From NCBI GenBank assembly GCA_030619765.1, contig JAUXAU010000004.1, positions 5,717-69,716 of the forward strand: a DNA stretch of 64,000 nt, written 5' to 3'. Both the position numbers and the translations under genes were made by a program. Every line of letters starts with the position of its first letter. Positions within the stretch are counted from its first letter, which is position 1. The notes below the pieces were generated by a model. It was not told the origin of the DNA, made no database searches, and was given only the letters and a program-made list of their open reading frames with translations. This document shows positions 1-64,000 of the stretch, piece by piece. This DNA is from Thermoplasmatota archaeon. Lineage in GTDB: Archaea > Thermoplasmatota > E2 > DHVEG-1.

Positions 1-40
1 AAACGAACTTGGAGAAGAATTTCTTTTCAAAATTGAAAAG

Positions 41-472
41 ATGGGTGTAAACCTAAATAATATACAGGTAATATTATTGCGACAAGGACATGAGCTGTTA
101 GTTAAAAAAGCATTAGAAGCAATTATAAACATAATAGATGAGAGAACTTCTAAAGGCTTTGCAGTTGTCACTATAGATACTATTATAGAAGAACTCGAGA
201 ATAGACATGATGTTTTAAAATACATCAAGATAGATAAATCACGATACACAGAAGGGGCAGATGCTATCAGTATTATGCCAGAGGTAAATTCTGTTGAATC
301 ATACAAACTTGGAAAAGCAATTCGAGAAATCATTAAGATGACACATAAACACTTAGGAGATAAAACCTATAATTTCATTGAGGAGTTTAAAAACAAACTT
401 GGAGATAAATATCTTTCAGAGATTGAAAAAATCGGTGTAAACCTACATTTTTTAGAACTGAAATTTACTTAA
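41..472 (+). CDS. hypothetical protein with an internal repeat (KIEKxGVNL occurs twice)
   Basis: ORF track; the motif 'KLGDKYLSEIEKIGVNL' recurs as 'KIEKMGVNL'; no family recognised. Confidence 0.35.
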   Translation: MGVNLNNIQVILLRQGHELLVKKALEAIINIIDERTSKGFAVVTIDTIIEELENRHDVLKYIKIDKSRYTEGADAISIMPEVNSVESYKLGKAIREIIKMTHKHLGDKTYNFIEEFKNKLGDKYLSEIEKIGVNLHFLELKFT

Positions 473-716
473 ATAATTAGACATCAATAGATGAAAAGGT
501 CGACGGGCGTTTTTATCTATCAACTAGATTTTCGAAATTTTGCTTGCAAAAACAGTTTAATCATTTTAAGTTTTCAAAACATGTAATCTGTTGAATAGCG
601 AAAGATATAATAGTCGTGCTAACAATGGGAATCTCTCTAACTAAGAATCGGAGAAATAATGAGTTTGTTGATTTCTGATTCAATGGTATAGTAACATCTA
701 ATGTCTCCCAGTCGCT

Positions 717-1080
717 CTAAGAATCATGAGGGTCTTTAGCTTTTGCTCTAATTGTATAGGTTCCTTTTTCGTACCACGTATGACTGGCTGTTATTGCGAC
801 ATCTGAGGGGGATGGACCACTATATTCAATGGGAGAATCATCGCCCCATTCCACGATGTAAACGATTTCCAACATTTGTTAAAAATATGATTACTGGTCC
901 ACCTAGATTATGTACGATTTTGTTTGTAGTAACCTCCAACACTGACCCCATTGGAACTGGGCCTCTTACACAGGTTCTAGCATTTTTATTTTCTACAATA
1001 TTAGAACCCAAAGAGCCTGTGGTTGACAATACAAGTAGTATTACAATTACTCCCATTAAAAGATATTTTACCTTTCTCAT
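717..1080 (-). pseudogene. small secreted PKD-domain protein, interrupted by a frameshift
   Basis: Signal peptide (MRKVKYLLMGVIVILLVLS) in ORF 838..1080. The adjacent shifted frame 717..~875 encodes 'IVYIVEWGDDSPIEYSGPSPSDVAITASHTWYEKGTYTIRAKAKD', which is PKD-like (WGDG...SHTW..GTYT), as in ORFs 23787..25481 and 32066..33130. Confidence 0.45.
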
Positions 1081-1094
1081 TCTTTTACCCTTTT

Positions 1095-1265
1095 TTACAT
1101 AGAATCACTAGAATGAAATAGGGGTCCCACCACTATAGCCCCTTCCACCTTCGTTTACTCGGCAAGCTCTCAGCCTTTCGGGTTTCGGTCTTGCCGTCTC
1201 TCATTCGGCGGCTGCGATAGATAGTCGTTGCCGACGATCATATCGGTCTTCCGCATTTGTTTCAG
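1095..1265. ncRNA. GC-rich island, candidate structured RNA of unknown class
   Basis: About 170 nt that are markedly GC-richer than the flanks, with several hairpins (ggcaag..cttgcc; ggggtccc..gggacccc) and no ORF; I could not match it to 5S, SRP or RNase P consensus. Confidence 0.2.
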
Positions 1266-1590
1266 ACTACCCAGTATTCCCGGTCACAATTATAAAAATT
1301 TTTTGTAAAAAGATAGACACATTTGTTACATTATCACATTAATTTCGTTCTTATACTACAATATTAAGGGAAAGGAAAAGAAAGAATAACGTTTTAAACA
1401 TACGGTAGAGAGGTACATGAAAATTACAGGTAAAATTGGCTCGTGTAATTCTCCATAAAAAGATATTGTGGAAGAATGAAAAAAGTTTAAGCAAAAATAT
1501 AAGGGTTAAAGACTTGTTTTTTAGCTTGCAACTACTGTTTTTTCCCACGTGACTTAGCGATTGACATAAGAAAATTACAAGATAGAAATA

Positions 1591-3003
1591 TTAATTTATC
1601 ATAGCATTTTTAATGCATCCTGGATCAGGAGCTAAATAATTTCCTGTGTATCCATATGCCCGCGCTCGGCATCCTCCGCAGTAGTATCGGTAGTCACATT
1701 TACTGCAATTTCCTTCTAATATATCTTTATTTCTTAAATCCTTAAGGATAGGGTTATTTATCCATAAATCCTCAAAATCATCCTCTTTTATATTTTCTAC
1801 AGTAGGAGGAAAAAACACACATGGTTCAATATTGCCATTTGGTCGTATAGCACAGTAAAACCTTCCACATCCACAGCCACCAATAAACTCAGCAAGGTTT
1901 ACAAGTTTCTCAGAGAGAGATGGGTTTGCAAAATGAGTAGGAACTGTTTTTTCGTTTTTACCAACTTCTGCTTCTAATGCAACCCTGGCGAATTGTGGAG
2001 CGGTTGAAAGCACATTTACCTTTCCACCGCCTTTTAATTTCTGCCATAAATCATTAAGTACTTTCTCTCTCTCAGAAGGAGTTAGATCGTTTTTTGCAAT
2101 AAACTCTCCTCTCCCAGTTGGTACAAAGTTATAGAGCATAAACCAGTTAACACCAAATTCTTCACACAAATCTATAATCCTAGGAATTTCCTCGTAATTG
2201 TATTTAGTTGCAGTGGTAGCAATATTAACAAAAAAACCTTCATTCACACAGTTTTTAATTCCCTGTACAGTTTTTTCATATACTCCGTTTATGCCTCTAA
2301 AGCTATCATGGGTCTCTGCAGTTGCACCATCAAGACTGATCTGAGTAAACCGAATACCTGCTTCTTTCATTTCCCGTGCTTTTTCTTTTGTAATTAAAGT
2401 TGCATTAGTTGCAACAGCCACATATATTCCCTTATCATAGGCATATTTCGTTAATTTAAAAATATCTTTTCGTACTAACGGTTCTCCACCAGAAAACGCG
2501 ATAATGGATACTGAAGCACGGTCAAGTTTGTCAATAACCTGTTTAGCCTCCTCAGTTGTCAACTCATCTTCAAGAGATTTTCCTGCACTAGCATAACAAT
2601 GCTTGCATTTTAGATTGCAGGCATACGTGATATCCCAAACAACAAGAAATGGAGCACCAGAAATAAACGGTCGTTGTATGCCAAAATGTGCTATTCCAGT
2701 AAGTACGTTAGCAAGTCCTTTTCTCCAAGATGGATGTTTAAATTGATCTTTAAATACTTTTGAATCTACGCCAAATGCTTTACTGCCAGTTTTTAAAATG
2801 CCACGAATAGTTTTTTCAGCGAGTTTACATTTAAAGCACGCATCTTTTCTAACACCGGTATATAATTCCAAAGCAACTTCTATGCGGCTTTTACTACAGG
2901 TCTCACAATATCCAAATCCAGTTAGGAGTTTTCGAGTGATAGGATTGGCAATAGTTGATTTCAATATCTGGATGGTAGCTGTAGTTTTCAGATACCTCAC
3001 CAC
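1591..3003 (-). CDS. radical SAM protein with a C-terminal SPASM-like Cys-rich domain
   Basis: CNLKCKHC (CxxxCxxC) cluster; 'SGGEPL'; C-terminal 'GGCGCGRFYCAIRPNGNIEPC' and 'CSKCDYRYYCGGC'. Confidence 0.75.
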   Translation of the reverse strand: MVRYLKTTATIQILKSTIANPITRKLLTGFGYCETCSKSRIEVALELYTGVRKDACFKCKLAEKTIRGILKTGSKAFGVDSKVFKDQFKHPSWRKGLANVLTGIAHFGIQRPFISGAPFLVVWDITYACNLKCKHCYASAGKSLEDELTTEEAKQVIDKLDRASVSIIAFSGGEPLVRKDIFKLTKYAYDKGIYVAVATNATLITKEKAREMKEAGIRFTQISLDGATAETHDSFRGINGVYEKTVQGIKNCVNEGFFVNIATTATKYNYEEIPRIIDLCEEFGVNWFMLYNFVPTGRGEFIAKNDLTPSEREKVLNDLWQKLKGGGKVNVLSTAPQFARVALEAEVGKNEKTVPTHFANPSLSEKLVNLAEFIGGCGCGRFYCAIRPNGNIEPCVFFPPTVENIKEDDFEDLWINNPILKDLRNKDILEGNCSKCDYRYYCGGCRARAYGYTGNYLAPDPGCIKNAMIN

Positions 3004-3261
3004 AATTTGATTGGCGTAAATTAATTCAATCTATTTCTTTACAAGCCATAATTTCGAAATATTTAATTCTTTAAAAACATATCCAAATAAATTCTACTTT
3101 TCTTATTTATTAGACTATTATTAGACTAAACAATATGGATCTAGTCCAAATTGATTCCAACAACATAGGTTTAAATGGATTTTTGAGGACCGAGAAAAAT
3201 GACTATGTGAGAACTGCACAGGAAAATCAAAATCGAGGGAAATGAAAATCAACATAAAATT

Positions 3262-3392
3262 CCTTTTAGATGCTGGTATGGGCTTAGCCAGCAGTGCGAA
3301 CTCCAACAGGAGAAAATTTGTTGGGTCAAAGCCCGATTTTTGACCAACTTGAAAATTGGTTCGTACTCACTAAACTCTTTTTTTCTTTTTTT
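3262..3392 (+). repeat. copy A of a diverged ~130-bp direct repeat ending in an oligo-T tract
   Basis: About 75-80% identical to 7101..7231 (shared blocks ggcttagcc, caacttga.aat.ggttc.tactcactaa, and a T-run). Confidence 0.6.
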
Positions 3393-3669
3393 GCGCCAGA
3401 TATTTTCGATTTTGTTCGGCCCAATACTTTTCCATATCACAGAGTATCTGTTTTTTATTCACTGAAGGATCGTTTGGTTCATATGCGAAACAAAGGAACA
3501 TTTCTCCCTTTCGAATCTCTTCCATCTGATCCATACGATTAAGCAGACAAGGTACTTCTTCATTTGCATCATTATTTTTCAGACATGAACTACATAACGC
3601 GGGTAACGGAACGGTGAGGGGGTCGATTTCTTTTCCATCATCTGAAAAATATCCTTCTTTTAAACTCAT
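3370..3669 (-). CDS. hypothetical Cys-containing small protein
   Basis: ORF track; CSSC and scattered Cys residues; no family recognised. Confidence 0.3.
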   Translation of the reverse strand: MSLKEGYFSDDGKEIDPLTVPLPALCSSCLKNNDANEEVPCLLNRMDQMEEIRKGEMFLCFAYEPNDPSVNKKQILCDMEKYWAEQNRKYLAQKKKKRV

Positions 3670-3842
3670 GGCCTCCTCCTTTATGATTATGAAAAACTTC
3701 TTTTGAATATTTTATATTTGATATAGAATCACCATAATTTATCTTTACTGGTCGTTCGTAAAGTAAGACGATCTTCAAGACCGAACGCATTAAATTAAAT
3801 GTTAATAAAGATTAAAGCTTAACACATGTTTATCTTTTAAAG

Positions 3843-4346
3843 ATGAATCAAACAGAGGTAAAGATTGTTCGTAGTGCAAAAAGAAAAAAGACCATTCAAG
3901 CGAAAATGGTGAATGGTAAACTCTGGATCTATCTCCCTAGTGGTATGACAAAGGCGGAGGAACAAAAATGGATTGAACAAATGAGTAAAAAGTTTGATAA
4001 AAGGAAACGGAGCAAGAAACTAAATAATAATGAAACGGTACAGAAACGTGCTCAACAATTCAACAAACAATATTTTAATGGCGATTTAGATTTTGATATA
4101 AAGTATGTAACAAATCAAACATCAAAGTTTGGGAGTTGTACTCCTCAAACGAAGATGATACGGCTCTCTGATCGCATTGCTGATATGCCCCGATGGGTGC
4201 AAGATTATGTTATCATCCATGAGCTTGCTCATCTTATCCATCCAAATCATTCGAAGAAATTCTGGGAAAAAGTATATCAATATAAATACACGGAACGGGC
4301 AAAGGGATATCTCATCGCGGTTGGTATGGACTCAGATGAGGAGTAA
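3843..4346 (+). CDS. DUF45/YgjP-like metal-dependent hydrolase (HExxH)
   Basis: 'YVIIHELAHLIHPNHSKKFWEKV' zinc-hydrolase motif. Confidence 0.6.
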   Translation: MNQTEVKIVRSAKRKKTIQAKMVNGKLWIYLPSGMTKAEEQKWIEQMSKKFDKRKRSKKLNNNETVQKRAQQFNKQYFNGDLDFDIKYVTNQTSKFGSCTPQTKMIRLSDRIADMPRWVQDYVIIHELAHLIHPNHSKKFWEKVYQYKYTERAKGYLIAVGMDSDEE

Positions 4347-4382
4347 AAAATGTAAAGATTTAGTGTTAAGGAGCGTGTATGA

Positions 4383-4964
4383 ATGAAAAAAGATTTCAAA
4401 CAAGTATATCAGTTTAAAATTACTCTGAAAAATACCAAACCCTCCGTGTGGCGACGGATACAGGTTCCAGATACATATACGTTTTGGGATCTTCATGTCG
4501 CGATTCAAGACGCAATGGGCTGGGAAGATGCACATCTTCATGAGTTTAAAATACGACAATCAACTCTAAAGAGAAAGACAATATTTAGAATCCCTGATGA
4601 GGATTCTGGTTGGGATATTATAGAAATTCTTCCAGGATGGAAACACAAAATTGCTGACAATTTTTCTATAGATTTTAAAAAAGCAGAATATACTTATGAC
4701 TTTGGTGATGACTGGGAGCACATAATAACACTTGAAAAAATCTTACCTCGTGATAAAGGCGTAAGCTATCCTAGATGTATTCAAGGAAAACGGGCTTGTC
4801 CACCTGAAGACTGCGGTGGAATCTGGGGATATGAAGAGATATGCCAAGGTAAAAGTGAATTTCAGGATTATTACAAGGATTTTGATCCTAAATGTTTTGA
4901 AGCAAATAATGTTCATTTTGACAATCCTGAGAAACGTTGGAAAATAGCATTTGGGCAAAGGTAA
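4383..4964 (+). CDS. plasmid pRiA4b ORF-3-like family protein
   Basis: 'VWRRIQVPDTYTFWDLHVAIQDAMGWEDAHLHEF' matches the family signature. Confidence 0.6.
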   Translation: MKKDFKQVYQFKITLKNTKPSVWRRIQVPDTYTFWDLHVAIQDAMGWEDAHLHEFKIRQSTLKRKTIFRIPDEDSGWDIIEILPGWKHKIADNFSIDFKKAEYTYDFGDDWEHIITLEKILPRDKGVSYPRCIQGKRACPPEDCGGIWGYEEICQGKSEFQDYYKDFDPKCFEANNVHFDNPEKRWKIAFGQR

Positions 4965-5084
4965 CTATTTGTTTTTACTTACCAGATACTATATTGTGAT
5001 AAAAAGTTGGATTATTATATCCACAAAATATGAACAAAAAGTTTACAGATTGCAAACTTAGGATTGATGCATCTCGCTCAATAG

Positions 5085-5627
5085 CTACAAATCTTCTAGG
5101 AGTTTTTTTGCTTCTTCAAAATATTTCTCAATAGGCTGAGGTTCGAAATCAGTTACATCTACTGAAGCATTAATTCGCTTGCCCCACGTTGTTTTTTCAT
5201 GGATATGACCATGAACATTAACAAAACCATTTTCAACATTCTCTAAGGGCCTATGTGACAGAATAAGATTTCCGATGACGATTGTATTAGTATCTGAAAC
5301 AGCGATACCAGATTTTCTGAGACGAGAGATGTTATCATGATTTCCGGGAATTAAAATTATTTCACCCTTAAGTTGGTCTTTAATTATTTTAACCTGATAA
5401 AAGTTTCTTGCTAATGCAAAATCACCCAGATGATACACAATATCCCTCTTAGAAACAACACGATTCCATTTGTGAATCATATAGGCATTCATTTCTTCAG
5501 CAGATTCGAATGGTCGATTACAATATTTGATGATATTTTTATGATAAAAATGATGGTCACCGGTAATATATATCTGTTTTTTTCTAAAAATCAATCTTAA
5601 CTTCTCAAACATACTAATATTGTTCAC
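5085..5627 (-). CDS. calcineurin-like metallophosphoesterase
   Basis: 'YITGDHHFYH', 'GNHD', 'VHGHIH' motifs. Confidence 0.7.
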   Translation of the reverse strand: MNNISMFEKLRLIFRKKQIYITGDHHFYHKNIIKYCNRPFESAEEMNAYMIHKWNRVVSKRDIVYHLGDFALARNFYQVKIIKDQLKGEIILIPGNHDNISRLRKSGIAVSDTNTIVIGNLILSHRPLENVENGFVNVHGHIHEKTTWGKRINASVDVTDFEPQPIEKYFEEAKKLLEDL

Positions 5628-5643
5628 ATGAACGCCTCATCTA

Positions 5644-6447
5644 TTACGATATTAAATTTTCAAATAGATTTTTTATGGTTTCTGCATCGATATCCATCGC
5701 AATTTGTGCTTTTTGAAATACTTCTTTTTCTGATTTTAGCATCCCTTGTAATTTTGTTAAATCTTCAGGGTTTAAATGATTCCGTGATTCACTTTTTATC
5801 TTTTGGAATTTTTTTCCAGAATACCAACCTAATGCATAGATATCACAGATATCTTTTACGAGTTTTTCATCTCGTGTTCTATTTGGGACGCTTTTGATTT
5901 TGGTGGCGAGAAGTATTTCAGGTGTTGGTATCCAAAGGAGTTTATTGAATTCTCTCAGTTCTTTACGGTATTGTTTATCTTTAAAAACTGGTGTGAGTAA
6001 TTGTTCATCTGCCGGTGTAAATCCAAAGACCTCGTGAAAAGAAGGATGTATTTCATCCACTATGGGATCGACATACATGGCGAAGATGTTGTGTGTTGGT
6101 GTTCTTTTTGCTTCTTCAGGAGATAATTCTTTTCCGGTTTCGTAATGTATTTCTTTGTAATATCGAAATCCAAGGGGTTTGAATCCTTCTTTTCTTAGTA
6201 ATGACAATGATTTTGCTATTGTGGTGTTTTTAAGTTGTACTTTGTGAAGATTTTTGTTGATGTGAAATCCAAGATCTATATCTCTTGATCCAAGGTAATT
6301 TCTCCCTTGATCTTTATTGAAGTTATCGTTGGCTGTTAGATAGACTGCCCAGCCGCCGAGTATACAAATTGGTTCATATAGTATGTTAACTATTTGTTTT
6401 AGATATTTGTATGATGTTTTTGTTTCAAATTCACTATATAATGCCAT
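5644..6447 (-). CDS. AbiEii-like nucleotidyltransferase toxin (DUF1814)
   Basis: 'LGGWAVYL...GSRDIDLGF' motif; overlaps the upstream wHTH gene by 14 nt. Confidence 0.55.
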   Translation of the reverse strand: MALYSEFETKTSYKYLKQIVNILYEPICILGGWAVYLTANDNFNKDQGRNYLGSRDIDLGFHINKNLHKVQLKNTTIAKSLSLLRKEGFKPLGFRYYKEIHYETGKELSPEEAKRTPTHNIFAMYVDPIVDEIHPSFHEVFGFTPADEQLLTPVFKDKQYRKELREFNKLLWIPTPEILLATKIKSVPNRTRDEKLVKDICDIYALGWYSGKKFQKIKSESRNHLNPEDLTKLQGMLKSEKEVFQKAQIAMDIDAETIKNLFENLIS

Positions 6448-7030
6448 GATACTCTCTCTCCACCAGCATTTGTGCTGCTTCTATTGCTACTCCTTCTTCT
6501 CTTAACAAATCTAATATCAGTTGTGGTATGGATACTATTCTTAATCCCTCTTTTTTAATATTTGAGTAGAACACATGTTCGTCGTCTAGTAGAAGCCTCA
6601 TATTACCTTTTCCAACAAGTCCTTGTTTAGTGAGAAGTTTATGCCATGATTGAAAATCTTGTTCTTTTATGTAAATATCTACTCGTGAGGGGAATAAATA
6701 GTGTTGTGTCAGTGATTCAGCATGATAGGTTGTGAGGGCGTATTTTAGGTTTGTTTTTTTTAAGAGATCTATGGGATCTTGAATATTGTATTCTCTATAA
6801 AGTGGGTATTTGCTGATTTCTAGCCAGTATGAAAATATGCCTTGTGTATCTTTAACTTTTGTTTTTTCAACAAGGTTTTTTTGTTCTAATGTTCTAAGAA
6901 ATTTGATTACCCAGACATGAGAACAATCTGCTTCTTTTGCAATACGATATATCGATAATGATCCATCGGGATGTTTGAGTAATATTCTGAGTATTCTCTC
7001 ACGTTTTTTGCCTTTCATAATATGTAACAA
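6434..7030 (-). CDS. AbiEi-like antitoxin / wHTH transcriptional regulator
   Basis: N-terminal winged HTH 'ILRILLKHPDGSLSIYRIAKEADCSHVWVIKFLRTLEQKNLVEK'; operonic with the AbiEii-like gene. Confidence 0.5.
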   Translation of the reverse strand: MLHIMKGKKRERILRILLKHPDGSLSIYRIAKEADCSHVWVIKFLRTLEQKNLVEKTKVKDTQGIFSYWLEISKYPLYREYNIQDPIDLLKKTNLKYALTTYHAESLTQHYLFPSRVDIYIKEQDFQSWHKLLTKQGLVGKGNMRLLLDDEHVFYSNIKKEGLRIVSIPQLILDLLREEGVAIEAAQMLVEREYHGII

Positions 7031-7100
7031 TAAGAACTATTATTTAAACTTTACTTACATGTAACTAAAAATGATATTATATAAACATTACTTACATATT

Positions 7101-7231
7101 TCTCCTAGAAAGTATAGTAGGCTTAGCCGGATATGTAAAGTCCGACAGGAGGAAAAAAGTTGGGTTGAAAGCCGAATTTGGCTCAACTTGACAATCGGTT
7201 CTTACTCACTAATCCTCTTCTTTCTTTTTTT
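7101..7231 (+). repeat. copy B of the diverged ~130-bp direct repeat ending in an oligo-T tract
   Basis: Aligns to 3262..3392; lies between the AbiEi start and tRNA-Leu. Confidence 0.6.
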
Positions 7232-7313
7232 GTAAAGAGAAGATTCTATTAATTGTAGTTGCTGAAAATGAAACTCGATTTTTGTTAATAATATTCTTCA
7301 AATCTAGAAAAAG

Positions 7314-7398
7314 TGCAGGGGACGAGATTTGAACTCGCGGACCTCTACAGGACAAGGCCCTCAACCTTGCGCCGTTGACCAGGCTTGGCTACCCCTGC
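7314..7398 (-). tRNA. tRNA-Leu(GAG), class II with a long variable arm
   Basis: Manual fold: acceptor GCAGGGG/CCCCTGC, anticodon stem CAAGG/CCTTG with loop TTGAGGG (anticodon GAG), T-arm GCGAG-TTCAAAT-CTCGT, 85 nt. Confidence 0.85.
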
Positions 7399-7480
7399 AT
7401 AATGAGATAAAATATATGCCTTCCTTTACCGATTTCTTGCAGTAAATAATACTAACTTATTTATCTTTTCGGTTACCAGA

Positions 7481-8014
7481 TTATATGTCATTGAGATTCA
7501 TACCACATATATCGCTTAATTCATTATGCAATTTAATGAGACGTTCCGCAAGTTGTTTCAGTCCTTTTTTTAATGCCTTTTCTACTTCTTTTTCAATTGT
7601 CTGTTTTTTACCTTTATCTATTAGATTATCTGTATGCGCAACAATTTTTTCTTCCAACGTTTTGGGAATATAATCTCTATTGGGTAATCCTAATTTGACA
7701 GCTTCATCTTTAGGGATCCCCGCACCCAAATGTCTCTCGATAATCTGTACAATGCGTTCTGGCAAACCGATTTCTCTTGCAATTTTCGCTCCCTCAATTC
7801 CATGTTTTATTCCATGTGTTTTTGATCTCCCAATATCATGAATGAGAGCACCTGCTTCAACCAGCTCAATATTTGCGTTGGTCTTCCCTGCTATTCGTAC
7901 CGCTAAATCTCTTACCACTTTGCAATGATTGATTACCTCTTCAGAACAGCCATTTTCTCTCAATAATTCAATGCATCTACTGGGGCTTGGAATGTGGGAC
8001 ATGTATTCAATCAC
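7481..8014 (-). CDS. HD-domain phosphohydrolase
   Basis: 'HDIGRSKTHG', 'HTDNLID' motifs. Confidence 0.75.
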   Translation of the reverse strand: MIEYMSHIPSPSRCIELLRENGCSEEVINHCKVVRDLAVRIAGKTNANIELVEAGALIHDIGRSKTHGIKHGIEGAKIAREIGLPERIVQIIERHLGAGIPKDEAVKLGLPNRDYIPKTLEEKIVAHTDNLIDKGKKQTIEKEVEKALKKGLKQLAERLIKLHNELSDICGMNLNDI

Positions 8015-8528
8015 TCTTCTCTTTTTTAGATAAAACCTTTTTTCTTTTATTTGAGGGAATAATTTCTATTTTTCCGTTGAATTGTTCTGTTAGCCATTTT
8101 CCATTTAAATATCTATCAAGAAAAATTGCTAACGCTGCGACTTCTGAATGGGGTTGATTCCCTACCGAAATATTAAAATCGGCGTTCTCATAAAAATATG
8201 GTGGAACTTTTTCAGCTCCTACAATAATAAGAAGATCATCATTTTTATCAATTTTTGATATAGATTTTTTTAGATTGTCTCCATACATTGTGAGATGAAT
8301 TATGGTACCATTCCATTGTTTGATTATTTTTTTAGGATCTGCTCCAGTTTCTATTTGAAAATTTCCGCCGAATTTTTTACATATGGAAGTAATATTTTCT
8401 TTAATCTTTTCGTCTTTTGTAGTAATAATAATTTTATCTGCACCAAAGGCTCTAGCCACCAATGCAACATGAGTTGTTATTCGCTTGTCACGATTTATTC
8501 TATGCCCAATTCTTAAAACAGTAATCAA
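8007..8528 (-). CDS. trm56: tRNA (cytidine56-2'-O)-methyltransferase aTrm56 (SPOUT)
   Basis: N-terminus 'MITVLRIGHRINRDKRITTHVALVARAFGADKIII' is typical of archaeal aTrm56. Confidence 0.6.
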   Translation of the reverse strand: MITVLRIGHRINRDKRITTHVALVARAFGADKIIITTKDEKIKENITSICKKFGGNFQIETGADPKKIIKQWNGTIIHLTMYGDNLKKSISKIDKNDDLLIIVGAEKVPPYFYENADFNISVGNQPHSEVAALAIFLDRYLNGKWLTEQFNGKIEIIPSNKRKKVLSKKEKSD

Positions 8529-8597
8529 CGAAACTACCTTCCTTAAATTAGTAAAATATAAAGAATATTAAAAGACTCCTCTGTGTTAAACATAATT

Positions 8598-8984
8598 TTA
8601 TTGTTTTTTCTTTGAAAGCAATCTGTCTACCCTTTTATCTACATCCCGGGACTCGTAAGTTTTTTCAGTATAGTCTATCTTTTTTTTGCCAATATCATCT
8701 ACATTTTTTTCAATTGTATGCGCGCTCTCCCAACTTTTCTGTTTCCATGGTTTTTCATCTGTTTTGGGAGGTGTCGTGCTTTTTTTAGGAGCATCTCCGT
8801 TAGAGTAAAGTGTTTCATGATAATCTGTAACGGGTAATTCTTCAGTTTCGTCAATTGTTTCAGGTTCTGGTTGTAAAACTTCTTTGCTTTCTTGAGCCGT
8901 TATTTCCATTTTCTTGCTGTTCTCCTCTTTCTTTGATTTGGATTTGCCAAACAACTTCCATCTTGCCAAATATGATTCCCCCAT
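8598..8984 (-). CDS. hypothetical Lys/Glu-rich protein
   Basis: ORF track only. Confidence 0.3.
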   Translation of the reverse strand: MGESYLARWKLFGKSKSKKEENSKKMEITAQESKEVLQPEPETIDETEELPVTDYHETLYSNGDAPKKSTTPPKTDEKPWKQKSWESAHTIEKNVDDIGKKKIDYTEKTYESRDVDKRVDRLLSKKKQ

Positions 8985-9123
8985 TATTTGTTTCGTCTAA
9001 ATGGTTAACATAACATTGGTTGATAAATTTTTTCTTTATAAAAATCAGGTAATGTTTTCAAGTTTTTACGAAAAGCATTTATTCGATACTTATAATTCAA
9101 AAATTCAATTATCAGATATTTAT

Positions 9124-9197
9124 GGGCTTATGGTCTAGTGGTTATGACGTCGCCTTCACACGGCGGAGGTCGCCGGTTCAAATCCGGCTAAGCCCAT
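9124..9197 (+). tRNA. tRNA-Val(CAC)
   Basis: Manual fold: acceptor GGGCTTA/TAAGCCC, anticodon loop TTCACAC (CAC), T-arm GCCGG-TTCAAAT-CCGGC, 74 nt. Confidence 0.85.
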
Positions 9198-9402
9198 GCT
9201 ATTTATTAACATGATTATTTAATGGAAGAATAACACCACTTTTCGCCGGTAAAAACGAGTTCAAATCTTGTCTCTTGTATACATACTAATTTTAACATGA
9301 GAAAAACATAGTTATTGTGAAAAGAGATTTAAACTCCAATTTACTGATAAAAATAGAAAAATACCCTTTTACGCACATTCAAATACCAGTTTTTGAAATT
9401 CC

Positions 9403-9819
9403 TTAAATTCCGCAATTATAACATTTTCTATTATGGACACAAAGTACTCCGCCACATTTTGGGCATTTCCATCTTTCCACTTCATTTTCAATGAATTTAC
9501 TAATGCCGTTTTTTTCGATATATTTTAAATTTTCAATCATGCTCATTTCATACTTTGTTATGTACCTTTTATCCAATTTCTTAAGATTTTCGCAGGGAAA
9601 ATCCTCGCATTCAAAACAATATTTGATTTCTTCATTAGATAACTTTTTACAGTCCTTCTTTAGGAAAGCGCATTGTTTATCCCCTAGCCTACAACCTATA
9701 CAAGGGTTTTTTCTCTTTTTACCACCCATCGTATAACCTAAATACCCGATACATATTCTGCAATTCATTCCGCAAGGAGCAATAAGCTCTTGTTTGAAGG
9801 GCTTACTCATTTTTCCCAC
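9403..9819 (-). CDS. Cys-rich DUF3795-like protein with a C-terminal zinc ribbon
   Basis: 'CGMNCRICIGY...CIGCRLG...CFECEDFPCENL...CPKCGG..CYNCG'; start overlaps the upstream gene's stop (ATGA). Confidence 0.45.
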   Translation of the reverse strand: MGKMSKPFKQELIAPCGMNCRICIGYLGYTMGGKKRKNPCIGCRLGDKQCAFLKKDCKKLSNEEIKYCFECEDFPCENLKKLDKRYITKYEMSMIENLKYIEKNGISKFIENEVERWKCPKCGGVLCVHNRKCYNCGI

Positions 9820-10418
9820 CTCTTTAGGAACTTTTCCGCTTTCTTTCTTGTAGCAGGTCTCGTATTCTTTAATTCGTTTCTGACAAAATGGATTATTTTT
9901 TTCTTGTCTTTGAACTCACCAATATATTCCTCAAAAGATAGTATCGCTTTACCCTTGATGATATTTTTACACTCAGAGCTATGATGGGTTTTGTCAATAT
10001 CTACCAATTTGTTAGTGATCTTACCTTGCAAGTGTGGTTTTGCTCTAGCAATTATTCCAGAACGTCCTGCAATATTAGCTGTGTTAATCATGCTCTCATC
10101 TTCAAGGAGACTGTAATACTTGTTGAATATTTTCTCGAACTTGTTTTTTGTGTCAACTCTTGTAAGGTTTGCAATTATCGTCGCGCCAATGACTCTTAAA
10201 AAAGTATTATCATCATCTAAAAGTTTCACAAAAAAATCCCACTCGGGATACAACATTTTGGGTTGTTGTTCACTTACTAACATTAGCACTTTCAAACTCT
10301 TGTATTTAATAACTGCTTTTTCAGAAGAAACGCCTTCTAGCAAATCATCAAGTAATCTCTCATCTTTAACAACTTTCTTAGCAATGCTCTCAGCATCAAC
10401 ATTCTTTTTTTCAATCAT
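9807..10418 (-). CDS. hypothetical helical (HEAT-like) protein
   Basis: ORF track; a degraded copy of its C-terminus (KAKEFLKKWGKYD) sits just upstream at about 10419..10512. Confidence 0.4.
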   Translation of the reverse strand: MIEKKNVDAESIAKKVVKDERLLDDLLEGVSSEKAVIKYKSLKVLMLVSEQQPKMLYPEWDFFVKLLDDDNTFLRVIGATIIANLTRVDTKNKFEKIFNKYYSLLEDESMINTANIAGRSGIIARAKPHLQGKITNKLVDIDKTHHSSECKNIIKGKAILSFEEYIGEFKDKKKIIHFVRNELKNTRPATRKKAEKFLKRWEK

Positions 10419-10551
10419 ATTTACCCCACTTCTTTAGGAACTCCTTTGCCTTCGTTTTTGTCTTCGGGCTCTTGCTCTCTAACTGTCCCTTAACAAATTC
10501 CATTATTTTTCCTTCTCCATTACAATTTCATTTCAACTATCATAAGATGAC

Positions 10552-11190
10552 TTAGACCGTTTTAATTTCTTTATTTCTTACATGAATTAACGTCTTATAA
10601 TATGCAATAAAAAGCAAAATATAAGGAATCAAATCTGATAAAATTGATAAAGTTCGTAGGGAAATATTCCAATAATGAAAACCAAGAACATGCTGCATAG
10701 TCATTGATATCCAATAAATAATCACAAATAAAGAAACACCAACAATAAGTATATTTTTTATCCAGGGAATTAACAGCTTTCTAAGTAGATACAAAGGAAC
10801 AGATAGTATCAACAAAGTCAACAGGACGAAAGGTATTACTGTTGTTATCATGTAGCCATATCCAAACATAGAAATAGGTCCGCTAATAAATGCGGATATC
10901 ACAAGAAACACGATGACAAGCCACAATGTTTTTTCAAGATTGGAGATATGTTCTTTTCCGAACTCATGTCTTCCTTTCCACATCTTGTAAAGTCCTACAA
11001 TAAATAAGACAACACCAACTAAATATAAGAATAAATAAAAACCTGCCAACCAAAATATCGTCTCAGTAAAAGAATCGTTTATATAATAATAAAGGAAAAT
11101 AATCAAAGACATAAAACCCCACCCAACCGCAATAATTGAGGCATAAGTCAAGTACTGTAACCCATTAACAGTTTGTGATTTACTCGCCAT
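10552..11190 (-). CDS. integral membrane protein
   Basis: Multiple hydrophobic segments; preceded by the conserved leader TTGTAGATTTGGAGGAGGAAAAATG. Confidence 0.5.
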   Translation of the reverse strand: MASKSQTVNGLQYLTYASIIAVGWGFMSLIIFLYYYINDSFTETIFWLAGFYLFLYLVGVVLFIVGLYKMWKGRHEFGKEHISNLEKTLWLVIVFLVISAFISGPISMFGYGYMITTVIPFVLLTLLILSVPLYLLRKLLIPWIKNILIVGVSLFVIIYWISMTMQHVLGFHYWNISLRTLSILSDLIPYILLFIAYYKTLIHVRNKEIKTV

Positions 11191-11206
11191 TTTTCCTCCT
11201 CCAAAT

Positions 11207-11602
11207 CTACAATTTCATTTCAACTTTCAATATCTTTTTCATCTGTTCATATTCTTCTTTAGTGATTTCACCTTTAGCGTATCGCTTATTTAAAATATCC
11301 ATGGCTTCATCTGATTTCTTATCGGATGAAATCTCTTCATGAATTTTTTCCTTTAGTTCACTATTTTTGTCCTCTGAAACCACACTTGGTGCAAAAATTC
11401 CAGCAATGCAAAGAATAAAACCTACAATTCCAAAAATATAGCCAAACATTACCATAGCATTTCCAGTTGAACTCATACTTTGATATGTATCAGGTGAAAT
11501 TATATACCATACACTCTGTTGAACCATATTGTTTCCAACAAAATAAAGAATAATTCCAATAATAACCAATAATATTCCTCCTCCCAATACACCGCTTCGC
11601 AT
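11207..11602 (-). CDS. membrane protein with a C-terminal SHOCT domain
   Basis: Two TM segments; C-terminal 'LNKRYAKGEITKEEYEQMKKIL' is SHOCT-like. Confidence 0.55.
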   Translation of the reverse strand: MRSGVLGGGILLVIIGIILYFVGNNMVQQSVWYIISPDTYQSMSSTGNAMVMFGYIFGIVGFILCIAGIFAPSVVSEDKNSELKEKIHEEISSDKKSDEAMDILNKRYAKGEITKEEYEQMKKILKVEMKL

Positions 11603-11647
11603 AATTTTCTTCCTCCAAACTACAATGTCATAACTATCAAGTGATGA

Positions 11648-11770
11648 TTATTCACCTTTCTTTATCTTTTTTCTCTTTTGATAACAAGTAGTACACATTC
11701 CTTTCACTCTGGCTAAATTGTTACACCCAGATACGCTACAGATTTTCCCTCTGTTATCTTGGTATTTCAT
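11648..11770 (-). CDS. 40-aa zinc-ribbon mini-protein (MKYQDNRGKICSVSGCNNLARVKGMCTTCYQKRKKIKKGE)
   Basis: Not in the ORF track (under 60 aa). ATG/stop found by hand; CxxxxC...CxxC; preceded by the ATGAATAACCATC box. Confidence 0.3.
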   Translation of the reverse strand: MKYQDNRGKICSVSGCNNLARVKGMCTTCYQKRKKIKKGE

Positions 11771-11817
11771 TCTTTCTTCAACCCATTAAGAGATGGTTAT
11801 TCATCAATATCGTCATT

Positions 11818-12009
11818 TTATTTTTTACCAAATCCTGATAAATTATTATAAAGTGCTAACACTATACTTGTAACAGCGAAACCATGTCCAGGGAGAGATA
11901 ATGGAGGAATTACTGAAGTACTGCCCACAAAAAATTCAAATCCGTAACAAGCCCAAGCCATGATAAGGCAAAAAACAACACCGACAATTAATTTACCCAT
12001 TTTTTTCAA
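11818..12009 (-). CDS. small membrane protein
   Basis: ORF track; hydrophobic. Confidence 0.35.
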   Translation of the reverse strand: MKKMGKLIVGVVFCLIMAWACYGFEFFVGSTSVIPPLSLPGHGFAVTSIVLALYNNLSGFGKK

Positions 12010-12018
12010 ACTCCTCCC

Positions 12019-12351
12019 TCAAAATGCAATCTCATTTATTATTTTCTTAATTTCTTCTTCATCAATTTCAACATCTATTTGATTAATCTTTAATTTTACA
12101 GCCCTATTCTTCAAGTTATCATACAACCACGTTGCAAAAATAGATGTATTTGTTGCGATATTTCCTTCAACATCCAATGTGAAAATGACCGTGTCTGGCT
12201 CTTCAATTGAAAATTTTTTAAGAGTCAGCTGATAAACCATTGTAGTGTTCCTATAAATATCCCTTTTATCTCCTGAACTTATAGATTTTTTACCTAAAAT
12301 ATCAGTAGTCAACCGCTTATCATATGTATCTACTTCTATATTGATTTTCAT
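12019..12351 (-). CDS. hypothetical protein
   Basis: ORF track. Confidence 0.4.
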   Translation of the reverse strand: MKINIEVDTYDKRLTTDILGKKSISSGDKRDIYRNTTMVYQLTLKKFSIEEPDTVIFTLDVEGNIATNTSIFATWLYDNLKNRAVKLKINQIDVEIDEEEIKKIINEIAF

Positions 12352-12397
12352 CTATATTCCTATCGCAGTTTTTTAAACACCTATTTCTTTATAAACC

Positions 12398-12604
12398 CTA
12401 TTTTCTCTTGATTGCCATCCATATCATACTTGCCGACTCCCTATACGACCTTCTATTATTCACCTCAATATCATAAATGCGTTTCCATGTCCATCCGTTC
12501 CTTTCATACTCATTCTTAATTCCAGGATAGACGTAGAAATACCAGATGAGTGATAGCACAATCACGCCTATTCCTGCAAGGATCTCAATGTAGAGTTCTG
12601 GCAT
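12398..12604 (-). CDS. small membrane protein
   Basis: ORF track; one TM; upstream ATGAATAACCATC box plus an 'ATGGAATTGTAG' mini-ORF. Confidence 0.4.
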   Translation of the reverse strand: MPELYIEILAGIGVIVLSLIWYFYVYPGIKNEYERNGWTWKRIYDIEVNNRRSYRESASMIWMAIKRK

Positions 12605-12673
12605 TTTATCTCCCTGAAACTACAATTCCATAACAACTTCCTGGTAAAAGTCTGTCTTTCAGAGCAGAGATGG

Positions 12674-12868
12674 TTATTCATTTTTTTCCTTCTTTTTCCT
12701 TTTATCTTTATATCTCCAACCATAACCTGGGTATCTCATTGCTTTAAAACCTTTTAAAAATTCGTCAAACTCTTGTGGATTATGGAAACGGATTAATCTT
12801 ACTACTTCCCCTGTTTTTTCATCAAATAACTCAATTACTTCTTTATATTTCGTTCTAACCCAACGCAT
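12674..12868 (-). CDS. hypothetical small basic protein
   Basis: ORF track; upstream conserved box plus an 'ATGAAGTTGTAG' mini-ORF. Confidence 0.4.
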   Translation of the reverse strand: MRWVRTKYKEVIELFDEKTGEVVRLIRFHNPQEFDEFLKGFKAMRYPGYGWRYKDKRKKKEKNE

Positions 12869-12926
12869 TTTCCCTCCGCACCTATCTACAACTTCATAAC
12901 CGCCTTCACCATCAAGAGATGTTTAT

Positions 12927-13230
12927 TCATTTTTTATCTTTTTTCGGCTTTATCTCATTGATATTTTTCCACGCCTTTTCGACACGTTGTCCAAAAGTTG
13001 TCATTCCTTCATCCCTCACTTACAGTTCCATAAACATCAATCGCTTTAAAAAACCAATCCTTGTGTTTTGTGGGAGGATAAAAAGGGATTGAAAATGATT
13101 TATTTTTCCTCAGATTTTTCTTCTTTTTTCGGCTTTATCTCATTGATATTTTTCCACGCCTTTTTGACACGTTGTCCAAAAGTTGTCATTCCATCACCCC
13201 TAACTCACAGTTCCATAAACATCAATCCCT
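12927..13230 (-). repeat. tandem duplication (~110 bp, two copies) encoding 25- and 29-aa peptides MTTFGQRV(E/K)KAWKNINEIKPKK...
   Basis: 12928-13040 and 13098-13230 are near-identical; mini-ORFs 12927..13004 and 13100..13189 with SD-like leaders. Confidence 0.55.
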
Positions 13231-13340
13231 TAATAAAACCAGTGCTTAGTGGAATGATTTCATTTACTCTGTTCAAAGTTTATTGTGAGTTAAACCTCCA
13301 ATTCATATCACGTCCCTTGCACTTTTTATATTTGTGTCTT

Positions 13341-14642
13341 TTAAGGTGTGAGACGTGTTCTATCACGTGGAAACAAAATACATTCTCTGATATTTTTAAT
13401 ATCTAATAGCTCCATCAAAAACCGTTCAATACCAAACCCAAAGCCACCATGTGGAGGCATACCATATTTAAATGCCTTAAGATAAGATTCAAAATCTTCG
13501 GGATTTAAATCACATGCTTTCATTCGCTCTTCCAACAATTTCACATCATGTATGCGCTGACTGCCAGAAGCAATTTCAATACCTTTGCATGCTAAATCAA
13601 AACCACGTGAATATTTATCTCCTTTAGGCATAGTATAAAATGGCTTTGATTCAAGAGGATATTTTGTAATAAAATAAAGCTCTGCACCCTCCTCTTTCAT
13701 AATATCTCCAAGTAAGCGCTCATCATCAGTACCTAAATCCTGACCCCATTCTATACTGGAGTTTCTATCTTGTAATTTGTCTACTACTTTATCATAAACA
13801 ATCCTTGCAAATGGCAACTCTGGAACAGAAATTTTCTTAACCAGAATCTTAAGTTCATTTTTGCAATCGCTTGCTTTTTTCCACATATTGTAGACAAGAT
13901 TTTCTAAAACGTTCATTACTTCCTCTTCATCGTTGATAAATGCCATTTCCAAATCAACAGCAGTTGACTCGTTCAGATGTCTTCGTGTATTGTGTTCTTC
14001 AGCTCTAAAATACCATGCAATTTCATATACTCTATCAAGGCCTGTTGCCATCAAACTTTGTTTATATAACTGAGGAGATTGGGCAAGAAATGCCTCTTTT
14101 TCAAAATATTTTAACTTAAAAACATCTGTTCCACCTTCAGAAGAACTAGCGGTAATCTTTGGAGTATGCACCTCCACAAAATCCTGCGATTGTAGATATT
14201 TATGAACAGCCGCAATTACAGCATTTCTTATGGTAAAGATTGCCTGATTCTTTTGCTTTCTGAGATCAATAAATCTGTTATCTAACCTGGTATCAAAATC
14301 TGCTTCAACCTTGTCAACAACACCTAAAGGCAAGGGGGCTTTAGCAACAGATAAAATTTCTAATCTTTCAGGCAAAATTTCATAGTCGTTTCTTACTTTT
14401 TCATTCTCTTTGCAGATGCCTTTTACAGATATAACCGACTCTCGTGATAAAGATGTTAATTTTTCAAATAATTCAGGATTTTTCTTTTTTAAAACAGTTA
14501 ATTGAAGAGTACCTCTCTTATCACGCAGGATGATAAATGCAATGGATCCAATATTTCGGATATCCTCGATCCAACCCGCTACTGTTATTGATTTGTTGTA
14601 GTCTTTTTTTGTTACATCCTTTGAATAATGACTTCTATACAT
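13341..14642 (-). CDS. aspS: aspartate--tRNA ligase, archaeal type
   Basis: Class II motifs '[14 protein letters not shown]' and '[10 protein letters not shown]', 'QSPQLYKQ', N-terminal OB fold; collinear with archaeal AspRS. Confidence 0.88.
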
Positions 14643-14652
14643 AATAAAAACC

Positions 14653-15405
14653 CTATCGAAACAATGAATTTAGTCTTTTTGAAATAAAAGATATCATTTC
14701 ACTTAGATTTCTTTCATTATCCCACTTTTCAACTAGATTTTTAAGCTCGTTTTTATCGGTATTTTTAAGTTCATTCACCCATCTTTCAATATTTGAAATT
14801 GCACGAGTTACATTATCAACAATTGTAATACTAGCTGTTCTTGCAGTCCTAGAAAGAGGATTCAAATCAATAGCAACAACTGTTTTTCCCATGTTTCTAA
14901 GAGCCTGACATCTATCGCCGTCTTCAAGTGGAACAAGAACAACATCAGCCGAAAAGATTCCCTCCATATCGCACAAAGCACGATCATGCTCTAAACCAGG
15001 AATCTTTGCATCTGCCTTTTGACCATATACATTTTTTGCCCCGTAATTTGACAGTTCTTTTAAAATTTTTTCTATTCGCTTCTTTGTTCTATGGAAAAGA
15101 TTAACTTCAAGTTTCGCTGAAATGGATTCGGTCAAGCTGATGCAATCTTCTGCAACTAAGGAAACGACATTGCCGTTAACCGATATAACAGGGTTCTTTG
15201 CGCATAGCAGTGCTGCTGCTGCAACCTCTTCAGCCATATCTGCTTGTGGTATAGTTTTCTCACCAAGCAAATAATCAAAGGCCTCACCCCTACCATGAGC
15301 TATCAAACCAGTTTCATGAACTATGCCATTTTTCATCGCCTGTGAAATTTTTTCCCGTGTCATTAACGAAGTATAACGCGGATGGTTTTTTGGTATCTTT
15401 TCCAT
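14653..15405 (-). CDS. 4-phosphopantoate--beta-alanine ligase (archaeal phosphopantothenate synthetase, DUF137)
   Basis: 'GLIAHGRGEAFDYLLGE', 'VPLEDGDR', 'DLNPLSRTA' blocks. Confidence 0.55.
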   Translation of the reverse strand: MEKIPKNHPRYTSLMTREKISQAMKNGIVHETGLIAHGRGEAFDYLLGEKTIPQADMAEEVAAAALLCAKNPVISVNGNVVSLVAEDCISLTESISAKLEVNLFHRTKKRIEKILKELSNYGAKNVYGQKADAKIPGLEHDRALCDMEGIFSADVVLVPLEDGDRCQALRNMGKTVVAIDLNPLSRTARTASITIVDNVTRAISNIERWVNELKNTDKNELKNLVEKWDNERNLSEMISFISKRLNSLFR

Positions 15406-15496
15406 AATTTAATAAAAACAATAAAGTGGCATTTTTAAAAGTTATTTGTTGAATCATTGGATAAAAAAAATAAAAAGTATAGTTTGAAACTATACT

Positions 15497-16270
15497 CTAT
15501 CCATACATACTTGGTTGAGGGATCTGACCTGCACCAGATACTATTGGTTTTGCTTGTTTGTGGAATTTCTGTAGTTGTTTTTCGATGCGTTCTGCTTCAT
15601 CATAAAGCGGTGCAACATTTATTTTCACACCAATAAGCGTACCGATAACAGTTATAGCAGATGCAGCAGCTCGAGCATCAGGAAAATTAGGATGTGCCTC
15701 CGCTAGTATTGATATTACATCAACGTTCTCATGTTTTCCTTTATTGAGCAAAACTCCGGAAACACCAGCGATTATGCCATTTTTAAACTGAGGAATATTC
15801 ATCGATTGAAGTAACTGCCGAGCGTTTTCTGTCGATCCAATTGCATACGCATCAACAATATCGTCTTCTTCCTTAGAGGGTTTACCTTCAACAACCATGC
15901 CTTCCGGCGATATCAAAAGCTTACATCCCTTTTTTTTCACCCAATCCATAATTGCATTAGATAAAGAAGTTATCAAGTTAGGTTTTGGTTTGAACTCCGA
16001 GACAAAAACTACAATCTTTTCTCCAGTTTCTAATTTCCCTGCATATATACGAACAGGAGACAAAGGCTCTCCAGTATGAACAACTGAGAGCGTAGGAAAA
16101 TATGGTGAATTTAACGCTCCGACCTGTTTTAAACCTAAAGCATCTATTGAATAATTAGCAACAATAGTGCTGACTAATCCTATAGAAGGGAAACCAGCAA
16201 TTACAATTGCATCACTAAGATCTGTGTCTTCAAAATCAACAATTTCAACATCTTCCAAATGCATCACCAT
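15497..16270 (-). CDS. PAC2-family (proteasome assembly chaperone-like) protein
   Basis: N-terminal 'AIVIAGFPSIGLVSTIVANYSID' glycine-rich loop typical of the PAC2 family. Confidence 0.4.
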   Translation of the reverse strand: MVMHLEDVEIVDFEDTDLSDAIVIAGFPSIGLVSTIVANYSIDALGLKQVGALNSPYFPTLSVVHTGEPLSPVRIYAGKLETGEKIVVFVSEFKPKPNLITSLSNAIMDWVKKKGCKLLISPEGMVVEGKPSKEEDDIVDAYAIGSTENARQLLQSMNIPQFKNGIIAGVSGVLLNKGKHENVDVISILAEAHPNFPDARAAASAITVIGTLIGVKINVAPLYDEAERIEKQLQKFHKQAKPIVSGAGQIPQPSMYG

Positions 16271-16333
16271 CCAATATACCTTAATATGCTTACTAGCATT
16301 TAAAATTAATTGGTGAGAAATGAATTTATCTTT

Positions 16334-17803
16334 CTATCCTTTAACCACCCCCAGAGGCAAAAGTTTTGCTACCTTAATAGAAATCCCAGCGCCATGTGTC
16401 ACATCTACAACTTCGCTGACATCTTTGTAAGCATCTGGTGCTTCTTCAGCCATAACCTTCCAGCTAGCTGGATGCACGTATATGCCTTTTCTTTTTAAAT
16501 TATTCTGTATGGCCTCTCCACGCCATCTTTTAACAGCTTGGTGTCTAGACATAACTCTACCAGCACCATGGCATGTAGAGCCAAATGTCTCCTCAGCTTT
16601 TTCTGTTCCTCGAAGAAGGTAACTCTCAGTCCCCATATCTCCAGGAATTAAAACAGGTTGACCAACATCTCTATATTTCAATGGAATTTCGCTTTTTCCT
16701 GGTCCGAATGAGCGGGTTGCACCTTTTCTATGAACATATACCTTTCTTTTTTTACCGTCCACTTCATGCTCTTCAAGTTTAGCGATATTATGACAAATAT
16801 CATAAATAATATGCATATCCAAACTCTCAGCACTTTCGTTAAGTATTTTTTCAAAAGATTCTCTTATCCAGTGGACTATCATTTGTCTATTGCACCAGGC
16901 AAAGTTTGCAGCACAAGCCATACCTTTAAGATAATCCTGTCCCTCCTTTGAATTTACAGGAGCACAAGCAAGTTGCCTATCTGGAAGCCAGATGTTATAT
17001 CTCCTAACGACCTGTTCTAAAACCCTTAAATGATCGGTACAAACCTGATGGCCAAATCCACGAGAACCTGTATGTATCATAACCATTATCTGCCCTTCTT
17101 CGTTTACTCCAAACGTTTTTGCAGCGTCTGAATCATAAATCTTTGCCACTTTTTGTATCTCAAGAAAGTGATTTCCAGCCCCTAAAGAACCCAATTGAGG
17201 AGCACCTCTCTGCTTTGCCTTCTCAGAAACTTTGGAAATGTCAGCATCTTTTAGACATCCGTTTTCCTCTAAAAACTCGACGTCTTCTTCCCATCCATAT
17301 CCATTTTCTACAGCCCATCGAGCTCCTATACATAAAACATCATTCAGTTCCTTTCTGCTAAGTCGAACCTTTGCCTTTGAACCAAGACCAGAGGGGACGT
17401 TTTTAAACATCTCGTCGACAAGAGGTGGTATCTTATTTGCATCTAAATTGCTAACGTGTAAATTTGTTCTAACAAGCCTCACTCCACAGTTGATATCAAA
17501 CCCGACTCCACCTGGAGAAAGAACACCTTCTTCAGCATCAGTAGCAGCAACACCACCGATGGGAAATCCATATCCCCAATGTATATCAGGCATCGCAAGA
17601 GATTTACCAACAATGCCAGGAAGCATTGTTACATTTGCAGCTTGTTCAAGGGCATTATCTTTCCGGATGGAATCAATCATATGGGCACTAGCATAAATAA
17701 CAGCCGAGGTTTTCATTTTTAGATTATTTTTTACCCCTTTATAATTCGAGGGAATCTCGTATCGAAAATCGTCAATTTTATTTAATGGGCCGTTCCAAAA
17801 CAT
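16334..17803 (-). CDS. rtcB: RNA-splicing ligase RtcB
   Basis: 'GAGNHFLEIQ', 'HTGSRGFGHQ', 'CHGAGR' motifs. Confidence 0.9.
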   Translation of the reverse strand: MFWNGPLNKIDDFRYEIPSNYKGVKNNLKMKTSAVIYASAHMIDSIRKDNALEQAANVTMLPGIVGKSLAMPDIHWGYGFPIGGVAATDAEEGVLSPGGVGFDINCGVRLVRTNLHVSNLDANKIPPLVDEMFKNVPSGLGSKAKVRLSRKELNDVLCIGARWAVENGYGWEEDVEFLEENGCLKDADISKVSEKAKQRGAPQLGSLGAGNHFLEIQKVAKIYDSDAAKTFGVNEEGQIMVMIHTGSRGFGHQVCTDHLRVLEQVVRRYNIWLPDRQLACAPVNSKEGQDYLKGMACAANFAWCNRQMIVHWIRESFEKILNESAESLDMHIIYDICHNIAKLEEHEVDGKKRKVYVHRKGATRSFGPGKSEIPLKYRDVGQPVLIPGDMGTESYLLRGTEKAEETFGSTCHGAGRVMSRHQAVKRWRGEAIQNNLKRKGIYVHPASWKVMAEEAPDAYKDVSEVVDVTHGAGISIKVAKLLPLGVVKG

Positions 17804-17854
17804 TATCTATCAAAATGTTAATACAAAAAAGGATTTATAGAGATTATGGAAAAG

Positions 17855-19768
17855 CTATTTTTTCTTCCTCAGGTAAGGAAGCTTAGTTTTTTTATTAATC
17901 ATAACCTTATAACCTTCTGGCAATGGAATTGCCTCGCCTAGGTCAGGCTTTTTTTTACTAAAAAAATGAATGGTTCTTTTTTTCCCAGTAGGTGTTTTTA
18001 TTTCTTTCATATAAAGTGTGTAATCTCCATGCTTATAAAATTCAGCGGTACTGTCAATATCAGGTATTTCTTCTTCTGCATCATAAGATGCCCACTCAGT
18101 AAGTTCCTCAACTTCAGATATTGACTTTGATGGGGAAACCACTTTTTCCTTTGCTCTTTGCTCTTTCTTCCGTTTCTTTAGTTCCGATAACCTTTCTTTC
18201 TCGGCAATTCTAGATTCTTTTTCTTTTTCTCTTGCCTCAATCAATGCCTTTTTTTCTTCTATTATTTTCAATCGTTGTTTTTCTTTTTGTTTCTCTCTGA
18301 GTTTTCTCTCCTTTTCTTTCTTAGCTTTTTCGGCTTCTTTCTCCTTCTTCCTTGCCTCAATCAATGCTCTTTTTGCTTCAATCTTTTTCAATCTCTGTTC
18401 TTCTCTCTCCTGTCTCTTTAGTTCCGCTAATCTTTCTTTCTCGGCAATTCTAGATTCTTTTTCTTTTTCCTTGGATATTTTTTCTATACCTTCTTCAGGA
18501 GGTTTTTCTTCTTTGGATTCTTCAGGCAACTCAACTATTTCTTCTTTGACACGTTCCTCACTCACGGGCTCCCAAGTAGGAATTTCTTCCTCAGTTTCAC
18601 CACTGGGAGGCTGAGGTTCAGCTTCCTCATCAATTTTTTCAAACTCTGAAATTTTTCCTTCTTTTTTCTCCACTGTTTCTTCAGGTTTTGTTTCCTCTTC
18701 TGATTCCCATTCAATTGCTTCTTTTTCTACATCGCCTGTGATTTCTTTGACTTCCCTCCATTCTGCCTTTGCTTCTAATTTTTTTAAAATATTCTCTTCG
18801 CTTTCCTTATCACCGATGACTATCTCGCCACTAATCTTCTTTGATCCTTTTTTTCCTAATTCTTCTGACTTCTGTTCTTCTCTTTCTTTCTTTTTTCGTT
18901 TGCGTTCTTTTAGAAATGACAAAATTCGGACTTTTTGTTGCTCCCTTTCTCTTCTGGCAATTCTAGATTCTTTTTCTTTTTCCTTGGATATTTTTTCTAT
19001 ACCTTCTTCAGAAGGTTTTTCTTCTTTAGATTCTTCAGGCAACTCAACTATTTCTTCTTTGACACGTTCCTCACTCACGGGCTCCCAAGTAGGAATTTCT
19101 TCCTCAGTTTCACCACTGGGAGGCTGAGGTTCAGCTTCCTCATCAATTTTTTCAAACTCTGGAAACTCTTCTGAAATTTTTCCTTCTTTTTTCTCCACTG
19201 CTTCTTCAGGTTTTGTTTCCTCTACCGATTCCCATTCAGGTAGCTCTTCATCGGCAACTTTCATATCTTTGGTTTTTTCTTTTTCGACAGGTTCTGGGAC
19301 AGGCAAGAATACTTCAGCTTCTTCGGAAACTTCCTCTTGTTTTTTTGTTGTTTCTTTAGGTCTAACTTCCAAAAATTCAGGTTCAGAAATATCAACCTTC
19401 TCGATTTCATAAAGATCTACGTCATCAAAAAGATCTTCTTCATGAAATTCGTCTTTAACCTCTTCGGCTCGTTCACCAGGCTCTAGCTTCTTAATTTCTG
19501 GTGGAGTGATCTTCTCTTCTTTTTGATAAATAGTAACTCTTGGTTCCAAACTATCATATTTCTTAGGTAAAAAATCTGATGATATATATTTCCTATCAGT
19601 TTTTAATGATTCTCCAGATAATCTTTTGCGTATTGAATCTAGATTTTTATTTTCTTCAAAAGTGGATGCTTTAAATTTAGGATCATGAGGATTATCTAAA
19701 ATCTGATGTAAGATTTCTATGATGTCTTTTTTAGATTTTTTATCCTTTGGCATTATATCATATACCAA
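17855..19768 (-). CDS. highly acidic E/K-rich repetitive protein with a conserved basic C-terminal domain
   Basis: About 240-nt near-identical internal direct repeats (e.g. 18433-18650 vs 18955-19170); low-complexity EEK tracts. Confidence 0.5.
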   Translation of the reverse strand: MVYDIMPKDKKSKKDIIEILHQILDNPHDPKFKASTFEENKNLDSIRKRLSGESLKTDRKYISSDFLPKKYDSLEPRVTIYQKEEKITPPEIKKLEPGERAEEVKDEFHEEDLFDDVDLYEIEKVDISEPEFLEVRPKETTKKQEEVSEEAEVFLPVPEPVEKEKTKDMKVADEELPEWESVEETKPEEAVEKKEGKISEEFPEFEKIDEEAEPQPPSGETEEEIPTWEPVSEERVKEEIVELPEESKEEKPSEEGIEKISKEKEKESRIARREREQQKVRILSFLKERKRKKKEREEQKSEELGKKGSKKISGEIVIGDKESEENILKKLEAKAEWREVKEITGDVEKEAIEWESEEETKPEETVEKKEGKISEFEKIDEEAEPQPPSGETEEEIPTWEPVSEERVKEEIVELPEESKEEKPPEEGIEKISKEKEKESRIAEKERLAELKRQEREEQRLKKIEAKRALIEARKKEKEAEKAKKEKERKLREKQKEKQRLKIIEEKKALIEAREKEKESRIAEKERLSELKKRKKEQRAKEKVVSPSKSISEVEELTEWASYDAEEEIPDIDSTAEFYKHGDYTLYMKEIKTPTGKKRTIHFFSKKKPDLGEAIPLPEGYKVMINKKTKLPYLRKKK

Positions 19769-20041
19769 CTACGGTATAAGATTACTCACATATTAATAAA
19801 TTTTCCTTTTTTATCTTTATTCGTCACCCTAGCATAAACTAAAAGTAGCCTCTAACTGAGTTTTTATTTTGTGATTCTGTTTGTATAGCCTCCAGGTGTT
19901 TCCGAATTGATTCACTGTCATTAATAAAATATCTAACTATTATCGGGAAATTGGCAGAAGGTAACGAAGGTACTCAGAACAAGTAATATTAGCCGATATG
20001 AGTCACCACATCAAAGGATAAAAAGGCTCGAAGGCATGTCT

Positions 20042-20749
20042 TTATCTGTTCTCAAAATAATGTAGAATTTTCTCTTTATCTAATCTTTTTTTCACTTGCG
20101 GATAGAGTTTTATTTCCTCTTCCTCAATCATAACTCTGTCTAAATCCATTTCTCTTAATCTATTAAACAATTCATGATTATTTTGTCTGATAGATACTAG
20201 CGCGATATTGAAACTCAGACTCTCATCTCTTAAATGTTCAAGTGCTTTCAATTGGTATTCAAATCCTCCCTCGGCTGCCGTAAGCCAGGAAAACTCTTCG
20301 GGGGTGCTTCCCTTCAGACACACGCGGATATGCAGATTTTTGAATTGAGATAATTCTTCCACATATGTTTTATCAACTCCCAAAAGTATGCCGTTGGTCT
20401 CAAGAATAAACAAAAATTCTGGGCGTATGTTTTCCAAAAGTGTGATTAAATGTTTTCTACCAATAGTGGGTTCACCACCAGATACCCGTACTCGATTATA
20501 TCCTTTCTTTCTTGCTATTTCATGGAGTTTATTAGCCACTTGTTGTGGCGAATAGGATTCGCCTGTATTTTTTGCATTCCATACACTCGAACCAGACCAG
20601 CAAAATTTACAACGAAGATTACATCCAACTGTATCAGCAGTTGATATGCCTCCATAGAAACCTGTTCCACGAAAACGATAATATTTCTTCATATATCCAT
20701 TAACAACAATATTCTCAGTTTTTTTAGAAAGTTCAACTGGATTATACAT
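20042..20749 (-). CDS. radical SAM protein (small, QueE/Tyw1-like fold)
   Basis: 'GCNLRCKFCWS' CxxxCxxC motif, 'SGGEPT'. Confidence 0.6.
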   Translation of the reverse strand: MYNPVELSKKTENIVVNGYMKKYYRFRGTGFYGGISTADTVGCNLRCKFCWSGSSVWNAKNTGESYSPQQVANKLHEIARKKGYNRVRVSGGEPTIGRKHLITLLENIRPEFLFILETNGILLGVDKTYVEELSQFKNLHIRVCLKGSTPEEFSWLTAAEGGFEYQLKALEHLRDESLSFNIALVSIRQNNHELFNRLREMDLDRVMIEEEEIKLYPQVKKRLDKEKILHYFENR

Positions 20750-20909
20750 TTAAACAAATATTTATGTGAGGAACTATAATATGCTTTTGGGATGACTTTA
20801 AATGATGGATAAAACGCAATCCAGAAAGGAAAAAAAGACCGCTGGAGAGGCAAATAATAGGCCAAAAAATTTATTAAACGGGTAACTTATTAATCATTTT
20901 CTGATGTAA

Positions 20910-22283
<1,374 letters not shown>

Positions 22284-22291
<8 letters not shown>

Positions 22292-23549
22292 TTTCTTCAA
22301 ATATTTCTTTGGCCCTATCAAGTTTTATCTTCTTTTCTTTGATCATTTGTTCTGCCACTTTATCTATCTGATCTCCCTTGGCACCAGCCATGACAGCAAT
22401 GTTTTTTGCATGAAGAGACATGTGTCCTTTTTGTATACCTGCAGTTGAAAGTGCGAGTACTGCTGCAAAGTTTTGTGCAAGTCCTAAACTAGCAACTACT
22501 CCAGCGAGTTCTTGTGCCGTCTTTATGTTAAGTATTTTTTTGCAGAGTATAGCCTTTGGATGTATATTTCCAGCACCACCAATAATTCCCACCGCAAGAG
22601 GCAATTCTAATTCACCAACCAGATCTCCATTTTTGTCTTTGTGATATGAAGAAAGTGAGGTATAAAAACCGTCTCTTGCTGCATAGGCATGTGCACCTGC
22701 TTCAATAGCACGGAAATCGTTTCCTGTGGCAATAATTAATGCGTCGATACCATTCATTATTCCTTTGTTATGGGTTGCTGCCCGATAAGGATCAATTGAT
22801 GCCAGGGTATAAGATTCAAGAAAAGCATCGACAACGTGTTCACCGCCCATTTTTTCCTTGTCAAAAACAGCTTTTGATTTTACAATTCGTTTGTCGGCAA
22901 GATTTGAAAGTATCTTTAACCTAACTTTCCCACTGGATATCTCTTCGAGGATTGGAGCTAAAGCCTCACACATTGTATTAACTGCATTTGCACCCATGGC
23001 ATCGCGAACATCAACAATTAGATGAATCACTATCATTTTCCCGATAGGACTGTCAAGTATTCGAATCTCTAAATCCTTTGCTCCGCCGCCAAACTTTACA
23101 AGAAGCTCGTCCTGAGCATTTGCTGTTCGTAAAATCTCTTTCTTATGATCCAATATTTTTTGTGCGGCACCTACCACATCCTTTACATTCAAAAGTTGAA
23201 TTTGACCGATCATCAAAGGATCCGTACTTTCAGTTGTGAATCCTCCTTTTATCCTAGCTATCTTGGCTGCATTGCTTGCTGCAGCAACAACACTTGATTC
23301 TTCGATAGCCATTGGAATAAGATAATCTTTGCCATTAACGAGAAAATTAACTGCAACACCGAGTGGCAACTCAAACGTTCCCAAAACATTCTCTATCATT
23401 CTGTCTGCAGTTTCTATATCTAGTGAAGAAGAAAATATCTTTGTTTCCTCCTCGTTCAAATCAGAAAAATTCTTTACAAATTCTACTCTTTTTTCAACTG
23501 GCATTTTATAAAGTCCTGAGACTTTGGATGATTTCTCAACACTTGACAT
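22284..23549 (-). CDS. hmgA: 3-hydroxy-3-methylglutaryl-CoA reductase
   Basis: 'DAMGANAVNTM', 'ELPLGVA' and other class I HMGR blocks. Confidence 0.88.
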
Positions 23550-23786
23550 CTTACTATGCCTCCTATTTTAGCTTTCCAGAAAACAGTTTACTATTTTTAT
23601 AATTGCGCATTTTAGTTACGTTTATTGTCGATGAATTACCAATATGCAGTTCTATTTCTGTGTTTTGCACTCCGATTATTTTTAAATTATTAGCAGGTTC
23701 TTTTCATGTTTTTTGATTACCTTTTTATGATAATTACAATAATGATTTTTAAAAAAAGATAAACAAGTGGTTTGACAGTTGAAATA

Positions 23787-25481
23787 TTATACTTTTATAA
23801 AGAACAATAACACAAACGCATTAGTATTTTTTATATTCATAGTTCCACCTGGCATCTTTGCATTCACTGTCACATCTGTTCTACCTATTCCCAATATTAA
23901 ATCTGATCTTACCGTTACTTGGCCTCCAGGAGGAATATTTGCAATCGAACCAGGGGTTTGATAACCTCGCAATATTAAACCACCGAGTAAGTTGATATTC
24001 CAGCTTATATTTTCAGCGTCTCCATCTCCAATGTTTTTGATAACAGCATTTACCTTAAATAATCCACCAGTTATATTGCCTATCTCGATTAAAGGTTCTA
24101 CAATATGTATTGAAAATGGTTCTGACCAATTACTCTCGGCACTATAAATATCCTTAGCTTTAACCTTAATTTCATAATCCCCTCCTGCAGTCCAAATATG
24201 ATTTGCAGTTATATTTATACCCTGAAAGTATGGTCCAAGCCACTCGCTGAAATTTCCATCACCCCAATCCCATTTATAAAATACTTGATCATTATCAGGG
24301 TCGGTCGTATTACTCGAAAATGTATATTCAAATCCTACGGCCCCATTTGTTGGTCCAGATGGTTGTTCTGGTGTCTTTGGCGGATCATTTATTCTTGTTG
24401 TGAAAAACCATATTGGCCCAGATGTTGAAGCATTATAATTATCCCAGGCAATAATCCTCCAATAATAGGTTAAGTTAACATCAAGTGTACCTGGATCATA
24501 TGCGGTTGCAGATTGATTATTTACTACTTTGGGTGGTGGGCTAACTGTTCCAAAGCATACATCATATGTTATAATATCACCAAGATCAGGATCGCCACCA
24601 ACCCAAGACATATCTATATTTACATCAACACCTGTCGACCCATTTGCAGGATAAGGATCGCTTGGTTCATATGGTGGATTATTTGGAATGTGTGCTATCT
24701 CTGTTTCATCTACATAACCATTACTGTTGTTATATACTGCCATTGTAACTTGAATATTGTTGGGAATAATATCACCAAAATCATTACCATGTTCATCTTC
24801 ATGGTCATTGCCGTTCCAAATAGTGCTATTTATATAACTGCTCCCGGCATCTATTGAAATATTTTCATCAAAAGCAAAGTCTAAAAATCCTAAATGATAT
24901 GGTACACCCAGAGATGTGTTATAACGAGATGAAATTTCAGTAATAAATGCTTGAATGTGCCCATTATATTGTGCAAATTCATTGTTTTGAATAACAATAG
25001 AAACATTAATCGTGGCATTTCCCAGCCATGATACAGTTATATTTGCGGTTATATTCGTCACCGTTCTATTTCCGCATATGTTAATGACCCCTGGAAGTTG
25101 GTTGAGATTATCACCTACTATCCTCTGATAATCCCCATCAAAAATAGAAGTTGGGGTAGATGAAAAACCATAACTATTTGACCAATTATATGCATCTCTA
25201 TTTAGAACATTCCCAAGTTCATCAAACACAATCATCGATGCATACTCAAAATCATAGTCTCCTGAAACGTATGTATTATACACGTTTTGACTCCAATTAT
25301 GACAGGGGCCACAAACTTGGGCAGATATTATTCCAGCAAAAACGGTATGCGAATAACCCTGGTTGGCCCCTTCACTTATCAATCTTATTGATGGTCTTGT
25401 AGATGATATTGCCACTGAAAAAGTCGAGATAATAAGCATACTGATTAATATATAAGTTATCTTCTTTGTCATTTTTATCAT
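23787..25481 (-). CDS. secreted/surface protein with PKD domain(s)
   Basis: Signal peptide; 'DPDNDQVFYKWDWGDGNFSEW' PKD signature; Asn/Thr-rich. Confidence 0.6.
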   Translation of the reverse strand: MIKMTKKITYILISMLIISTFSVAISSTRPSIRLISEGANQGYSHTVFAGIISAQVCGPCHNWSQNVYNTYVSGDYDFEYASMIVFDELGNVLNRDAYNWSNSYGFSSTPTSIFDGDYQRIVGDNLNQLPGVINICGNRTVTNITANITVSWLGNATINVSIVIQNNEFAQYNGHIQAFITEISSRYNTSLGVPYHLGFLDFAFDENISIDAGSSYINSTIWNGNDHEDEHGNDFGDIIPNNIQVTMAVYNNSNGYVDETEIAHIPNNPPYEPSDPYPANGSTGVDVNIDMSWVGGDPDLGDIITYDVCFGTVSPPPKVVNNQSATAYDPGTLDVNLTYYWRIIAWDNYNASTSGPIWFFTTRINDPPKTPEQPSGPTNGAVGFEYTFSSNTTDPDNDQVFYKWDWGDGNFSEWLGPYFQGINITANHIWTAGGDYEIKVKAKDIYSAESNWSEPFSIHIVEPLIEIGNITGGLFKVNAVIKNIGDGDAENISWNINLLGGLILRGYQTPGSIANIPPGGQVTVRSDLILGIGRTDVTVNAKMPGGTMNIKNTNAFVLLFFIKV

Positions 25482-25577
25482 TTATATAACTATTATTAGA
25501 ATACCATATATATAAATATTTATGACAAATAATCTAGTTTCTTGCAAAATACGCCGATATAACGTAAATTGGAAGTA

Positions 25578-27548
25578 TTAACTTCTCTTGTTAGTCTCTC
25601 TTGTTTTAACTGCAATACCATAGTTAAAGGAAAGCATCTCGCTTTTGTTTAACAGGCATCTTCCAACTGCAAGTAAATTATCTTTTTCATCAACAATTAA
25701 ACATTCATCAAGTGGTATTAATGCTGAATCACAATCTTCTACAAACTTAGCAAAGACACTTTTCCCTTCTTTAATAAAAGGAACAGCATCCTCTCTTACA
25801 ACAACTCTCAACTTTAGATATTTGAAAAAATCATGTAAAAGACTTGCACCGCCGATTTTTAAAGTAAACATGCCATCTGATGCTCGCATAGACAAAATGT
25901 GATTTCCATCACAATATATATTACGTATTTTACCAGTCTTTTTTGATTTGACAATCTTCATCTTTCCATTAAATAATGCCTTGGAGGCGTCTTTTCCGAA
26001 CTGCATGTCTGAAACAGCAGAAATTCTTCTAAAATCCATATCTATTTTCCTTTCTTCAGATACATCTGTTTCCAGGCTAGTTTTACCATCTTTCCAAAGT
26101 ATTACCTTTCTTCCCATCAAAAATTCATCAAATATCTTTCTTGATTCTTCATCAGTCTCTTTATCTATATTTTTAGGAAACACAGACTGTGCAAACGGAT
26201 ACATTTCATCAAGTTCAATAGGTACTGGACCCAAATGAGAATGTACTACTAGGTTTACATTTTTCTTTTTAAGAATTTCTTTTATGTATGGAGAATAGTA
26301 AGTTGAATATGGTTTATTTCCCTCTGGAAATACAATGGCAGTATCAAACAATTGTTCATATCTATTTAACAAACGTTTATGGATCCTATAAATAATAGGT
26401 CTATGAATAGTATGATCTCCAGTGTAAAATAAAGCTTTATTTTTGCTAATCGGCTCAAATTTTTCTAACCAAATCTTATTTTCTGTTTTTCTCAATTCTT
26501 TTAATGCATCTAGTAAATAGGGATTTGAACTGGCACGTCTTTCTACCAATTCCCAGAGATTTCCTTCAGAAATAGCAGATCTAATTTTTTTAATCTCGGC
26601 AAAACTAATGTAGAGATTATGCCTTGCTAATTGTAAAATAAGATCTGATTTCTCTAACTTTTTAAGCTCAGATGCAGTAAATTTTGTACATACGGGGCAA
26701 CAGCACGGTAGCTCATTTAAATCATCTAGCCTCTCTGTTCCCCATGGAAAAATCATTCTTCCATCATTTGCATATTTTGCATATGCAGAAGAATCAAAGA
26801 AGTCACAACCGAGTGCGACAGCCAAAGGAAATATCAATGGATGGCCTGCACCAAATAAGTGAACTGGCTTTGAAGGGTCTAGTCCTCTTTTGGATGAAAT
26901 GATGCACCGTACAAGGTCTACATATCTTTGATTTTCCATTAGAGGTACTACTCCACCTATTGGATAAAAATCAGCATCAATTTTACTAAGTTCTTTTGCA
27001 CATTTCACTCTAAGATCAGGATAAATAGAGCCCTGGACAGTACAGGCAAGCAACATATCGTCTTTCTCAGATGCGCTCTTTTTAGAGCGTTTAATCGTTT
27101 CTTTAATCCCCTGCTCTGCTTCTTTTTTGGTTTGATCAGGCCTTCCAAAAACATCTAAGACGGTCCCTACATCACTTCCAATATCTCTCTGAAATTTTAC
27201 AATCTCGATTGGGTCTATATCAATATCACCATATACATAAGACTGAAACGTTCCAGAGTCCGTCATAATGGGACCATCAAAATCTATGAGACTGTGAACT
27301 CCATTTTCTAAAACTTTCTCTTTATGTTCTTTGTGTTTGTTTATTATGTAAGAGTTAGTAATAACCATCTCGGTGCCAAAGAGTTTTTTCATTTCTCTTG
27401 GAGAGATAAGCATCTTGTTTGGATTTATGACAGGCATTAGATTAGGGGTAGTAACTGTTCCGTGTTTTGTGGTAAATTTACAAACCCTTCCTGCTGCGTC
27501 TCTGCCCTTAATTTCGAATTTCATTTCAAAGAGGATATCGAAATACAA
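25578..27548 (-). CDS. tgtA: archaeosine tRNA-guanine transglycosylase with a PUA domain
   Basis: Catalytic 'MTDSGTFQ', Zn site 'CCCPVC', 656 aa with C-terminal extension. Confidence 0.8.
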   Translation of the reverse strand: MYFDILFEMKFEIKGRDAAGRVCKFTTKHGTVTTPNLMPVINPNKMLISPREMKKLFGTEMVITNSYIINKHKEHKEKVLENGVHSLIDFDGPIMTDSGTFQSYVYGDIDIDPIEIVKFQRDIGSDVGTVLDVFGRPDQTKKEAEQGIKETIKRSKKSASEKDDMLLACTVQGSIYPDLRVKCAKELSKIDADFYPIGGVVPLMENQRYVDLVRCIISSKRGLDPSKPVHLFGAGHPLIFPLAVALGCDFFDSSAYAKYANDGRMIFPWGTERLDDLNELPCCCPVCTKFTASELKKLEKSDLILQLARHNLYISFAEIKKIRSAISEGNLWELVERRASSNPYLLDALKELRKTENKIWLEKFEPISKNKALFYTGDHTIHRPIIYRIHKRLLNRYEQLFDTAIVFPEGNKPYSTYYSPYIKEILKKKNVNLVVHSHLGPVPIELDEMYPFAQSVFPKNIDKETDEESRKIFDEFLMGRKVILWKDGKTSLETDVSEERKIDMDFRRISAVSDMQFGKDASKALFNGKMKIVKSKKTGKIRNIYCDGNHILSMRASDGMFTLKIGGASLLHDFFKYLKLRVVVREDAVPFIKEGKSVFAKFVEDCDSALIPLDECLIVDEKDNLLAVGRCLLNKSEMLSFNYGIAVKTRETNKRS

Positions 27549-27694
27549 TATTTAGTCTTTAGTTGAGAAGAAATTATCTATTTGTTGCCAATTGTATCTT
27601 TTTCAAAGCTTCAAATTTTTTATTTTGTAAAAATTCTACTATTTAAACGTATTTTTTATCTTTACGCGTTTACTTTATTAATGTCCACCATTTA

Positions 27695-28462
27695 TTAAGC
27701 GCCCATCTGTATAGGACTCACGATTCTTTTAAGTGTCGCAATTGCAGACAACGATGCCATGTAACTGGACTTTGGATTATTTGGATTAGGCATATTCTCT
27801 ATTTCTGCTCGTAACCTACCAAATTTCCCATGAGCCAAAATTTTATGATTTATTCTAGTAGCGACTGGGTCTGCAACTATTTCTACTTTTGTATCATCAA
27901 AACCTATACCTGCAAGAGATACGCTTGCAGCTACATTGATATTCTTTGGGAATTTTTTAACTGCTTCTCTGGCATTTCCCTCAAAAAGAATTGTTCTTTT
28001 ATTAAAATTTTTGCCTAGAGACGACGGCGGCTTTGTTGTTACAAGAGTTACTCCATCTATGCCACCAACACTGGCTGAAGATAACCCATCGATTCCAAAT
28101 ACTGCCCCAGCTGGAATGTAAATCTTACAATTTTTCTCTCTCGCAATTTTTTCGAGTTTCTTTCTAAAACTATCGTCAAGTAAACTTCCCACACTCATTA
28201 AAATCAAATCTCTGCCAGCTCTAAGTATTTTTTCAGCATATTTTCTTACTGCCTGTTGTGAGGCTCCCTCAAAAATAACATCGACATCTTCCAAAAAATC
28301 TTCTACATCATTGGTCTCTCCTTTTTTAATTGTTTTACAGAGATTCTCGGCTGCGTCCATGTCGGCGTCAAAAAGATATATCTTTTCAATCTCTTCCATC
28401 GTATCAGCAGCTTTTGCAACGTCAGTTCCAATTGCCCCACAACCAATTATTCCAAGATTCAT
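27695..28462 (-). CDS. nadX: L-aspartate dehydrogenase
   Basis: 'MNLGIIGCGAIG' Rossmann start, ~255 aa, divergent from nadC. Confidence 0.6.
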   Translation of the reverse strand: MNLGIIGCGAIGTDVAKAADTMEEIEKIYLFDADMDAAENLCKTIKKGETNDVEDFLEDVDVIFEGASQQAVRKYAEKILRAGRDLILMSVGSLLDDSFRKKLEKIAREKNCKIYIPAGAVFGIDGLSSASVGGIDGVTLVTTKPPSSLGKNFNKRTILFEGNAREAVKKFPKNINVAASVSLAGIGFDDTKVEIVADPVATRINHKILAHGKFGRLRAEIENMPNPNNPKSSYMASLSAIATLKRIVSPIQMGA

Positions 28463-28510
28463 ACAACTACCAAAACCTTAAAACGGCAAACCAATATAAA
28501 AAATATTATC

Positions 28511-29326
28511 ATGGACAATATTGATAGATTTCTAAAGGAAGATCTTGGAAGAGAAGGAGACATAACGTCTGAGTCTTTGTTTACTAACGAAGATGCCCAG
28601 GCAGAAATTATTGCAAAAGAAGATTGCATTGTTGCTGGCCTTGAAGAAATAGGAATAATTTTTGAAAGAACAGGCGCTGAAACAAAACTACGGGTAAATG
28701 ATGGGGACTCTGTCAAAAAAGACACGATAGTAGCTAAAATTATAGGACCAATATGTTCCATTCTTAAAGGCGAGAGATTAGCTCTTAACATGATAGGTAG
28801 AATGAGTGGTATTGCAACAGAAACAAAAAAGCTTGTAAATATCTGTCAAAAAATTAATCCCAATATAACTATAGCTGCCACAAGAAAAACGACACCTGGA
28901 TTTCGTAAATATGAAAAAAAGGCTGTCGTGATTGGTGGAGGGGAACCACATAGATTTGGATTATATGACGCAGTTATGATCAAAGATAATCATCTAAAAT
29001 TAATTGGCTCTGTAGAAGAAGCGATACAAAGAGTAAATAAAAAAATTCATAACAAAGTTATAGAAATTGAAGTAGAAAATGAAAAAGATGCGCTTATTGC
29101 TGCAAAGTTGAATGTAGATGTCATAATGCTTGATAATTTTGATCCAGATTTAGGAGAAAACACTGCAAAAAAAATTAGAAAAACAAATCCAAATATCCTT
29201 ATCGAAGTATCTGGAGGAATTACTCAAAAAAATATTGAAGAATATGCTTCTTTTGCAGATCGCATTTCACTTGGTTATTTGACACATTCAATTAAAAATA
29301 AAGATTTTTCTTTAGAAATTAATTAA
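28511..29326 (+). CDS. nadC: nicotinate-nucleotide pyrophosphorylase (quinolinate phosphoribosyltransferase)
   Basis: 'ATRKTTPGFR', 'DNHL', 'VSGGI' blocks. Confidence 0.85.
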   Translation: MDNIDRFLKEDLGREGDITSESLFTNEDAQAEIIAKEDCIVAGLEEIGIIFERTGAETKLRVNDGDSVKKDTIVAKIIGPICSILKGERLALNMIGRMSGIATETKKLVNICQKINPNITIAATRKTTPGFRKYEKKAVVIGGGEPHRFGLYDAVMIKDNHLKLIGSVEEAIQRVNKKIHNKVIEIEVENEKDALIAAKLNVDVIMLDNFDPDLGENTAKKIRKTNPNILIEVSGGITQKNIEEYASFADRISLGYLTHSIKNKDFSLEIN

Positions 29327-29426
29327 TTTTAAGGAAACTTTTAAGAACAGAAATGTCTTTACAATATTGTAAAAAATATAATATTCATAAGTGAGGGATT
29401 CTTATTATGCGGATGGTGACGTATTA

Positions 29427-30593
29427 ATGAAAAAGATTGTTGAAGATGCAATAGCATCTGCCAATAATGAGAAGAAGGATGATGTAGACACTGCTAAAAA
29501 AAATGTAAAGACAGTAAAAAAATCCAATAGAGATGATGCTCAAGAAAGTTTCAAGATAGCAGGTGGTGTTGACAACAAAGAATTAGAGGAAGTTTTGGCG
29601 GGACTTACCACAACCATTAAAGTTGTTGGATGTGGTGGCGCTGGAACAAATACAATTGCACGTTGTTTTGCAGAGGGCATTACTGGTGCAGCTTTGATAT
29701 CTATCAATACTGATGCTCAGCACCTTTTACTATCAGAATCACCCCATAAGATCTTAATTGGTAGACATCTTACTCGTGGTTTAGGTGCTGGTTCTCTCCC
29801 ACAGATCGGAGACGAAGCTGCAAGGGAGAGCGAACAAGACATTCGTGGGGCAATTGTACCTGCCGATATGATTTTTGTTACATGTGGACTTGGTGGTGGA
29901 ACTGGAACTGGTTCTGCTCCTATTGTAGCTCAGATTGCTAAAGAAACAGGTGCACTAACAATAGGTGTAGTAACCCTTCCATTCGGTGTTGAAGGCATCA
30001 TAAGAATGGAAAATGCAGAAGAAGGTTTGAAACGTTTAAGAGAAATCTGTGATACTGTCATTGTTATTCCAAATGACAAATTGCTTGATATTGTTCCTAA
30101 CTTATCATTAAACGCTGCCTTTAAAGTTGCCGATGAAGTGCTTATGCGATCAATAAAAGGCATAACTGAAATGATAACAATGCCGGGATTAGTCAATTTA
30201 GATTTTGCTGATCTTAAAACAGTAATGAAACGAGGCGGAGTAGCTATGATTGGTCTTGGTGAAGCAGAAGGTGAAAACAAAGCAGTAAATGCTGTTTCTG
30301 AAGCACTTAATTCTCCATTATTAGAAGTTGATATCTCAGGTGCAACGGGAGCTCTTGTCAATGTTACGGGCGGAGATGATATGACCATTAGTGAAGCGGA
30401 AAAGGTAGTAGAAGAAATTTATTCTAAAATTGATCAAAATGCACGTATTATATGGGGTACAACCATTGAACCATCGCTCAAAAGAAGTTTACGTGCTATG
30501 TTGGTTATTACAGGAGTAAAATCAAAACAGATTCTTGGTCCATCACAAAGATCTTTTGAAAATAAAGAATATGGGATTGATTTTGTAGCATAA
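29427..30593 (+). CDS. ftsZ: cell division GTPase FtsZ
   Basis: '[10 protein letters not shown]' tubulin signature. The ORF opens at GTG 29391, but the ATG at 29427 follows a GGTGA Shine-Dalgarno-like sequence. Confidence 0.9.
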
Positions 30594-30646
30594 AAACAGC
30601 CAAATTCTTTATATATGACCTAACATTTGACCCTTACTCATTATAG

Positions 30647-30907
30647 GTGTCTAGATTGAAAAAGGACGTAGGCATAATCGACAGAGCTTGGGAACTACAA
30701 CACAAAATAGAAGTAAGACAACAAAGGATAGGTAAAGGGAAGTACGGGAGAGTCCTTAAAATGGCTCGTAAGCCCACCAATGAGGAATATGAAAAAACAT
30801 CTAAGATTACAGGCTTAGGGATACTATTGGTTGGATCAATCGGCTTTACTATATACATTATTAAAGAGTTAGCAGTACCTTGGATATTATCAGCACTTGG
30901 TTATTGA
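30647..30907 (+). CDS. secE: protein translocase subunit SecE/Sec61-gamma
   Basis: '[16 protein letters not shown]...[14 protein letters not shown]' with a single TM; located upstream of spt5 and rpl11. Confidence 0.7.
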
Positions 30908-31433
30908 ATGGTTGGTGCATATTGTGCAGAACAACGATTTTGAAGAATTAGATGAGGAACAGTCAAACATATTTACTATCAAAACTCAGGTTGGTAAAGA
31001 ACAAAATACTGCTGATCTTATCAATAGTAGAGCAGATAAATCGAAATTGGACATTCCATCAATACTTGTGACGCCTGAACTTAGAGGATATATATTTGTA
31101 GAAGGCTTTGATGAAGAACGCTTAAAGAATACGATTAAAACAATTTCATATGCACGGAATGTGCTCGAGGGAGACATTCCTATTGATCAAATAGAACATT
31201 TCCTTACGCCGGCTTCTGCAGTCGCAAAGATTACTGAGGGAGATACCGTTGAGATGGTCGCAGGACCATTTAGAGGGGAAAAAGCAAAGATAACCCATAT
31301 AGACTATGCAAAAGAGGAAATTACCGTTGAACTATTAGATTCAATGGTTCCTATACCAATAACTGTTCGGGGAGAACAAGTAAGAATCATTAAAAGAAAG
31401 GAAGAAGACAATAATAAAGAGAAGAAGGAGTGA
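30897..31433 (+). CDS. spt5: transcription elongation factor Spt5 (NusG family)
   Basis: NGN domain plus KOW '[15 protein letters not shown]'; start codon uncertain (TTG/GTG). Confidence 0.8.
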
Positions 31434-31439
31434 AATAAC

Positions 31440-31916
31440 ATGGCAGAAACAATAAAAGCACTTATTGAAGGAGGAAAAGCATCTGCAGGTCCACCATTGG
31501 GTCCGGCTCTTGGTCCCATGGGTATAAATATTATGCAGGTCATAAATACAATCAACGATAAAACTAAAGAGTTCGAAGGGATGAAGGTTCCAGTAAAAGT
31601 CATTATCGATCCAAAGACAAAGAATTTTGAGATAGAGGTAGGTACTCCTCCCGCAGCATCATTAATTCTTAACGAAATGGGTGGAGAAAAAGGATCAGGC
31701 TCGCCATCAAAGCACAAGATAGGCAATATTACCATCGATCAAGCCATTAAGGTCGCTAAGATGAAATTTGATAATCTCCTAGGAAAAGATTTAAAAGAAA
31801 AAACAAAAGAAATCATAGGAACCTGCATATCGATGGGCGTTACTGTTGAAGGAAAGAATCCAAAAGAAATACAGAAAGCAATCGATGAAGGCGAATACAA
31901 CTCTAAATTCGCTTAA
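31440..31916 (+). CDS. rpl11: 50S ribosomal protein L11 (uL11)
   Basis: 'GPPLGPALGPMGIN' signature. Confidence 0.9.
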   Translation: MAETIKALIEGGKASAGPPLGPALGPMGINIMQVINTINDKTKEFEGMKVPVKVIIDPKTKNFEIEVGTPPAASLILNEMGGEKGSGSPSKHKIGNITIDQAIKVAKMKFDNLLGKDLKEKTKEIIGTCISMGVTVEGKNPKEIQKAIDEGEYNSKFA

Positions 31917-32065
31917 TAACTTGCCCTTGGTTTTAACAACTTTAATTAACATTTTTTTTACTCAAAAATCATAAAATTCAAATCTAACCCGCGAATCTGA
32001 CTTTGTACAACTATTTTAAGGAATTGAAAAAGAAAAAAAGAGAAAGAATTGGTTTTAATCTGGTT

Positions 32066-33130
32066 CTATAACCCTAGCATGTGCCTTATTACCGGGAACA
32101 TATGTGGGTGTTGCTGTAGGAATCTTAGGAATAACAGGTTCATGTTGAATGCTCTGTTTTTCGGCATACTAACATCCAGGGTTCCCTCTGGACCTTCAAG
32201 ACCATGCTCGTCTTGGGCTATTGCTGTGATGGTATAGGTACCCTTTTCAGCCCAAGTATGACTCACTGTTACCGGTGTACCAGATGCAGAAAAGCCAGTC
32301 CATTCTGTGTTGCCATCTCCCCAATCTATGAAGTATTTGACATCATTTCCATCAGGATCTACTGCATTGAATGTGTACTCATATTCCTTTCCTGTTTTTC
32401 CACTTGTTTGACCATCTATACTTGGTGCATTCGGAGGAGCATTATCTATTCCATATGTTTTGAAACACATATCCCAGGTAACAACATCTTCAAATATTGG
32501 TTGTGCACCTTGATTACTGAATGCTTCAGCTGTGTTTGGATAGGATGATGAAGCAGATTCATTTGTCCAGGTATCACCCTCATCAATTGAAACCCATGCA
32601 CATCCGTCAGGGTATGATTCAGAAATATTATTTGCTCCCCATGCATAAAAATTATCTGTAACATTCTCTGTTAAAGCAACAACGTAATATGTCAGGCCAG
32701 TTGTGACTGTAATATCGTCAAAGTCGATTTCCACCCAGTCGTAATCTTCAGTTGGTACCTGTGATGGATCAATATTTATTACTGTTAAGTCATCTTCTGT
32801 TAGTTCTTCTCTGATTGATACTGCCAAAGGATAAGTTGCTGTTGAGTTCTTACCAATAAAAAGCTCTACTCGAGTTAGTACATCTTTTGTCGGAATGAAT
32901 GACTGAGCAACTTGAATACATATTGGATTGTCAGGTATTGGAACATTACCTACTGGAACAGCAGTATTTTCTGTCATTACAGTTTGAGATTGATCTAACT
33001 CATCGCTGCGTGATGCCGTACCTGTTTTATAATCTAACAATTGGCTGTCAATGTTCACGTGTAATGCAACCGCTCCAAGTCCACTAAGAACTAAAATCCC
33101 TACTACCAATAATGGTAATATCTTTTTCAT
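32066..33130 (-). CDS. secreted PKD-domain protein
   Basis: Signal peptide; 'DPDGNDVKYFIDWGDGNTEW...TVSHTWAEKGTYTITAIAQD'. Confidence 0.55.
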   Translation of the reverse strand: MKKILPLLVVGILVLSGLGAVALHVNIDSQLLDYKTGTASRSDELDQSQTVMTENTAVPVGNVPIPDNPICIQVAQSFIPTKDVLTRVELFIGKNSTATYPLAVSIREELTEDDLTVINIDPSQVPTEDYDWVEIDFDDITVTTGLTYYVVALTENVTDNFYAWGANNISESYPDGCAWVSIDEGDTWTNESASSSYPNTAEAFSNQGAQPIFEDVVTWDMCFKTYGIDNAPPNAPSIDGQTSGKTGKEYEYTFNAVDPDGNDVKYFIDWGDGNTEWTGFSASGTPVTVSHTWAEKGTYTITAIAQDEHGLEGPEGTLDVSMPKNRAFNMNLLFLRFLQQHPHMFPVIRHMLGL

Positions 33131-33287
33131 ATTTTTTTTACCTCCCTTTATATTCTTATATATGTTGTAGTATATAAATGCTGCCCTCCATTACCAGACC
33201 CTTCTGGCTAAAACAAATTGGCAGTAATTATTTTAAGGACTTAAAAAAAGAGACTTTGTTTGTCACTATTATTCGTCTGACATAAAT

Positions 33288-33959
33288 TTATATTCGCTTA
33301 AAGCCTCTTTGAAAAAATTGTTTAAGTGATTTAAGCATACGGTCACGTCTATAGTCAAGGGGCATGACAATTCCCTCACCCCATGTTTTTTTCTTGTTTA
33401 TTTCTGAAAGAACAGTATCAATAGTCATGTCAGTTGAATCTACAATTGTGTAAGCATATCCCACATACAACAGATCATGTGAGTCACTGCCTCCAGTACC
33501 GCCAAGATCGAATTCTTTTGCTACCTGTGCTGTTTTTATATTGGTCTTTGGAAGGCTACAGCTATTATATACTTCAATTGCTGGTATTTTTGTATAATTT
33601 TTTTTAAGTTTTTCCTTTTTGATTCCTGACATATTTCTAAAAAGATGGGGAGCTACCGCTATTCCACCTACATCAATAATTTTTTCAATAGTCTCCTCAA
33701 CAGAGAGACCTCTAGGAATATCTTCTTTTACATTTAAGCCAATCATATGTCCGTCTGCAGTTGATATTTCTGTGCCTGGAATAACGATGAAATCTTTAGG
33801 TGCAATTTTCAACGCTTTAAGGCCACCTTCAACAGTATTATGATCAGTAATAGCCATTCCATGTAGTCCTTCCTTCTTTAGTGATTTAATTATATCTCGA
33901 GGACTTCCTATGGCATCATCTGAATATTGTGAATGAATATGTAAATCCAATTTTAACAT
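33288..33959 (-). CDS. PHP-domain metal-dependent phosphoesterase
   Basis: 'LDLHIHSQYSDD...GMAITDHN'. Confidence 0.65.
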   Translation of the reverse strand: MLKLDLHIHSQYSDDAIGSPRDIIKSLKKEGLHGMAITDHNTVEGGLKALKIAPKDFIVIPGTEISTADGHMIGLNVKEDIPRGLSVEETIEKIIDVGGIAVAPHLFRNMSGIKKEKLKKNYTKIPAIEVYNSCSLPKTNIKTAQVAKEFDLGGTGGSDSHDLLYVGYAYTIVDSTDMTIDTVLSEINKKKTWGEGIVMPLDYRRDRMLKSLKQFFQRGFKRI

Positions 33960-34056
33960 GGTTTAAACGCTCGGTTGCAATTGGTAGATAGATTCTGTAT
34001 TAGAAATTTACGGTTAATAAATCGTAGTATAGTTTGATATCATTCTAAAAAAGCCA

Positions 34057-34560
34057 TTATACTGTAAAAACAGCAATCCACACAATAATGTTTATCAATA
34101 ACGCAATAAGACCCATACGAAGACTATTAATCCAACTTAATTTGAGTAAATACTTAGAAACAAGCACAAAGGATAGGAAAATAAATAGCAAAGCGATCAA
34201 TAACCCTCCAATCCATGCACCTAGAATCAATTCGGAGATTAAGCCTACCAAGCTAATTATAAATACTGACATAAGTAACGTCGTTTTAGAAAAATCAAAT
34301 ACATTTTTGATTGTGACTAGATTACAGCGATGTAACAGATATATTCCGCCATATATGATTAAAATATTTATAAAAAAATCCATAATGAATACAATTGCAA
34401 TCCACGCAATATTTAAACTACTCACACCAATCGAGCCATAATAAACTGGTTCAGGATCTGGATAAATTGGGATTGGATTTCCTGCAGACATTGTTACAAA
34501 AAAAATTGGTAAAAATAGAATTAACGAAACTGATAAAGCAAATCTAGTGTAATCTTTCAT
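34057..34560 (-). CDS. integral membrane protein
   Basis: Hydrophobic throughout. Confidence 0.4.
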   Translation of the reverse strand: MKDYTRFALSVSLILFLPIFFVTMSAGNPIPIYPDPEPVYYGSIGVSSLNIAWIAIVFIMDFFINILIIYGGIYLLHRCNLVTIKNVFDFSKTTLLMSVFIISLVGLISELILGAWIGGLLIALLFIFLSFVLVSKYLLKLSWINSLRMGLIALLINIIVWIAVFTV

Positions 34561-34906
34561 ATTTTGTTAAACGAAGTTCATTATATAAAATATGAGGTAA
34601 TTTGCAAAGTAAAATGGTTTGATCTCTAAAAAATAAAAAAGAAAGTGTTATATAATGGAATTTTATTGCACCGCTTGGGAGAGGCGAATTATGTTAAACA
34701 ATAAAAACAGGCATCTTAATAACCATTATTTTGGTGAATTAGAACTAGTAGATAAAGAGTTGTTTTTTATTTCAGCAAATAGACGTGATAATTAGCACAT
34801 ATTACTGTTTTAAAATCACAGTAAAAACCTATTTGAATAACAAAATGATGCTGTCAACCTTTATAATACAAAAGATAAAAAATATATTTTAGCTTATGGA
34901 ATTTTA

Positions 34907-35473
34907 ATGATCAAAGAAAATCTAACCATCATTCCCTTTCAAACATTTTTTGTTTCAAGAGAGATAAGCAACTGTCCTTTAATTGCAGATATCATAAAAT
35001 TGAGCAAAAAGATAGATGAGTTGGGGATAACAGACAATAAGGATTATAGCATAAGTCTTGCTTATGGTAAACGGATACTGATTAATGCTAAAAACGTAAG
35101 CATCGAAAGTATGAATCAGCAAGACATCATAGAAATCGTGGATTATGACCCTGTGAAAAACATTATTTTGGCAATAGGGAAAAAAGATCCATGCATTGAA
35201 ACGCCAGTTCATTGGCTTATACATCATGCAAGAGATGATGTGAACGCAATTATCCAGCTCAACGGGGAAAAAGTTGCGAAAAGGTTATCAAAAAATCTAC
35301 CCATTACTGAAAAAGAATGTCCATCTGGCACTCTTGAACTAGCAAAGGAAGTTTTAAAAACACTTAGAGCTAGTAAAAAAATCGTGATTAAAAACAGAGG
35401 GGGATTATTCGTAGGTATCAGTCTAAAAGAAGCCGAAGATCTGGTTTTAAAGACATATGGGGAATCCAAATGA
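34907..35473 (+). CDS. class II aldolase/adducin-like domain protein
   Basis: 'KDPCIETPVHWLIHHARDDVNAIIQLN' resembles the class II aldolase core; overlaps the next gene by 4 nt. Confidence 0.4.
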   Translation: MIKENLTIIPFQTFFVSREISNCPLIADIIKLSKKIDELGITDNKDYSISLAYGKRILINAKNVSIESMNQQDIIEIVDYDPVKNIILAIGKKDPCIETPVHWLIHHARDDVNAIIQLNGEKVAKRLSKNLPITEKECPSGTLELAKEVLKTLRASKKIVIKNRGGLFVGISLKEAEDLVLKTYGESK

Positions 35474-36435
35474 AAGTTGAAGGAAAAGAATACAGATCTC
35501 TTTGGGTTGAAAAAAACCTTATTAAGTTCATAGATCAGAGAAAATTACCATATTTATTCGAGATTTTTACGGCAAAAACTGTAGATGATATTACATTTGC
35601 TATAAAGAACATGATAGTGCGTGGTGCCCCAGCAATTGGAGTTGCAGCTGCATATGGCATGGCTCTTTCAAAAAAAGATTTAAAAAAATCAGCAGAAAAA
35701 TTGAGAGCTACACGTCCAACTGCATATGATCTCTTTTATGCTATAGAATACATGATCGATAAAATAAACAATGGAGAGAATAGATTTGATGCTGCATCAA
35801 AATATGTTGAGGATATCATAGAGCAGTGTAAAAAAATTGGAGAGAATGGAGAAAAATTGATCAAAGATGACATGAAAATTCTTACTCATTGTAATGCCGG
35901 CGCTCTTGCAACAGTGGATTATGGCACGGCACTTGCACCCTTAAGATTGGCGCACAGAAATGGAAAAAAATTTTTTGTATACGTAGATGAAACAAGACCT
36001 CGCCTCCAAGGGTTGTTGACAGCTTGGGAACTGAAACATGAATGTATTAAACATGTAATTATCGCTGACAATGCTGCAGGTTATTTCATGAAGAATAAGG
36101 ATATTGACATGGTTATCACAGGTGCAGACAGAATTGCAAAAAATGGTGATTTTGCAAATAAAATTGGAACGTATGAAAAAGCAGTATTGGCTAAGGAGAA
36201 TAATATTCCTTTTTATGTTGCAGCTCCAAAGAGTACGTTTGATAATACCATTAAGGATGGCAGTCATATAATTATTGAAGAACGGGGGAAAAGCGAATTA
36301 TCAGAGATCAATGGAAAAACGATTATGCCAGAATGGGCATCTGTTAAGAATCCTGCTTTTGATGTTACACCTGCAGAGTACGTAACTGGTTATATAACAG
36401 AAGAAGGAATAATTAAAGGTGATTTTTCTTACTAA
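35470..36435 (+). CDS. eIF-2B alpha/beta/delta family sugar-phosphate isomerase (MTR-1-P or R15P isomerase-like)
   Basis: 'RGAPAIGVAAAYG', 'THCNAGALATVDYGTAL', 'ITGADRIAKNGD' blocks. Confidence 0.75.
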   Translation: MKVEGKEYRSLWVEKNLIKFIDQRKLPYLFEIFTAKTVDDITFAIKNMIVRGAPAIGVAAAYGMALSKKDLKKSAEKLRATRPTAYDLFYAIEYMIDKINNGENRFDAASKYVEDIIEQCKKIGENGEKLIKDDMKILTHCNAGALATVDYGTALAPLRLAHRNGKKFFVYVDETRPRLQGLLTAWELKHECIKHVIIADNAAGYFMKNKDIDMVITGADRIAKNGDFANKIGTYEKAVLAKENNIPFYVAAPKSTFDNTIKDGSHIIIEERGKSELSEINGKTIMPEWASVKNPAFDVTPAEYVTGYITEEGIIKGDFSY

Positions 36436-36954
36436 TGATTTAATCTATACATAACATTAGATTTAGTAGTACAATAGAAGAGTAATGAAAGTTTGATCAA
36501 TGGTTTCGGTCACCCCTATTTTACTAATATAAATGAAGAAAAGGTTTTTTTATCAAAAACATCGAGGGTTAATGATGATCACATGGAAATATATAATAAA
36601 AGGCGATGCAGGAACAATTATAACGAAAGATCATAGATATGCAGAAGAGAAAAGCAGATTAGGATATCGTGTATTTTGTAAGCGGGAAAAAAATATCTAC
36701 AAGTGTTATCATTGATAGTTTTCGACATTAAAGAAAAATTGTAAGGTTAGAATGCCGTAAGTCCCAATTATACTTTATTTGCTGTTTGATATGGATTGAA
36801 TGGTGGATTGCCATAAAGTGTAAACTCATGTAAACCAACAGCTGTTAGTTTCATTTTTTACTCCAAAACAGCAAAAATATTACGATAATTACAACAATTA
36901 CTATTACAATAATGAGTAAAAGACATAAAACATACTATGTAATTACAGAGACGT

Positions 36955-37311
36955 ATGATCAATATGAAAAATAATATTCAGACTATCAGAGAATACAGAG
37001 AAAAAATGAATGAGATTATTCTAAACGCCGATAATAAAAACATAAAGAGATTTTTTGCAATTGATAGTAATGTCTACGAAGAGGGAGCATTAGATAAGAA
37101 AACGAAAGAATTGATAGGGCTTGTGGCCTCAACAGTATTACGATGTAATGACTGTATCTTTTATCATCTAGATCAATGTATAAAAGAAAAAGTTACGCCA
37201 GATGAACTTTATGAATCATTGAGTATTGCATTAATTGTTGGAGGTTCAATAACCATCCCCCATATAAGATATATATTTGAGTTATTAGAGGGGATGTCAT
37301 TTGGAAAATAG
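36955..37311 (+). CDS. carboxymuconolactone decarboxylase/AhpD-like family protein
   Basis: 'RCNDCIFYH' CxxC-H motif. Confidence 0.5.
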   Translation: MINMKNNIQTIREYREKMNEIILNADNKNIKRFFAIDSNVYEEGALDKKTKELIGLVASTVLRCNDCIFYHLDQCIKEKVTPDELYESLSIALIVGGSITIPHIRYIFELLEGMSFGK

Positions 37312-37704
37312 TTATTTTTTTAGATGAAAAACATACAATGTGGGAATTCTTTTTTTCTTGCCGGTCCAATATCCGCAGTTAGAACATCTAAACTCGATAG
37401 TAACTTCTCCACCCCAGATAGTAAGATTCTTTACTCTTTGTAATGAGTTACTACAAACAGGACATCTGGCAAGTATTTTGTGAGGATCTCCCTCTCTGCT
37501 ATGAATTTCTATACTTACTAAATCACTTTTTAGAACGATGTTACGTAACCTACGTTCACTAACATGAAATTGTTTTTTCTTAGTTTTTAATTCTTTTTCT
37601 ACAAGTTCTTTTAACTTACGTTGTGAAGAAACGGTGCGATATTTTTTAAAAACCTTTTTAGCGGATTTTCTGACTTTTTCGTCTGAAGGAATATGGTAGG
37701 CCAT
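37312..37704 (-). CDS. basic protein with a C-terminal zinc ribbon
   Basis: 'CPVCSNS...CSNCGY'. Confidence 0.35.
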   Translation of the reverse strand: MAYHIPSDEKVRKSAKKVFKKYRTVSSQRKLKELVEKELKTKKKQFHVSERRLRNIVLKSDLVSIEIHSREGDPHKILARCPVCSNSLQRVKNLTIWGGEVTIEFRCSNCGYWTGKKKRIPTLYVFHLKK

Positions 37705-37739
37705 AATATAGTAGAATTGTCTTGATTACTTATAATCTT

Positions 37740-38537
37740 TTATAAAGATACTGTCTTCAAAAGGTCGGTTCTGGTAACAATTCCAACAAGAACATTATCT
37801 TTTATCACAGGTAGAGCCCCAACATTATGCTTGGTCATAAGTTTTGCTGCATCAACAGCAGTTACTGATTGTGTTGTCCAAACTACAGGAATCTTCATAA
37901 CATCCTTTACTAACAATTCATCAAGTCGATGTTTCTGATGTCCTAAAGAAAAAGATTTTTTTAATGAAGCAAATGCAAAAACAACTTCAGCATCAGATAT
38001 AATACCAACAAGTTTTCCCTGGTTTAGAACAGGTAGGCGTGCAACATTTTCATTTATCATAACCCTTCTAGCATGTACTACTCTATCATCTGCCGATACA
38101 GAAAAAACATTTCTCTGCATCAGATCACCTAGAGTTTTTTTACTATCAACGAGATGCAAAAGATCGGCCTTCGTGATAACTCCTACAAGCTTATCTTTAT
38201 CTACAACCGGAAGTATAGTTGGTCCAGGCTGACCGACCATTTTTAAAATCTCTTTAACATCAGTACTCGGAGAAATTGTAACGATTTCTTTTTCAGTAAC
38301 TGATGAGGCATGTAATCTAGAAGTAGAAATGCCTCTTTTTCTTATTGATCCCAATTTATATGCTATGACATTGTCAGTTATAATGCCAAAAAGTTTTTTA
38401 TCTTCTACAACAGGAATTTTTGTAATATCATGTTTCTTCATAAGGTCAAGAATGTACTTTAAATCCTGGTCTTTATCAACATAAATAACGTCTTTTGTCA
38501 TTATCTCTTTTACTTTCATTATTTCATCCCTTATCAA
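37740..38537 (-). CDS. CBS-domain protein (four CBS repeats)
   Basis: Repeated 'VMTKD/ITVSP...LPVV' CBS patterns. Confidence 0.7.
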   Translation of the reverse strand: MIRDEIMKVKEIMTKDVIYVDKDQDLKYILDLMKKHDITKIPVVEDKKLFGIITDNVIAYKLGSIRKRGISTSRLHASSVTEKEIVTISPSTDVKEILKMVGQPGPTILPVVDKDKLVGVITKADLLHLVDSKKTLGDLMQRNVFSVSADDRVVHARRVMINENVARLPVLNQGKLVGIISDAEVVFAFASLKKSFSLGHQKHRLDELLVKDVMKIPVVWTTQSVTAVDAAKLMTKHNVGALPVIKDNVLVGIVTRTDLLKTVSL

Positions 38538-38546
38538 TCAAAAATA

Positions 38547-39101
38547 TTATTGATATTTTAATGCATCCATGCAATTCTCACATAACAAACGTCCGTCAAC
38601 ATTTTTTAGGTTGGTAGACAGTGAACTACAATCTTCACATTTACCAGAAAAGATCTGAGCTCTAAGATGAGATTCATCTTTCTTGGCTATATTATACCAC
38701 TCTCTAGCTATCTCATTTAATATGGGAGAAATTCGTGTTATATCTTTATGGGTTATTATACCAATTAATTCGCCGTTTTCAACTACAGGTAGCCTTCTAA
38801 TATTACATTTACCCATTGTTTTCATAGCTTCTTCAACTGGGATATATGGGTCAGTCACTATAATCGGCGTGCTCATGATCTCTTTCACCAGTATCTCATT
38901 TGCATTCTTTCCTTCAGCTACAATCTTCTTTAAAATATCACTTTCTGTTAATATGCCAGTAGGCTGTTTTTTTTCTACAACTATTACGTTTCCGATTTTT
39001 TTTTCTCTCATAAGTTTAGCTGCTTCTAAAACTGTAATTGTAGGTTTTACTATAACAGGATTACTTTTCATCGCTTCCTTTACAATGACTTCCTTCTTCA
39101 T
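38547..39101 (-). CDS. CBS-pair protein with a C-terminal zinc ribbon
   Basis: Two CBS repeats plus 'CEDCSS...CENC'. Confidence 0.65.
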   Translation of the reverse strand: MKKEVIVKEAMKSNPVIVKPTITVLEAAKLMREKKIGNVIVVEKKQPTGILTESDILKKIVAEGKNANEILVKEIMSTPIIVTDPYIPVEEAMKTMGKCNIRRLPVVENGELIGIITHKDITRISPILNEIAREWYNIAKKDESHLRAQIFSGKCEDCSSLSTNLKNVDGRLLCENCMDALKYQ

Positions 39102-39308
39102 TTGATAGTCACCTTATAATCACTTTAAACTCAGAGTAAAGAACTACTAGCCCAAACATTAAAAGATTTCCAAGTATTTTACCTTTTTCGTATGATTGAT
39201 AATTGTGAACAAAGATTTAAAAGTATACCAGAAGGAGAAGAAGAAACTCTTTCAAAGACGAATACATCTTATTCTGTCATATGTGTGGATTTGGATTAAC
39301 TGTAAAAG

Positions 39309-39761
39309 GTGAAAATGAGCATGGTGACATTTGTAATTAAAGGGATTCCAAAGGTAAAGAAAAGACCTGTGTTTTCTACTCAAGGTGGAAAGGTCAGAAC
39401 ATACACTCCAAAAATAACAGCAACGTATGAGAACTTAGTAAAACTCAAAGCAGAAGAACAATTTAAACATCCACTCGACGGTTCGATTAGTTTGGCTATA
39501 CGATTCTATCTCCCAAGACCAAAACGATTAATCTGGAAGCGAAGACCCATGCCCGAAGTTTATTCGGACAAAAGACCTGATATAGATAATCTTGCAAAAG
39601 CAGTAATTGATGGATTGAATGGCGTTGCCTTTAGAGACGATGGACAAATAGCAGAGTTACATATTACAAAAAAATTTCACGCGGGGGATGACGAACCAAA
39701 AACAATAGTTATAGTTAATAACGTCAAAGAAGGTTCCAATCAATCAACACTAGAAAGTTAA
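39309..39761 (+). CDS. RusA-family Holliday junction resolvase
   Basis: 'KGIPKVKKRP...KRPDIDNLAKAVIDGLNGVAFRDDGQIAELHITKKF' matches the RusA signature. Confidence 0.6.
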   Translation: MKMSMVTFVIKGIPKVKKRPVFSTQGGKVRTYTPKITATYENLVKLKAEEQFKHPLDGSISLAIRFYLPRPKRLIWKRRPMPEVYSDKRPDIDNLAKAVIDGLNGVAFRDDGQIAELHITKKFHAGDDEPKTIVIVNNVKEGSNQSTLES

Positions 39762-39833
39762 AGTCATCTTGGATAATACGAAATCTTTTTAGAATAAGAT
39801 ATCGTATGAACCAACCACAATCTTTTTAGTAAG

Positions 39834-40301
39834 TTGTATATTACTACTCCTTTGATTACAATGAAAAAATTACTGATTGCCTATGATGGCTCAGAGGCTT
39901 CAACAAAAGCTATTGATATGGCACTAAAATGTTCTAATAAAGAAGACGAAGTAATACTTCTTACAGTGATACCTGCTGCACTGGTCGAATCGGCTTTTAC
40001 GGACATGCTGCTTCCAACGATTGATCTAAGCTCTGTAGTAAGATCAGGTAGTTTTAAAGAAAAAGCCGTGGAGAATATGAACAAAGTTGCAAAAGAGATG
40101 GAAGGTAAAATAGATAAAGTAGATATTGTCGTGGAATCAGGCGATGCTGCAGATGAGATACTTCTGACTTCAAAAAAACATGAAGTTGATATTATAATCA
40201 TTGGATACAAAGGATATGGAAAAGAAGGGAGATTTCTACTTGGCAGTGTTACCGATAAAGTGGTAAGACATGCAAGCAGATCTGTTCTGGTTGTAAGATA
40301 A
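39834..40301 (+). CDS. universal stress protein UspA family
   Basis: 'KKLLIAYDGSEAS...ILLTSKKHEVDIIIIG...GSVTDKVVRHASRSVLVV'. Confidence 0.7.
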   Translation: MYITTPLITMKKLLIAYDGSEASTKAIDMALKCSNKEDEVILLTVIPAALVESAFTDMLLPTIDLSSVVRSGSFKEKAVENMNKVAKEMEGKIDKVDIVVESGDAADEILLTSKKHEVDIIIIGYKGYGKEGRFLLGSVTDKVVRHASRSVLVVR

Positions 40302-40315
40302 AAAATTGTGATTAA

Positions 40316-41512
40316 ATGCATCCTGCTGACGAGATACGCGGGATTAAAAGCAAGAAGCTTTCTAAAAAGAAGATTGTTCTTGGTGTAACCGGAAGTATAG
40401 CAGCTATTGAATCAATTAAATTATCACGAGAATTGATTCGTCATGGTGCAGATGTTTACCCTGTTATGACAAAAGCAGCAACAAGAATTATTCATCCCGA
40501 TTCTTTAGAATTTGCCACTTCCCATAAACCAATTATTGAATTAACTGGAAAAACAGAGCATGTTTCATTTTGTGGCCTTACGAAAGACCGCGTAGATCTG
40601 TTGCTAATTTCTCCCTGTACTGCTAATACCATCTCAAAGATTGCACTTGGTATTGATGACACACCAGTGACAACTTTCGCAACTACAGCGATTGGATCAG
40701 GTGTAACAATAGCAATTGTGCCTGCCATGCACCTTTCTATGTATAAACATAAAATCATACAAGAAAACATCGATAAATGCAAAAGAATGGGCATATCTTT
40801 TATTGACCCTGTTATTCAAGCAAACAAAGCCAAGATGCTTGGTGTGGATAAAATAGTTGAACATACAATAAGAGTGATTGGAAAACAGGATTTAGGGAAA
40901 AAAAATATTCTAATTATTGGTGGGGCTACTGCCGAAGCTATAGACGATATAAGGATACTTACAAATAGAAGCTCGGGTAAAACTGCTGTTGCTCTTGCAA
41001 ATAACGCGTTTGAGCGAGGTGCAAATGTTGAGTTATGGTATGGACATGCAAAAGAGGTTGTTCCTTCATATATACCTGTTAAAAACTTTGAAACAGTTGA
41101 AGATTTATTGAATTTATTGAAGAATAATGACATAAAATTTGACATAATCATCGTCTGCGCAGCAATTGCAAATTATCTTCCAAAAAAACAAAAAGGGAAG
41201 ATTCCCTCTGGAAAAAACAAGCTTGATTTAGAGCTTTCTCCTGCACCAAAAATTATTCAAAAAATTAGATTAATTGCATCGAAATCCAAAATTATTGCTT
41301 TTAAAGTGGAAGAAAACAAGAAAAATTTGAAAGAAAAATCATATCAATTACTAAAGAAAAATCAACTTGATTTTGTTATTGCCAACACTGTTTCTGCTTT
41401 TGGTAAAGATGAAAATGAGATTTTGATTATTGATAAAAAAGGCGAGAGTGTTCTTAGAAAAGGGAAGAAAGAAGAACTTGCTGATTATATTCTAGATATT
41501 ATCAATCAATAG
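40316..41512 (+). CDS. coaBC: bifunctional phosphopantothenoylcysteine decarboxylase/synthetase
   Basis: Flavoprotein 'VLGVTGSIAA' N-half plus CoaB C-half ('IIGGATAEAIDDIRILTNRSSGK'). Confidence 0.8.
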   Translation: MHPADEIRGIKSKKLSKKKIVLGVTGSIAAIESIKLSRELIRHGADVYPVMTKAATRIIHPDSLEFATSHKPIIELTGKTEHVSFCGLTKDRVDLLLISPCTANTISKIALGIDDTPVTTFATTAIGSGVTIAIVPAMHLSMYKHKIIQENIDKCKRMGISFIDPVIQANKAKMLGVDKIVEHTIRVIGKQDLGKKNILIIGGATAEAIDDIRILTNRSSGKTAVALANNAFERGANVELWYGHAKEVVPSYIPVKNFETVEDLLNLLKNNDIKFDIIIVCAAIANYLPKKQKGKIPSGKNKLDLELSPAPKIIQKIRLIASKSKIIAFKVEENKKNLKEKSYQLLKKNQLDFVIANTVSAFGKDENEILIIDKKGESVLRKGKKEELADYILDIINQ

Positions 41513-41565
41513 AATATATAATCAACAACTATATATACTGATAATACATTCTTTTTAATGATAAT

Positions 41566-42681
41566 ATGACAGAAGGAAACGAAAAGAAAATACAAGATTA
41601 TTGTGAATATAGGCTTGATGAGGAGAGAGTGGAAGAGACCACAGTTAAACTCAACCGCCATATTTTAACTAAATTTGCAGAGACATTGGATAAACCCTTC
41701 AAAAAAGCTACTCACAAGGACATAAGGAAATTCTTAAATTCCTATGCAGATAGAACAAAAGATTTGTACATTATAGTTCTGCGGAGGTTTTATCGTTGGC
41801 TATTTAAAAGCGATGAGCTACCAGAATGCATCAAAGGCTTTAAATTGCAGAGTAAGAGGTCAAGGGCACAACAGGATAATGACATAACACGAAAGGAACG
41901 CATAGTTACTCCAGAAGAGTATGAAAAACTGCAATCTGTTACAAAAAATCCACAGTTTAAGGCAATTTTTGAAACATTATATCTATTCGGTTGTAGAATC
42001 TCCGAGCTTACGAGTATGAAAGCTACAGGTGTTGATGACGATGGAGAAATTGTAACGATAGACCTTAGAGACTCCAAGACAAAGCCCAGAGTGACAGGAA
42101 TTAATGTGCGTCCTAAGTATCTGCTTGACTGGTACAACACATATCAACCATACAAAGGTCAGAAAGACAAGCCGTTGTGGGTATCTAAGAAAGGCACACT
42201 TATAAATAAGGGAGTTGTCAACAGCGAATTAATGAGATTTAGCGATAAAGCAGAGATCGGCAGGAATATCTCCCCACACGACTTCCGACATACAGCAATC
42301 ACTAGAGCATTAGACAAGGGAATGCCGACAACGCATGTGGAAGAACTATATGGTTTTGAAACAGGCTCTGCTGTAATTTCTGTTTATGATCATAATGACC
42401 AAAAAAGTGCAATGCAGTATCTTAGAAGAGCACAGGTTAAGCAAAGACCTCCGAGCTACAAGGAATTAAAAAAGAAAGCAGACTTAATCGAAATACTGGA
42501 ACAAAAAGTAGCAACATTGACAGAGCAAGTGGATAAAATGACGAAGCATGAGACAGATGTCCAAAGTAAAACACTGATTCTCAAACCAGAAGATCATCAG
42601 GAGCTGCGGCTTTACCTCGACACTAAATCTTGGTTTAAAGAGGCAATCAAAGAAGCCGATAAAGCCGATCAAAAAAAGTGA
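41566..42681 (+). CDS. tyrosine-type site-specific recombinase/integrase
   Basis: 'RISELTSM', 'HDFRHTAITRAL', 'HVEELYGF' (R..H..R..Y catalytic tetrad order). Confidence 0.75.
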   Translation: MTEGNEKKIQDYCEYRLDEERVEETTVKLNRHILTKFAETLDKPFKKATHKDIRKFLNSYADRTKDLYIIVLRRFYRWLFKSDELPECIKGFKLQSKRSRAQQDNDITRKERIVTPEEYEKLQSVTKNPQFKAIFETLYLFGCRISELTSMKATGVDDDGEIVTIDLRDSKTKPRVTGINVRPKYLLDWYNTYQPYKGQKDKPLWVSKKGTLINKGVVNSELMRFSDKAEIGRNISPHDFRHTAITRALDKGMPTTHVEELYGFETGSAVISVYDHNDQKSAMQYLRRAQVKQRPPSYKELKKKADLIEILEQKVATLTEQVDKMTKHETDVQSKTLILKPEDHQELRLYLDTKSWFKEAIKEADKADQKK

Positions 42682-42876
42682 TAAGATATGAATATTCAAA
42701 ATGTCTATTCTTTTTTTGTCTAAAAATGAGTACATTAACATTAGCTTATTATAAGGAGCAGGAGAAAAAGCATAATGTCCAAAAAGAGGGGAACCCCATG
42801 CTAACCTGTATCAAAGTCTTTATAAACCTATAATCATTACATTTCTTTAAATAATCAACAGGAGAAAAGGGATTAT

Positions 42877-43281
42877 ATGATTTACACAATTGGATATACC
42901 TCACTGGGCTTTAGGATATATCAAATAATCCCCAAACTTAGGCAAATAGCAGATGAAAAACGAGCAACAATTGTTGATATTCGGTCAAGACCATACGGTT
43001 TGGTAAATCTAAATCAACTAAAGAGGGAACTGGGCGCAAGGTATGTTTGGGTTCAGGAATTGGGTTTTCCGCAATATAAAGAGAATGCAGAGCGGGTAAA
43101 CCTTCCTTATAATAACATAATACTCATGTGTGCTGAAAAGGACTATAAATGCTGTCATAGGGCTGATGTAGCTAAAATATTAAGAAACATTCGCAATGAT
43201 AATGAGGTTATAGTTCATCTTAATAGTGCGGAGGTCGATGGAAATACAAATAATCAAAAGAAGTTGGCTTTGGGTTGTTGA
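42877..43281 (+). CDS. DUF488-family protein
   Basis: 'MIYTIGYTS' start typical of DUF488. Confidence 0.5.
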   Translation: MIYTIGYTSLGFRIYQIIPKLRQIADEKRATIVDIRSRPYGLVNLNQLKRELGARYVWVQELGFPQYKENAERVNLPYNNIILMCAEKDYKCCHRADVAKILRNIRNDNEVIVHLNSAEVDGNTNNQKKLALGC

Positions 43282-43947
43282 CACTTATCCTGTTGAACAG
43301 GGGCTTTGCACCTAAAGTCCATTTTGCACCTAAAGTCGAAATTTACAGGAGTGGTGTTTTACAAGAAGAATTTAAGATAAAGCTGATTATAGAATATTCA
43401 AATTTAATGGAATATTTTTATGAATAATTTTTTTGAAGATTTTGTTTTTCAATTAATCTTCATCTATGCCGTTAATGAATTCGAGGACTGTGTCGATGCT
43501 TTCGCTTATCTGTTCTGCGACTTCATCCTCAATTTCATCCAAACACAAATGCATTCACCTCCTGTAATATCATTCTTTTATTTATATAGCGGTGGGTCTA
43601 CCGCTCAAAAGAATTTACAATAAGTCTATCCCTCACTGTTCTCATTGAAAATTCTCTTTAAAAATAATAATATGATCAACTTATATATAAACTTTATTTT
43701 TATTAATAGTGAAAATAAATCTATTGTTTTATGTCTACTCTTAAAAAACGAATAAATTGAATCAAGCTCAGCAACCCAATAATAAGTGTTATCCCACCTT
43801 CTATCTGGTATCCTCTGACTATGAGTCCTATTCCTCCAAATGTAAAGAATCCAGCAATAGCACCTAAGATATATGTTAAAGGTCTCATATATGAGATAGA
43901 CAAATGGCTAAATACTAGATAAAAGATTTGACAATAGAGGAATATGT

Positions 43948-44517
43948 ATGGAACCCAAAGAAGTTGTTAGATATTTAACATCACTAATTGAAACAAGAAA
44001 GGAAATTTTTAAAATTGCCTATTGTAGGGGAAAGGATAAAGGAAAAAGAATAGAATCCTGGATTAACACAGAAATGTTGGCAAAACTGTTGGAATTAAAA
44101 GAAAAAAATGAAGTTGAAGAAGTTGAGGGGGAACATGTATATCATATTCCAAAGGGAACATCCCCAAGAAGAAGCTATGAGCATTGCGATTTATGGTGGT
44201 TCATTAATAATGAAGAACACTGGTTAGAAGTAAAAACCCTTGTATTCCACCGCAATTCTGATGGGTTAAAAGATAAATATAAAAAAAGAATCAAAAAGGA
44301 TTTGAATAAAGTTGATAGATTGAGACCACCATATAATTTCTATCACCTATTGATGATTTTTGATGATGAATATTACTATACGGGTGAATGGATGGAAGAT
44401 GTATATGCTATTTATCAAGATTACAAAATGAAGAAAGAAGATAAATGGAAATTTGATGTAAATCAAAGAAAAACAGTTTATGCATTTTTGCATTATAAAT
44501 CGGGAGATAATCAGTAA
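43948..44517 (+). CDS. hypothetical protein with a PD-(D/E)xK-like motif
   Basis: 'EHCDLWWF...EEHWLEVK' (D...ExK). Confidence 0.3.
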   Translation: MEPKEVVRYLTSLIETRKEIFKIAYCRGKDKGKRIESWINTEMLAKLLELKEKNEVEEVEGEHVYHIPKGTSPRRSYEHCDLWWFINNEEHWLEVKTLVFHRNSDGLKDKYKKRIKKDLNKVDRLRPPYNFYHLLMIFDDEYYYTGEWMEDVYAIYQDYKMKKEDKWKFDVNQRKTVYAFLHYKSGDNQ

Positions 44518-44583
44518 CGAATTGGATTTAAAAACTTGGTATCTTAAATAATAGATAAAAGATTTGAAAATGAGGGAGAAATT

Positions 44584-45117
44584 ATGAGCAGAAATTATGT
44601 AGAAGAACTCGTTTCAGAATATTATAAAATCCATGGCTATTTTGTGATGAATAATTATTGGTTTCCTTTTACTAGTGAAAGAAAAAGAATTGTAAAGGGA
44701 AAAAAACAAAAATTTACTGCTCAAAGTTGGACAGATATTGACATAGTTGCAATCAACTCAAAGGAGTTGCTACTTATTCAAACTAAGGCAATAATTAATA
44801 CAAAAAAAGTTGCAGAAAATATTATAAAATTTTTCAGGAGAGTAGATGCTTTCTTAGCTAAGGGTTTAGCTTTGGATCAAAAATCAGAAATCAAATGGTG
44901 GAAAAAGAAACGCACGATAAAAAGAATTGTTATATATGAGACTGGTATCCCAAGTTATAATCGTATTGTTGAAAATGCTGGAATTAAAACTATTGATTTT
45001 AAAGAGATCTTGGAGGACATCATTAAATATATTTCAAAGAAAAAAGGCGTTAAGGAAGGAAATCCGATCATGAGATTGATAACTTATTTAAACAACAAGA
45101 AAATCGTAAAGATATGA
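44584..45117 (+). CDS. Hjc/restriction-endonuclease-fold (PD-(D/E)xK) protein
   Basis: 'EELVSEYYKIHGYFV...TDIDIVAINSKELLLIQTK' resembles the Hjc E...D..(E/Q)xK core. Confidence 0.4.
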   Translation: MSRNYVEELVSEYYKIHGYFVMNNYWFPFTSERKRIVKGKKQKFTAQSWTDIDIVAINSKELLLIQTKAIINTKKVAENIIKFFRRVDAFLAKGLALDQKSEIKWWKKKRTIKRIVIYETGIPSYNRIVENAGIKTIDFKEILEDIIKYISKKKGVKEGNPIMRLITYLNNKKIVKI

Positions 45118-45156
45118 AAAAATATTAGTTTTAGATTTGAAAATGGAAGAGGTAAA

Positions 45157-46194
45157 ATGGTTGGTTTTTTCGATAAGAAACAATTTTATGAATTTATATT
45201 TCCTATTGAAAATTTAGAGATTACCAAAAGAAGTTTTACAGTTGGCAAAGTAAGGTTTTTTGAATATAATAATTATCAATTTAATAAGATAATGAAAAAA
45301 ATTAGAATGAAAATAGATCAAAACCAATATTATAATCAACGTCCACAAGCAAAGAAAAATGTAATTGCCACATTGAGAAAATATTATGAATTAAACCTTA
45401 ACGATAATGGCAATAAAACATGTGCGATTGCTGAATCATATAGTCATATTGATGACGCAATTTTACAAACATTGCATGATGTGAAAATCGCTGTCAATGT
45501 TTTAAAACTATATCGTTATCAAAACGATGATTTTTACAGAACTTATTTTGGTATTCAAGGAGAAATAATTCCTAGGAATGTGCGAGCAATTCTCGCTAAG
45601 GCATCTCGATCAGAAATGTATCGTCCTTCCGTTGAAACATATGGAAGTAGTTATCCTTTTAGAGTTGATGACCGTAGAATTAGTTTCATGGAAAATAATG
45701 GTTTTAATATCCTTGATAAAATGTTGAAAAAAAAGAAAAGTCAATTTAATGCATTAGACAGAAGAATTATTTCAGCAATAAATTGGTTTGGCGAGAGCTT
45801 TAATTCAAATATTGCTATAAGAGAAAAGTACAAATCAATATATCAGACTAAGCGAATAGGGACAGGGAAACCTAAGAATTATGGTCTTTCTGAACCTGAG
45901 AGATTAGTTTTTTGTATTACTGCATTGGAAGGATTATTTCTATTCAGTAACAGAGAAAAGCATGAAAGAGTTGGTGAGAGAATTTCAAAAATTATCGGAA
46001 GGAACATAACTATAAGATATGAAAAGCTGTATAAAATCAGATGTAGTATTGTTCATGGTAGCAGGAGTTATGTAGATAAAAACGAACTTGATGACATTTT
46101 TGGGTTGACTAGGTCAGCAATAATTGTATTAATTAGAAGAAAAGGTAGATTAGGTATTAAAAACGTACCAGAACTTAGAAATTGGTTAAAATGA
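45157..46194 (+). CDS. hypothetical protein with a candidate C-terminal HEPN motif
   Basis: 'KIRCSIVHGS' fits Rx4HG. Confidence 0.3.
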   Translation: MVGFFDKKQFYEFIFPIENLEITKRSFTVGKVRFFEYNNYQFNKIMKKIRMKIDQNQYYNQRPQAKKNVIATLRKYYELNLNDNGNKTCAIAESYSHIDDAILQTLHDVKIAVNVLKLYRYQNDDFYRTYFGIQGEIIPRNVRAILAKASRSEMYRPSVETYGSSYPFRVDDRRISFMENNGFNILDKMLKKKKSQFNALDRRIISAINWFGESFNSNIAIREKYKSIYQTKRIGTGKPKNYGLSEPERLVFCITALEGLFLFSNREKHERVGERISKIIGRNITIRYEKLYKIRCSIVHGSRSYVDKNELDDIFGLTRSAIIVLIRRKGRLGIKNVPELRNWLK

Positions 46195-46387
46195 AAATAT
46201 AAGTGCAAAGCTAAAAATATTTCTTCTCCTGTTACTTTTGAATTTTTGTGCAGAATTAGTATTTTTTGTGCAAAAACGATTATTTGTGCAAAGCCTAAAA
46301 CCTTTGAAAATTATATCGATACATTGGTTAGTTAGGTTTTTAAATAAGGAGTAGGTTACAAGAATGTAATTTTGGAGGAGGCAAAGG

Positions 46388-48868
46388 TTGGAGGATATAG
46401 GTTCATCAAAGAAATTAGGAGATTTTATCAATAATATTGAAAAATATAGGAGATTAAAACTTATTGGATTTGTTCTAACTCCCATAGTTATTGGCTTTTT
46501 TATTTTAAGATATTGCAATATTAAATTAAATGAACTAGAAAAAGAAATAAGAGTTGAAATACAACAAGAAATGGAAGAGATAAGAATCACACATAGAAAT
46601 GTTATAATAGATGATACTTACCTTATATATTCAAAAAGAACCGACCTTCTAAATTATTATGATGCTCGTATAAGATGGATAACCCAATTATCATCTTATA
46701 AAAATTGTTTTAGCTCCGGATTAATCGGGTTAATAGAGGAATCAGAGAAGGAAATAAGTTGTATTAGACTCAAAATAGATAATTTCAACAAAGAATTTGT
46801 CAAACGTAGAAAAAATGAATATCAATATTTGTTTGATAAAGTACCTTTTCCATTAGATGAAAATCAGAAAAATGCAATTATAATAGACGACAAACATAAT
46901 CTTGTTGTTGCAGGTGCAGGATCTGGTAAAACAGAAGTTCTCATCAACAGAATAGCTTATCTCATTGAAAGAAAACCTGATACAGTTAATCGTAAGAAAA
47001 TACTTGCTTTAGCCTTCCAGAGAGATGCAGCAAGACAAATGAAGAATAGATTGAAAGAAAGATATAATCTTGATGTTGAAATTCGAACTTTTCACTCTCT
47101 TGGACTTAATATTTTAAAAGAAATTGATGAGAGATATAAATTATATGGTGGGGATAATCATGAACAAAAATCTATTCAGCTTATATCAAAGTTAGTTAAC
47201 GATGCTAAAAAAGAAAGAGAGTTTCAGAACCATCTTATTAATTATATGAAATGGGTAGGAACATCAGAAAAGACAAAAGATGAAGCTGACTTTAAAGAAA
47301 AAGAAGAATTCTATGAATATATGAGAAATTTAGAACTGACTGCTTTAGATGAAACTAAAGTTAAAAGCCATGGAGAACTTGAAATTATTAATTTTTTCTT
47401 AACCAACAAAATAAACAATAAGAATATCAAGGTTTTATATGAAGACTATGCTGAATGGATGGAATATGAAGATCCGGATAAGTTAAAACATACTCCTCGT
47501 CCTGATTTTTATTTGCCTGATTACGATGTATATATTGAGCATTGGGCAATTGACGATGATGGAAGTACATGGGAAAATGATTATCTTCGTACAATGAAGA
47601 TTAAAAAGAAGAAGTTTGCAGAGCATAATAAAACATTGATTGAAACAACATATGGGGAATTCAAGAACAATAAAAACTTCATTGAATTATTAAAGGAACG
47701 ATTACTAAAAATATTACATGAGAAATATCCAGATAAAGATTTTACAATTACACCAATTGAATATGAAGAACTTGTTAAGAAGGTATGGGATGAGTGTAAA
47801 GTATACATTGATAATCTGCCAAAACACATAGCTAACTATATTAAAAATGCAAAAACCTATTATCTAACTCCAGAAAAAATAAGTGAGCGATTATCCAAAG
47901 AGAAGTGGAATAGAGAACAAATAACCTTCTCGCAAGTAGCTTTAAAAATCTACGAAGATTATCAGAATGAGCTCAAATCTTCAGGATATATTGATTTTGA
48001 AGATATGATAAATATTGCTATTGAAAGCTTAAAAAATAGCCCTGAATTATTAAAAGATAATTATGACCATATCCTTGTGGATGAATATCAGGACATTAGT
48101 CAGCAAAGATATGAATTAATAAAAACCATCGTGGAGAAGAATCAAAATTGTAAGTTGTTTTGCGTTGGTGATGATTGGCAGAGTATCATGAGTTTTGCAG
48201 GTTCAAATCCTGAATTTTTCATTAATTTTGATAAATATTTTGACCATCCTGCAAGAACTGATTTAACATTTAATTATCGAAGTATAAAATCAATCGTTGA
48301 AACTGGAAATGAAATAATCAAGTATAACGGTGACCAACAAATATCAAAAAAGGTCTATGCGAATAATGAGCAGATAGTACCTATTGATGTTTTTTATCTA
48401 ATGCATAAGGAAAATTATAAATGGAAATATTATAAACAGATGGTAGAGGACTGTATTGACCGTATTAAATACCATTTAGATAACGGATATGAATCCGAGG
48501 ACATTATGGTCTTAACTCGAATTACTAAAAATCCTATATATAAGGAATTTTTTTATGAGTATGTAAACAATAATAATATTTCATTTTCCTCGATACATAA
48601 GAGCAAGGGTTTACAATCAAAGATTGTCTTTTTACTTGATATGAAAGAAGGTGTGTATGGGTTCCCATGTCAACTTCATAATCCAGTAATATTTGAACCA
48701 GCTCGTATGGAGGTAATATCAGATAAGGTCGTTGAAGAAAGACGATTATTTTATGTTGCTGTTACACGAGCTAAAGAAAAACTATATGTTTACTCACAAA
48801 AATCTAATCCCAGCAGATTTTTATCTGAAATGGGAGAATATGTTAATCACCAGAATATTGGTTATTGA
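46388..48868 (+). CDS. UvrD/PcrA-like SF1 helicase with an N-terminal TM/coiled-coil region and a ~370-aa insertion carrying a nuclease-like motif
   Basis: Walker A 'VVAGAGSGKTEV', motif II 'ILVDEYQDIS', motif VI 'VAVTRAKEKLYVY'; insertion has 'PRPDFYLPDYDVYIEHW'. Confidence 0.75.
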   Translation: MEDIGSSKKLGDFINNIEKYRRLKLIGFVLTPIVIGFFILRYCNIKLNELEKEIRVEIQQEMEEIRITHRNVIIDDTYLIYSKRTDLLNYYDARIRWITQLSSYKNCFSSGLIGLIEESEKEISCIRLKIDNFNKEFVKRRKNEYQYLFDKVPFPLDENQKNAIIIDDKHNLVVAGAGSGKTEVLINRIAYLIERKPDTVNRKKILALAFQRDAARQMKNRLKERYNLDVEIRTFHSLGLNILKEIDERYKLYGGDNHEQKSIQLISKLVNDAKKEREFQNHLINYMKWVGTSEKTKDEADFKEKEEFYEYMRNLELTALDETKVKSHGELEIINFFLTNKINNKNIKVLYEDYAEWMEYEDPDKLKHTPRPDFYLPDYDVYIEHWAIDDDGSTWENDYLRTMKIKKKKFAEHNKTLIETTYGEFKNNKNFIELLKERLLKILHEKYPDKDFTITPIEYEELVKKVWDECKVYIDNLPKHIANYIKNAKTYYLTPEKISERLSKEKWNREQITFSQVALKIYEDYQNELKSSGYIDFEDMINIAIESLKNSPELLKDNYDHILVDEYQDISQQRYELIKTIVEKNQNCKLFCVGDDWQSIMSFAGSNPEFFINFDKYFDHPARTDLTFNYRSIKSIVETGNEIIKYNGDQQISKKVYANNEQIVPIDVFYLMHKENYKWKYYKQMVEDCIDRIKYHLDNGYESEDIMVLTRITKNPIYKEFFYEYVNNNNISFSSIHKSKGLQSKIVFLLDMKEGVYGFPCQLHNPVIFEPARMEVISDKVVEERRLFYVAVTRAKEKLYVYSQKSNPSRFLSEMGEYVNHQNIGY

Positions 48869-48943
48869 TATGAAGTTGAAGATTTGGAGGAGGAAAAGGA
48901 AATGAATAACAATAGGGGATTTCTCGCAACAGGTATAATACTA

Positions 48944-50380
48944 TTAATTCTCGGAATATTTTTCGATTTTCTTTAAATCTTTGATTTCAATGTATTTATT
49001 TTTATCAGAACTTGCATCATTGTATTTCATGCCAGTAGCAAATCCAAAATTAAATAGTAAATCTTCTATCTTGCCGTGATAATGGCTATAAGCATTTAAA
49101 CTTCTATGTGTTTTTAGTTCTTGTTTTAGTTTATTATCAAGTTTTTCTATCAATTTATCCTTTTCTTTGGTTGGTATTGCTCTAAACATTAAAATCAATT
49201 TCTTGATTGATTCGATTTGTTCCGCATGATAGGAGTGAATAGCAATTAAACCTAATTCGTGATAATAAATTCGGTTGTCCGGTAAATCAGACATTAAATA
49301 AACTAAGAATTTGAAGAATTTAAGATTACCCCATACCCAAGTGATATTTACTAATCCAGTTGTATAAATTGAACGTAGTCTAGATACATCTGTAGTTGAG
49401 GTTTTAACCAACTCATATCCAAGAGCTGTTATTTTATATTCACTTCTGTTATATTTTTGTATTAGTCCTAATCGTTCTAAATAATTCTTATGTTGACGAA
49501 TAAACCAATCTCTTTTTTGTTCTTCTGTATATCTATGTTTATATGTTATACCTGCCTGTTTTATTATAGAATTGACGTATCTAATGTCTTTTCGACTCGT
49601 TGAGAATGATGCATATCCGTCACTTTTGTATTCTTTACTTTTGATAATTAATTCTATAATTTTTCGTAGTTCCTTTAATTTATCTGTATTAATTATTCCA
49701 TGTCCTGGTAATAAATACCAACCACGCCATTTTTCCAAATTTACAATTTTTTTATTACTTTTAATATATTTTATCCAATCATCTACAAATGTGAGGATTG
49801 TTTTACTATTCTCACCGAAATTATAGGTTCCATCCTCCTTATATTTGATTTTAATATGTTTGGTTTTCTCAACATCTTTGTAATTGTCAATATATTCATC
49901 ATCAATCAATAAAGATTTTTCACTTTCCCATAATTTCCTAAAATATTTTATTTGCTGTTTAATGATCGTGGTTTTTCCCTTAATTATAATGTTTGCTTCA
50001 ATGTTTTTTTCTAATGCACCTTTACTTATATTTGATGATCCAGTAATGGTAATTATATTTGGTTTGGAATGAAATATCCATAATTTTGGATGATATGTTT
50101 TTTGTGGATCTCGATATACTTTGAGTATCACGCCCATCTTCAATAATTCTCTAAGAGCAGTACTCTCAGAGATATTCATATCTTCTCCAAATAATAATTC
50201 AATTTTTCCTCCATCCTGAATAAACTTTTGAAATGTAGGCTTTAAATAATCAACACCAGACCTCCTGACAAATGAAATTCCCATTTGAACCTTTTTCAGA
50301 TTTTCTATTTCAAAGCAATCTATGATTGCTTTTAATGTTGTTTGCCCATTGTCGTTAAAAACAAATACTAAATCCTTCAC
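48944..50380 (-). CDS. PLD-family (Nuc/BfiI-like) nuclease-domain protein
   Basis: 'YHPKLWIFHSKPNIITITGSSNISKGAL' is a degenerate HxK..D..GSxN motif; convergent with the helicase. Confidence 0.45.
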   Translation of the reverse strand: MKDLVFVFNDNGQTTLKAIIDCFEIENLKKVQMGISFVRRSGVDYLKPTFQKFIQDGGKIELLFGEDMNISESTALRELLKMGVILKVYRDPQKTYHPKLWIFHSKPNIITITGSSNISKGALEKNIEANIIIKGKTTIIKQQIKYFRKLWESEKSLLIDDEYIDNYKDVEKTKHIKIKYKEDGTYNFGENSKTILTFVDDWIKYIKSNKKIVNLEKWRGWYLLPGHGIINTDKLKELRKIIELIIKSKEYKSDGYASFSTSRKDIRYVNSIIKQAGITYKHRYTEEQKRDWFIRQHKNYLERLGLIQKYNRSEYKITALGYELVKTSTTDVSRLRSIYTTGLVNITWVWGNLKFFKFLVYLMSDLPDNRIYYHELGLIAIHSYHAEQIESIKKLILMFRAIPTKEKDKLIEKLDNKLKQELKTHRSLNAYSHYHGKIEDLLFNFGFATGMKYNDASSDKNKYIEIKDLKKIEKYSEN

Positions 50381-50578
50381 TCTATTGCTATCTTAATATT
50401 CTTTTATAAAGATTGTGAACATGAATTTTATGATATGCAACATTTTGATAATCCTTTTAACTTTTAACCATTGTTCTATGTTTATATTAAATTTTTTTTG
50501 GAACAACATCCGAATCTAAAAAGGATCACCTATAAAAACCAATTATCTAATCTAAAGTGTTGTATACCATTTATCCTA

Positions 50579-51007
50579 TTATGACCAAACTCCTTTTCTT
50601 TTTGATAAAGAAATCAGGATTTCAATATCTTTGTCATCAATTTCAAGGATATATCCATTCATATGTTTACTCGCTTTTAATAATTTGGAAGAAATGTTTG
50701 GATGTTGTTTTACTAATTTCAACGGAACTGGATTTTCTAATAGACATGTATTTGACAAATCAATTATATATTTTTTACCATTATCATATACTTCAGAAGT
50801 CACGATAGATTTGGCTACAAATGCAGATTTAAACATTTTTACTAGAGTGTTTTCTTTTTTAAGATAATGGAAAATAATGTCACCTTTTTCCACTCGGCTC
50901 ATTATATAAAAAATCTTTTTATTTCGAAATGATATTAAATCTTCCTTACCTTCTAGCTTTTTCTCCAGAGAATCTGTGCCACATTTAACTTCAATCCAAG
51001 TTGTCAT
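50579..51007 (-). CDS. EVE/PUA-like domain protein
   Basis: About 140 aa; 'W...VKCG...GDIIFHY...VAKSIVTSEVYD' pattern resembles an EVE domain. Confidence 0.3.
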   Translation of the reverse strand: MTTWIEVKCGTDSLEKKLEGKEDLISFRNKKIFYIMSRVEKGDIIFHYLKKENTLVKMFKSAFVAKSIVTSEVYDNGKKYIIDLSNTCLLENPVPLKLVKQHPNISSKLLKASKHMNGYILEIDDKDIEILISLSKRKGVWS

Positions 51008-51390
51008 GTTTTTACCTTTTTTTATAATTATATGACATATTGAAGATGAATAGTTGGTATATAGGAGAATGGATAAACATATTGGTATAATTTCTTATTT
51101 TCTAGTATTTATATACTCATTCTCTTTAGCTCCTGTTAAAAATTAGGTTTAGTAGTGCGAATATATTAAATATCTCCTTTTAGATTTGTGAATTGGAGAT
51201 TTCATTTTTTCGGTTCCGAAAGTGCATCGAAATTTCCTGTCTAGGGAGATCTCAACCAACATTCCCTACGGCCCTTATTAACTTATGTTTCTACTTATCT
51301 TATTATCTCATAAAATATGGTGTACTAAAAATTTTCCGGAATGAGAGTTTCCACATGGCAAAAAATTAAAAAGAAAAAATAACGATGAAT

Positions 51391-52110
51391 TTATATCTTT
51401 GACAATTTACTTAATTTCTCTTCTGCTTTTTCAACTTTAGCTTTTAATTCATCTTCATTCAAATCTGGATGGAGTTTCATCATAAAATCGCAAAAATCGA
51501 TAAATGATCGTTGATCGATGTTTGCAATTCGAGTATAACTACCATCTATTGCAGCTCTACCGATTTTACCTGGAGTATAATAACTTACAATATCAAGATT
51601 CTTGTTATAATTTGCCATCAAACCTCGTTCTAAAAATGTGGCATATCCCACAACAACAGTGTCAATAAATTTTTCATATTCAACATATATTTCATGGGCA
51701 GTTAATTCAACGTTAAAAATATCTTCTTTAGTCATACCCTTTTTCTTTGGATATGGATGAGGAACATCGTCAGGCATTTCAGGTCTATGAGTGATCAAAG
51801 TTTGAAAAAAGCTATCTTTCATAATACCAGTATCTGCCACTTTAAATTCCATAAAATATGTGTTTTCTGGATTTTTAGAATCAATGATAAGGACATCTGG
51901 CATATATCTGATGAACTGAACATTCTTAGTATGAGTATCCTCTAAAAGTTTATGAATCTCCTTAGTTAGTATTTCTATCCCATATCGAAAAGCACAAAGG
52001 GGTTTAATAGTAAGAACTCCATCCAACATAATTTGCATCATTTCTTCTGATAATTTCGTTCTTTTATCAAACCCATCTGAAATCATTATACATTCATCTA
52101 ATATTTTCAA
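51391..52110 (-). CDS. candidate restriction endonuclease (PD-(D/E)xK)
   Basis: 'YMPDVLIIDSKNPENTYFMEFKVAD'; divergent from the MTase. Confidence 0.35.
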   Translation of the reverse strand: MKILDECIMISDGFDKRTKLSEEMMQIMLDGVLTIKPLCAFRYGIEILTKEIHKLLEDTHTKNVQFIRYMPDVLIIDSKNPENTYFMEFKVADTGIMKDSFFQTLITHRPEMPDDVPHPYPKKKGMTKEDIFNVELTAHEIYVEYEKFIDTVVVGYATFLERGLMANYNKNLDIVSYYTPGKIGRAAIDGSYTRIANIDQRSFIDFCDFMMKLHPDLNEDELKAKVEKAEEKLSKLSKI

Positions 52111-52203
52111 ATGATTTAAAACCTTTTAATATATACTTTTGACATTCTCATAAAAGAACTTATTAACATTCATTGGGATTATCTTTAGGGGAGCAACAAT
52201 AAA

Positions 52204-53148
52204 ATGGTCAATGAAACGATCATATCCGCAAACAATAATTATTCTGAAGAAAAAGAAATAGGCGAAAATAGAGTTGATCCAAGAAATAAACTAAATGAAT
52301 TAAACGGTAGAAACTGGATTAAAGCAACAAAAAGCATATGGTATAGCAGACCCCCTCGACGGGACGAACTAAAAGAACAACATCCTGCCACATACGCAGA
52401 AAGTGATATTGAGCAATTGATTAAATTTTTTACAAAAGAGGGACAAACTGTATTAGATCCTTTTCTTGGATCTGGTAGCACCTTAATTGCTTGTCACGAT
52501 ACTAAAAGATTTGGAACAGGAATTGAACTCATTGACAAATGGGTTGAAATTTCACAGGAAAGAGTTAAGCAAGTTGAAACTCAGAAGACATTAGATTCAT
52601 TTGCCATAGAGCAAGAAACAACTCAAAAAATCATTCATGGTGATGCTGAAGGGGAATTGAAAAAAATAGAATCAGAATATTTTCATTTCATTGTTACCAG
52701 TCCGCCATATTGGGGGATTTTAAATAAACCACTGGATCATAAGACAAAAAAAGAAAGAGTTGGGAAGGGTTTAGATGTTAGATATAGTGAAGATGAAAAA
52801 GATTTAGCTAATGTTGAGAAGTATTCAGATTTTTTAAAAGCATTACAAAAAACCTGGAAAGCATGCTATAGAGTTTTGAAGAAAAATAAGTACATGTGTA
52901 TAGTAGTTTCTGATTTCAGGCATAAAAATAGATTTATTCTTTATCATGCTGATATTACAAAATCTATGGAAGAAATTGGATTTATTCTAAAGGGAATGAT
53001 AATTTTAGTTCAGGACAGCAAAACACTCTATCCTTATGGGTATCCTTTTGAATATGTGCCAAACATCCATCACCAAAATATTTTAATCTTTAAAAAGGAT
53101 GAAAATAATGAAAAATTAAAGGATATTTCAAATGGTAAGAGAGGGTGA
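52204..53148 (+). CDS. DNA N4-cytosine/N6-adenine methyltransferase
   Basis: Motif I 'LDPFLGSGSTL', motif IV 'VTSPPYWG'. Confidence 0.75.
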   Translation: MVNETIISANNNYSEEKEIGENRVDPRNKLNELNGRNWIKATKSIWYSRPPRRDELKEQHPATYAESDIEQLIKFFTKEGQTVLDPFLGSGSTLIACHDTKRFGTGIELIDKWVEISQERVKQVETQKTLDSFAIEQETTQKIIHGDAEGELKKIESEYFHFIVTSPPYWGILNKPLDHKTKKERVGKGLDVRYSEDEKDLANVEKYSDFLKALQKTWKACYRVLKKNKYMCIVVSDFRHKNRFILYHADITKSMEEIGFILKGMIILVQDSKTLYPYGYPFEYVPNIHHQNILIFKKDENNEKLKDISNGKRG

Positions 53149-54694
53149 AGTTTGTTGCGGTGTTGTTAAATGGCTTGTTTCTAAGCAACAAGAACTAGAT
53201 CGAGAAACAGGTAATAAAAAACATCTAGCTTTTTGGGCAGATAAAAAAACCTTTGATGGAATAAAGAGGCATTTAGGGATTTCAAGTACTTCTAATTTAG
53301 ACCATACAAAAACTTCAATCTCTAACAATTTCAATGTCGATTCAGACCTACTGGAGAGGTGTTGGCTTGAAATTGAAGATATTAGGATCCCTTATTCTAC
53401 TTCAAGTGATGTTCTGCCAGATTTTGTGGCTCATATATTTGACACATCTTCAAATATTTCAGAGACATGGGCTATTGAGGCAAAACCTAATGATATAGCC
53501 TCCATTCAAAGAGGTTATTTCCAAGTAATTTCTCATGCATTAGGTGTTTCAAAATCATACATTGCCATTCCTAGTGATTTAGAGGAGGCTGTTAAAAATC
53601 TTTACTATTACAATTATGGTATATTATTATATGATCCCACAAATCATACAATTGAAGAAAAATCAAAGCAAATCATTACAAGAGCCAATCCAGAAATTAT
53701 GGGCTACCTAACTAATTATCTGAGAGATTATCATTTTAAGAATCCGTCACATTTTCAAAGTCCATATGGCATTCCTTTTAGAGTTTCAAGAATATCTATT
53801 AGTGCTCGGGACAGCCTTTTGGTGTTAGCATTAAAACTATATTTTGATCATAATACGGATAATATTACCAACAGGGAGCCAAAAATTTTTGATTTGAAAA
53901 GAATGAGTTTTATTGATAAAAATGAGAACATAACTGATGATGCAAAATTCTTTTTTGAGATACTAGAAAAATATATCGAAGAGAAAATTACTTATCGACC
54001 AAGGGGAAGAACAAGAGCAATAGTAAATTATTTTATTAATAGCATTCCTTCTGTACAAGGAATGAATTTATTATATGAGGGGAATCCTTTTGGAAATTTT
54101 GTTTCGAATATTTTACACATGTTCTTAATATCGAACAATAGCTTGAAAGAATTAATTGGATGGATTAAACAAGCGACAGAAGAATCTGGAGGGGAGCACC
54201 CTATTTTTTCACATGTATTTACTATAGGGCTTAAAAGAAACCCCCTTTTACTTAGAGATATGATGCTTTCTCCTCATTTAAACACTACCACTCCTACATT
54301 CCATAATCCTCTAACAAGAGGAGGGAATGTTTGTGTAAATTGTGATCATCAGGATAAGAAAGGATTTTGCTTTTGTACAAATATTAGTTTAGTAAATCAT
54401 GTTGATTTTCAGAAGAAATATGGTGATTTCATTGAGATCTGGAGAAAACATGTACCTTATGAGTTCTTTACTGATCCTGCCTTACACAAACGATTTATTA
54501 AAATTCATACTTATTCAAATGGAAGAGAAGTTGAAATATTAGCTCCAGGATTTGTCAAATGTCTGATTCATACTGATACAAATAAAACAACAGGTATACT
54601 AAGACATTCTAAAATCCTAGGTAAAGATGTTAGAAGCGGTATAAAAGCAGAGCTTTGCACTAGATTTGATCCTTATTATTTAGAAACCACATAG
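53132..54694 (+). CDS. large hypothetical protein, translationally coupled to the MTase; PD-ExK-like motif and a C-terminal Cys cluster
   Basis: 'LPDFVAHIF...ETWAIEAK'; 'CVNCDHQDKKGFCFC'; ATG overlaps the MTase stop. Confidence 0.3.
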   Translation: MVREGEVCCGVVKWLVSKQQELDRETGNKKHLAFWADKKTFDGIKRHLGISSTSNLDHTKTSISNNFNVDSDLLERCWLEIEDIRIPYSTSSDVLPDFVAHIFDTSSNISETWAIEAKPNDIASIQRGYFQVISHALGVSKSYIAIPSDLEEAVKNLYYYNYGILLYDPTNHTIEEKSKQIITRANPEIMGYLTNYLRDYHFKNPSHFQSPYGIPFRVSRISISARDSLLVLALKLYFDHNTDNITNREPKIFDLKRMSFIDKNENITDDAKFFFEILEKYIEEKITYRPRGRTRAIVNYFINSIPSVQGMNLLYEGNPFGNFVSNILHMFLISNNSLKELIGWIKQATEESGGEHPIFSHVFTIGLKRNPLLLRDMMLSPHLNTTTPTFHNPLTRGGNVCVNCDHQDKKGFCFCTNISLVNHVDFQKKYGDFIEIWRKHVPYEFFTDPALHKRFIKIHTYSNGREVEILAPGFVKCLIHTDTNKTTGILRHSKILGKDVRSGIKAELCTRFDPYYLETT

Positions 54695-54741
54695 ATATAG
54701 AAAGTTTATTAATACCTAAGACATTTTACCTTGGGGGTTGA

Positions 54742-55011
54742 ATGGCAATAGAGCATAAGTTATTTGGAACTCAGCAGAAATATGGTTATGTATGGTGGAA
54801 TGCAAAGGATAATGATAAATTCAAGAAAGTTCTACCAAAGGAAAAATTTGTGTTATATTTTCATGAAAAAAAAGTTGGTGAACGCATGGTTGATTGGAGT
54901 AGACGTCGATTTATTCTTGGAAAGAGGGTCATGCGAGAACATTTGAAAAAGAACGATACCATAAAAATTTCTAATCCAACTGGAAATAAAGTTGTCATAA
55001 GCAAAAGATAA
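54742..55011 (+). CDS. hypothetical protein
   Basis: ORF track; followed in another frame by a copy of the Zn-ribbon mini-ORF (55011..55115). Confidence 0.3.
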   Translation: MAIEHKLFGTQQKYGYVWWNAKDNDKFKKVLPKEKFVLYFHEKKVGERMVDWSRRRFILGKRVMREHLKKNDTIKISNPTGNKVVISKR

Positions 55012-55180
55012 TCCGTAAAATCTGCGATGTAAACGAAACAGATAATCCTGATGGGATTTGCGATGATTGTAAGTTTTCGATAATTAGTAATGATGATATA
55101 CCACCAGATATATAACCAAAAAATTCCGTGATTTTGCTATATCGATTTTATAAGGAATATTCCTAATTTTAATTATGAAA

Positions 55181-55903
55181 TTAAAAAATTATGATTTGAA
55201 GTACAACCGGTGTAAGGCATCTCATAGCACTTTCATAAGCCTGAATATTTACATCAGATGACGTAAGTGGAAATTTTTCCTCCAATCTTTGATGATGTTC
55301 CTCTCCGATTTTCTCAATAATACTCTTGAGTTCTATACTTGATATACCAATGAGATTCTTTCCCCCAAAAAAAGAAATCATTACGTTTGTATTTTTCATT
55401 TTTTTTATTTTTGAAAGGTCTATCTCTTTAAAAGTTCCATCTCTATAAACGAAATGTTCAGAATTTGCATCCTCTAATACGTCTCTGCTCACTTGAGAAA
55501 ATTTCTTTATAAAATCTATATAAAATATTTTGTTTATTTTATATACAGGGGATTTCTTTAAACGTTCTTTTCTAAGGAATTCGATTTTATAATGTGTCAT
55601 CTTATTTAGAAGCTTGAGCATCTGCCTTTTTGAAGAGATGCTATTTGGATTAATTCTACCATCATCGATTAATTTCTTCAATCTCTCACGATTCTTTGAA
55701 TTTTTAAAAAATTCTATAGTTCGGTTCCAAAGTTTTAATTGTGATTGATTATCATTGTATATCAATTTATTAATATCTTTATCCTTGACCATAATCTGTT
55801 CAATTATTGCTGAAGTTAATGACGTATCATGAAATTCTTCAAAAAGGTGAAATAAGTCTTTATAATATGGTTTTGTCATTATATTCTTTTTTGTTATTGT
55901 CAT
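55181..55903 (-). CDS. hypothetical protein
   Basis: ORF track. Confidence 0.35.
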   Translation of the reverse strand: MTITKKNIMTKPYYKDLFHLFEEFHDTSLTSAIIEQIMVKDKDINKLIYNDNQSQLKLWNRTIEFFKNSKNRERLKKLIDDGRINPNSISSKRQMLKLLNKMTHYKIEFLRKERLKKSPVYKINKIFYIDFIKKFSQVSRDVLEDANSEHFVYRDGTFKEIDLSKIKKMKNTNVMISFFGGKNLIGISSIELKSIIEKIGEEHHQRLEEKFPLTSSDVNIQAYESAMRCLTPVVLQIIIF

Positions 55904-56003
55904 ATAAATTAAGATATATGGTGACCATTATTTATTTATTTTGGTGTTTTTTAGTCACTAAATTTAAAATATAATTAATTCATATTAGTATTTATTGATT
56001 AAC

Positions 56004-56123
56004 ATGAAAAAAAGAGTTGTATTCACCGTCGATAAAAAAAATCTTGAACAACTCGATGGAAAAAGAGGGCTAATACCACGTAGCACTTATGTAAATTACC
56101 TTATCGAAGAGCACTGCAAATAG
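56004..56123 (+). CDS. 39-aa ribbon-helix-helix (CopG/Arc-like) DNA-binding protein
   Basis: MKKRVVFTVDKKNLEQLDGKRGLIPRSTYVNYLIEEHCK has a beta-strand then two helices in the RHH pattern; not in the ORF track. Confidence 0.4.
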   Translation: MKKRVVFTVDKKNLEQLDGKRGLIPRSTYVNYLIEEHCK

Positions 56124-56169
56124 AATTAAACGAATAATTTGAGGAATTATCGAATGACTGGAAACACTT

Positions 56170-56358
56170 TGTACGCACAAAAAGTCCAAAAGTACCTTTT
56201 TAGTACGCAAATCCCTCCTATAAGAGTAAGTAACGTAGTAAATAACCTATATTATATACGTATTATTTACTTAAAGTTCCTTACTACATTCTTTACTATC
56301 CCTCCCTATATCTGCGTACAACCAAACGCCTTTTTAGAAAATCATGCGTACAACCATT
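56170..56358. promoter_or_regulatory. iteron-like repeat set: two direct TTGTACGCA-like sites and two inverted TGCGTACAACCA sites
   Basis: gtacgca at 56172 and 56204; tgcgtacaacca at 56303 and 56336; spacing of about 32 nt within each pair. Confidence 0.45.
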
Positions 56359-56374
56359 TTGTACAGGGGGTACT

Positions 56375-57136
56375 GTGAGCATCTACACCTATTTTACAGA
56401 TACAATAATACATACGATATTCCCAGACGTAAAGAGAGTTCGTCCCCTAAACCCAAAGGCTAATGCCACTCTGCTATACACAGAGGAACTAAAACAAATC
56501 ATTTACATCAGGGAGAGCAAGAATAAACAAGCATTGAGGATAAGGGATTTACGGAAGTACAATGAAAGGGCAGTCAGGAACATGAGACAGCTTATGAAAA
56601 ACAAATTTGGTAAAAAGAGGGGGATCAAATTATATAATGAAGCAGACAAGATCAATGTTCTTGTAGTGGAGAGAACACTCAATACCATATGGAGATTGCA
56701 TAGAGCGTTAAACCGCCTAGATAATTCCGCGACATACAACAAAAAAACGATTCATATGATATTTGACAAGACAAAAACAAAAATCCCAGAAGAGAAGATG
56801 GCATCGCTTATCTATAAAAGCTTGTACACTAAATTTGACCGATACAAGGAAAACATAGAAACCAGCATGAAAAAGAAAAACAAGGGCAAGGATAAAGACA
56901 AGCAGATAAAGCCATTCAATGAACTAAAAGAAAAGCTCGAATCCTTAGACTGGACAGTGAGAATGCTAAATCATGAATACTGCAAACTTGCAGGAAAGAC
57001 ACTGATCCCCAGAAAGCTAAAGTCAGAGATAGACTTTGAGATGGAGAGACTACATAAAGCCAGTATAATCAAGAACGATAAAAGCTCAATTAAGTATGAT
57101 AAAGAACCCTATAAAGCGAATACGGAGGTACAATAA
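56375..57136 (+). CDS. hypothetical basic protein downstream of the RHH/iteron module
   Basis: ORF track; K/R-rich; start uncertain. Confidence 0.4.
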   Translation: MSIYTYFTDTIIHTIFPDVKRVRPLNPKANATLLYTEELKQIIYIRESKNKQALRIRDLRKYNERAVRNMRQLMKNKFGKKRGIKLYNEADKINVLVVERTLNTIWRLHRALNRLDNSATYNKKTIHMIFDKTKTKIPEEKMASLIYKSLYTKFDRYKENIETSMKKKNKGKDKDKQIKPFNELKEKLESLDWTVRMLNHEYCKLAGKTLIPRKLKSEIDFEMERLHKASIIKNDKSSIKYDKEPYKANTEVQ

Positions 57137-57551
57137 GAAAATGACACCCAACCAACAATGGAATAACGACCATACAGCCCTTATCACAGCCTCTACGCTG
57201 CAAACACAGACACCCAAATCCCACACATCAAAGACCGACAACACCCCTCAAAACATGCTACAGAGAATCTTGTTAAAACAATATGAGTATGGTTTCAAAG
57301 ATGAACATTGGAGAGGAGAGAAAAAATCATTCGATTTGATAAAAAAAATTGAAAGGATAAAAAGAAAATTCAAAATATCGATTCTGTTTTGTACAGAATG
57401 TCCAATATTACTTTAAGCATTATAAGGAGAAAATAGAGAAAAATGCAATACTTTTCAATACTCTATAAAAATGTCCTAAAAGTGTCCTAAAAGTGTCATG
57501 TTTTTTAAGAATTAATGGAATTTTCGGAGTCTATAAAAAAGAGATGTTTAT

Positions 57552-57872
57552 TCATTCTTCCAATATTTCTAAGGTTCTTTTGTCCACCTTACAACTAAAC
57601 CAGTGTTCTGTTTCTCCATACCATAAATCCTGACGGTAATAATGTACTACTATGCTATAGTAACTTCCCCTATCCATACATTGCTCAGATACCACATTCC
57701 CATAATCAACATATAACACACCATATTTGTCTTTTAGATAAGCTATACCTACACCTAAGGCTATGTCCTTGTTTGGATCATATTCTTCAGGTTCCTGTGT
57801 ATTCATGCATCCACTCAACTCAATAGCCAAAAGCAGAATGATTATTCCAATTATCAATATCTTTTTTCTCAT
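57552..57872 (-). CDS. small lipoprotein-like secreted protein
   Basis: 'MRKKILIIGIIILLLAIELSGC' lipobox-like signal. Confidence 0.45.
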   Translation of the reverse strand: MRKKILIIGIIILLLAIELSGCMNTQEPEEYDPNKDIALGVGIAYLKDKYGVLYVDYGNVVSEQCMDRGSYYSIVVHYYRQDLWYGETEHWFSCKVDKRTLEILEE

Positions 57873-57990
57873 TCTTATCTTTAAATAATAATCAGTCTAA
57901 TCCTATATAAAGTACTACTAAATAGGTAGTACTATTTAGTTTAACAGTGGTATTTGTACTGATATATTGTTTAACTATCGGTAGATACAA

Positions 57991-58158
57991 ATGGCACTAC
58001 AAGGTAAGGGCACTATTTATCAGCACGTTAAGGGTAAGATGTATGTTTATATTCCATCTGTTGTCCGTGATGACAGTCAGTTTCCTTTTAACCGTGGGGA
58101 AAAAGTGAACGTTAGTATCCATGGAAATAGGCTAATTGTAGAAAAAGAAAAATCTTAA
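57991..58158 (+). CDS. 55-aa AbrB/SpoVT/MazE-like small protein
   Basis: 'GKMYVYIPSVVRDDSQFPFNRGEKVNVSIHGNRLIVEK' fits the swapped-hairpin pattern; not in the ORF track. Confidence 0.3.
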   Translation: MALQGKGTIYQHVKGKMYVYIPSVVRDDSQFPFNRGEKVNVSIHGNRLIVEKEKS

Positions 58159-58413
58159 TAATTTTTAGACAACCATTTTAATTCTAATGAACAATGTCCA
58201 ATAAGTATCAAAATCACAATCAGTTTTCTCAGTATGTGCTTGTATAAAAGATCATTGAAATTACTCCTGTTGAATAGGAGGTAGAAAGCAGGTTTTTTAA
58301 AGAAAAAGATGGTTATTCAATATTAATCACATATTTTCCGGAATATCATCTGAACTTATAATAGATACTTTGCAATCATCGCATATCCCATTGGAATTAT
58401 TAAAGTCTATTAT

Positions 58414-59235
58414 TTATGATTTTACCAGTTCACGTAACAAGATTTTATCCTTCTCTGAATTCAATGCATGCATTTTTCTATGACAATTTGGGCAAAGGGC
58501 AACAGTATTATCGATTGCATCATCCCCACCCTGTGACAACCATTGAATATGATGACTCTCGAGAAAGGGTTCACCGTCTTTTTTGCTGAAAGGAGCAGCA
58601 TTCTTGCATAATTGACAAAAACCGTTTGCTCTACGTTTGACAAATTCTACAACATCTTGATTTCTATCGTATTGTTTGGAAATAACGTGTCGGACTCCAC
58701 ATGTTCTAGGTGCAGACTGGACTTTTTTCCATAATGATTCGTCTGATGATTTTTTTGCTTGTCTCTCTCTTATAGTTAGTTTTCTATGAAAAACGTCTTC
58801 AGTAATAATTGAGGATGTTGTATGGTCAATAAGTTTTAATGGAAAAATCCACACTTTGCGAATGTATTGTTTTACATCTGGTTGTTTTTCAACATAAGGT
58901 TTAGTAGCCAACATGACCCTACCTTGATAAACATATCTACCTGGGTCAAAAACCTCAAATAAAAATACATCCACTCCGTTAGTTTGAGATTCATTTAATG
59001 TTCTGTTTTGTGCAAAAGAGAGACTTTGGTCACCTGTAAGTCCCATACCTGTATAATGAAAAACATCATTCTCCCATCTATCCTCATAAATAGATTTAGT
59101 ATGATCTGAAACAATGACAAGACAGTTTTTTCTTCTACTTCTTCTCATCCCTCCTTGTGGACTACATTTGAATATCCGACAAATATCATCATTTCTTAGT
59201 ATATCACCTTGTTTTAGTTCAGGGTCAAACTCCAT
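58414..59235 (-). CDS. SRA-like domain + HNH endonuclease (candidate modification-dependent type IV restriction enzyme)
   Basis: C-terminal 'CQLCKNAAPF...ESHHIQWLSQGGDDAIDNTVALCPNCHRKMH'; N-terminal 'HYTGMGLTGDQ...AQNRTLNESQTNG...GRYVYQGRV' parallels SRA 'TYTGSGGRD...TAEQ..KLTNTN...YDGIYKV'. Confidence 0.5.
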   Translation of the reverse strand: MEFDPELKQGDILRNDDICRIFKCSPQGGMRRSRRKNCLVIVSDHTKSIYEDRWENDVFHYTGMGLTGDQSLSFAQNRTLNESQTNGVDVFLFEVFDPGRYVYQGRVMLATKPYVEKQPDVKQYIRKVWIFPLKLIDHTTSSIITEDVFHRKLTIRERQAKKSSDESLWKKVQSAPRTCGVRHVISKQYDRNQDVVEFVKRRANGFCQLCKNAAPFSKKDGEPFLESHHIQWLSQGGDDAIDNTVALCPNCHRKMHALNSEKDKILLRELVKS

Positions 59236-59328
59236 TCTATATTTCCTCCTCCAAATCTACAATTTTGTAATAATTCCTACTTTAAAAACAATTACACCGT
59301 TATTTAATTACAACTATTTTGAAAACAG

Positions 59329-60108
59329 TTAAGGGAATTTATACTCCAATCTTCCTGTTTTGTTATACTGTTCAATGAGATATAAAGCAGATTTTGGATG
59401 AACTTGAATTGAGCCACAACCAAGAAATTCCTGCAATCGTCTTCCATTACTGTATGATTGAATAAAGGGTTCTAACTTCTTTGGTATACTTGGCTTATAT
59501 TTTCCATTCAGTCTCTGTATCCCTACAAATGCAAATTTAGGAGAATTTTCAGATACCACTATTTTGTTTAAATCATCGAATAATGCTTCATAATAATCTA
59601 AACCAGCGGCGATTAAGACAATATCTTCTGAATTTGAGATATTAACTAACTCATGAATTGATTTAGGGTGAGAGGTCTCAATTATACCAGTATTACTAAG
59701 AAAATTCCACCACTGTTTTTTTACTTCGCCTTTATCTGAGCCATAAAAATAGTCCTGGTTATTTACTGAGTCATCAACTCCCGATTTGAACGTAGCATGA
59801 TAACCAGATATTTTTTCTTTGGCATTAATAAGACCAAATCCACAAGATACTATCCATAATTGACTTGGTCCATTAATTCCTCTAAATGCCTCCATTGATG
59901 CATTCCACATAGAGCCTTTGTATATACTCGATGCTTCAGGTAAAAATGTTGATGAATTCATATGATTGGTGAGAGTATTTTTCCATTCTTTAAATAATTC
60001 TTCAGTATCATTTCTAATTTCCTTTTGAAGTAAATTATCAATGGCATTCTTAACCGAAGGTCCTTCATAATTTTTGCTACCAACACAGGTGACTATTAAA
60101 TGAAACAT
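59329..60108 (-). CDS. hypothetical protein (third gene of an uncharacterised operon)
   Basis: ORF track; no family recognised. Confidence 0.4.
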   Translation of the reverse strand: MFHLIVTCVGSKNYEGPSVKNAIDNLLQKEIRNDTEELFKEWKNTLTNHMNSSTFLPEASSIYKGSMWNASMEAFRGINGPSQLWIVSCGFGLINAKEKISGYHATFKSGVDDSVNNQDYFYGSDKGEVKKQWWNFLSNTGIIETSHPKSIHELVNISNSEDIVLIAAGLDYYEALFDDLNKIVVSENSPKFAFVGIQRLNGKYKPSIPKKLEPFIQSYSNGRRLQEFLGCGSIQVHPKSALYLIEQYNKTGRLEYKFP

Positions 60109-60122
60109 AGAATAATCCCCCC

Positions 60123-60530
60123 CTAATGCTCCAATTTGTCCAGGATTAAATAATACCTTAATCCTCTACCAACTTTTCTTGATTCGATATAAGGCTGCTT
60201 TGAAATGAGTGTGAATGAAACTGCGGTATGCCTATTTTGCCCACCATGTAAATCCTTCTGCAAGTATCCTGCTGAAATATATTTTGGATTTTGTAAATCT
60301 CTGAATATATCTACAAAATCTCCCGTTGGTATATCCTCAAAAGGAAGTTTGCTATCCTCTCTTTCAACACGAATATGGGAGCCTGTTACACCTTTTACCC
60401 AAAACCGTTTCCTTTGAGAGTTCGTATACATCTCGGTAGCATTTTCACGGATTTTCCGCTCAACAAAATCTTTAACATCGTTCCAAAGGCGTTCATTATC
60501 AATATTTCTTTCCATTTTATCTGCTCCCAA
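60123..60530 (-). CDS. hypothetical protein (middle gene)
   Basis: ORF track; overlaps the upstream gene by 14 nt. Confidence 0.4.
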   Translation of the reverse strand: MGADKMERNIDNERLWNDVKDFVERKIRENATEMYTNSQRKRFWVKGVTGSHIRVEREDSKLPFEDIPTGDFVDIFRDLQNPKYISAGYLQKDLHGGQNRHTAVSFTLISKQPYIESRKVGRGLRYYLILDKLEH

Positions 60531-61233
60531 CCCATTCTTTTGTTTTAGTTATAGCGTTTGAGATGGTTATTTTATCCTTTTCATTTATTTCATCATCCAT
60601 AAGATGCTGCACCAACCATAAGCCACTTTCCTTAATTTTCTGAATGGGCGAATAATTTCCCAACCAGTTATTCGATGGTCTGCAAAAAGCACAACTTGCT
60701 ACAGTCCCAATAAGTGAACTTTCTAACCCCGTGCCACCCATTCTTTTTATCTGACTATCCATCATGATGAATTTAAAGGAAAAATTCTCCCTTAATATCT
60801 GCGTGACCTCTGATTCAATTGTCTTCTCTTTCTGAATATCTCGAAGATGCCCATAACGCTCTCGATTCTCTCTCGGTGTAAAATCTATCTCCCAGATTTC
60901 CAAATAATCATCCTTCTCTTTATTTAACAATGACCGCCCTATATTTTTTCTAAAGATGCTTCTATCCTTTGGTGCCGCTTTCATCTGATTAAAACTCATT
61001 TTCCTATCGTTAAACAAAAAGTGGTCGTTTATCCTGCTTCTAAAATTGTTCCCTTTGTGCGTTCCAATTCTAACCATTCTTGGTAAATTGCCACCATGTC
61101 CCCAATTTTCTCCGTCCTCATAGAAAAAGTAGATGCCGTTTTGCGGTAAATCCTCTAAACAGAATGGATATTTAAAAATCGGCAATGCTTTTAATTGACG
61201 ATGTAGCCATTCACAACTATTCGTAATTACCAT
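60517..61233 (-). CDS. GIY-YIG-like nuclease-domain protein (first gene)
   Basis: 'NGIYFFYEDGENWGHGGNLPRMVRIGTHKG...R...H' resembles the GIY-(x10-17)-YIG core. Confidence 0.35.
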   Translation of the reverse strand: MVITNSCEWLHRQLKALPIFKYPFCLEDLPQNGIYFFYEDGENWGHGGNLPRMVRIGTHKGNNFRSRINDHFLFNDRKMSFNQMKAAPKDRSIFRKNIGRSLLNKEKDDYLEIWEIDFTPRENRERYGHLRDIQKEKTIESEVTQILRENFSFKFIMMDSQIKRMGGTGLESSLIGTVASCAFCRPSNNWLGNYSPIQKIKESGLWLVQHLMDDEINEKDKITISNAITKTKEWVGSR

Positions 61234-61627
61234 TCTCCATTTGATATTCTTTCATCGTGTAAGACAGCCCATAAATAAGATGGACCTCTCACTATCTGGG
61301 AAATCTGACCAGGTCCACTAATGGGCAACAGTTTAGAGGCTTTCTTAATATCAACCTTCGATATAGCGTATTCAGTTCTACTTGGAATAAACATGTTTCC
61401 TACTATCTTATATGTAAATGGTAATCCCCTTTTTGTGAAAAACTCTTCTCCAGCATGTTCTATAATTCGACCCCATACCTCTTCAAAAGATGTATTTGAT
61501 ATGCTAATACCTCCTTTTTATTCTCATTATCTAAATGTACATTTTTAAATAATTTTCGTTCGCATTACTGATATATAACAATATATATACAATCTAACCT
61601 ACAAATATATATAAAACTTGAAATCAA

Positions 61628-61735
61628 TCACATATTTGGTAGAATATCATCATCACTAATTATTGAAACCTTACAATCATCACAAATCCCGTCAGGGTTA
61701 TCTGTTTCGTTTGTGCCACATATTTTGCAGATCAT
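61628..61735 (-). CDS. 35-aa zinc-ribbon mini-protein MICKICGTNETDNPDGICDDCKVSIISDDDILPNM
   Basis: Found by hand; CxxC-x10-CxxC; degraded paralogous copies at 58327..58413 and 55011..55115. Confidence 0.35.
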   Translation of the reverse strand: MICKICGTNETDNPDGICDDCKVSIISDDDILPNM

Positions 61736-61748
61736 ATTTAACCAAAAA

Positions 61749-62720
61749 CTAGTCTAATTTTCCTATATACTTTTTAGTAGCCTTCTCTAAACTAATCATA
61801 GCATCTATCATTTTATCTTGTATATCGTCCCATCTGTCTTCATCTTTTAATCCTATTTCATCAAATGTATAAGAAATTCTTGATGCCTTCCTATCATCAA
61901 GCTTCTCCCACAGTAGTTTTTCACCAAATTCTTTTTCAATTTCTCCCTTATGTTTAAACAGTCGATCAAATCTTTTTTTATTAATTAAGACATCCTCGTC
62001 CTCTTTTCCTTTATCAAGATAGATCTCAACTCTCCCATTCTTATACGTTACTTCATAAATATATGCAATTCCTGATTTACCTGCTCCTGTTGCTATCCAA
62101 GAATATTTACTTGGGGAAACATTAGAAAACAAATTAGTTTTATCTTTAGATTTCGTTAATAATTTTGTCCAGAAATCTTTTCTAAGTTTATATCTTTGTG
62201 CAGATTCTATCCTCTCTTCACCAAGTTGTTTTGCTTCAATAGTTGGACCGGTTACAATAGTAAATAGAGGTGCAGCTATCGGTTGATCTCCGATTTTAAT
62301 TGCCTCAAGTTTAACCAAATAAAATAATACGTCTCCAGGAGTATATTTGTTTAACCATTCAATAACCTGAACATGTTCATCTCTTGGTTCTTTTGTAATC
62401 CATATTGCAGTGTTTGCTTCGAGATTTATCATGTATGTAAGTATCTTTCCTAAATGATCATGATCTGTTTTTTCTAACTGATTCTCGATTATTACTTTAT
62501 TGTCATTTTCATCCTCAGCAAAAAGGTCTAATTTAAAAGGACCAACCTTTTCCTCTCTTTTAACAACGTTAAAATTTTTGTCAAGGACATCGTTAAGATA
62601 ATCAATATTTTCTTCTAACCATTTTGTAAATTCCTTATCTTCCTTTTTCCAAATTTCTCTTAAAGGAACTTTCTTGATTTTTCCAATTGGATTTTCAAAT
62701 TCCATTTCTTCCTCCTCCAA
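61749..62720 (-). CDS. PD-(D/E)xK-family (DUF4268-like) nuclease-fold protein
   Basis: 'FKLDLFAEDENDNKVIIENQLEKTDHDHLGK' (D..E.Q...D..HLG signature). Confidence 0.45.
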   Translation of the reverse strand: MEEEEMEFENPIGKIKKVPLREIWKKEDKEFTKWLEENIDYLNDVLDKNFNVVKREEKVGPFKLDLFAEDENDNKVIIENQLEKTDHDHLGKILTYMINLEANTAIWITKEPRDEHVQVIEWLNKYTPGDVLFYLVKLEAIKIGDQPIAAPLFTIVTGPTIEAKQLGEERIESAQRYKLRKDFWTKLLTKSKDKTNLFSNVSPSKYSWIATGAGKSGIAYIYEVTYKNGRVEIYLDKGKEDEDVLINKKRFDRLFKHKGEIEKEFGEKLLWEKLDDRKASRISYTFDEIGLKDEDRWDDIQDKMIDAMISLEKATKKYIGKLD

Positions 62721-62761
62721 ATCTACAATTTCATTTTAACTATCAGGATGGTTATTCATGT

Positions 62762-63781
62762 TTATCCCAGAAAAGTATATTCTTTAGTTATTGGGTCAAT
62801 TGCAGTTTTTTCTCCAGTTATTCCTGCATCATAACCAGGAAATCCATAGTCACCAGCAGTAGGGTCTAAGACCACACAGTTAACACCATCTATCCTGTAC
62901 GAGATTATTTCTTCCTCCCCAAATAATTCATAAAATGAAGGTCTAAAATAAAACTCAATAAACACACTAACAGATGCATCTTGCCATTTCTCGTTAGAAA
63001 GTATTATCCCACCATATTTATCCAAGTAATGACAGGTGTCGGTAACTGTTAATATATTCTCACATTCCCAGTCAGCATATTGAATAAAAGTTTTACATTC
63101 ATTCAATTTATCAAAATCATCCCTTGAAGGAACTACATATAAATGCAATGGCTGATTTGAATCAATACTGTAACTTATATTCAAATAATTAAAATAGTCT
63201 TTCAATGACGAACCATTTCCTCCATAATACCAATTATGACCTCCCTCAAGAACAAAGGATTGCTCATGAGTTTGCCTTATACTCTCTCCCAAATCATTTT
63301 CAACTTGTTCTAATAGTGAAGGTTCAACATAGTTCCATAGCTCTCTTGCATTAATGTCATATGCAAGAGCATAAGCATGGTCTTCAGTTAATACTAAATA
63401 TGCTTTAATACCGATATTTTCTAATAAAGAGATTAATAGTATTGAGAGGTCTTCACAATCCCCTCCTCCAATATCTATAGTCTCTTGTGGGCTTTGGATG
63501 AGTTCAACTCCAACGGGGTCACTTAGATAATTAAAGTTCTCTACGATGTGTCTGTATAATGCATTTACTTGACACTCTCTATCACCAGCAGTACAATTCT
63601 TAACGATAGAATTTGCATATGCTCTTAGGTCAATATCATTTAGAACAATTTTGTTGAGATATGGTTCTGCACCTTGAAGCACTGGGTCTACTTCAATCTG
63701 TTCAAATAACTCATTACATCCACTCAATCCAACAGATAAGAGCAGAACAGCTATTCCTATTCTCACTAATTGTTTTTTCAT
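62762..63781 (-). CDS. transglutaminase-like lipoprotein
   Basis: Signal/lipobox 'LLLSVGLSGC'; 'GGGDCEDLSILLISLL' transglutaminase-core cysteine. Confidence 0.55.
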   Translation of the reverse strand: MKKQLVRIGIAVLLLSVGLSGCNELFEQIEVDPVLQGAEPYLNKIVLNDIDLRAYANSIVKNCTAGDRECQVNALYRHIVENFNYLSDPVGVELIQSPQETIDIGGGDCEDLSILLISLLENIGIKAYLVLTEDHAYALAYDINARELWNYVEPSLLEQVENDLGESIRQTHEQSFVLEGGHNWYYGGNGSSLKDYFNYLNISYSIDSNQPLHLYVVPSRDDFDKLNECKTFIQYADWECENILTVTDTCHYLDKYGGIILSNEKWQDASVSVFIEFYFRPSFYELFGEEEIISYRIDGVNCVVLDPTAGDYGFPGYDAGITGEKTAIDPITKEYTFLG

Positions 63782-63796
63782 ATTTTCTTCTATATA

Positions 63797-63985
63797 TTAG
63801 TATTTGAGCGGTGCACTCTTGAAAAGTATATCACCCATGCCCTTATCGGAAAGTGTTAAGACGTAGGTTCCAGAATATGGAGCAGTTACTGCAAAAGTAT
63901 CTCCTGGATTTACATAGTTATCATTGTTGTTATCGTTAAATGTAAGTGTCGCACCAGTAGCACTTACACCGTTGGTATCTGACAA
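63797..63985 (-). CDS. 3' part of a gene that continues beyond the window end
   Basis: ORF runs to the window edge. Confidence 0.2.
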   Translation of the reverse strand: MSDTNGVSATGATLTFNDNNNDNYVNPGDTFAVTAPYSGTYVLTLSDKGMGDILFKSAPLKY

Positions 63986-64000
63986 AGTCCAATCATATTC

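Follow-up and report, generated by a model that had tools for sequence, protein, structure and literature searches.

The window analyzed here is the whole 64,000-nt stretch of contig JAUXAU010000004.1 from a Thermoplasmatota archaeon. The locus of interest begins with a radical SAM/SPASM gene and its upstream region (1591-3114, minus strand), followed by a repeat (copy A, 3262-3393, plus strand), an interior with accessory genes (3394-7100), a second repeat (copy B, 7101-7232, plus strand) and a 1.9-kb block (7305-9197) that harbors tRNA-Leu(GAG) (7313-7398, minus strand), genes for an HD protein and aTrm56, a 128-aa ORF, and tRNA-Val(CAC) (9123-9197, plus strand). A previous sequence-only reading of this DNA had reported direct repeats of ~130 bp, ~75 to 80% identical and ending in oligo-T, with tRNA-Leu(GAG) ~85 nt from copy B. 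These descriptions agree with what we found, the tRNA gene lying 80 nt from the repeat.

A repeat search of the window returned one direct repeat family of 113 nt (3281-3393 and 7120-7232), whose members are 75% identical without gaps and lie 3839 nt apart; similarity reaches ~20 nt further leftward, to ~3262 and ~7101. When one copy was compared with the window by blastn, the other was recovered with an E value of 1.8e-17, and nothing else was comparable. A pattern built from the two conserved blocks matched only at copies A and B, with 0 matches in 100 shuffles, and a 17-sequence nhmmer profile found only these two full copies in the 64 kb (E values of 2.5e-37 and 2.3e-35). From left to right, copy A consists of a core (3278-3289), an ACAGGAG box (3306-3312), a motif site (3317-3329) and a second, inverted motif site (3341-3355) that together form a hairpin, the conserved block GGTTCGTACTCACTAAAC (3358-3375) and a T-run (3376-3393). 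Copy B has the same order, with a core at 7120-7132, ACAGGAG at 7145-7151, motif sites at 7157-7169 and 7180-7192, the conserved block at 7197-7214 and a T-run at 7215-7232. The T-runs that close the two copies are of the TCTTTTTTTCTTTTTTTG type.

The interior genes comprise a 99-aa ORF without a family match (3370-3669, minus strand), a YgjP-like/DUF45 gene (3843-4346, plus strand; PF01863, 6e-21), a PRiA4_ORF3 gene (4383-4964, plus strand; 8e-54), a metallophosphoesterase gene (5085-5627, minus strand; Metallophos, 3e-8), a gene for a 267-aa protein (5644-6447, minus strand), and a gene for a 198-aa winged helix-turn-helix (wHTH) protein (6434-7030, minus strand) that overlaps the downstream 267-aa gene by 14 nt. 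Domain matches confirm the DUF45 hydrolase, pRiA4-ORF3-like protein and phosphoesterase that the sequence-only reading had named. Its AbiEi/AbiEii label is not retained, as the AbiE models in Pfam, PADLOC and NCBIfam, including PF08843 and AbiEi, gave no match for the 267-aa/198-aa pair, and the resemblance is confined to the fold. The 267-aa protein is predicted with a pLDDT of 93 to adopt a nucleotidyltransferase fold (MenT/AbiEii-like), with the MenT1 toxin among its best PDB matches (Foldseek E value of 7e-4, probability of 1.0, with TM-scores of only 0.4 to 0.5). It carries a GSxDxD motif, and one homolog is named AbiEii/AbiGii by NCBI. The 198-aa protein has weak matches to HTH_11, MarR and Csa3-type models (E values of 3e-4 to 1e-3). 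The pair resembles MenT and AbiEii (DUF1814) toxins with wHTH partners in the nucleotidyltransferase fold and, more tentatively, in the upstream, overlapping wHTH gene, but differs from them in that the 267-aa protein matches neither PF08843 nor an AbiE model. In one other contig (L102), a genuine PF08843 gene is present as a separate gene beside a homologous wHTH/267-aa pair.

The core of each repeat is identical to the reverse complement of the 3' end of tRNA-Val(CAC) in the window, over 12 nt in copy A (ATGGGCTTAGCC) and 13 nt in copy B (GGCTTAGCCGGAT); shuffled sequences scored as well in 1 of 1000 cases for copy A and in 0 of 1000 for copy B. In copy B, partial similarity to the tRNA gene continues past the core into the T-arm. 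In both copies the core is followed by ~100 nt matching the attP site of a ~10-kb circular Prim-Pol/integrase plasmid from a metagenome (L083). Homologous copies are found in ~15 other Thermoplasmatota contigs. A profile from the two window copies alone detected full-length homologs in L051, L011 and L050 (E values of 5e-17 to 3e-9), and an extended profile added L012, L027, L043, L084 to L087, L089, L092, L094 and L101. Where a copy and tRNA-Val share a contig (10 of 10 copies, on 9 contigs), the copy lies 12 to 5701 nt (~0 to 5.7 kb) from the tRNA 3' end and in direct-repeat orientation; the att copy of L101 is likewise a direct repeat of the tRNA-Val 3' end. A tyrosine integrase is often found right beside the tRNA at these sites. 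The copy in L012 carries its host's own core variant, TGGGCCAGGCCGG, indicating that the core tracks the host tRNA. In intact relatives the duplicated core is 11 to 14 nt, and the arm forms one border of 0.9- to 5.7-kb islands with an integrase. A mirror-image arm of the attL type adjoins intact tRNA-Val in L043, L050, L051 and L039. The earlier proposal that the repeats may be ancient att remnants is thus supported by their homology to attP and attR sites.

Full-length tyrosine recombinase genes (PF00589) end within tRNA-Val in L023, L085 and L092, and a fragment does so in L051. They belong to an integrase family of ~150 members of 410 to 450 aa, many of which end in tRNA-encoded GLGRI or GPGRI. 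The family matches Xer/integrase models in the catalytic domain only, far below the cut-offs, and has no close relative in PLSDB or INPHARED. The L083 contig (10.1 kb) has a 119-nt terminal overlap and is therefore circular; its genes include those for a resolvase, an integrase and Prim-Pol, but it has no tRNA. The homolog of the repeats is located where the integrase gene ends (E value of 4e-22), and in this attP two perfect inverted repeats, one nested in the other, have the core at their centre. A conserved motif of ~10 nt (ACTTTGRGTT-like) occurs four times, symmetrically around the core, and these four copies are presumably integrase-binding sites. The ~10-kb circular Prim-Pol/integrase plasmids are a previously unnamed family with a well-defined attP, consisting of a 13-bp core and four symmetric motif copies.

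The attP structure bears on the alternative, also raised by the sequence-only reading, that the repeats are two paralogous small RNA genes. On this view each would be read from the plus strand and end at its oligo-T run. Such runs serve as termination signals in archaea, and the run is kept in nearly all copies; every copy has a hairpin, and copy A folds somewhat better than its shuffles (z = -1.84). However, copy B shows no such advantage over its shuffles (z = -0.28), Rfam 15 gave no match at the repeats at either gathering thresholds or E ≤ 10, and the RNAalifold consensus of 14 sequences reaches -6 kcal/mol; of its 11 pairs, 1 shows a compensatory change, so that the stem keeps its sequence instead of covarying. 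It is built from two inverted motif copies, which are mirrored also across the core in attP. The left end of the copies follows the host tRNA-Val sequence, and there is no conserved promoter, since no two genomes have the same upstream flank. The free element has this site at the integrase 3' end, a place where the gene would be expected to have a T-run as its terminator. We therefore regard a pair of small RNA genes as highly improbable.

The repeats had also been proposed to delimit an accessory insertion in a housekeeping region, which presence or absence in related genomes could verify. The segment 3115-7304 is indeed absent from the closest genome (CP070724.1, L003), where the radical SAM gene and tRNA-Val are adjacent. 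Window positions 1411-3114 and 7305-9197 are contiguous in that genome, with 93.6% and 94.2% identity, respectively, the second in inverted orientation. The radical SAM gene likewise abuts tRNA-Val in L036, a second empty site. The radical SAM region thus represents the ancestral flank on the 3' side of tRNA-Val, the integration target (attB) whose 3' end is copied in both repeats. The inverted block ends 8 nt past the tRNA-Leu 3' end on one side and exactly at the tRNA-Val 3' end on the other. tRNA-Leu therefore lies beside copy B because the block from tRNA-Val to tRNA-Leu was inverted in the window genome, and the relevant tRNA is tRNA-Val(CAC) and not, as had been assumed, tRNA-Leu. Unlike the direct repeats in related contigs, both window copies run opposite to tRNA-Val. 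This orientation counts against the att reading unless the flip of 7305-9197 is invoked, although the flip itself is established independently by the comparison with CP070724.1. Two short stretches, one of 148 nt (3115-3262) and one of 72 nt (7233-7304), have no place in the proposed series of events.

The region to the left of the copy B core (7012-7119, minus strand) is a former tRNA-Val trailer with the promoter/operator region of the wHTH gene, in which GTTACATGTAAGTAA repeats occur both in tandem and as palindromes. Its homolog in L101 spans the tRNA-Val 3' end, the trailer and the wHTH promoter; the order there is tRNA-Val, wHTH gene, 267-aa gene and att copy, with the trailer directly following the intact tRNA-Val. 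Since the left flank of copy B matches this trailer and promoter, we infer that copy B derives from the later integration and copy A from the older one. The shared ~100 nt would be the same attP arm (P') of two related elements, which makes A and B attR-type junctions left by successive integrations. Identity is 75% between the two copies, and 76% (A) and 74% (B) with the foreign copy in L087; as A and B are no closer to each other than to L087, they point to independent origins. Two tandem copies are present in L094 as well.

Direct repeats that flank accessory genes and have diverged could also be the attL and attR of one ancient integration, or the product of one segmental duplication, that diverged in place. 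A single integration, however, duplicates the core alone, as in the intact relatives, and not an arm of ~100 nt. Moreover, copies A and B agree in polarity and in the arm that they carry (core, then right arm, then T-run), whereas an attL would carry the mirror-image arm. Their being no closer to each other than to L087 and the tRNA trailer abutting copy B also argue against a single event, which we consider quite unlikely. A further possibility is that the ~120-nt unit is a MITE-like, non-autonomous element that is mobilized in trans and by itself targets the tRNA-Val 3' end, the cassette being unrelated DNA between two insertions. L012, in which two arms stand back to back (82 nt) without an interior, between tRNA-Val and a duplicated tRNA 3' end, would fit such a bare unit, but loss of the interior by deletion would explain it equally well. 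Neither window copy is bounded by terminal inverted repeats of its own; each consists of one arm plus a degenerate trailer, and in the intact relatives the arm borders integrase islands of kilobase size. This makes a MITE-like element exceedingly improbable.

The repeats are thus, with high probability, two attR-type scars of successive small plasmids that integrated into the 3' end of tRNA-Val(CAC), a gene whose block was later inverted. In this plasmid family, the tyrosine integrase would insert the element into the tRNA-Val(CAC) 3' end. The attP of the free circle, at the 3' end of the integrase gene, comprises a left arm (the integrase tail), the ~13-bp core identical to the tRNA-Val 3' end, the right arm and the T-run. 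Integration would leave the integrase and left arm beside the intact tRNA as attL, while at the far border the former tRNA 3' end would be fused with the right arm and T-run as attR. The first element would have entered beside the radical SAM gene and produced copy A, with the cassette as its surviving interior; a second, related element in the same tRNA would then have left copy B immediately beside the former trailer and the wHTH promoter. Both elements would subsequently have lost their integrase and backbone genes, with the inversion of the block from tRNA-Val to tRNA-Leu as the last step, which left tRNA-Val 1.9 kb away in opposite orientation. A tblastn search found no integrase, Prim-Pol or other backbone remnant in the window, so that we infer the mobility of this island as a past event. 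The only cargo shared with other islands is the wHTH/267-aa pair. In three other contigs this pair adjoins tRNA-Val, and two of these contigs (L102 and L103) have no detectable att copies; some of the cassette may therefore be DNA of long residence and not cargo brought by an element.

Intact-gene (pNOB8-type) integration, tandem integration and inversions tied to integrated elements are known for archaeal elements, as is the decay of integrated elements into "captured" islands (PMC8371274). The window locus is a decayed tandem genomic island, a feature of an ordinary and expected kind. The integrase family resembles type II (pNOB8-type, lambda-paradigm) systems in having a PF00589 recombinase gene beside attP that stays essentially intact after integration, a tRNA 3' end as the target, and direct repeats of the tRNA end flanking the island. 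It differs in that the last codons of these integrases (410 to 450 aa, Thermoplasmatota metagenomes) lie in the att core. With the "suicidal" type I (SSV-type) integrases of SSV1, pTN3, pT26-2 and the TKV elements it shares an attP core within the integrase frame, tRNA targets and a setting in archaeal plasmids or viruses, but here the core is at the extreme 3' end of the gene, which leaves the catalytic protein in one piece. A tblastn search of the window with an L005-type integrase recovered neither int(N) nor int(C) fragments. A true SSV-like case does exist in this clade, as the Int(C) ORF of L005 starts inside tRNA-Val(GAC). The inversions associated with TKV2/TKV3 of Thermococcus kodakarensis and with the pTN3 integrase of T. 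nautili also have end points at tRNA integration sites (PMC8371274); in the window, however, only 1.9 kb was flipped, and there is no inverted pair of homologous elements and no remaining integrase.

The last ~5 integrase codons lie inside the att core, such that the integrated ORF ends in tRNA sequence and the free-form ORF is ~60 codons longer. This raises the possibility, which we advance only tentatively and hold to be rather doubtful, that the integrase has a long C-terminal tail when the plasmid is free (491 aa in L083, where the frame continues across the right arm) and a short one, encoded by the tRNA, when it is integrated (~431 aa, ending in GLGRI), and that the same enzyme might also have made the exact tRNA-end-to-tRNA-end micro-inversion in the window. 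If true, the tail switch would be a C-terminal counterpart of the SSV-type gene partition and could bias the enzyme toward integration or excision.

Our results assign the correct target gene, tRNA-Val rather than tRNA-Leu, and an origin to a puzzling repeat pair, and document, for an uncultured lineage of Thermoplasmatota, a tandem island in decay whose cargo is toxin-antitoxin-like. They also provide a cautionary example of how a small local inversion can set an att scar beside the wrong tRNA. The defined attP is a ready marker for such islands and their free forms in metagenomes.

The window holds a single clear direct-repeat family, consisting of copy A (3281-3393) and copy B (7120-7232), which align over 113 nt without gaps at 75% identity, with a weaker likeness that runs about 20 nt beyond the left edge. 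When either copy was compared with the whole window by blastn, the sole match was the other copy (E 1.8e-17), and a two-block pattern likewise matched copies A and B alone, with 0 matches expected by chance; the pair of repeats that had been described beside a cassette from the sequence is therefore real. Both copies close with long T-runs, and the cassette shows no contrast in G+C content with its flanks. The left end of copy A carries 12 nt (ATGGGCTTAGCC, 3278-3289) and that of copy B 13 nt (GGCTTAGCCGGAT, 7120-7132) that are exact reverse complements of the 3' end of the window's tRNA-Val(CAC) gene (9123-9197, plus strand, by ARAGORN), matches that were equalled by 1/1000 and 0/1000 shuffles, respectively. 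In copy B, partial likeness to tRNA-Val continues past the 13-nt core into the T-arm. A third, decayed tRNA-Val fragment at 3130-3262 was rejected as not significant, its best local match being equalled by 296/1000 shuffles. A 99-aa ORF without family match (3370-3669, minus strand) has a lysine-rich C-terminal tail (…AQKKKKRV), for which the complement of the copy A T-run codes, and the copy A junction probably reshaped the 3' end of this ORF.

The host is an A+T-rich archaeon that harbors aTrm56 (8007-8528) and has Thermoplasmatota MAGs as its nearest relatives. Using the neighbouring HD protein as bait, for which an exact-sequence look-up found no identical sequence on record, we compared 80 syntenic loci, in which the order tRNA-Val(CAC)–x–aTrm56–HD–tRNA-Leu(GAG) is kept across the clade. 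The 100-N runs in the CP0707xx loci are regular scaffold gaps and not deliberate masks. An nhmmer profile built from copies A and B alone identified full-length homologs in L051, L011, and L050 (E 5e-17 to 3e-9), as well as partial matches beginning inside the tRNA-Val 3' end in several loci. Further copies, in L012, L027, L043, L084-L087, L089, L092, L094/L099, and L101, came from extended profiles and a pattern scan of metagenomes. The distance to the tRNA 3' end is 12-5701 nt for every copy that shares a contig with tRNA-Val (10/10, on 9 contigs), and the tRNA fragment of each such copy is in direct-repeat orientation to the intact gene. The exact core is mostly 11-14 nt long (7 nt in the degenerate L043 copy), and in L012 it corresponds to that host's own tRNA-Val variant (TGGGCCAGGCCGG). 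Directly after the intact tRNA-Val, a mirror-image arm (attL) is present in L012, L023, L026, L039, L043, L050, and L051.

The recombinase and a free form of the element were also found. A complete tyrosine recombinase gene (PF00589), convergent with tRNA-Val and with an ORF that ends within the tRNA, is present in L023, L085, and L092; a fragment of such a gene remains in L051. This integrase family comprises about 150 members of 410-450 aa from metagenomes, with conserved C-terminal tails (…GGK…DC.AK..QSN.FSP…G(L/P)GRI). One member, P0174, is encoded on L083, a contig of 10,100 nt whose ends overlap by 119 nt and which is therefore a circular molecule; it lacks a tRNA, and among its products are a resolvase, the integrase, and an 870-aa Prim-Pol/PriCT protein. 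At the very 3' end of the integrase gene lies ATGGGCTTAGCCG, and behind it a sequence homologous to the window repeat (E 4e-22). The midpoints of two nested inverted repeats with perfect complementarity (GCAACCCAAAGT/ACTTTGGGTTGC and TACTTTGAGTT/AACTCAAAGTA) fall no more than 3 nt from the middle of this core. This arrangement identifies the site as the attP (about 2840-2990 of L083), laid out as left arm (the integrase tail), core, right arm, and T-run. The window copies consist of core, right arm, and T-run, as integration leaves at the border distant from the tRNA (attR). The free-form integrase ORF (L083, 1616-3091) runs through the right arm and is about 60 codons longer (491 aa) than its integrated homologs (P0122 and others; ~431 aa), which stop in tRNA-derived sequence with …GLGRI or …GLGRIRTGGLRRVRAMS. 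Relatives of the integrase in PLSDB/INPHARED were limited to distant Xer-like matches of at most 35% coverage, and a pattern scan of IMG/VR gave 0 matches; the source plasmid and integrase family are so far absent from curated plasmid and phage collections. A tblastn search of the whole window found no remnant of the integrase or plasmid backbone.

A second type of recombinase was encountered in L005 (17753-18676), where a tyrosine recombinase ORF of about 296 aa starts inside tRNA-Val(GAC) and reads downstream in an SSV-type layout; homologous fragments are present in L009 and, just outside the att copy, in L051. At least two unrelated integrase families thus use tRNA-Val genes in this clade.

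The sequence-only reading had considered that the repeats might instead be paralogous small RNA genes, which needs correcting. Each window copy does contain a hairpin, formed where the right arm carries its motif twice, in opposite orientations. However, no Rfam family was detected at either copy, whether at gathering thresholds or at E<=10, and single-sequence folds of both strands were unremarkable, with no convincing structure. Over 14 sequences, the hairpin stem (-6 kcal/mol) is conserved in sequence and does not covary, with only 1/11 pairs compensatory, a pattern that putative protein-binding sites would fit better than an RNA. A small protein-coding gene was also considered, as one frame (GLS...) is open in 5/6 copies; it was rejected since copies A and B differ equally at the first, second, and third codon positions (12/11/9) and read-through in the free element uses another frame.

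The repeats had been taken to delimit an insertion between about 3.4 and 7.2 kb, and comparison with relatives agrees with this. The radical SAM gene and its upstream region (1411-3114) align to CP070724.1 (L003) at 93.6% identity, and 7305-9197 aligns, inverted, to the directly adjoining L003 sequence at 94.2% identity; the 4.19 kb in between (3115-7304) has no counterpart in the L003 locus compared. In L036, tRNA-Val directly adjoins radical SAM. Unlike the tRNA block, 13318-16000 keeps its orientation relative to L004; it includes a class II aminoacyl-tRNA synthetase gene (13341-14642), which is the flank on the tRNA-Leu side in L102. The alignments to L003, L004, and L102 thus indicate that only the 1.9-kb tRNA-Val–tRNA-Leu block flipped, one end point coinciding exactly with the 3' end of tRNA-Val and the other lying 8 nt beyond that of tRNA-Leu. 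Because of this flip, both copies are inverted relative to tRNA-Val, and copy B now lies 80 nt from tRNA-Leu(GAG) (7313-7398, minus strand, by ARAGORN). The target was tRNA-Val(CAC), and not the tRNA-Leu with which the cassette had been associated. At the two inversion junctions, inverted homologous sequences were limited to trivial 8-mers by eye, and blastn-short gave nothing beyond a tRNA-Leu-like fragment. Inversions that are linked to integrated elements or were produced by an integrase have been described in Thermococcales (PMC8371274).

Further features of this region were observed. The close relatives L004 (~2160-2360) and L005 (~8780-8975) have no tRNA-Val(CAC) at the conserved place beside the gene upstream of aTrm56, which marks the locus as prone to rearrangement throughout the clade. 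The 4.1 kb from tRNA-Val to the synthetase gene (9198-13317) has no counterpart in L004, where this interval measures 1.27 kb; the stretch, possibly a second island, codes for DUF3795, a protein with a SHOCT domain, membrane proteins, and proteins of unknown function. A degenerate tRNA-Leu(GAG) 3' end (CGAGTTCAAATCTTGTCTCTTGTA, ~20/24 nt by eye) is located at 9253-9280 on the plus strand, 56 nt beyond tRNA-Val and on what was the tRNA-Leu side prior to the inversion; CP070724.1 has a similar fragment about 1.85 kb past its tRNA-Leu. The window fragment suggests that tRNA-Leu, too, was a target of integration. The tRNA-Leu at 7313-7398 was unreported by cmscan/Rfam at both thresholds, despite a clean ARAGORN call and 94% conservation in CP070724.1. 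That genome (L001/L003) has its own diverged direct repeats of about 115 nt beside tRNA-Leu (~10905-11020 and ~12565-12680), which include the 3' terminus of a gene resembling tRNA-Glu(CUC) (a scaffold gap obscures part of it) and enclose a 1.66-kb segment with a PKD-domain gene; these are another att-like pair.

The probable order of events follows from L101, in which tRNA-Val is followed by 88 nt, a wHTH gene, a 267-aa gene, an att copy (E 5e-23), and a YgjP-like gene. The wHTH gene is 83% identical at the amino acid level to that of the window (6434-7030), and the 267-aa gene is 81% identical to its window counterpart. Read on the minus strand, 7012-7119 has its homolog in L101, where the sequence spans the 3' end of tRNA-Val, the trailer, and the wHTH promoter with GTTACATGTAAGTAA repeats, and the copy B core therefore occupies the place of the former tRNA-Val 3' end. 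A first integration would have brought an element carrying, or later adjoined by, the wHTH/267-aa pair, leaving copy A as its attR; a second, related element would then have entered the same tRNA-Val, with copy B as its attR, and its interior would since have been lost. A single integration cannot yield a shared arm of about 100 nt, because it duplicates the core alone. Copy A shares 75% identity with copy B, and the two share 76% and 74%, respectively, with the copy of an unrelated contig, and L094 harbors two tandem att copies, which is consistent with independent origins of A and B. The repeats are thus att remnants that bound an insertion, as had been proposed, but they are two attR junctions of successive events rather than a single attL/attR pair.

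Of the cargo named from sequence, the YgjP-like/DUF45, PRiA4_ORF3, and calcineurin-like phosphoesterase products were confirmed. For the AbiEi/AbiEii pair, the likeness is one of fold. Searches of Pfam, PADLOC, and NCBIfam, AbiE profiles included, gave no model for the 267-aa protein, nor did it match any PDB sequence; it belongs to a large unannotated family of which one member is named AbiEii/AbiGii by NCBI. Its predicted structure (pLDDT 93) has a nucleotidyltransferase fold, with the MenT1 toxin among the best PDB matches, and its 198-aa partner has weak wHTH matches only. "AbiE-like" is a reasonable guess at the function of the pair; membership of that family is not established. L101 shares the tandem and palindromic repeats (CTTTCATAATATGTAAC... 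/ GTTACATGTAAGTAA) that precede the wHTH gene at 7012-7085, and these probably form the operator through which the pair regulates itself. In L102/L103 (7498-10804), two adjoining modules of two genes each lie beside tRNA-Val: one pairs a 271-aa gene with a true PF08843 AbiEii gene, and the next comprises homologs of the window pair; no att copy was detectable. The cargo between att copy and tRNA-Val varies among relatives (a PD-(D/E)XK/Cas4-like nuclease, DUF488 with a SocA/Panacea domain, and ParE), and the islands compared have in common only the wHTH/267-aa pair and distant YgjP-like genes.

The feature is a tandem island at a tRNA gene, now decayed and of a familiar type. Three points go slightly past the routine: the last codons of the integrase gene contain the att core, the attP has its four ACTTTGRGTT motifs in symmetry, and the tRNA block underwent a precise micro-inversion.

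Follow-up and report, generated by a model that had tools for sequence, protein, structure and literature searches.

The 826-aa helicase encoded at positions 46388–48868 of the window (the whole 64,000-nucleotide stretch of archaeal DNA analysed) bears, at the 1B position of its motor, a modelled Vsr-like PD-(D/E)xK domain with conserved catalytic-type residues. The interval in which it lies is probably part of a variable low-GC island of an archaeal chromosome, made up of independently mobile single-gene modules and not of one multi-gene system. Archaeal-type genes in the window include those for TgtA (553 bits; cut-off 350), a non-discriminating AspRS and FtsZ, and the GC content falls from ~0.35 to ~0.29 across roughly 43–56 kb. 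The five ORFs originally grouped here as a nuclease/helicase cluster are all present, at the positions and on the strands given below with other features of the region.

41566–42681, forward strand: tyrosine recombinase (integrase; Pfam Phage_integrase, 3.9e-19), situated where the variable low-GC region begins on its left side and given for context only
43909–43950, forward strand: 42-nt promoter/5'-leader-like sequence ahead of the 189-aa ORF, with a second copy (44545–44586) ahead of the 177-aa ORF
43948–44517, forward strand: 189-aa ORF with a PD-(D/E)xK-like string (HCDLWW…HWLEVKT)
44544–45157, forward strand: self-contained 615-nt cassette containing the 177-aa ORF (44584–45117), with 95.4% nucleotide identity to positions 1967–2580 of locus L191
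45157–46194, forward strand: 345-aa member of an uncharacterised family whose all-helical C-terminal part bears the invariant motif E…Y..Rx4H(G)
46388–48868, forward strand: 826-aa SF1 helicase resembling helicase IV and starting with TTG; it has a hydrophobic anchor at the N-terminus and a putative nuclease domain embedded within it
46460–46516, forward strand: residues 25–43 (LIGFVLTPIVIGFFILRYC), predicted to form a single transmembrane segment or membrane anchor, with flanking basic residues
47261–47707, forward strand: predicted Vsr-like PD-(D/E)xK endonuclease domain, residues ~292–440, as an insertion between motifs Ia and II
48944–50380, reverse strand: 478-aa protein with an N-terminal PLD (HxK) nuclease domain (~49928–50215) and a conserved C-terminal domain of ~300 aa
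50579–51007, reverse strand: 142-aa protein with an EVE domain, a fold that reads modified bases, encoded upstream of the PLD gene (Pfam EVE, 1.2e-4, 22.5 bits; cut-off 23)
52204–53148, forward strand: N4/N6 DNA methyltransferase (Pfam N6_N4_Mtase, 7.1e-31)
53132–54694, forward strand: 520-aa ORF containing the motif PDF…x19…IEAKP and sharing a 17-nt overlap with the end of the methyltransferase gene

The 826-aa protein is a UvrD-like helicase, as initially annotated, matching Pfam UvrD-helicase in two stretches (1.7e-51) and UvrD_C (6.9e-18). Its SF1 motor motifs are intact, and ~390 residues separate Walker A (from residue 175) from motif II (DEYQD, at residue 565). Among curated profiles, helicase IV (NF008276, 9.2e-87) matches best, at 292.1 bits, which does not reach the equivalog cut-off of 543 bits; PcrA, UvrD and Rep rank below it, in line with the suspicion that the protein is not a repair UvrD/PcrA. 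Escherichia coli helicase IV (HelD) and the window protein have in common the SF1A core, a segment just before Walker A, and a C-terminal '(E/K)G.(D/Y)GFP' motif. The similarity is confined to two aligned blocks (residues 121–279 with 164–306 and 521–812 with 395–670 of HelD) and is not collinear: the window protein has ~150 extra residues between the blocks, corresponding to the Vsr-like domain, as well as an unrelated N-terminus with a hydrophobic anchor and no match to Helicase_IV_N. A HelD/HelR role in RNA-polymerase recycling was considered and rejected, HelR matching only at 2e-8.

The N-terminal transmembrane segment that had been noted is likewise predicted here, with a Kyte–Doolittle mean of 2.09 over the 19 residues starting at residue 25. 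It is conserved as GYxLxPxIxGxFILK, the Kyte–Doolittle value exceeding 1.6 in 21 of 30 family members, and the isolated N-terminus gave no meaningful match in Pfam.

A large insertion between Walker A and motif II, containing PDFYLPD…YIEHW, had also been described as restriction-endonuclease-like, and both observations held. The insertion spans approximately residues 292–440, occupies the position of the 1B domain in UvrD-type helicases and, together with the PDFYLPD…YIEHW motif, is conserved across the family. Its predicted structure is confident, with an alpha-beta-beta-beta-alpha-beta core matching the Vsr-like nucleases of the PD-(D/E)xK fold. In an alignment of 30 sequences, S327, E330, N335, Y351, E352, P372, D373, F374, E384, H385, W386, K406, and E419 are invariant, and these include a metal-binding or catalytic-type set (E330, D373, E384, H385, K406, and E419) located on a helix and on strands 2 and 3. 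Nearly all of this set is kept in homologues on viral contigs that are 27–29% identical. The domain is only ~11–12% identical to Vsr, DUF559 and I-Bth0305I-type PD-(D/E)xK endonucleases; searches with the isolated insertion gave no meaningful Pfam match and its profile matched no PDB sequence. The domain is covered by no Pfam model. It also differs from these enzymes in carrying E-H-W instead of (D/E)xK, with a conserved Lys on the following helix, and in being embedded within a helicase, whereas their domains are free-standing or terminal.

In total, 1,431 homologues of the helicase were identified at E<=1e-10, mostly archaeal where named; the best 120 of them cover 68–100% of the query at 43–57% identity and are 720–1156 aa long. 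The taxonomic spread is patchy, comprising Methanosarcinales, DPANN, Heimdallarchaeota, Omnitrophica, and Clostridia. A contig scan with the full-length alignment picked up generic Walker A and motif II patterns, mostly in ordinary UvrD/PcrA loci; it yielded a single close orthologue (L001, 46%) and three loci (L002–L004) that may share the architecture. The family loci were then gathered on metagenome contigs with an alignment of the insertion only. Family members are currently annotated as 'UvrD-helicase domain-containing protein' or, by JGI, as 'DNA helicase IV'. No description of a helicase family with an embedded endonuclease was found in the full-text literature with queries that did not include the name of the architecture itself.

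The surroundings of the helicase genes vary. When 743 ORFs from 85 helicase loci were clustered, the most frequent neighbour family occurred in at most 7 loci, and 135 immediate neighbours fell into 117 Pfam families (E<=1e-5). Defence-type genes surround the helicase in two loci (L081 and L083), VirB4/TraG-like ATPases lie nearby in three (L144, L145, and L162), and members are also present on viral contigs (L173–L178).

The proposal that the clustered genes form one system was not borne out. Homologues of the 189-, 177-, 345-, and 478-aa proteins were detected in 0 of the 84 helicase-family loci (0.75 Mb; tblastn and phmmer), and the same searches with all window neighbours gave no match, so that the suggested synteny of the 345/826/478-aa trio is negative. 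Reciprocally, the helicase is absent from all four loci with relatives of the 345-aa protein and from all three with relatives of the PLD protein, these two context samples being small. The small ORFs and the 345-aa gene were rejected as partners of the helicase because the synteny is negative. Some coupling between the helicase and a PLD protein is possible, since a small PLD protein adjoins helicase orthologues in four loci and a motor gene lies near the PLD gene in every known context of its family.

The two small ORFs had been assigned to the PD-(D/E)xK group. The D…(E/Q)xK strings are present in both, but profile support is absent for the 189-aa ORF (no match in Pfam, PADLOC, NCBIfam, PHROGs, or PDB) and sub-threshold for the 177-aa ORF, whose Hjc/NERD-like string (DIDIVA…LLLIQTK) is accompanied by a Pfam NERD match at E 0.045. 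The 177-aa gene travels as a 615-nt cassette: L191 shares only 44544–45157 with the window, and both flanks there are unrelated. The two copies of the 42-nt leader constitute a direct repeat (D2, 79% identity), and exactly two occurrences of its 27-nt core are present in the window, as against none in 100 shuffles.

The 345-aa protein belongs to a family of 579 representative clusters (E<=1e-3). Among 46 diverse members (19–73% identity), E258, Y292, R295, and H300 are invariant, and the HEPN-type Rx4–6H motif (R295 and H300) is thus conserved across the family. This part of the HEPN proposal stood, whereas no HEPN profile matched above threshold. The protein and its family have no Pfam, PADLOC, or PDB match; searches with the 46 members found no recurrent Pfam family at E<=10 and no PADLOC match, the one HEPN Pfam match being that of a single member to HEPN_STY4199 at E 0.057. 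An AF2 model built from an alignment of only 6 sequences was poor (pLDDT 46.5), and Foldseek searches with it returned nothing significant, the HEPN entries 2hsb, 8xdj, and 4nqf appearing only at E 1.7–3.4. The four closest relatives examined all lie in defence-type islands, which differ from one another. From its invariant E…Rx4H motif, the 345-aa protein may be regarded as a candidate stand-alone HEPN-like RNase.

The 478-aa gene is convergent with the helicase gene, and 75 nt separate their ends. Its description as a PLD-family nuclease held at the level of sequence, since the protein has both a profile match above the cut-off (PLDc_2, 3.8e-13, 49.9 bits; cut-off 27) and the HxK…GSxN…E motif (H97, K99, G114-S115-S116-N117, and E128, invariant in the family), which place it in the PLD (HKD) nuclease superfamily as a putative nuclease. 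In searches of solved structures with the family profile, the best matches were SauUSI (7CLG; PMC7913695) at 2.6e-17 and BfiI (2c1l) at 2.5e-8. No relative of this family was found on viral contigs. In the three other loci known, which are likewise defence islands, the relatives adjoin methyltransferases and SF2 helicases, a setting known from three-gene M-R-N/H systems (PMC4267653), or McrBC. The McrB gene that lies upstream of the relative in L089 also gives a faint match to EVE. Downstream of the window methyltransferase, the 520-aa ORF has no family match in Pfam, PADLOC, or NCBIfam; its motif and the gene overlap suggest that it is likely the cognate type II endonuclease.

The region had been thought to resemble Gabija, Hachiman, DISARM, or Nhi without matching any of them exactly. 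A generic GajB likeness and a weak DrmC likeness (1.5e-5) were indeed found with PADLOC, and the cluster matches no established system: GajA, HamA, DrmA, and DrmB models were matched by none of the 10 proteins in and around it (E<=0.1). The helicase matched 45 PADLOC models, and the 25 listed are all generic UvrD-type, RTasHel, or GajB models, with no Nhi model among them. The GajB models match at up to 2.1e-52, in 2–4 fragments; because the helicase IV profile scores higher, these matches probably reflect generic SF1A similarity. GajA itself, an OLD-family ATPase with a TOPRIM nuclease, is absent among the 10 proteins scanned. With respect to Hachiman, the helicase is an SF1 UvrD-type enzyme and not an SF2 HamB, and the neighbours match neither HamA (DUF1837) nor HamB. 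The likeness to DISARM consists of the PLD protein with its weak DrmC match, a methyltransferase nearby, and a helicase; however, neither DrmA (SF2 plus DUF1998) nor DrmB is matched, the helicase is SF1, and the matching DrmC model (153 positions) is about half as long as the PLD protein.

Nhi, Hna, and Hhe are single-protein helicase–nuclease defence genes in which an SF1 or SF2 motor (Upf1-like SF1 in Nhi and Hhe; SF2 in Hna) is combined with a restriction-fold nuclease domain in terminal position (N-terminal in Nhi), and they are found in variable, often island-like neighbourhoods. The 826-aa protein resembles them in uniting a motor and a predicted restriction-fold nuclease domain in one polypeptide, and in its variable, often island-like neighbourhoods, but differs in its UvrD/helicase IV-type motor, in the internal position of the nuclease domain (292–440), and in its predicted membrane anchor.

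We tentatively suggest that the combination of a helicase IV-like motor, a Vsr-like domain in the 1B position, and an anchor defines a new class of stand-alone, membrane-tethered helicase–nucleases that would attack DNA crossing or located at the cell membrane, or process it in the case of mobile elements, and that some lineages may recruit a neighbouring PLD nuclease. A different and rather unlikely reading makes an ATP-dependent restriction-like module of the helicase and the PLD nuclease encoded convergently with it, to which the methyltransferase nearby might also belong. Such a module would be comparable to SauUSI or CglI/NgoAVII in split form, an SF1 helicase having taken the place of the SF2 motor that usually brings the PLD domains together on DNA. 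The short distance between the two gene ends agrees with this arrangement, as does the fact that the closest solved relative, SauUSI, is a fusion of a PLD domain with an SF2 motor. All four known contexts have a motor NTPase gene no more than two genes away from the PLD gene, and in three of them the two are directly adjacent. The motors are ResIII in L090, a DEAD helicase behind a methyltransferase in L091, McrB in L089, and the 826-aa helicase in the window; the PLD gene and the motor operon are also convergent in L090 and L091. These motors are of unrelated classes, however, which argues against a specific interface, and the convergent orientation implies that the helicase and PLD genes are on separate transcripts. 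The window methyltransferase shares 46% identity with that abutting the PLD relative in L091 (tblastn, 3156–4214, 1.3e-100), yet it is translationally coupled to another putative endonuclease, the 520-aa ORF. The small PLD protein next to helicase orthologues (L142, L143, L151, and L156) is unrelated to the 478-aa protein and occurs in three different orientations, and three of these four loci come from closely related helicases (78–87% identical). There is a precedent for a PLD-nuclease subunit working with a separate SF2 helicase-like ATPase subunit in the multi-subunit enzymes CglI and NgoAVII (PMC4267653; PMC7913695). Against a joint module stand the lack of reciprocal co-occurrence (0 of 84 helicase loci and 0 of three PLD-family loci) and the facts that the helicase has a predicted nuclease domain of its own and occurs alone in L084.

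That latter locus, in Methanolobus halotolerans, where the orthologue lies amid purine-biosynthesis, LSM, and tRNA-synthetase genes, bears on another improbable interpretation, namely that the 826-aa protein has a housekeeping function in recombination or repair, as a helicase–nuclease that is an archaeal counterpart of helicase IV or of the AddA/RecB type and whose location in an island is fortuitous. The ranking of helicase IV as the best curated match and the two segments common with HelD fit this interpretation, as do the presence of members in several Methanosarcina, Methanolobus, and Methanococcoides genomes and the RecQ-type helicases among recurrent neighbours. It is opposed by the patchy taxonomic spread, the low-GC, integrase-flanked region that contains the window copy, the copies on viral contigs and beside VirB4-like genes, neighbours that include Fic, HNH, Eco57I-type, and PLD genes, and the predicted membrane anchor, which is unexpected in a repair helicase.

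According to the modular reading preferred here, the island would start at the integrase in the archaeal chromosome and would have been assembled from independently mobile single-gene modules; a direct-repeat search of the window found no att-type repeats bounding it. One module would comprise the 189- and 177-aa genes, each with its own 42-nt promoter-like leader, cassette mobility being shown for the 177-aa gene only. Another would be the stand-alone 345-aa protein with its HEPN-type motif, possibly a toxin or RNase-type effector. The helicase, a full-length member of a large and mostly archaeal family, would form a third, and the PLD protein, a putative restriction-type nuclease, would belong to a leftward gene set (239-aa, EVE, and PLD genes). 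The 826-aa protein would work alone as a membrane-tethered, ATP-driven helicase–nuclease, translocating on one DNA strand and nicking or cutting DNA at the fork thus created. Its mixed gene context suggests a role in the conflict between host and mobile DNA, either in defence or in an element's own DNA processing.

The failure of the multi-gene defence system idea is worth knowing before the five genes are cloned together. The island points to the shuffling of single-gene cassettes in an archaeon; cassette borders are exact, and small zinc-ribbon ORFs are recurrent. This could help to define how archaeal defence islands are assembled. The 345-aa family, which comprises many uncharacterised clusters with a HEPN-type motif and whose four relatives examined lie in defence-type islands, deserves interest in its own right. 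The helicase family, with more than 1,400 homologues, is annotated as a plain helicase, yet has a modelled, conserved endonuclease domain and usually a predicted membrane anchor. If the proposed class is real, it would be a new type of helicase–nuclease with a wide distribution among archaea and further members in some bacteria and on viral contigs.

The five ORFs that the initial annotation described as a nuclease/helicase cluster (43948-50380) as a possible defence system were found by ORF calling at exactly the positions and on the strands given there, just downstream of a tyrosine recombinase gene (Phage_integrase, 3.9e-19):

41566-42681, tyrosine recombinase gene
43948-44517, + strand, 189-aa ORF
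44584-45117, + strand, 177-aa ORF
45157-46194, + strand, 345-aa ORF
46388-48868, + strand, 826-aa helicase ORF with a TTG start
48944-50380, - strand, 478-aa PLD ORF

All five lie within a stretch of roughly 43-56 kb in which the GC content drops from about 0.35 to about 0.29, and the genes flanking it are those of an archaeal host, including TgtA (archaeosine tRNA-guanine transglycosylase; 553 bits against a cut-off of 350), non-discriminating AspRS, RtcB, and FtsZ. The cluster most likely belongs to a mosaic island built from independent modules.

Searching with the alignment of the helicase insertion (residues about 292-440) yielded 80 metagenome loci, and the addition of five close-orthologue loci (taken from one named genome, further assemblies, and one sequencing run) gave a set of 84 loci (0.75 Mb). 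None of these contains a homologue of the 189-, 177-, 345-, 478-, 239-, or 520-aa proteins or of the EVE-domain protein, as judged by tblastn with every island protein of the window, and phmmer against the called ORFs agreed. In an all-against-all clustering of 743 ORFs (84 loci plus the window), the commonest neighbour family was present in at most 7 of 85 sequences, and the 135 ORFs closest to the helicase gene in 67 non-redundant loci represented 117 Pfam families (E<=1e-5). Recurrent neighbours were N6/Eco57I-type methyltransferases (seven loci), RecQ/DEAD helicases (six), Fic proteins (five), and a 443-aa protein of no known kind, a small zinc-ribbon PLD protein, and VirB4/TraG-like ATPases (four each). 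The proposal of one multi-gene system is therefore not supported, the synteny check of the 345-, 826-, and 478-aa genes being negative.

The most clear-cut case is the 177-aa gene, which together with its leader is an independently moving single-gene unit. A stretch of 615 nt (44544-45157), which begins with a 42-nt leader and ends on the first base of the following gene's start codon, is shared at 95.4% identity with a comparison contig (L191, 1967-2580), and both flanks are unrelated. The leader forms a direct repeat (43909-43950 and 44545-44586; 79% identity) directly upstream of the 189- and 177-aa ORFs; its form, TAAATA…AAAGATTTGA…GAGG…ATG, looks like a shared archaeal promoter/leader, and its core occurs twice in the 64-kb window, at those two sites only, against zero expected. 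The contig match and the duplicated leader together indicate single-gene units that move independently. Both small ORFs carry the D…(E/Q)xK strings for which they had been called PD-(D/E)xK proteins, but for the nuclease fold itself the sole match, to NERD, is sub-threshold.

The family of the 345-aa protein comprises 579 representative clusters, and its members are mostly ~440 aa long with ~100 additional N-terminal residues. E258, Y292, R295, and H300 are invariant in 46 members at 19-73% identity and form a HEPN-type Rx4H signature in the helical C-terminal part. This portion of the earlier HEPN proposal stands, but the family matches no profile in Pfam, PADLOC, or PDB, the AF2 model is poor (6-sequence alignment), and Foldseek returned HEPN entries at non-significant E-values only; HEPN is thus a reasonable candidate assignment rather than a result. 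The five closest relatives occur in four different defence-type neighbourhoods, among them MmeI/Eco57I with PDDEXK_1, SLFN_AlbA_2 with PglZ/SNF2/MTase, and Upf1-like with DUF559, and the helicase is present in none.

The 478-aa protein is, as had been claimed, a bona fide PLD-family member (Pfam), with invariant HxK, GSSN, and E. Its gene is preceded on the minus strand by the 239-aa and EVE-domain ORFs. The best matches of the family profile among solved structures are SauUSI (7clg, 2.6e-17) and BfiI (2c1l, 2.5e-8). SauUSI (7CLG) is a type IV enzyme in which a PLD nuclease is fused to an SF2 motor (PMC7913695), and CglI and NgoAVII are three-gene systems with a PLD R-subunit and a separate helicase-like ATPase (PMC4267653). 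Of the PLD relatives, three had usable contigs; they adjoin McrBC and an MmeI-type MTase, ResIII and an Eco57I MTase, and an N6_N4 MTase and a DEAD helicase, respectively. The SauUSI-like domain, the 75-nt convergent junction between the 826- and 478-aa genes, the presence of a motor gene no more than two genes from the PLD family in each of the four known contexts (adjacent in three), and the unrelated small PLD protein adjoining helicase orthologues in four loci would fit a restriction-like helicase-PLD(-methyltransferase) module. Nevertheless, the actual families never co-occur, the motor classes near PLD are unrelated, the transcripts are separate, and helicase orthologues occur alone, so that we regard such a module as improbable. 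The methyltransferase encoded divergently at 52204-53148 (+) shares 46% identity with that adjoining a PLD relative (contig L091); its gene overlaps by 17 nt the 520-aa ORF (53132-54694, +), which has a PDF-x19-IEAKP motif and no family match; this ORF is probably the methyltransferase's own endonuclease, and the pair a type II restriction-modification system with a novel endonuclease.

The 826-aa protein contains a UvrD-helicase domain in two separated stretches and UvrD_C (Pfam), with Walker A from residue 175 and DEYQD from residue 565. The nearest solved structures by sequence are PcrA, UvrD1, UvrD, and Rep. The top curated NCBI model is DNA helicase IV (9.2e-87), ahead of PcrA, Rep, and UvrD, but the score of 292 bits is below the 543-bit cut-off, and the protein is no equivalog of the E. 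coli enzyme. It aligns with E. coli HelD in two blocks (121-279/164-306 and 521-812/395-670), and thus has ~150 extra residues that HelD lacks. These rank among the best-conserved parts of the protein, with S327, E330, N335, Y351, E352, P372-D373-F374, E384-H385-W386, K406, and E419 invariant in a 30-sequence alignment, and the motif is retained in helicases of only 27-29% identity on IMG/VR viral contigs. No Pfam model or PDB sequence matches the insertion. Its fold matches RAP domains (9.5-8.1), Vsr (9.1), the DUF559 protein NGO0050 (8.8), TnsA (8.6), Bax1, VRR-NUC, Hjc, and many type II restriction enzymes, so, as far as the fold is concerned, the restriction-endonuclease-like reading of the initial annotation is correct; the invariant acidic, His, and Lys residues suggest an enzymatically active domain. 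The hydrophobic N-terminal segment noted earlier is likewise present (residues 25-43; Kyte-Doolittle 2.09), with basic residues on either side and a conserved Pro/Gly pattern. Of 30 relatives, 21 score above the 1.6 threshold, and the segment is absent from the shortest family members, including Nanoarchaeota, Woesearchaeota, and Auribacterota sequences.

A database search identified 1,431 homologues (E<=1e-10). The best 120 of these (720-1156 aa, 43-57% identity, 68-100% query coverage) belong, where a source is named, to Methanosarcina, Methanolobus, Methanococcoides, Methanoperedens, ANME-2, Woesearchaeota, Nanoarchaeota, and Heimdallarchaeota, with a few bacterial lineages besides. The affinity to helicase IV and the context in Methanolobus halotolerans, where the gene is solitary amid purE, purC, LSM, and Ile-tRNA-synthetase genes, would fit a housekeeping repair helicase. 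We think this explanation unlikely: the family is patchily distributed, the window copy lies in a low-GC island, other copies occur on viral contigs or near VirB4-like genes, and the protein has a predicted membrane anchor.

Several further features were observed around the helicase loci. The VirB4/TraG-like ATPase (1033 aa; PrgI and TraC/TraG P-loop domains) lies directly downstream of helicase orthologues in a Woesearchaeota contig (L144, 11664-14765) and in L145 (5256-8357) and a few kb away in L162 (15781-18867), which hints that some family members are carried by conjugative-type elements. The small PLD protein (~250 aa, Nuc-like, C-terminal CxxC zinc ribbons; L142 9478-10218, L143 3257-3765, L151 2049-2831, L156 8124-8906) directly adjoins orthologues in three relative orientations and is unrelated in sequence to the 478-aa protein; the helicases of three of these four loci are 78-87% identical to each other. 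A DUF488 protein encoded between the integrase gene and the cluster (42877-43281, +) weakly matches the PADLOC candidate-system models PDC-M19A and PDC-M45B, and DUF488 proteins adjoin helicase orthologues in two further loci.

Defence-like genes are also present past the cluster (58414-59235, 59329-61233, and 61749-62720, all -), the first encoding 273 aa with a C-terminal HNH motif (HHIQWLSQGG…CPNCH) and being followed by several unannotated ORFs; the variable region probably reaches to 63.8 kb or further. A zinc-ribbon mini-ORF (~35 aa, MICKICGxNETDNPDGICDDCK[FV]SIISxDDIPP… and stop) lies directly downstream of unrelated island genes on the same strand: after 61749-62720 (61631-61735, -), truncated after the HNH gene (58330-58401, -), without ATG ~300 nt downstream of the 520-aa ORF (55008-55112, +), and, in other contigs, after a helicase orthologue (L083 4829-4939), a 345-aa relative (L087 2781-2885), and a 247-aa ORF (L081 14197-14259). 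The mini-ORF may mark cassette ends or encode a small partner protein common to these genes. A transglutaminase-core lipoprotein-like gene (62762-63781, -; counterparts at L081 8896-9963 and L082 1083-2150, ~60% protein identity) directly precedes the helicase orthologue in GCA_030601705.1 and is 14 kb away on the opposite strand in the window; the two organisms thus appear to be related, and the region has been rearranged. Far from the island, a ~230-nt segment (12375-12605; L081 13143-13373) is conserved at ~70% identity in translated comparison on both strands, matches no Rfam family at the gathering threshold, and could be a small gene or RNA.

PADLOC models detected no GajA in or around the cluster, which excludes Gabija, and the absence of HamA/HamB and of DrmA/DrmB likewise excludes Hachiman and DISARM, respectively; Nhi-type proteins differ from the window helicase in motor class and nuclease position. 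The initial observation, including that no known system is matched exactly, is largely correct, but a novel multi-gene system is not supported. With its SF1A helicase IV-like core, Vsr-fold domain, and hydrophobic segment, the 826-aa protein would act as a stand-alone helicase-nuclease: ATP-driven translocation would carry the nuclease, which sits where the UvrD-type 1B domain meets the single-strand/duplex junction, to DNA that is being unwound at the fork, and the anchor would keep the enzyme at the membrane. The family appears new as a fusion of distinct architecture, resembling in function the single-polypeptide helicase-nucleases already known; no description of this architecture was found in full-text literature searched otherwise than by architecture name. 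Its occurrence in islands, on viral contigs, beside VirB4-like genes, and in housekeeping contexts points to a possible role in conflict between host and mobile DNA or in mobile-element DNA processing, though it is no proof of defence, and the family merits annotation and a simple experimental test.

Follow-up and report, generated by a model that had tools for sequence, protein, structure and literature searches.

What is a short array of repeats doing between two small genes of an uncultured Thermoplasmatota archaeon? The locus lies in a 64-kb stretch of DNA (the window, that is, everything that was analysed), and the original prediction had likened it to autoregulated replication and partition modules or to toxin-antitoxin operators. 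The module lies inside a putative mobile element integrated in the chromosome, and its surroundings do look like those of a mobile element. A tyrosine recombinase/integrase of 371 aa (41566..42681, + strand; XerA-like match, E 4e-29) ends 1.3 kb before a low-GC stretch at about 44-56 kb, in which the GC content is 0.29-0.32 compared with about 0.35. Defence genes are abundant in this stretch, downstream of the integrase, and the module is located in the same defence island. The integrated element with the module is likely to have its left end at this integrase. No convincing direct repeats that might be att sites were seen between the integrase end and 57-64 kb, and the ends of the element are not definable. 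In the related locus L002 the module lies 0.9 kb upstream of an integrase that has no detectable relationship with that of the window. Other recognisable replication genes were not found in the small elements bearing the module.

The ORFs of the module are arranged as one operon, from about 55.97 to 57.42 kb. Its last gene is a 91-aa ORF (57141..57416, + strand; SD GGAGGT at 57124-57129), which is called in the NCBI record and matches no known family. Note that this ORF, together with a degenerate fifth iteron, the ATCCCTCC boxes, an imperfect palindrome and a frame of 74 codons, all described here, had no place in the original prediction.

The repeat array is real and non-random. The 9-mer TTGTACGCA occurs as three exact copies in the 64 kb, compared with 0.14 expected, all of them within 185 nt, and this number was reached in 0 of 100 shuffles. 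Likewise, a density of four iteron sites per 200 nt was reached in none of 200 dinucleotide shuffles of the window, the maximum being two. Four copies, two direct and two inverted, had been predicted. The two inverted copies are exact and the 32-nt spacing was confirmed, but the second direct copy reads TAGTACGCA, with one mismatch to TTGTACGCA. Thus, on the + strand iteron 1 (56169..56177), an exact copy of TTGTACGCA, is followed after 32 nt by iteron 2 (56201..56209), whereas iterons 3 (56313..56324) and 4 (56345..56356) are on the - strand. The latter two correspond to the 12-mer TGCGTACAACCA read on the + strand, exact at both 56313 and 56345, with TTGTACGCA on the - strand at 56313-56321 and 56345-56353. 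The start-to-start spacing is exactly 32 nt in both pairs, and there are two iterons on each side of an AT-rich core, pointing towards it. The degenerate iteron 5, TTGTACAGG (56359..56367, + strand), forms with iteron 4 (56345-56353) a head-to-head inverted repeat directly 5' of the SD and GTG start of the 253-aa gene. It overlaps the SD of this gene (AGGGGGT, 56365-56371) and is a candidate autoregulatory site.

The core between the convergent iterons (56225..56297, not assigned to a strand) is an AT-rich imperfect palindrome carrying the motifs AGTAAG, AGTAAATAA / TTATTTACT and CTTACT. Its 34-nt arms (56225-56258 and 56264-56297) match at 71% of positions, around the centre AGTAAATAA / TTATTTACT. 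From 56221 to 56299 the AT content is 77%, and in stability this region ranks within the lowest 1% of all 79-nt stretches of the window. The core is a candidate unwinding element; it also holds TATA-like runs. Two C-rich boxes, both ATCCCTCC in the same orientation, border the core (56211..56218 and 56298..56305, + strand); the counterpart of the first in the related loci is a CCCCNNNACCCCC box. An RNA-based function found no echo in Rfam at relaxed thresholds, where no non-coding RNA was matched, nor in the predicted fold of 56125-56400, which was unremarkable (z = -1.8). A telomere-resolution site or an attP site was also considered for the core and rejected, since the palindrome is imperfect and is intact in the integrated state.

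The same layout recurs elsewhere. In at least six related loci the iterons are followed by a C-rich box, AGTAAG, an AT-rich core, inverted iterons, an SD and then the gene. The iteron array lies directly 5' of the family gene in L001, L002, L003, L006, L007, L066, L085 and L090, while in L005 there is a single inverted pair and in L008, with its truncated upstream flank, only a different direct repeat. The full layout including the terminal inverted repeat could be aligned in L001, L003, L006, L085 and L090; that of L003, analogous to the iteron 4/5 pair, is at 1617-1657. The relatives have 5-8 iteron copies with varying spacing. The core is kept even at about 24% protein identity, whereas the iteron differs by subfamily: TTGTACGCA in the window, TTGTGACTG in L001 (40% identity) and TGTCAGGTT in the short subfamily. 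Iteron and protein thus covary across the three specificity classes sampled, and a conserved core with a subfamily-specific iteron is what one would predict for a protein that reads the iteron.

Searches for more relatives returned little. Scans of genomes, IMG/VR and metagenomes with peptide patterns gave none, tblastn against PLSDB and INPHARED (known plasmids and phages) gave nothing credible, and a pattern specific for the core of the window had no match. The scan of IMG/VR with a pattern of three iterons retrieved 18 loci, all unrelated, most of them tandem-repeat or repeat-protein coding arrays without the family gene. With two iterons, 71 loci were obtained from metagenomes and genomes, and the family gene was present in L066, L085 and L090 only. 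None of the related loci is on a circular contig, and autonomous replication was never seen.

At the 5' end of the operon, the 39-aa basic ORF (pI 9.6) exists as described in the original prediction, from ATG 56004 to TAG 56123 on the + strand. It is absent from the protein collection, and hence was not called in the NCBI record. Its identity as a ribbon-helix-helix (RHH) protein, which had been taken for granted, held up less well. There was no match in Pfam even at E 10, the RHH profile (PF01402) included, and that to the NCBIfam model NF050104 (MazE-family antitoxin; E 0.008, 16.5 bits) is sub-threshold at a cut-off of 65. The AF2 single-sequence model, of low confidence (pLDDT 66), is strand-helix-helix-like, with residues 1-10 extended and helices at 11-19 and 26-38. 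Foldseek returned nothing for this ORF, no homologues were found, and BLASTP detected no similarity to the true RHH_1 protein of L003. Together, the match and the model point weakly to an RHH protein. Nor is an RHH gene the constant partner of the array, as the original prediction implied; the constant one is the 253-aa gene of the family. Among the relatives, only L003 has a bona fide RHH_1 gene upstream, at a distance of about 1 kb, and in L002, L006, L085 and L090 no such gene lies immediately upstream. Small AbrB/MazE-like and RHH regulators accompany the family gene at several loci.

The region in front of this ORF has the features of a promoter. The TATA-box-like TTTAAAATATAA (55963..55974, + strand) ends 30 nt before ATG 56004 and is a candidate archaeal promoter of the operon. 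Directly 5' of it, in the divergent promoter region, is a 13-bp perfect palindrome, TTTAGTCACTAAA (55950..55962, without strand), a candidate operator for the RHH-like protein. Of all 79-nt stretches within 55.9-57.5 kb, the one beginning at 55926 has the lowest stability.

Toxin-antitoxin operators had also been proposed. In such a cassette the 39-aa RHH protein would be the antitoxin, with the repeats as its operator, and the toxin would be the 253-aa protein. The weak MazE-family match and the defence-island surroundings would agree with this. However, that match is far under the cut-off, the two genes are 251 nt apart with the repeats and a separate open frame between them, and the operator would sit downstream of the antitoxin gene. 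Moreover, Pfam, NCBIfam and PADLOC-type models assigned the 253-aa protein to no toxin family, the 91-aa protein had no toxin match either, and the relatives have the array and the gene with no adjacent RHH. We rejected the cassette, which is extremely unlikely.

The gene that follows the array (56375..57136, + strand) starts with GTG and encodes a basic protein of 253 aa (pI 9.93), as predicted. It belongs to an unannotated family and is our candidate iteron-binding initiator. The family is basic and folded: the pI is 9.5-10.7 in nearly all members, and the AF2 model of the 253-aa protein is confident (pLDDT 84.8, pTM 0.76). It is also small, with only 16 representatives among 1.84 billion proteins, and its named hosts are Thermoplasmatota archaea. 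Neither the protein nor the alignment of the whole family had a meaningful match in Pfam, PHROGs, NCBIfam, PADLOC or the PDB sequences, and the kinship with Rep families that the original prediction had in mind did not emerge from the Pfam, NCBIfam, PHROG or PDB sequence searches. The protein has no Rep_3, HUH, Rep_trans, DUF7845, prim-pol, MCM or Orc1 signature and does not match the rolling-circle initiator profiles PF25227, PF02486 and PF01719. In the alignment of the 16 sequences, H127 and Y147/Y151 are present in the long subfamily only and replaced in the short one, no Tyr is invariant, and 90% conservation is reached by F130 and I146 only.

The predicted fold appears to have a restriction-endonuclease-like alpha/beta N-domain (residues 1-131) followed by a helical bundle, and the order of secondary structures in the N-domain fits the alpha-beta-beta-beta-alpha-beta core of the PD-(D/E)xK superfamily. 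The top Foldseek matches in the PDB, among them Shedu, HamA, NucS/EndoMS, Can2 and Cap4, were nearly all PD-(D/E)xK nucleases, all weak (E at least 0.02, TM 0.2-0.3), and included no Rep protein. In BFVD one match was significant, the unnamed K9MCT3 (254 aa, E 9e-5, TM 0.49); a literature search by this accession gave nothing. Another possible reading is site-specific DNA processing: the N-domain would be a nuclease, active now or until recently, or an accessory factor of recombination, and would work at the palindromic core, in nicking, resolution or as an aid to excision or packaging, with the repeats as arm-type binding sites. The PD motif (P17-D18) is largely conserved in the 16 sequences, with D18 mostly kept, and integrases accompany the module. 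However, neither a (D/E)xK motif nor a second acidic residue is conserved in the same alignment, the PDB matches are not significant, and the palindrome is not only imperfect but also intact and internal in the integrated state, which excludes attP. We consider DNA processing improbable.

Another open frame runs over the array itself. This leader frame of 74 stop-free codons (56154..56378, + strand) has an SD (GAGGA, 56141-56145) and an ATG at 56154, spans the whole array and ends in a TGA that overlaps the GTG start of the 253-aa gene (GTGA). In the window it has 0 stops, compared with 8 and 4 in the other two frames (P=0.018 for this locus alone). Unexpectedly, all nine loci, the window and 8 related ones, have the array in a frame without stops (0 in total, compared with 98 and 105 in the other two), and the open frame is significant against shuffles at each locus. 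The leader frame is kept open. In the relatives it is 150-250 codons long, and public gene callers annotated it in L001, L002 and L006.

All this, and the SD and ATG of the window, would fit a real protein-coding gene, in which the leader would encode a repeat protein and the repetition in the DNA would simply follow from that in the peptide. The substitutions tell otherwise. Between L006 and L007 they are spread evenly over the codon positions of the leader (8/10/9; 4 synonymous and 20 non-synonymous), unlike those of the adjacent family gene (22/19/46; 34 synonymous and 39 non-synonymous), and divergent pairs again showed no codon-position bias in the leader. In addition, one DNA repeat is read in two different frames and inverted (IVRF, LSGF, NLT), the leader peptides of the window and L001 are unrelated though the neighbouring proteins are 40% identical, and the leader peptide has no family match. 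A coding gene is very improbable here; the leader evolves like non-coding DNA, with no protein-level constraint. A programmed frameshift from the leader into the gene was rejected, since the relative frame differs between the subfamilies (+1 versus +2) and also since the frame of the gene is closed just 5' of its start.

Arrays flanking an AT-rich promoter-like core 5' of the binder's own gene are a hallmark of parC/ParR-type centromeres and complex operators, and this is also the layout found here. The module could then be a non-replicative one for maintenance or regulation, in which the 253-aa protein would bind DNA sequence-specifically and coat the array, with no origin function. It could serve as a centromere-like element or partition adaptor, in silencing or activating the genes of the element (an immunity/lysogeny-type switch), or in the autoregulation of its own operon. 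The TATA-like runs of the core, a protein without any known initiator domain and the small AbrB/MazE-like and RHH regulators beside the gene at several loci are in line with this, and the open frame, which implies that the array is transcribed and translated through, would suit an operator or roadblock. However, no ParA, ParM or TubZ-type NTPase was found near the gene in the window or the related loci, and the partition module of the original prediction, in its classical form, fails on the same point, with no NTPase gene among the ORFs of 54.7-58.2 kb or in the related loci. Furthermore, a conserved meltable core, convergent iterons and a C/G-rich box exceed the needs of a simple operator, and the small elements have no other detectable replication function. 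We regard such a module as possible, though rather unlikely, and as the strongest competitor of the reading given next.

The reading that we prefer, tentatively and at a little under an even chance, is that of an iteron-type origin with a new initiator, autoregulated and carried by an integrative element. It is favoured by the iteron cluster, the AT-rich core between convergent iterons, their recurrence, the contrast between a constant core and a changing iteron, the basic protein and the mobile context. The likeness to an autoregulated replication or maintenance module, which was part of the original prediction, has been strengthened by the recurring layout of array and gene and by the low-GC, defence-rich stretch downstream of the integrase. 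RHH-plus-Rep operons are, moreover, an established plasmid theme, with orf56/orf904 of pRN1 as one example (PMC4234260), and a true RHH_1 gene lies upstream in the relative L003. Against the origin stand the missing link, experimental or by sequence, between the 253-aa protein and known initiators, and a predicted fold, restriction-endonuclease-like plus helical bundle, that is not known for theta-type initiators. The family was not found in IMG/VR, PLSDB or INPHARED, the iteron spacing is uneven, the element ends are undefined, and arrays around AT-rich promoters would also fit centromeres and complex operators.

For the origin and initiator we infer DNA binding, origin function, autoregulation and a role for the RHH-like ORF, as follows. 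The operon would produce a small RHH-like regulator, the leader, the 253-aa DNA-binding protein and the 91-aa protein. The leader would be translated, its sequence unconstrained, and would physically contain the repeat array. The 253-aa protein would bind the 9-mer iterons, probably as a dimer through its C-terminal helical bundle. After excision of the element as a circle, the resulting nucleoprotein complex would open the core and recruit the replisome of the host. On the last inverted iteron pair, which abuts the SD of its own gene, the protein would repress its own synthesis, while the RHH-like protein would more likely act at the palindrome of the operon promoter, as CopG-type repressors do. 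A bolder version, possible but doubtful, is that the 253-aa protein founds a new archaeal initiator class that has a restriction-endonuclease-like fold devoid of catalytic activity and occurs only on integrative elements of Thermoplasmatota. The origin, made up of the conserved core and the iterons specific to each subfamily, would lie inside a long leader that must be translated but whose peptide is irrelevant, and translational coupling of the leader to the initiator gene would link ribosome traffic, origin occupancy and initiator synthesis.

Several known systems share parts of this organisation. In phage lambda, ori is inside gene O, the iterons being within the initiator gene in a coding sequence under protein-level selection. 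The present module similarly has iterons and an AT-rich region embedded in a translated ORF, with the putative origin beside or within the initiator coding region; unlike in lambda, the frame is a separate leader without protein-level constraint, whose stop overlaps the start of the candidate initiator gene. At archaeal chromosomal origins, Orc1/Cdc6 binds ORB elements, which carry a G-string and are placed in inverted orientation on the two sides of a duplex-unwinding element. Their layout resembles ours, in which inverted recognition elements flank an AT-rich core and a G/C-rich box (GGAGGGAT, in relatives GGGGGNNNGGGG) adjoins each inner repeat, but the module has no Orc1/Cdc6 gene and its repeat changes along with the novel protein next to it and not with the host. 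In pMV158, copG-repB is an RHH-regulated replication operon. As in that operon and in orf56-orf904 of Sulfolobus pRN1 (PMC4234260), a tiny gene of putative RHH type comes first and the candidate replication gene next, with an operator palindrome at the operon promoter, the candidate here being 55950-55962. The RHH identity is putative here, though, the array lies between the two genes, and the 253-aa protein is related neither to RepB (HUH) nor to ORF904 (prim-pol/SF3 helicase).

The bacterial iteron theta replicons, such as those of pPS10 RepA, F RepE, R6K pi and P1 RepA (reviewed in PMC4980987), have in common with the module a cluster of short repeats specific to the product of the adjacent gene (binding that we infer here), an easily melted AT-rich segment beside the repeats, an inverted repeat copy that would suit autorepression by its place at the gene's 5' end, and a basic protein of about 25-30 kDa. 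Clustered repeats, an adjoining AT-rich region of low stability and the covariation of the repeat with the candidate initiator are found at our loci; a known Rep family (winged-helix Rep_3/RepA) is not. Unlike those replicons, the protein of the module lacks the winged-helix Rep_3 fold and sequence signature, its iterons converge on both sides of the core in place of one tandem block, its host is an archaeon and its array is inside a translated frame.

Finally, Rep-Arvir (DUF7845) is a recently recognised archaea-specific candidate initiator family of viruses and plasmids, with a TBP-like/Rep_trans fold, a wHTH and an invariant catalytic Tyr, and in SNJ2 the replication operon is restored only after excision (PMC13107129). 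Our family is also an archaea-specific candidate on integrative elements that adjoins its DNA element, and a geometry like that of SNJ2 is conceivable in the window, with the integrase at the left end and the module towards the right. It differs from Rep-Arvir in having no PF25227 match, a different fold, no invariant Tyr, and an iteron array instead of a hairpin.

Uncultured Thermoplasmatota are abundant archaea, and there are few genetic tools for the phylum. To our knowledge, almost nothing is known about the replication of their mobile elements. If the preferred reading of an origin with its initiator is true, a new fold would join the list of replication initiators, and the module, an origin plus a single small protein in about 1.4 kb, would be a candidate minimal replicon for shuttle vectors. 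The clear signal in the leader, where 0 stops contrast with about 100 in either of the other frames, suggests that translation is coupled in an unusual way to a DNA element. And if the module were a regulator or a centromere instead, it would still represent a new family of DNA-binding proteins together with their cognate sites.

The module is arranged as a predicted four-ORF operon. A perfect 13-bp palindrome, TTTAGTCACTAAA (55950-55962), lies between a divergent 240-aa gene (55181-55903, - strand) and the 39-aa ORF (56004-56123, + strand); it is likely an operator, and abuts a TATA-like box, TTTAAAATATAA, which ends 30 nt ahead of the ATG of the 39-aa ORF. Then come a 74-codon leader (SD GAGGA and ATG at 56154, TGA at 56376-56378), the gene for the basic protein (GTG 56375 to 57136), whose start overlaps the leader TGA (GTGA), and, 4 nt later, a 91-aa ORF, which has an SD of its own (57124-57129). 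The 39-aa and 253-aa ORFs of the original prediction were both confirmed. The leader contains iterons 1-4, two C-rich boxes and the core, an AT-rich imperfect palindrome.

The 9-mer iteron TTGTACGCA occurs exactly at 56169 (+), 56313 (-) and 56345 (-), three copies compared with 0.14 expected in 64 kb, and no shuffle attained three. The original prediction took the two direct sites to be identical; iteron 1 (56169) is exact, but iteron 2 (56201, +), TAGTACGCA, carries one mismatch. The predicted inverted sites, iterons 3 (56313) and 4 (56345), share a longer exact 12-mer, TGCGTACAACCA, and the spacing, proposed as about 32 nt, is exactly 32 nt in both the direct and the inverted pair. Four sites per 200 nt were seen in 0 of 200 dinucleotide shuffles. 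Between the two pairs are found, in order, C-rich box 1 (ATCCCTCC, 56211), AGTAAG, the palindromic core (56225-56297; centre AGTAAATAA / TTATTTACT), CTTACT/TTTACT and C-rich box 2 (ATCCCTCC, 56298). The core is 77% AT and ranks in the least stable 1% of the window's 79-nt stretches. A degenerate direct iteron 5, TTGTACAGG (56359-56367), pairs head to head with iteron 4 as an inverted repeat and overlaps AGGGGGT, the SD of the 253-aa gene. Close to where the 91-aa ORF ends, TTTTGTACAG (57387-57396) repeats 56357-66, which overlaps iteron 5, and just past this last ORF of the operon GTCCTAAAAGT occurs twice in tandem (57473-57496).

The 253-aa protein is indeed basic (pI 9.93), as are almost all members of its family (pI 9.5-10.7). 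The homology searches proposed against Rep and partition proteins matched no known family in Pfam, PHROG, NCBIfam or the PDB sequences. One homologue (40% identity) was found among 5.8 billion clustered proteins, and a profile run against 1.84 billion representatives recovered 16 proteins, eight with E-values below 1e-30. The family comprises a long subfamily (about 225-260 aa), to which the window protein belongs, and a short one (about 150-200 aa). A confident AlphaFold model, built from the 16-sequence alignment (pLDDT 84.8, pTM 0.76), shows an alpha/beta domain at the N-terminus (residues 1-131), in which a helix, three strands, long helices, a strand, a helix and a strand succeed one another; residues 139-228 form three long helices, and the tail is disordered. 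Foldseek gave no significant match in the PDB, where the top weak matches have the restriction-endonuclease fold (Shedu, HamA, NucS/EndoMS, Can2, Cap4), and a single one in BFVD, an unnamed viral protein of 254 aa (K9MCT3). That the protein is a DNA-processing enzyme is improbable, because catalytic residues are not conserved: the family alignment contains no conserved catalytic D...(D/E)xK, HUH or invariant tyrosine. The N-terminal domain would be a degenerate nuclease fold serving putative DNA binding, and the helices a dimerisation bundle. In the tail, residues 236-253 (57080-57133) include the motif K-[FYW]-x-K-E-P-Y-[KQ]-x-[DN]-x-[EG]-[VI]-[QT]-COOH, which is common to family members P0004, P0008 and P0011, is absent from the others and may serve to dock a host factor.

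The original prediction depended in part on conservation of the repeats in related genomes. When the DNA of ten related loci was compared, a repeat array of 250-550 nt was found ahead of the family gene in most. L005 has one inverted pair only, and L008, with an incomplete upstream flank, only a different direct repeat. In L001, the closest relative, the 33-mer TTTGTGACTGTATAACAGGAGGGATAGTAAA occurs in three direct copies and two partial inverted ones, which surround the AGTAAATAA / TTATTTACT centre also present in the window. The short-subfamily loci (L002, L003, L006, L007, L066, L085, L090) have 5-8 copies of TGTCAGGTT in both orientations, a sequence nearly absent from the rest of their contigs; L005, with its inverted pair, is also of the short subfamily. 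Aligning the central part of the window, L001, L003, L006, L085 and L090 gave a common order: iteron, C-rich box (ATCCCTCC or CCCCNNNACCCCC), AGTAAG, AT-rich stretch, TTCCTTACTA-like motif, iteron. In L003, as in the window, a terminal inverted iteron repeat directly precedes ACAGGGGGT and the start codon. The core is thus kept down to ~24% protein identity and the iteron varies by protein subfamily, as would be expected were the iterons recognised by the protein and the core read or melted by a shared factor. L085 and L090 come from Thermoplasmatota and Thermoplasmatales MAGs.

The array lies within a stop-free frame on the gene strand in nine loci: the window (56130-56378), L001 (2-304), L002 (5825-6310), L003 (1365-1667), L006 (890-1390), L007 (2-352), L066 (1-255), L085 (746-1501) and L090 (7210-7770). 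The end of the frame overlaps the family gene by 4 nt (ATGA/GTGA) or 17 nt, except in L002, where the start codon of the gene is lost and the frame stops just upstream of it. Over the nine loci this frame has 0 stops, compared with 98 and 105 in the other two. Tested against dinucleotide shuffles, its openness is significant in each locus (window P=0.018; other loci mostly <0.001), and in the same test the opposite strand has ordinary stop content. Such openness could mean that the array is part of a real repeat-protein gene, but we consider this very unlikely because leader substitutions follow the pattern of non-coding DNA. Between L006 and L007 they number 8/10/9 by codon position (4 synonymous, 20 non-synonymous), compared with 22/19/46 (34 synonymous, 39 non-synonymous) in the adjacent family gene; in divergent pairs the leader is flat (about 0.36/0.37/0.44) and the gene is not (0.30/0.23/0.52). 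Moreover, one iteron, translated in two frames and inverted, gives IVRF, LSGF and NLT, and the window and L001 leader peptides are unrelated. The simplest reading of these sequences is that ribosomes must cross the array: the leader would be translated and coupled to the start codon that follows it, and its peptide would be irrelevant. An array read through in this way would be transcribed from upstream, placing all five sites inside the transcription unit. In L002 (6307-6320), ACG replaces ATG at the family-gene start and the leader TGA overlaps an out-of-frame ATG; the gene may be a pseudogene, or reflect a sequencing error or unusual initiation.

The 39-aa ORF had been described as an RHH gene paired with the repeats. 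An RHH identity is plausible: its low-confidence predicted structure has an extended N-terminus and two helices, and it matches the NCBIfam MazE-family antitoxin model below threshold (E 0.008). It has no RHH match in Pfam, the homologue search found none, and it lacks similarity to the genuine RHH_1 protein of L003. The pairing did not hold, since the array is not consistently accompanied by an RHH gene: L003 encodes its RHH_1 protein ~1 kb upstream, and the remaining relatives carry other small genes there, AbrB/MazE-like or of no known type. We give a toxin-antitoxin cassette hardly any credence. If the ORF encodes a CopG-like repressor, the 55950-55962 palindrome would suit it as an operator better than the iterons do.

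The gene content of the window is archaeal (archaeosine tRNA transglycosylase, RtcB, FtsZ, non-discriminating AspRS), and its FtsZ clusters at 90% identity with a protein from a 'Thermoplasmatales archaeon' MAG. About 1.3 kb beyond a tyrosine integrase (41566-42681) starts a low-GC stretch (0.29-0.32) with defence-type cargo (41566-55011 region). This cargo consists of a UvrD/GajB-like helicase (46388-48868), a PLD-family/DrmC-like nuclease (48944-50380, -), an EVE-domain protein (50579-51007, -), and a Type II N4/N6 methylase (52204-53148) with an overlapping 520-aa ORF (53132-54694), probably its endonuclease; the module comes next. The L002 module is found 0.9 kb upstream of an integrase, beside a Type ISP restriction enzyme. 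From these gene neighbourhoods, the family appears to travel on small integrative elements with defence cargo. A search for att sites of the window's element defined none.

Several other features were observed. Downstream of the module lies a small AbrB/MazE-fold gene, weak in the window (57991-58158, E 0.11) and clearer in L002 (7190-7402, PF04014, E 1e-5), there between family gene and integrase. Two independent loci, L005 (57-758) and L085 (3768-4484), encode the same membrane protein of 233-238 aa (54% identity) at most about 2 kb from the module, a hint of a common integration neighbourhood or of conserved cargo. HNH endonuclease (58414-59235, -) and DUF4268/NucS-like (61749-62720, -) genes share an identical 23-nt 5' leader/SD, AAATTGTAGATTTGGAGGAGGAA (- strand; 59243-59265 and 62709-62731), and a 79-nt 3' flank (73% identity; 58322-58400 and 61623-61701), which on its - strand codes for the C-terminal end of a small CxxC...CxxC peptide, MICKICGTNETDNPDGICDDCKVSIISDDDILPNM in the copy after DUF4268 and truncated in the one after HNH; the two units look like shuffled cassettes. 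A 42-nt promoter/SD-like segment (79% identity; 43909-43950, 44545-44586) precedes consecutive 189-aa and 177-aa ORFs, whose products have no detectable mutual similarity and no family match. ARAGORN found an 86-nt tRNA-Leu(GAG) (7313-7398, -), and Rfam at gathering threshold only tRNA-Val (9124-9196).

Taken together, we tentatively favour, at somewhat below even chances, an iteron-type origin with a new initiator. The 253-aa protein would initiate at the iterons and autoregulate through the terminal inverted repeat, the RHH-like 39-aa product would repress the operon promoter, and replication would occur once the element has excised. The same DNA-binding logic could instead serve partition, silencing or pure autoregulation; this is possible though less likely, as an NTPase is absent and the core is conserved and elaborate. 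The putative origin resembles archaeal ORB/DUE origins and also that of lambda, which lies within a translated gene. In how it would work, the module is similar to iteron plasmids (PMC4980987) and to operons that combine RHH and Rep genes, among them pRN1 orf56/orf904 (PMC4234260). Rep-Arvir/DUF7845, a recently described archaeal family (PMC13107129), differs in fold and, unlike the module, has an invariant tyrosine and a hairpin origin. Since the module would work like known replicons, and the 253-aa family is not a member of any known initiator family tested, Rep-Arvir/DUF7845 included, the kind of system is known, but the protein family at its centre is undescribed.

What the first reader, a model, noticed from the sequence alone, without database searches (positions are those of the whole stretch)
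58414..59235. SRA-like + HNH fusion: candidate modification-dependent (type IV) restriction endonuclease
The N-terminal region parallels the SRA (SET and RING-associated) 5mC-binding domain blocks. The C-terminus is a canonical HNH. The protein sits beside a methyltransferase-containing R-M module.
Basis: partly seen in the sequence, partly recalled or inferred. Interest (0 to 1): 0.55.

Follow-up and report, generated by a model that had tools for sequence, protein, structure and literature searches.

The report
Archaeal SRA-HNH modified-DNA restriction enzyme
The gene encodes an ordinary member of a very widespread, already catalogued family of defence nucleases that most likely cut foreign DNA carrying methylated or hydroxymethylated cytosine; here it sits in a defence island of an uncultured archaeon.

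Summary
The ORF is real: 58414-59235, minus strand, 273 aa, intact.

- **C-terminus:** a canonical HNH nuclease (Pfam HNH E 5e-11). It is closest to the E. coli McrA nuclease domain (E 2e-18). H229, N243, H252 and the CxxC...CxxC zinc site are all present.
- **N-terminus:** residues 1-140 match no SRA model in the local Pfam copy and are not significantly similar in sequence to UHRF1. A confident AlphaFold model (pLDDT 91.8) matches ScoMcrA (E 5e-14), TagI, SUVH5, UHRF1/2 and MspJI SRA domains. The identical database protein carries Pfam PF26348 "SRA_ScoMcrA".
- **Family:** it is huge. More than 539 loci were confirmed in representative bacterial and archaeal genomes, and members are often auto-named "5-methylcytosine-specific restriction protein A".

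It is therefore a new member of a known kind. Substrate specificity (5mC/5hmC) is inferred, not shown.

"Beside an R-M module" is loose. The methyltransferase (N6/N4 type) lies 5.3 kb away. The direct neighbours are other defence candidates: a DpdC-like gene, PDC-M57B and PDC-S11.

About 55% of relatives, including the closest ones, are coupled to a MutT/NudG-like NUDIX gene. This window has none.

The parts
58414..59235 (-). Complete gene, 273 aa: SRA(ScoMcrA-type)-HNH candidate type IV restriction endonuclease
   Evidence: ORF listing. Full-length homologues, 3480 hits. AF2 model with pLDDT 91.8.
58816..59235 (-). N-terminal SRA-like (PUA-superfamily) domain, aa 1-140. It is the putative reader of a flipped modified cytosine. 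Invariant residues Y50, D52 and Y61-T62-G63 are encoded at 59038-59094.
   Evidence: Foldseek against PDB: ScoMcrA, TagI, SUVH5, UHRF1/2, MspJI. Precomputed PF26348 SRA_ScoMcrA. Invariant columns in the 46-sequence alignment. Motif alignments to TagI D58/Y67 and ScoMcrA 313-329 and to UHRF1 Y466/Y478. Translation check.
58714..58800 (-). Two-helix linker, aa 146-174, between reader and nuclease domains
   Evidence: DSSP on the AF2 model: helices at 146-162 and 165-174.
58450..58698 (-). McrA-type HNH (beta-beta-alpha-Me) nuclease domain, aa ~180-262. Pfam core is aa 207-257 = 58465-58617. Zinc ligands are C207, C210, C248, C251. Catalytic residues are H229, N243, H252.
   Evidence: Pfam HNH E 4.9e-11. 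EcoKMcrA 6ghc E 1.9e-18 and ScoMcrA 5zmm. PADLOC mREase_IV E 2.2e-20. All listed residues are invariant in A1. Translation check.
59242..59274 (-). Leader with Shine-Dalgarno-like GGAGGAGG directly 5' of the start codon. The motif TGTAGATTTGGAGGAGG also occurs in front of other genes of this genome.
   Evidence: Sequence. Five matches in the window against 0.23 expected. Repeat pairs I5-I7.
58322..58400 (-). Start-less relic of a small zinc-ribbon ORF immediately 3' of the gene. It is a partial copy of the element at 61628-61735 and 55004-55111.
   Evidence: Repeat family D1 and inverted pairs I1, I2. Alignment A2.

Best explanation
The gene encodes a stand-alone, NTP-independent, modification-dependent (type IV) restriction endonuclease of the SRA-HNH class. 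Its reader domain is of the ScoMcrA type and its nuclease domain of the E. coli McrA type. Proposed mechanism: the N-terminal SRA-like domain binds duplex DNA and flips a modified cytosine (5mC and/or 5hmC) into a pocket. The walls of the pocket are Y50 and Y61, and D52 reads the N3/N4 edge of cytosine. The C-terminal zinc-stabilised HNH domains, probably paired in a homodimer as in TagI, EcoKMcrA and ScoMcrA, then nick or cut both strands a short distance away using Mg2+ or Mn2+. The host's own DNA is spared because it lacks that modification. Viruses or plasmids carrying methylated or hydroxymethylated cytosine are destroyed. Shown here: the ORF, the two domains, the fold, the conserved catalytic and zinc residues, family membership and breadth, and the defence-island setting in an archaeon. 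Inferred: which modification is read, base flipping, dimerisation, cleavage geometry and actual activity.
For: HNH domain: Pfam E 4.9e-11; EcoKMcrA E 1.9e-18 and ScoMcrA HNH; PADLOC 'type IV methyl-directed restriction enzyme' model E 2.2e-20. SRA fold: AF2 pLDDT 91.8 and pTM 0.83; Foldseek ScoMcrA 4.7e-14, TagI 1.2e-8, then SUVH5/UHRF1/UHRF2/MspJI SRA domains, all at probability 1.00. The identical protein P0001 and all 120 listed homologues carry PF01844 + PF26348 (SRA_ScoMcrA), and many are source-named '5-methylcytosine-specific restriction protein A'. Y50, D52, W54, Y61, G63, M64, G65, Q70, Q76, N77 and the HNH/zinc residues are invariant in 46 homologues at 52-86% identity. The D52-to-Y61 spacing of 9 equals TagI D58-Y67 and UHRF1 D469-Y478, which are the carboxylate and second aromatic wall of the 5mC pocket (PMC6212794). 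The same N-terminal domain (1089 representative clusters at E<=1e-3) is also fused to McrB-type AAA_5 motors, to EVE and to DpnI_C domains, so it behaves as a portable modified-DNA reader. ScoMcrA, TagI and the ScoA3IV group cleave 5mC/5hmC DNA and restrict T4gt (PMC7461809, PMC6212794, PMC6765204). Setting: an island starting at a tyrosine integrase (41566-42681) with lowered GC, a UvrD/GajB-like helicase, a PLD nuclease, an R-M-like module, a DpdC-like gene, PDC-M57B and PDC-S11. The only methyltransferase seen is N6/N4 type, so no 5mC conflict is visible in the window.
Against: No biochemical data were found for any stand-alone ~275-aa member of this SRA_ScoMcrA-HNH subfamily in the searchable literature. 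The crystallographers of ScoMcrA state that its SRA lacks the NKR finger and thumb, that the UHRF1/SUVH5 5mC-contacting residues are not conserved, and that it may read 5mC differently (PMC6224610). The best viral structural match is the ScoMcrA-like SRA of pleolipovirus HHPV3. According to PMC10101028 the SRA domain of enzyme HHPV4I is 100% identical to an HHPV3 protein, showed no 5mC/5hmC/g5hmC dependence and looks inactive. Sequence similarity to canonical SRA is not significant. My Y50/D52/Y61 pocket mapping rests on motif alignment, not on a residue-level superposition. Only 64 kb of the host genome is visible, so a host C5-methyltransferase cannot be excluded.
Confidence: 0.72

Rival explanations
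1. Same architecture, different trigger. The ScoMcrA-type SRA domain reads a modification other than 5mC/5hmC, for example a hypermodified pyrimidine or another base modification of archaeal viruses. Alternatively it reads modified cytosine without classical base flipping.
For: ScoMcrA-SRA is reported to lack the thumb and NKR finger and the canonical 5mC contacts (PMC6224610). This protein also lacks the NKR-finger segment: the 'GDQSLSFAQNRTL' stretch aligns by eye to UHRF1 D498-L508, with residues 484-496 absent (sequence, UHRF1 sequence verified). M64 replaces the Ser/His found after YTG in UHRF1 and TagI. No subfamily member has been characterised.
Against: The invariant carboxylate D52 with canonical spacing to Y61-T62-G63 is the signature that selects the cytosine Watson-Crick edge in UHRF1 and TagI (PMC6212794). 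The frequent partner NUDIX resembles pyrimidine dNTP / CTP pyrophosphohydrolases as well as MutT, which points to a cytosine derivative.
Confidence: 0.15
2. The SRA-like domain is a degenerate or structural module (dimerisation, DNA clamp). The protein would then be a modification-independent HNH nickase or nuclease, or an inactive relic.
For: The SRA of HHPV4I appears functionless for cytosine modifications, and its deletion leaves activity intact (PMC10101028). In ScoMcrA the SRA domain mediates dimerisation (PMC6224610). Type IV HNH enzymes show strong star activity in Mn2+ (PMC7461809).
Against: An unregulated nuclease would be toxic. About 25 N-terminal positions are invariant across bacteria and archaea, including the pocket-like Y/D/Y set, which argues for a ligand-binding function under selection. 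There is no wH or other alternative reader domain in the 273 aa. The gene is intact with all catalytic residues.
Confidence: 0.08
3. The nuclease is the effector of a multi-gene system formed with the upstream genes on the same strand: PDC-M57B-like at 60517-61233, a 135-aa ORF at 60123-60530, and a DpdC-like/DUF6884 gene at 59329-60108.
For: The four genes are co-oriented. The first three overlap or abut one another, and only 93 nt separate the last two. PADLOC scores are DpdC E 3.3e-36, PDC-M57A E 4.7e-5 and PDC-M57B E 5.8e-64. A 79-nt repeat brackets exactly this 3.3-kb block, at 58322-58400 and 61623-61701.
Against: None of 87 homologue loci contains a DpdC-like, M57B-like or S11-like gene. 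None of 5 M57B-homologue loci contains an SRA-HNH gene. The gene has its own leader and RBS. The family's conserved partner, when there is one, is a NUDIX gene.
Confidence: 0.05

Closest known systems
ScoMcrA (Sco4631, PDB 5ZMM), SBD-SRA-HNH type IV enzyme of Streptomyces coelicolor
   Same: Best structural match over both the SRA and HNH domains (E 4.7e-14). Same Pfam reader family, SRA_ScoMcrA. Same HNH with a four-Cys zinc site (PMC6224610).
   Different: This protein is 273 aa against 561 aa. It has no head domain and no sulfur-binding domain, so no phosphorothioate sensing is expected. The NCBIfam PT-DNA_restrict hit covers the HNH region only, at 19.9 bits against a cutoff of 180. Identity is only ~19-20% in the structural alignment. 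This family keeps a Y-x-D...YTG motif closer to classical SRA.
TagI / ScoA3IV (Sco5333) / TbiR51I SRA-HNH type IV enzymes (PDB 6GHS)
   Same: Same two-domain order and size (SRA at the N-terminus, HNH at the C-terminus, ~280-310 aa). Foldseek E 1.2e-8. The motif D-x8-YTG aligns to the TagI pocket residues D58, Y67 and T68 (PMC6212794).
   Different: Those enzymes carry the canonical SAD_SRA-type domain and are mostly actinobacterial or proteobacterial (PMC6765204). The sequence match to TagI is weak (whole-sequence E 0.002-0.2, HNH stretch only). TagI uses CxxC + CxxD zinc ligands, whereas this protein has CxxC + CxxC.
EcoKMcrA (PDB 6GHC)
   Same: Closest nuclease domain by sequence: E 1.9e-18, about half of 81 aligned residues identical. 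It is a type IV, 5mC/5hmC-dependent enzyme that dimerises through the HNH domain (PMC6182155).
   Different: The EcoKMcrA reader is the unrelated NEco domain, which binds modified cytosine without flipping (PMC7145662). Only aa 185-265 of this protein align to it.
HHPV4I (SRA-wH-HNH) of an archaeal pleolipovirus, and the HHPV3 'ScoMcrA-like SRA domain' protein
   Same: The HHPV3 protein is the best viral structural match (E 3.8e-10). It comes from the archaeal mobilome and has a ScoMcrA-like SRA. In HHPV4I that SRA precedes an HNH domain.
   Different: HHPV4I has an extra DpnI-like winged-helix domain that confers Gm6ATC dependence, and its SRA appears inactive (PMC10101028). This protein has no room for a wH domain.
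MspJI-family and McrBC-type type IV systems
   Same: They use an SRA-like or other PUA-superfamily reader of modified cytosine. MspJI is a Foldseek match at E ~1e-4. The SRA_ScoMcrA domain itself occurs fused to McrB-type AAA_5 motors.
   Different: Those systems use a PD-(D/E)XK nuclease or a GTP-dependent motor plus McrC, instead of a fused HNH.

Membership tests
SRA-HNH modification-dependent (type IV) restriction endonucleases | N-terminal domain with the SRA (PUA-superfamily) fold | tested here: met
   AF2 pLDDT 91.8. Foldseek against PDB: ScoMcrA 4.7e-14, TagI 1.2e-8, SUVH5 SRA TMt 0.64-0.71, plus UHRF1/2 and MspJI.
SRA-HNH modification-dependent (type IV) restriction endonucleases | Profile match to an SRA family model (Pfam SRA_ScoMcrA, PF26348) | tested here: met
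   Precomputed Pfam on the 100%-identical P0001 and on all 120 listed homologues; family name printed. The model is absent from the local Pfam copy, so I could not rescore it myself.
SRA-HNH modification-dependent (type IV) restriction endonucleases | Sequence match to canonical SAD_SRA/YDG (PF02182) | tested here: not met
   No Pfam hit for aa 1-172 at E<=10. hhalign of A1 against UHRF1 SRA gave probability 4% over 24 columns. Pairwise local alignment z=1.6. Only the motifs YED / YTGxG / DQxL..NxTL are shared.
SRA-HNH modification-dependent (type IV) restriction endonucleases | Flipped-base pocket: two aromatic walls plus a carboxylate that reads the cytosine edge | tested here: inconclusive
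   Y50, D52 and Y61 are invariant and align to TagI D58/Y67 and UHRF1 Y466/Y478. The first Tyr sits one residue closer to the Asp than in TagI or UHRF1. No residue-level superposition was possible. ScoMcrA-SRA is reported to lack the canonical contacts (PMC6224610).
SRA-HNH modification-dependent (type IV) restriction endonucleases | C-terminal HNH beta-beta-alpha-Me nuclease with catalytic H, N, H and a structural zinc site | tested here: met
   PF01844 E 4.9e-11. H229, N243, H252, C207, C210, C248 and C251 are present and invariant.
SRA-HNH modification-dependent (type IV) restriction endonucleases | Cleavage depends on 5mC/5hmC in the substrate | not testable with these tools
   Needs biochemistry or in vivo restriction assays.
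SRA-HNH modification-dependent (type IV) restriction endonucleases | No cognate C5-cytosine methyltransferase next to the gene | tested here: met
   The nearest methyltransferase is at 52204-53148, 5.3 kb away. It is PF01555 N6_N4 type with a TSPPY motif. The rest of the host genome is not visible.
EcoKMcrA family | NEco N-terminal reader domain | tested here: not met
   Sequence alignment to 6ghc covers only aa 185-265. The N-terminus is SRA-like instead.
Phosphorothioate-dependent SBD-(SRA-)HNH enzymes (ScoMcrA/SprMcrA/EcoWI) | Sulfur-binding domain (SBD) | tested here: not met
   The 273-aa protein is filled by SRA + linker + HNH. NCBIfam PT-DNA_restrict scored 19.9 bits against a cutoff of 180, on the HNH region only.
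PADLOC candidate system PDC-M57 (as an extra component) | Conserved co-occurrence with PDC-M57A/B genes | tested here: not met
   0 of 87 SRA-HNH loci carry M57B-like or DpdC-like genes. 0 of 5 M57B loci carry an SRA-HNH gene.

The most novel reading that the evidence does not exclude
The stand-alone SRA_ScoMcrA-HNH enzymes normally work as a two-gene module with a translationally coupled MutT/NudG-like NUDIX pyrophosphohydrolase. That partner would destroy 5-methyl- or 5-hydroxymethyl-dCTP. This could stop salvaged modified nucleotides from entering host DNA and so prevent self-restriction, or it could starve phages that build modified DNA. I found no description of this pairing in the searchable literature. 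The archaeal copy in this window would then be a NUDIX-less derivative.
Probability: 0.2. Interest if true: 0.55.

Novelty: new member of a known kind. Interest (0 to 1): 0.25.

Why it matters
For the window itself the result matters little beyond annotation. It adds an archaeal (Thermoplasmatota-like MAG) member to a large family of McrA-like type IV restriction enzymes, and it marks 41.5-63 kb as an integrase-bounded defence island.

The family is of modest wider interest for three reasons:
- Its ScoMcrA-type reader domain has never been seen bound to modified DNA.
- I found no biochemical characterisation of a stand-alone ~275-aa member.
- More than half of its members, across bacteria and archaea, are coupled to a MutT/NudG-like NUDIX gene whose role in modification-dependent restriction appears unstudied.

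A small, thermostable or archaeal 5mC/5hmC-dependent nuclease could also be useful as an epigenomics reagent, as MspJI, AbaSI and TagI are.

Tried and rejected
1. **Canonical SRA at sequence level.** This gave nothing significant. The local Pfam copy has no hit for aa 1-172 at E<=10. phmmer and hmmsearch against PDB give only sub-threshold motif matches in the N-terminus. hhalign against UHRF1 gave probability 4%. Smith-Waterman gave z=1.6. I therefore rely on the fold and on Pfam PF26348.
2. **Exact look-up of the protein's contig.** It failed: 'not on record'. The host was inferred instead from ArcTGT homologues.
3. **A missing NUDIX partner.** tblastn of six partner NUDIX proteins against the whole window found nothing better than E 0.45.
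4. **Linkage to the upstream DpdC-like/PDC-M57B genes.** Rejected.
5. **NUDIX-SRA-HNH fusions as a Rosetta stone.** The 400-490-aa relatives have an N-terminal extension with no NUDIX or other hit in the local Pfam, so there is no support from that side.
6. **The leader TGTAGATTTGGAGGAGG as an island-specific cassette signal.** Rejected, because an identical copy precedes a gene outside the island at 11195-11211.
7. **Sigma-70 promoter and terminator scan.** Uninformative for an archaeon: fewer hits than in shuffles.
8. **Rfam scan of the window.** Only a tRNA was found.
9. **Literature searches.** Searches for NUDIX + SRA/HNH/type IV, for PDC-M57 and for PF26348 returned nothing relevant.

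Full report
**Observation**

The window contains an intact ORF at exactly 58414..59235 on the minus strand. It is 273 aa with an ATG start. A GGAGGAGG Shine-Dalgarno-like sequence lies just upstream. Database homologues align over 96-100% of its length and are 270-280 aa long, so the gene model is sound.

**C-terminal domain**

- Pfam HNH (PF01844) matches aa 207-257 at E 4.9e-11.
- Against PDB sequences the best hit is the nuclease region of E. coli McrA (6ghc, E 1.9e-18, aa 185-265). ScoMcrA (5zmm) follows, and TagI is much weaker.
- PADLOC's 'type IV methyl-directed restriction enzyme' model matches the same region at E 2.2e-20.
- The catalytic H229, N243 and H252 and the four zinc cysteines (C207, C210, C248, C251) are present. 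They are invariant in a 46-sequence alignment of homologues at 52-86% identity.

**N-terminal domain**

Sequence evidence is weak. The local Pfam copy gives no hit for aa 1-172 even at E<=10. PDB sequence and profile searches give only sub-threshold motif alignments: 'HYTGMGLxGDQ' to ScoMcrA 313-329 and 'DRW..YTG' to TagI 58-74. I verified a UHRF1 SRA sequence against 2pb7. hhalign of the family profile against it aligned 24 columns at 4% probability. A local pairwise alignment had z=1.6 against shuffles.

Fold evidence is strong. An AlphaFold2 model built with the 46-sequence alignment is confident, with pLDDT 91.8 and pTM 0.83. It shows a beta-rich domain at aa ~30-135, two linker helices at 146-174, and the HNH domain. 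Foldseek against the PDB gave the following, all at probability 1.00:

| Match | Score |
|---|---|
| ScoMcrA, SRA+HNH (5zmm) | E 4.7e-14 |
| TagI (6ghs) | E 1.2e-8 |
| EcoKMcrA (6ghc) | E 6.9e-8 |
| ScoMcrA SBD-SRA (5zmn) | E 8.3e-7 |
| SUVH5 SRA, isolated domain | target-normalised TM 0.64-0.71, rmsd ~4 A |
| KRYPTONITE, SUVH6/9, UHRF1/UHRF2 SRA, MspJI | further matches |

The 100%-identical database protein P0001 and all 120 listed homologues carry precomputed Pfam PF01844 + PF26348. Later outputs name PF26348 'SRA_ScoMcrA'.

**Pocket**

In TagI and UHRF1 the flipped 5mC sits between two tyrosines (TagI Y55 and Y67; UHRF1 Y466 and Y478). Its Watson-Crick edge is read by an aspartate (TagI D58; UHRF1 D469) (PMC6212794).

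In this family Y50, D52, Y61, T62 (nearly invariant) and G63 are conserved. The D52-Y61 spacing of 9 equals that in TagI and UHRF1. Y50 lies one residue closer to the Asp than in those proteins. The long NKR finger is absent.

I could not superpose coordinates, so the pocket assignment is an inference.

Two published caveats apply:
- The ScoMcrA crystallographers say its SRA lacks thumb and finger and the canonical 5mC contacts, and may read 5mC differently (PMC6224610).
- The best viral structural match is the ScoMcrA-like SRA protein of pleolipovirus HHPV3 (E 3.8e-10). An SRA 100% identical to an HHPV3 protein occurs in the enzyme HHPV4I, where it appears inactive. The m6A dependence of HHPV4I comes from an extra winged-helix domain that the present protein lacks (PMC10101028).

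**Family breadth and architectures**

- The family is very large. More than 539 tblastn-confirmed loci occur in GTDB representative genomes, from Bacillus, Paenibacillus, Pseudomonas and Staphylococcus to Methanoregula, Bathyarchaeota and Methanobacteriota.
- There are 102 plasmid records and a few phage records.
- Many members are auto-annotated as 5-methylcytosine-specific restriction protein A.
- The N-terminal domain alone finds 1089 representative clusters at E<=1e-3. In some it is fused to McrB-type AAA_5 motors, once together with an EVE domain, and to DpnI_C domains. This fits a portable reader of modified DNA.
- Characterised relatives cleave 5mC/5hmC DNA and restrict T4gt: ScoMcrA (PMC7461809) and TagI/ScoA3IV/MsiJI/VcaCI (PMC6212794, PMC6765204).
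- I found no characterisation of a stand-alone ~275-aa SRA_ScoMcrA-HNH member.

**Context in the window**

The host is an archaeon. An archaeosine tRNA-guanine transglycosylase with C2 and PUA domains lies at 25578-27548. Its named closest homologues are MAGs labelled Thermoplasmatales (84% identity).

A tyrosine integrase gene at 41566-42681 follows CoaBC. GC then falls to 0.29 between 44 and 56 kb.

The region beyond contains:
- a UvrD/GajB-like helicase and a PLD-family nuclease;
- an N6_N4 methyltransferase (52204-53148, TSPPY motif) overlapped by a 520-aa ORF of unknown family;
- the SRA-HNH gene;
- upstream of it on the same strand, a DpdC-like/DUF6884 gene (59329-60108), a 135-aa ORF, a PDC-M57B-like gene (60517-61233) and a PDC-S11-like gene (61749-62720).

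So the gene lies in a defence island. The methyltransferase is 5.3 kb away, is not C5 type, and is not evidence for or against anything.

**Is the nuclease part of a larger system?**

None of 87 homologue loci holds a DpdC-like, M57B-like or S11-like gene. None of five M57B-homologue loci holds an SRA-HNH gene. I conclude that it is autonomous.

What is conserved next to the family is a 130-145-aa NUDIX gene (PF00293 + NUDIX_4):
- 47 of 87 loci have one directly adjacent on the same strand (36 upstream, usually overlapping or abutting the start; 11 downstream).
- 32 loci have none, and 4 are truncated.
- The closest relatives of the window's protein (66-68% identity) all have it.
- The partners score about equally against MutT and the pyrimidine (deoxy)NTP diphosphatase NudG, below both equivalog cut-offs. 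They also match CTP pyrophosphohydrolase structures.
- From my own knowledge, E. coli NudG (Orf135) hydrolyses CTP, dCTP and 5-methyl-dCTP.
- The window has no NUDIX gene anywhere.
- I found no paper describing this pairing.

**Verdict**

The observation and the interpretation are essentially right. The object is a new, archaeal member of a known and already catalogued kind (an SRA_ScoMcrA-HNH, McrA-like type IV restriction enzyme). Family membership is well supported. Specificity for 5mC/5hmC, base flipping and dimeric cleavage are inferred from relatives. Interest is low to moderate. The most interesting loose ends are at family level: the uncharacterised reader mechanism and the NUDIX partnership.

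Noticed in passing
Homologue loci L001-L087 (e.g. L083 5562-5999, L001 5607-6008, L002 5616-6011, L003 5557-5985); absent from the window: A MutT/NudG-like NUDIX gene (PF00293 + NUDIX_4, 130-145 aa) is directly adjacent on the same strand in 47 of 87 SRA_ScoMcrA-HNH loci. It is upstream and overlapping the start in 36 and downstream in 11, across bacteria and archaea and on Priestia plasmids. The window's gene has lost or never had this partner. No literature on the pairing was found.
   Followed up: partly
window 55004-55111 (+), 61628-61735 (-), 58322-58400 (-): There are three copies of a ~108-nt element encoding a 35-aa zinc-ribbon-like peptide (MICKICGTNETDNPDGICDDCKVSIISDDDILPNM). Only the copy after the PDC-S11-like gene is intact. 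The copy after the 54742-55011 gene has lost its ATG and first Cys. The copy after the SRA-HNH gene lacks its 5' half. Each lies immediately 3' of a defence gene, and two of them bracket the 3.3-kb block from M57B to SRA-HNH. They may be a trace of module shuffling by recombination.
   Followed up: partly
window 59245-59261 (-), 62711-62727 (-), 11195-11211 (-), 46365-46381 (+), 48877-48893 (+): A conserved leader, TGTAGATTTGGAGGAGG, lies directly 5' of the start codons of at least four genes, inside and outside the island. There are 5 matches against 0.23 expected. It is probably a genome-typical strong translation-initiation region.
   Followed up: partly
window 41566-42681 (+) and 43900-63000: A tyrosine integrase sits next to CoaBC, followed by a drop in GC to 0.29. 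The region then holds a run of defence-type genes: a UvrD/GajB-like helicase (46388-48868), a PLD-family nuclease (48944-50380), an R-M-like module, the SRA-HNH gene, a DpdC-like gene, PDC-M57B and PDC-S11. This looks like an integrated defence island in an archaeal genome.
   Followed up: partly
window 59329-60108 (-), 60123-60530 (-), 60517-61233 (-), 61227-61394 (-): A DpdC-like/DUF6884 protein (PADLOC DpdC E 3.3e-36) and a PDC-M57B-like protein (E 5.8e-64; a GIYFFYE motif suggests a GIY-YIG-like nuclease) are separated by a 135-aa ORF with no family. They are preceded by a short ORF whose stop overlaps the M57B start. No DpdA/DpdB genes are nearby. The function is unknown.
   Followed up: partly
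window 51391-52110 (-), 52204-53148 (+), 53132-54694 (+): The methyltransferase has motif I (DPFLGSGST) before a TSPPY catalytic motif, which hints at N4-cytosine rather than N6-adenine specificity. The overlapping 520-aa ORF and the divergent 239-aa ORF have no family hits, but both contain D...E-x-K strings that could be PD-(D/E)XK nuclease motifs.
   Followed up: no
window 57991-58158 (+): A 55-aa ORF lies in the 540-nt gap downstream of the SRA-HNH gene (MALQGKGTIYQHVKGKMYVYIPSVVRDDSQFPFNRGEKVNVSIHGNRLIVEKEKS). By eye it resembles an AbrB/SpoVT-type swapped-hairpin DNA-binding domain. It has no Pfam hit.
   Followed up: partly
Representative proteins P0244, P0258, P0250, P0275: The SRA_ScoMcrA-type domain is also found fused to McrB-type AAA_5 motors (one with an additional EVE domain) and to DpnI_C/HEAT-repeat proteins of 1000-1400 aa. 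These are multi-reader type IV architectures.
   Followed up: partly
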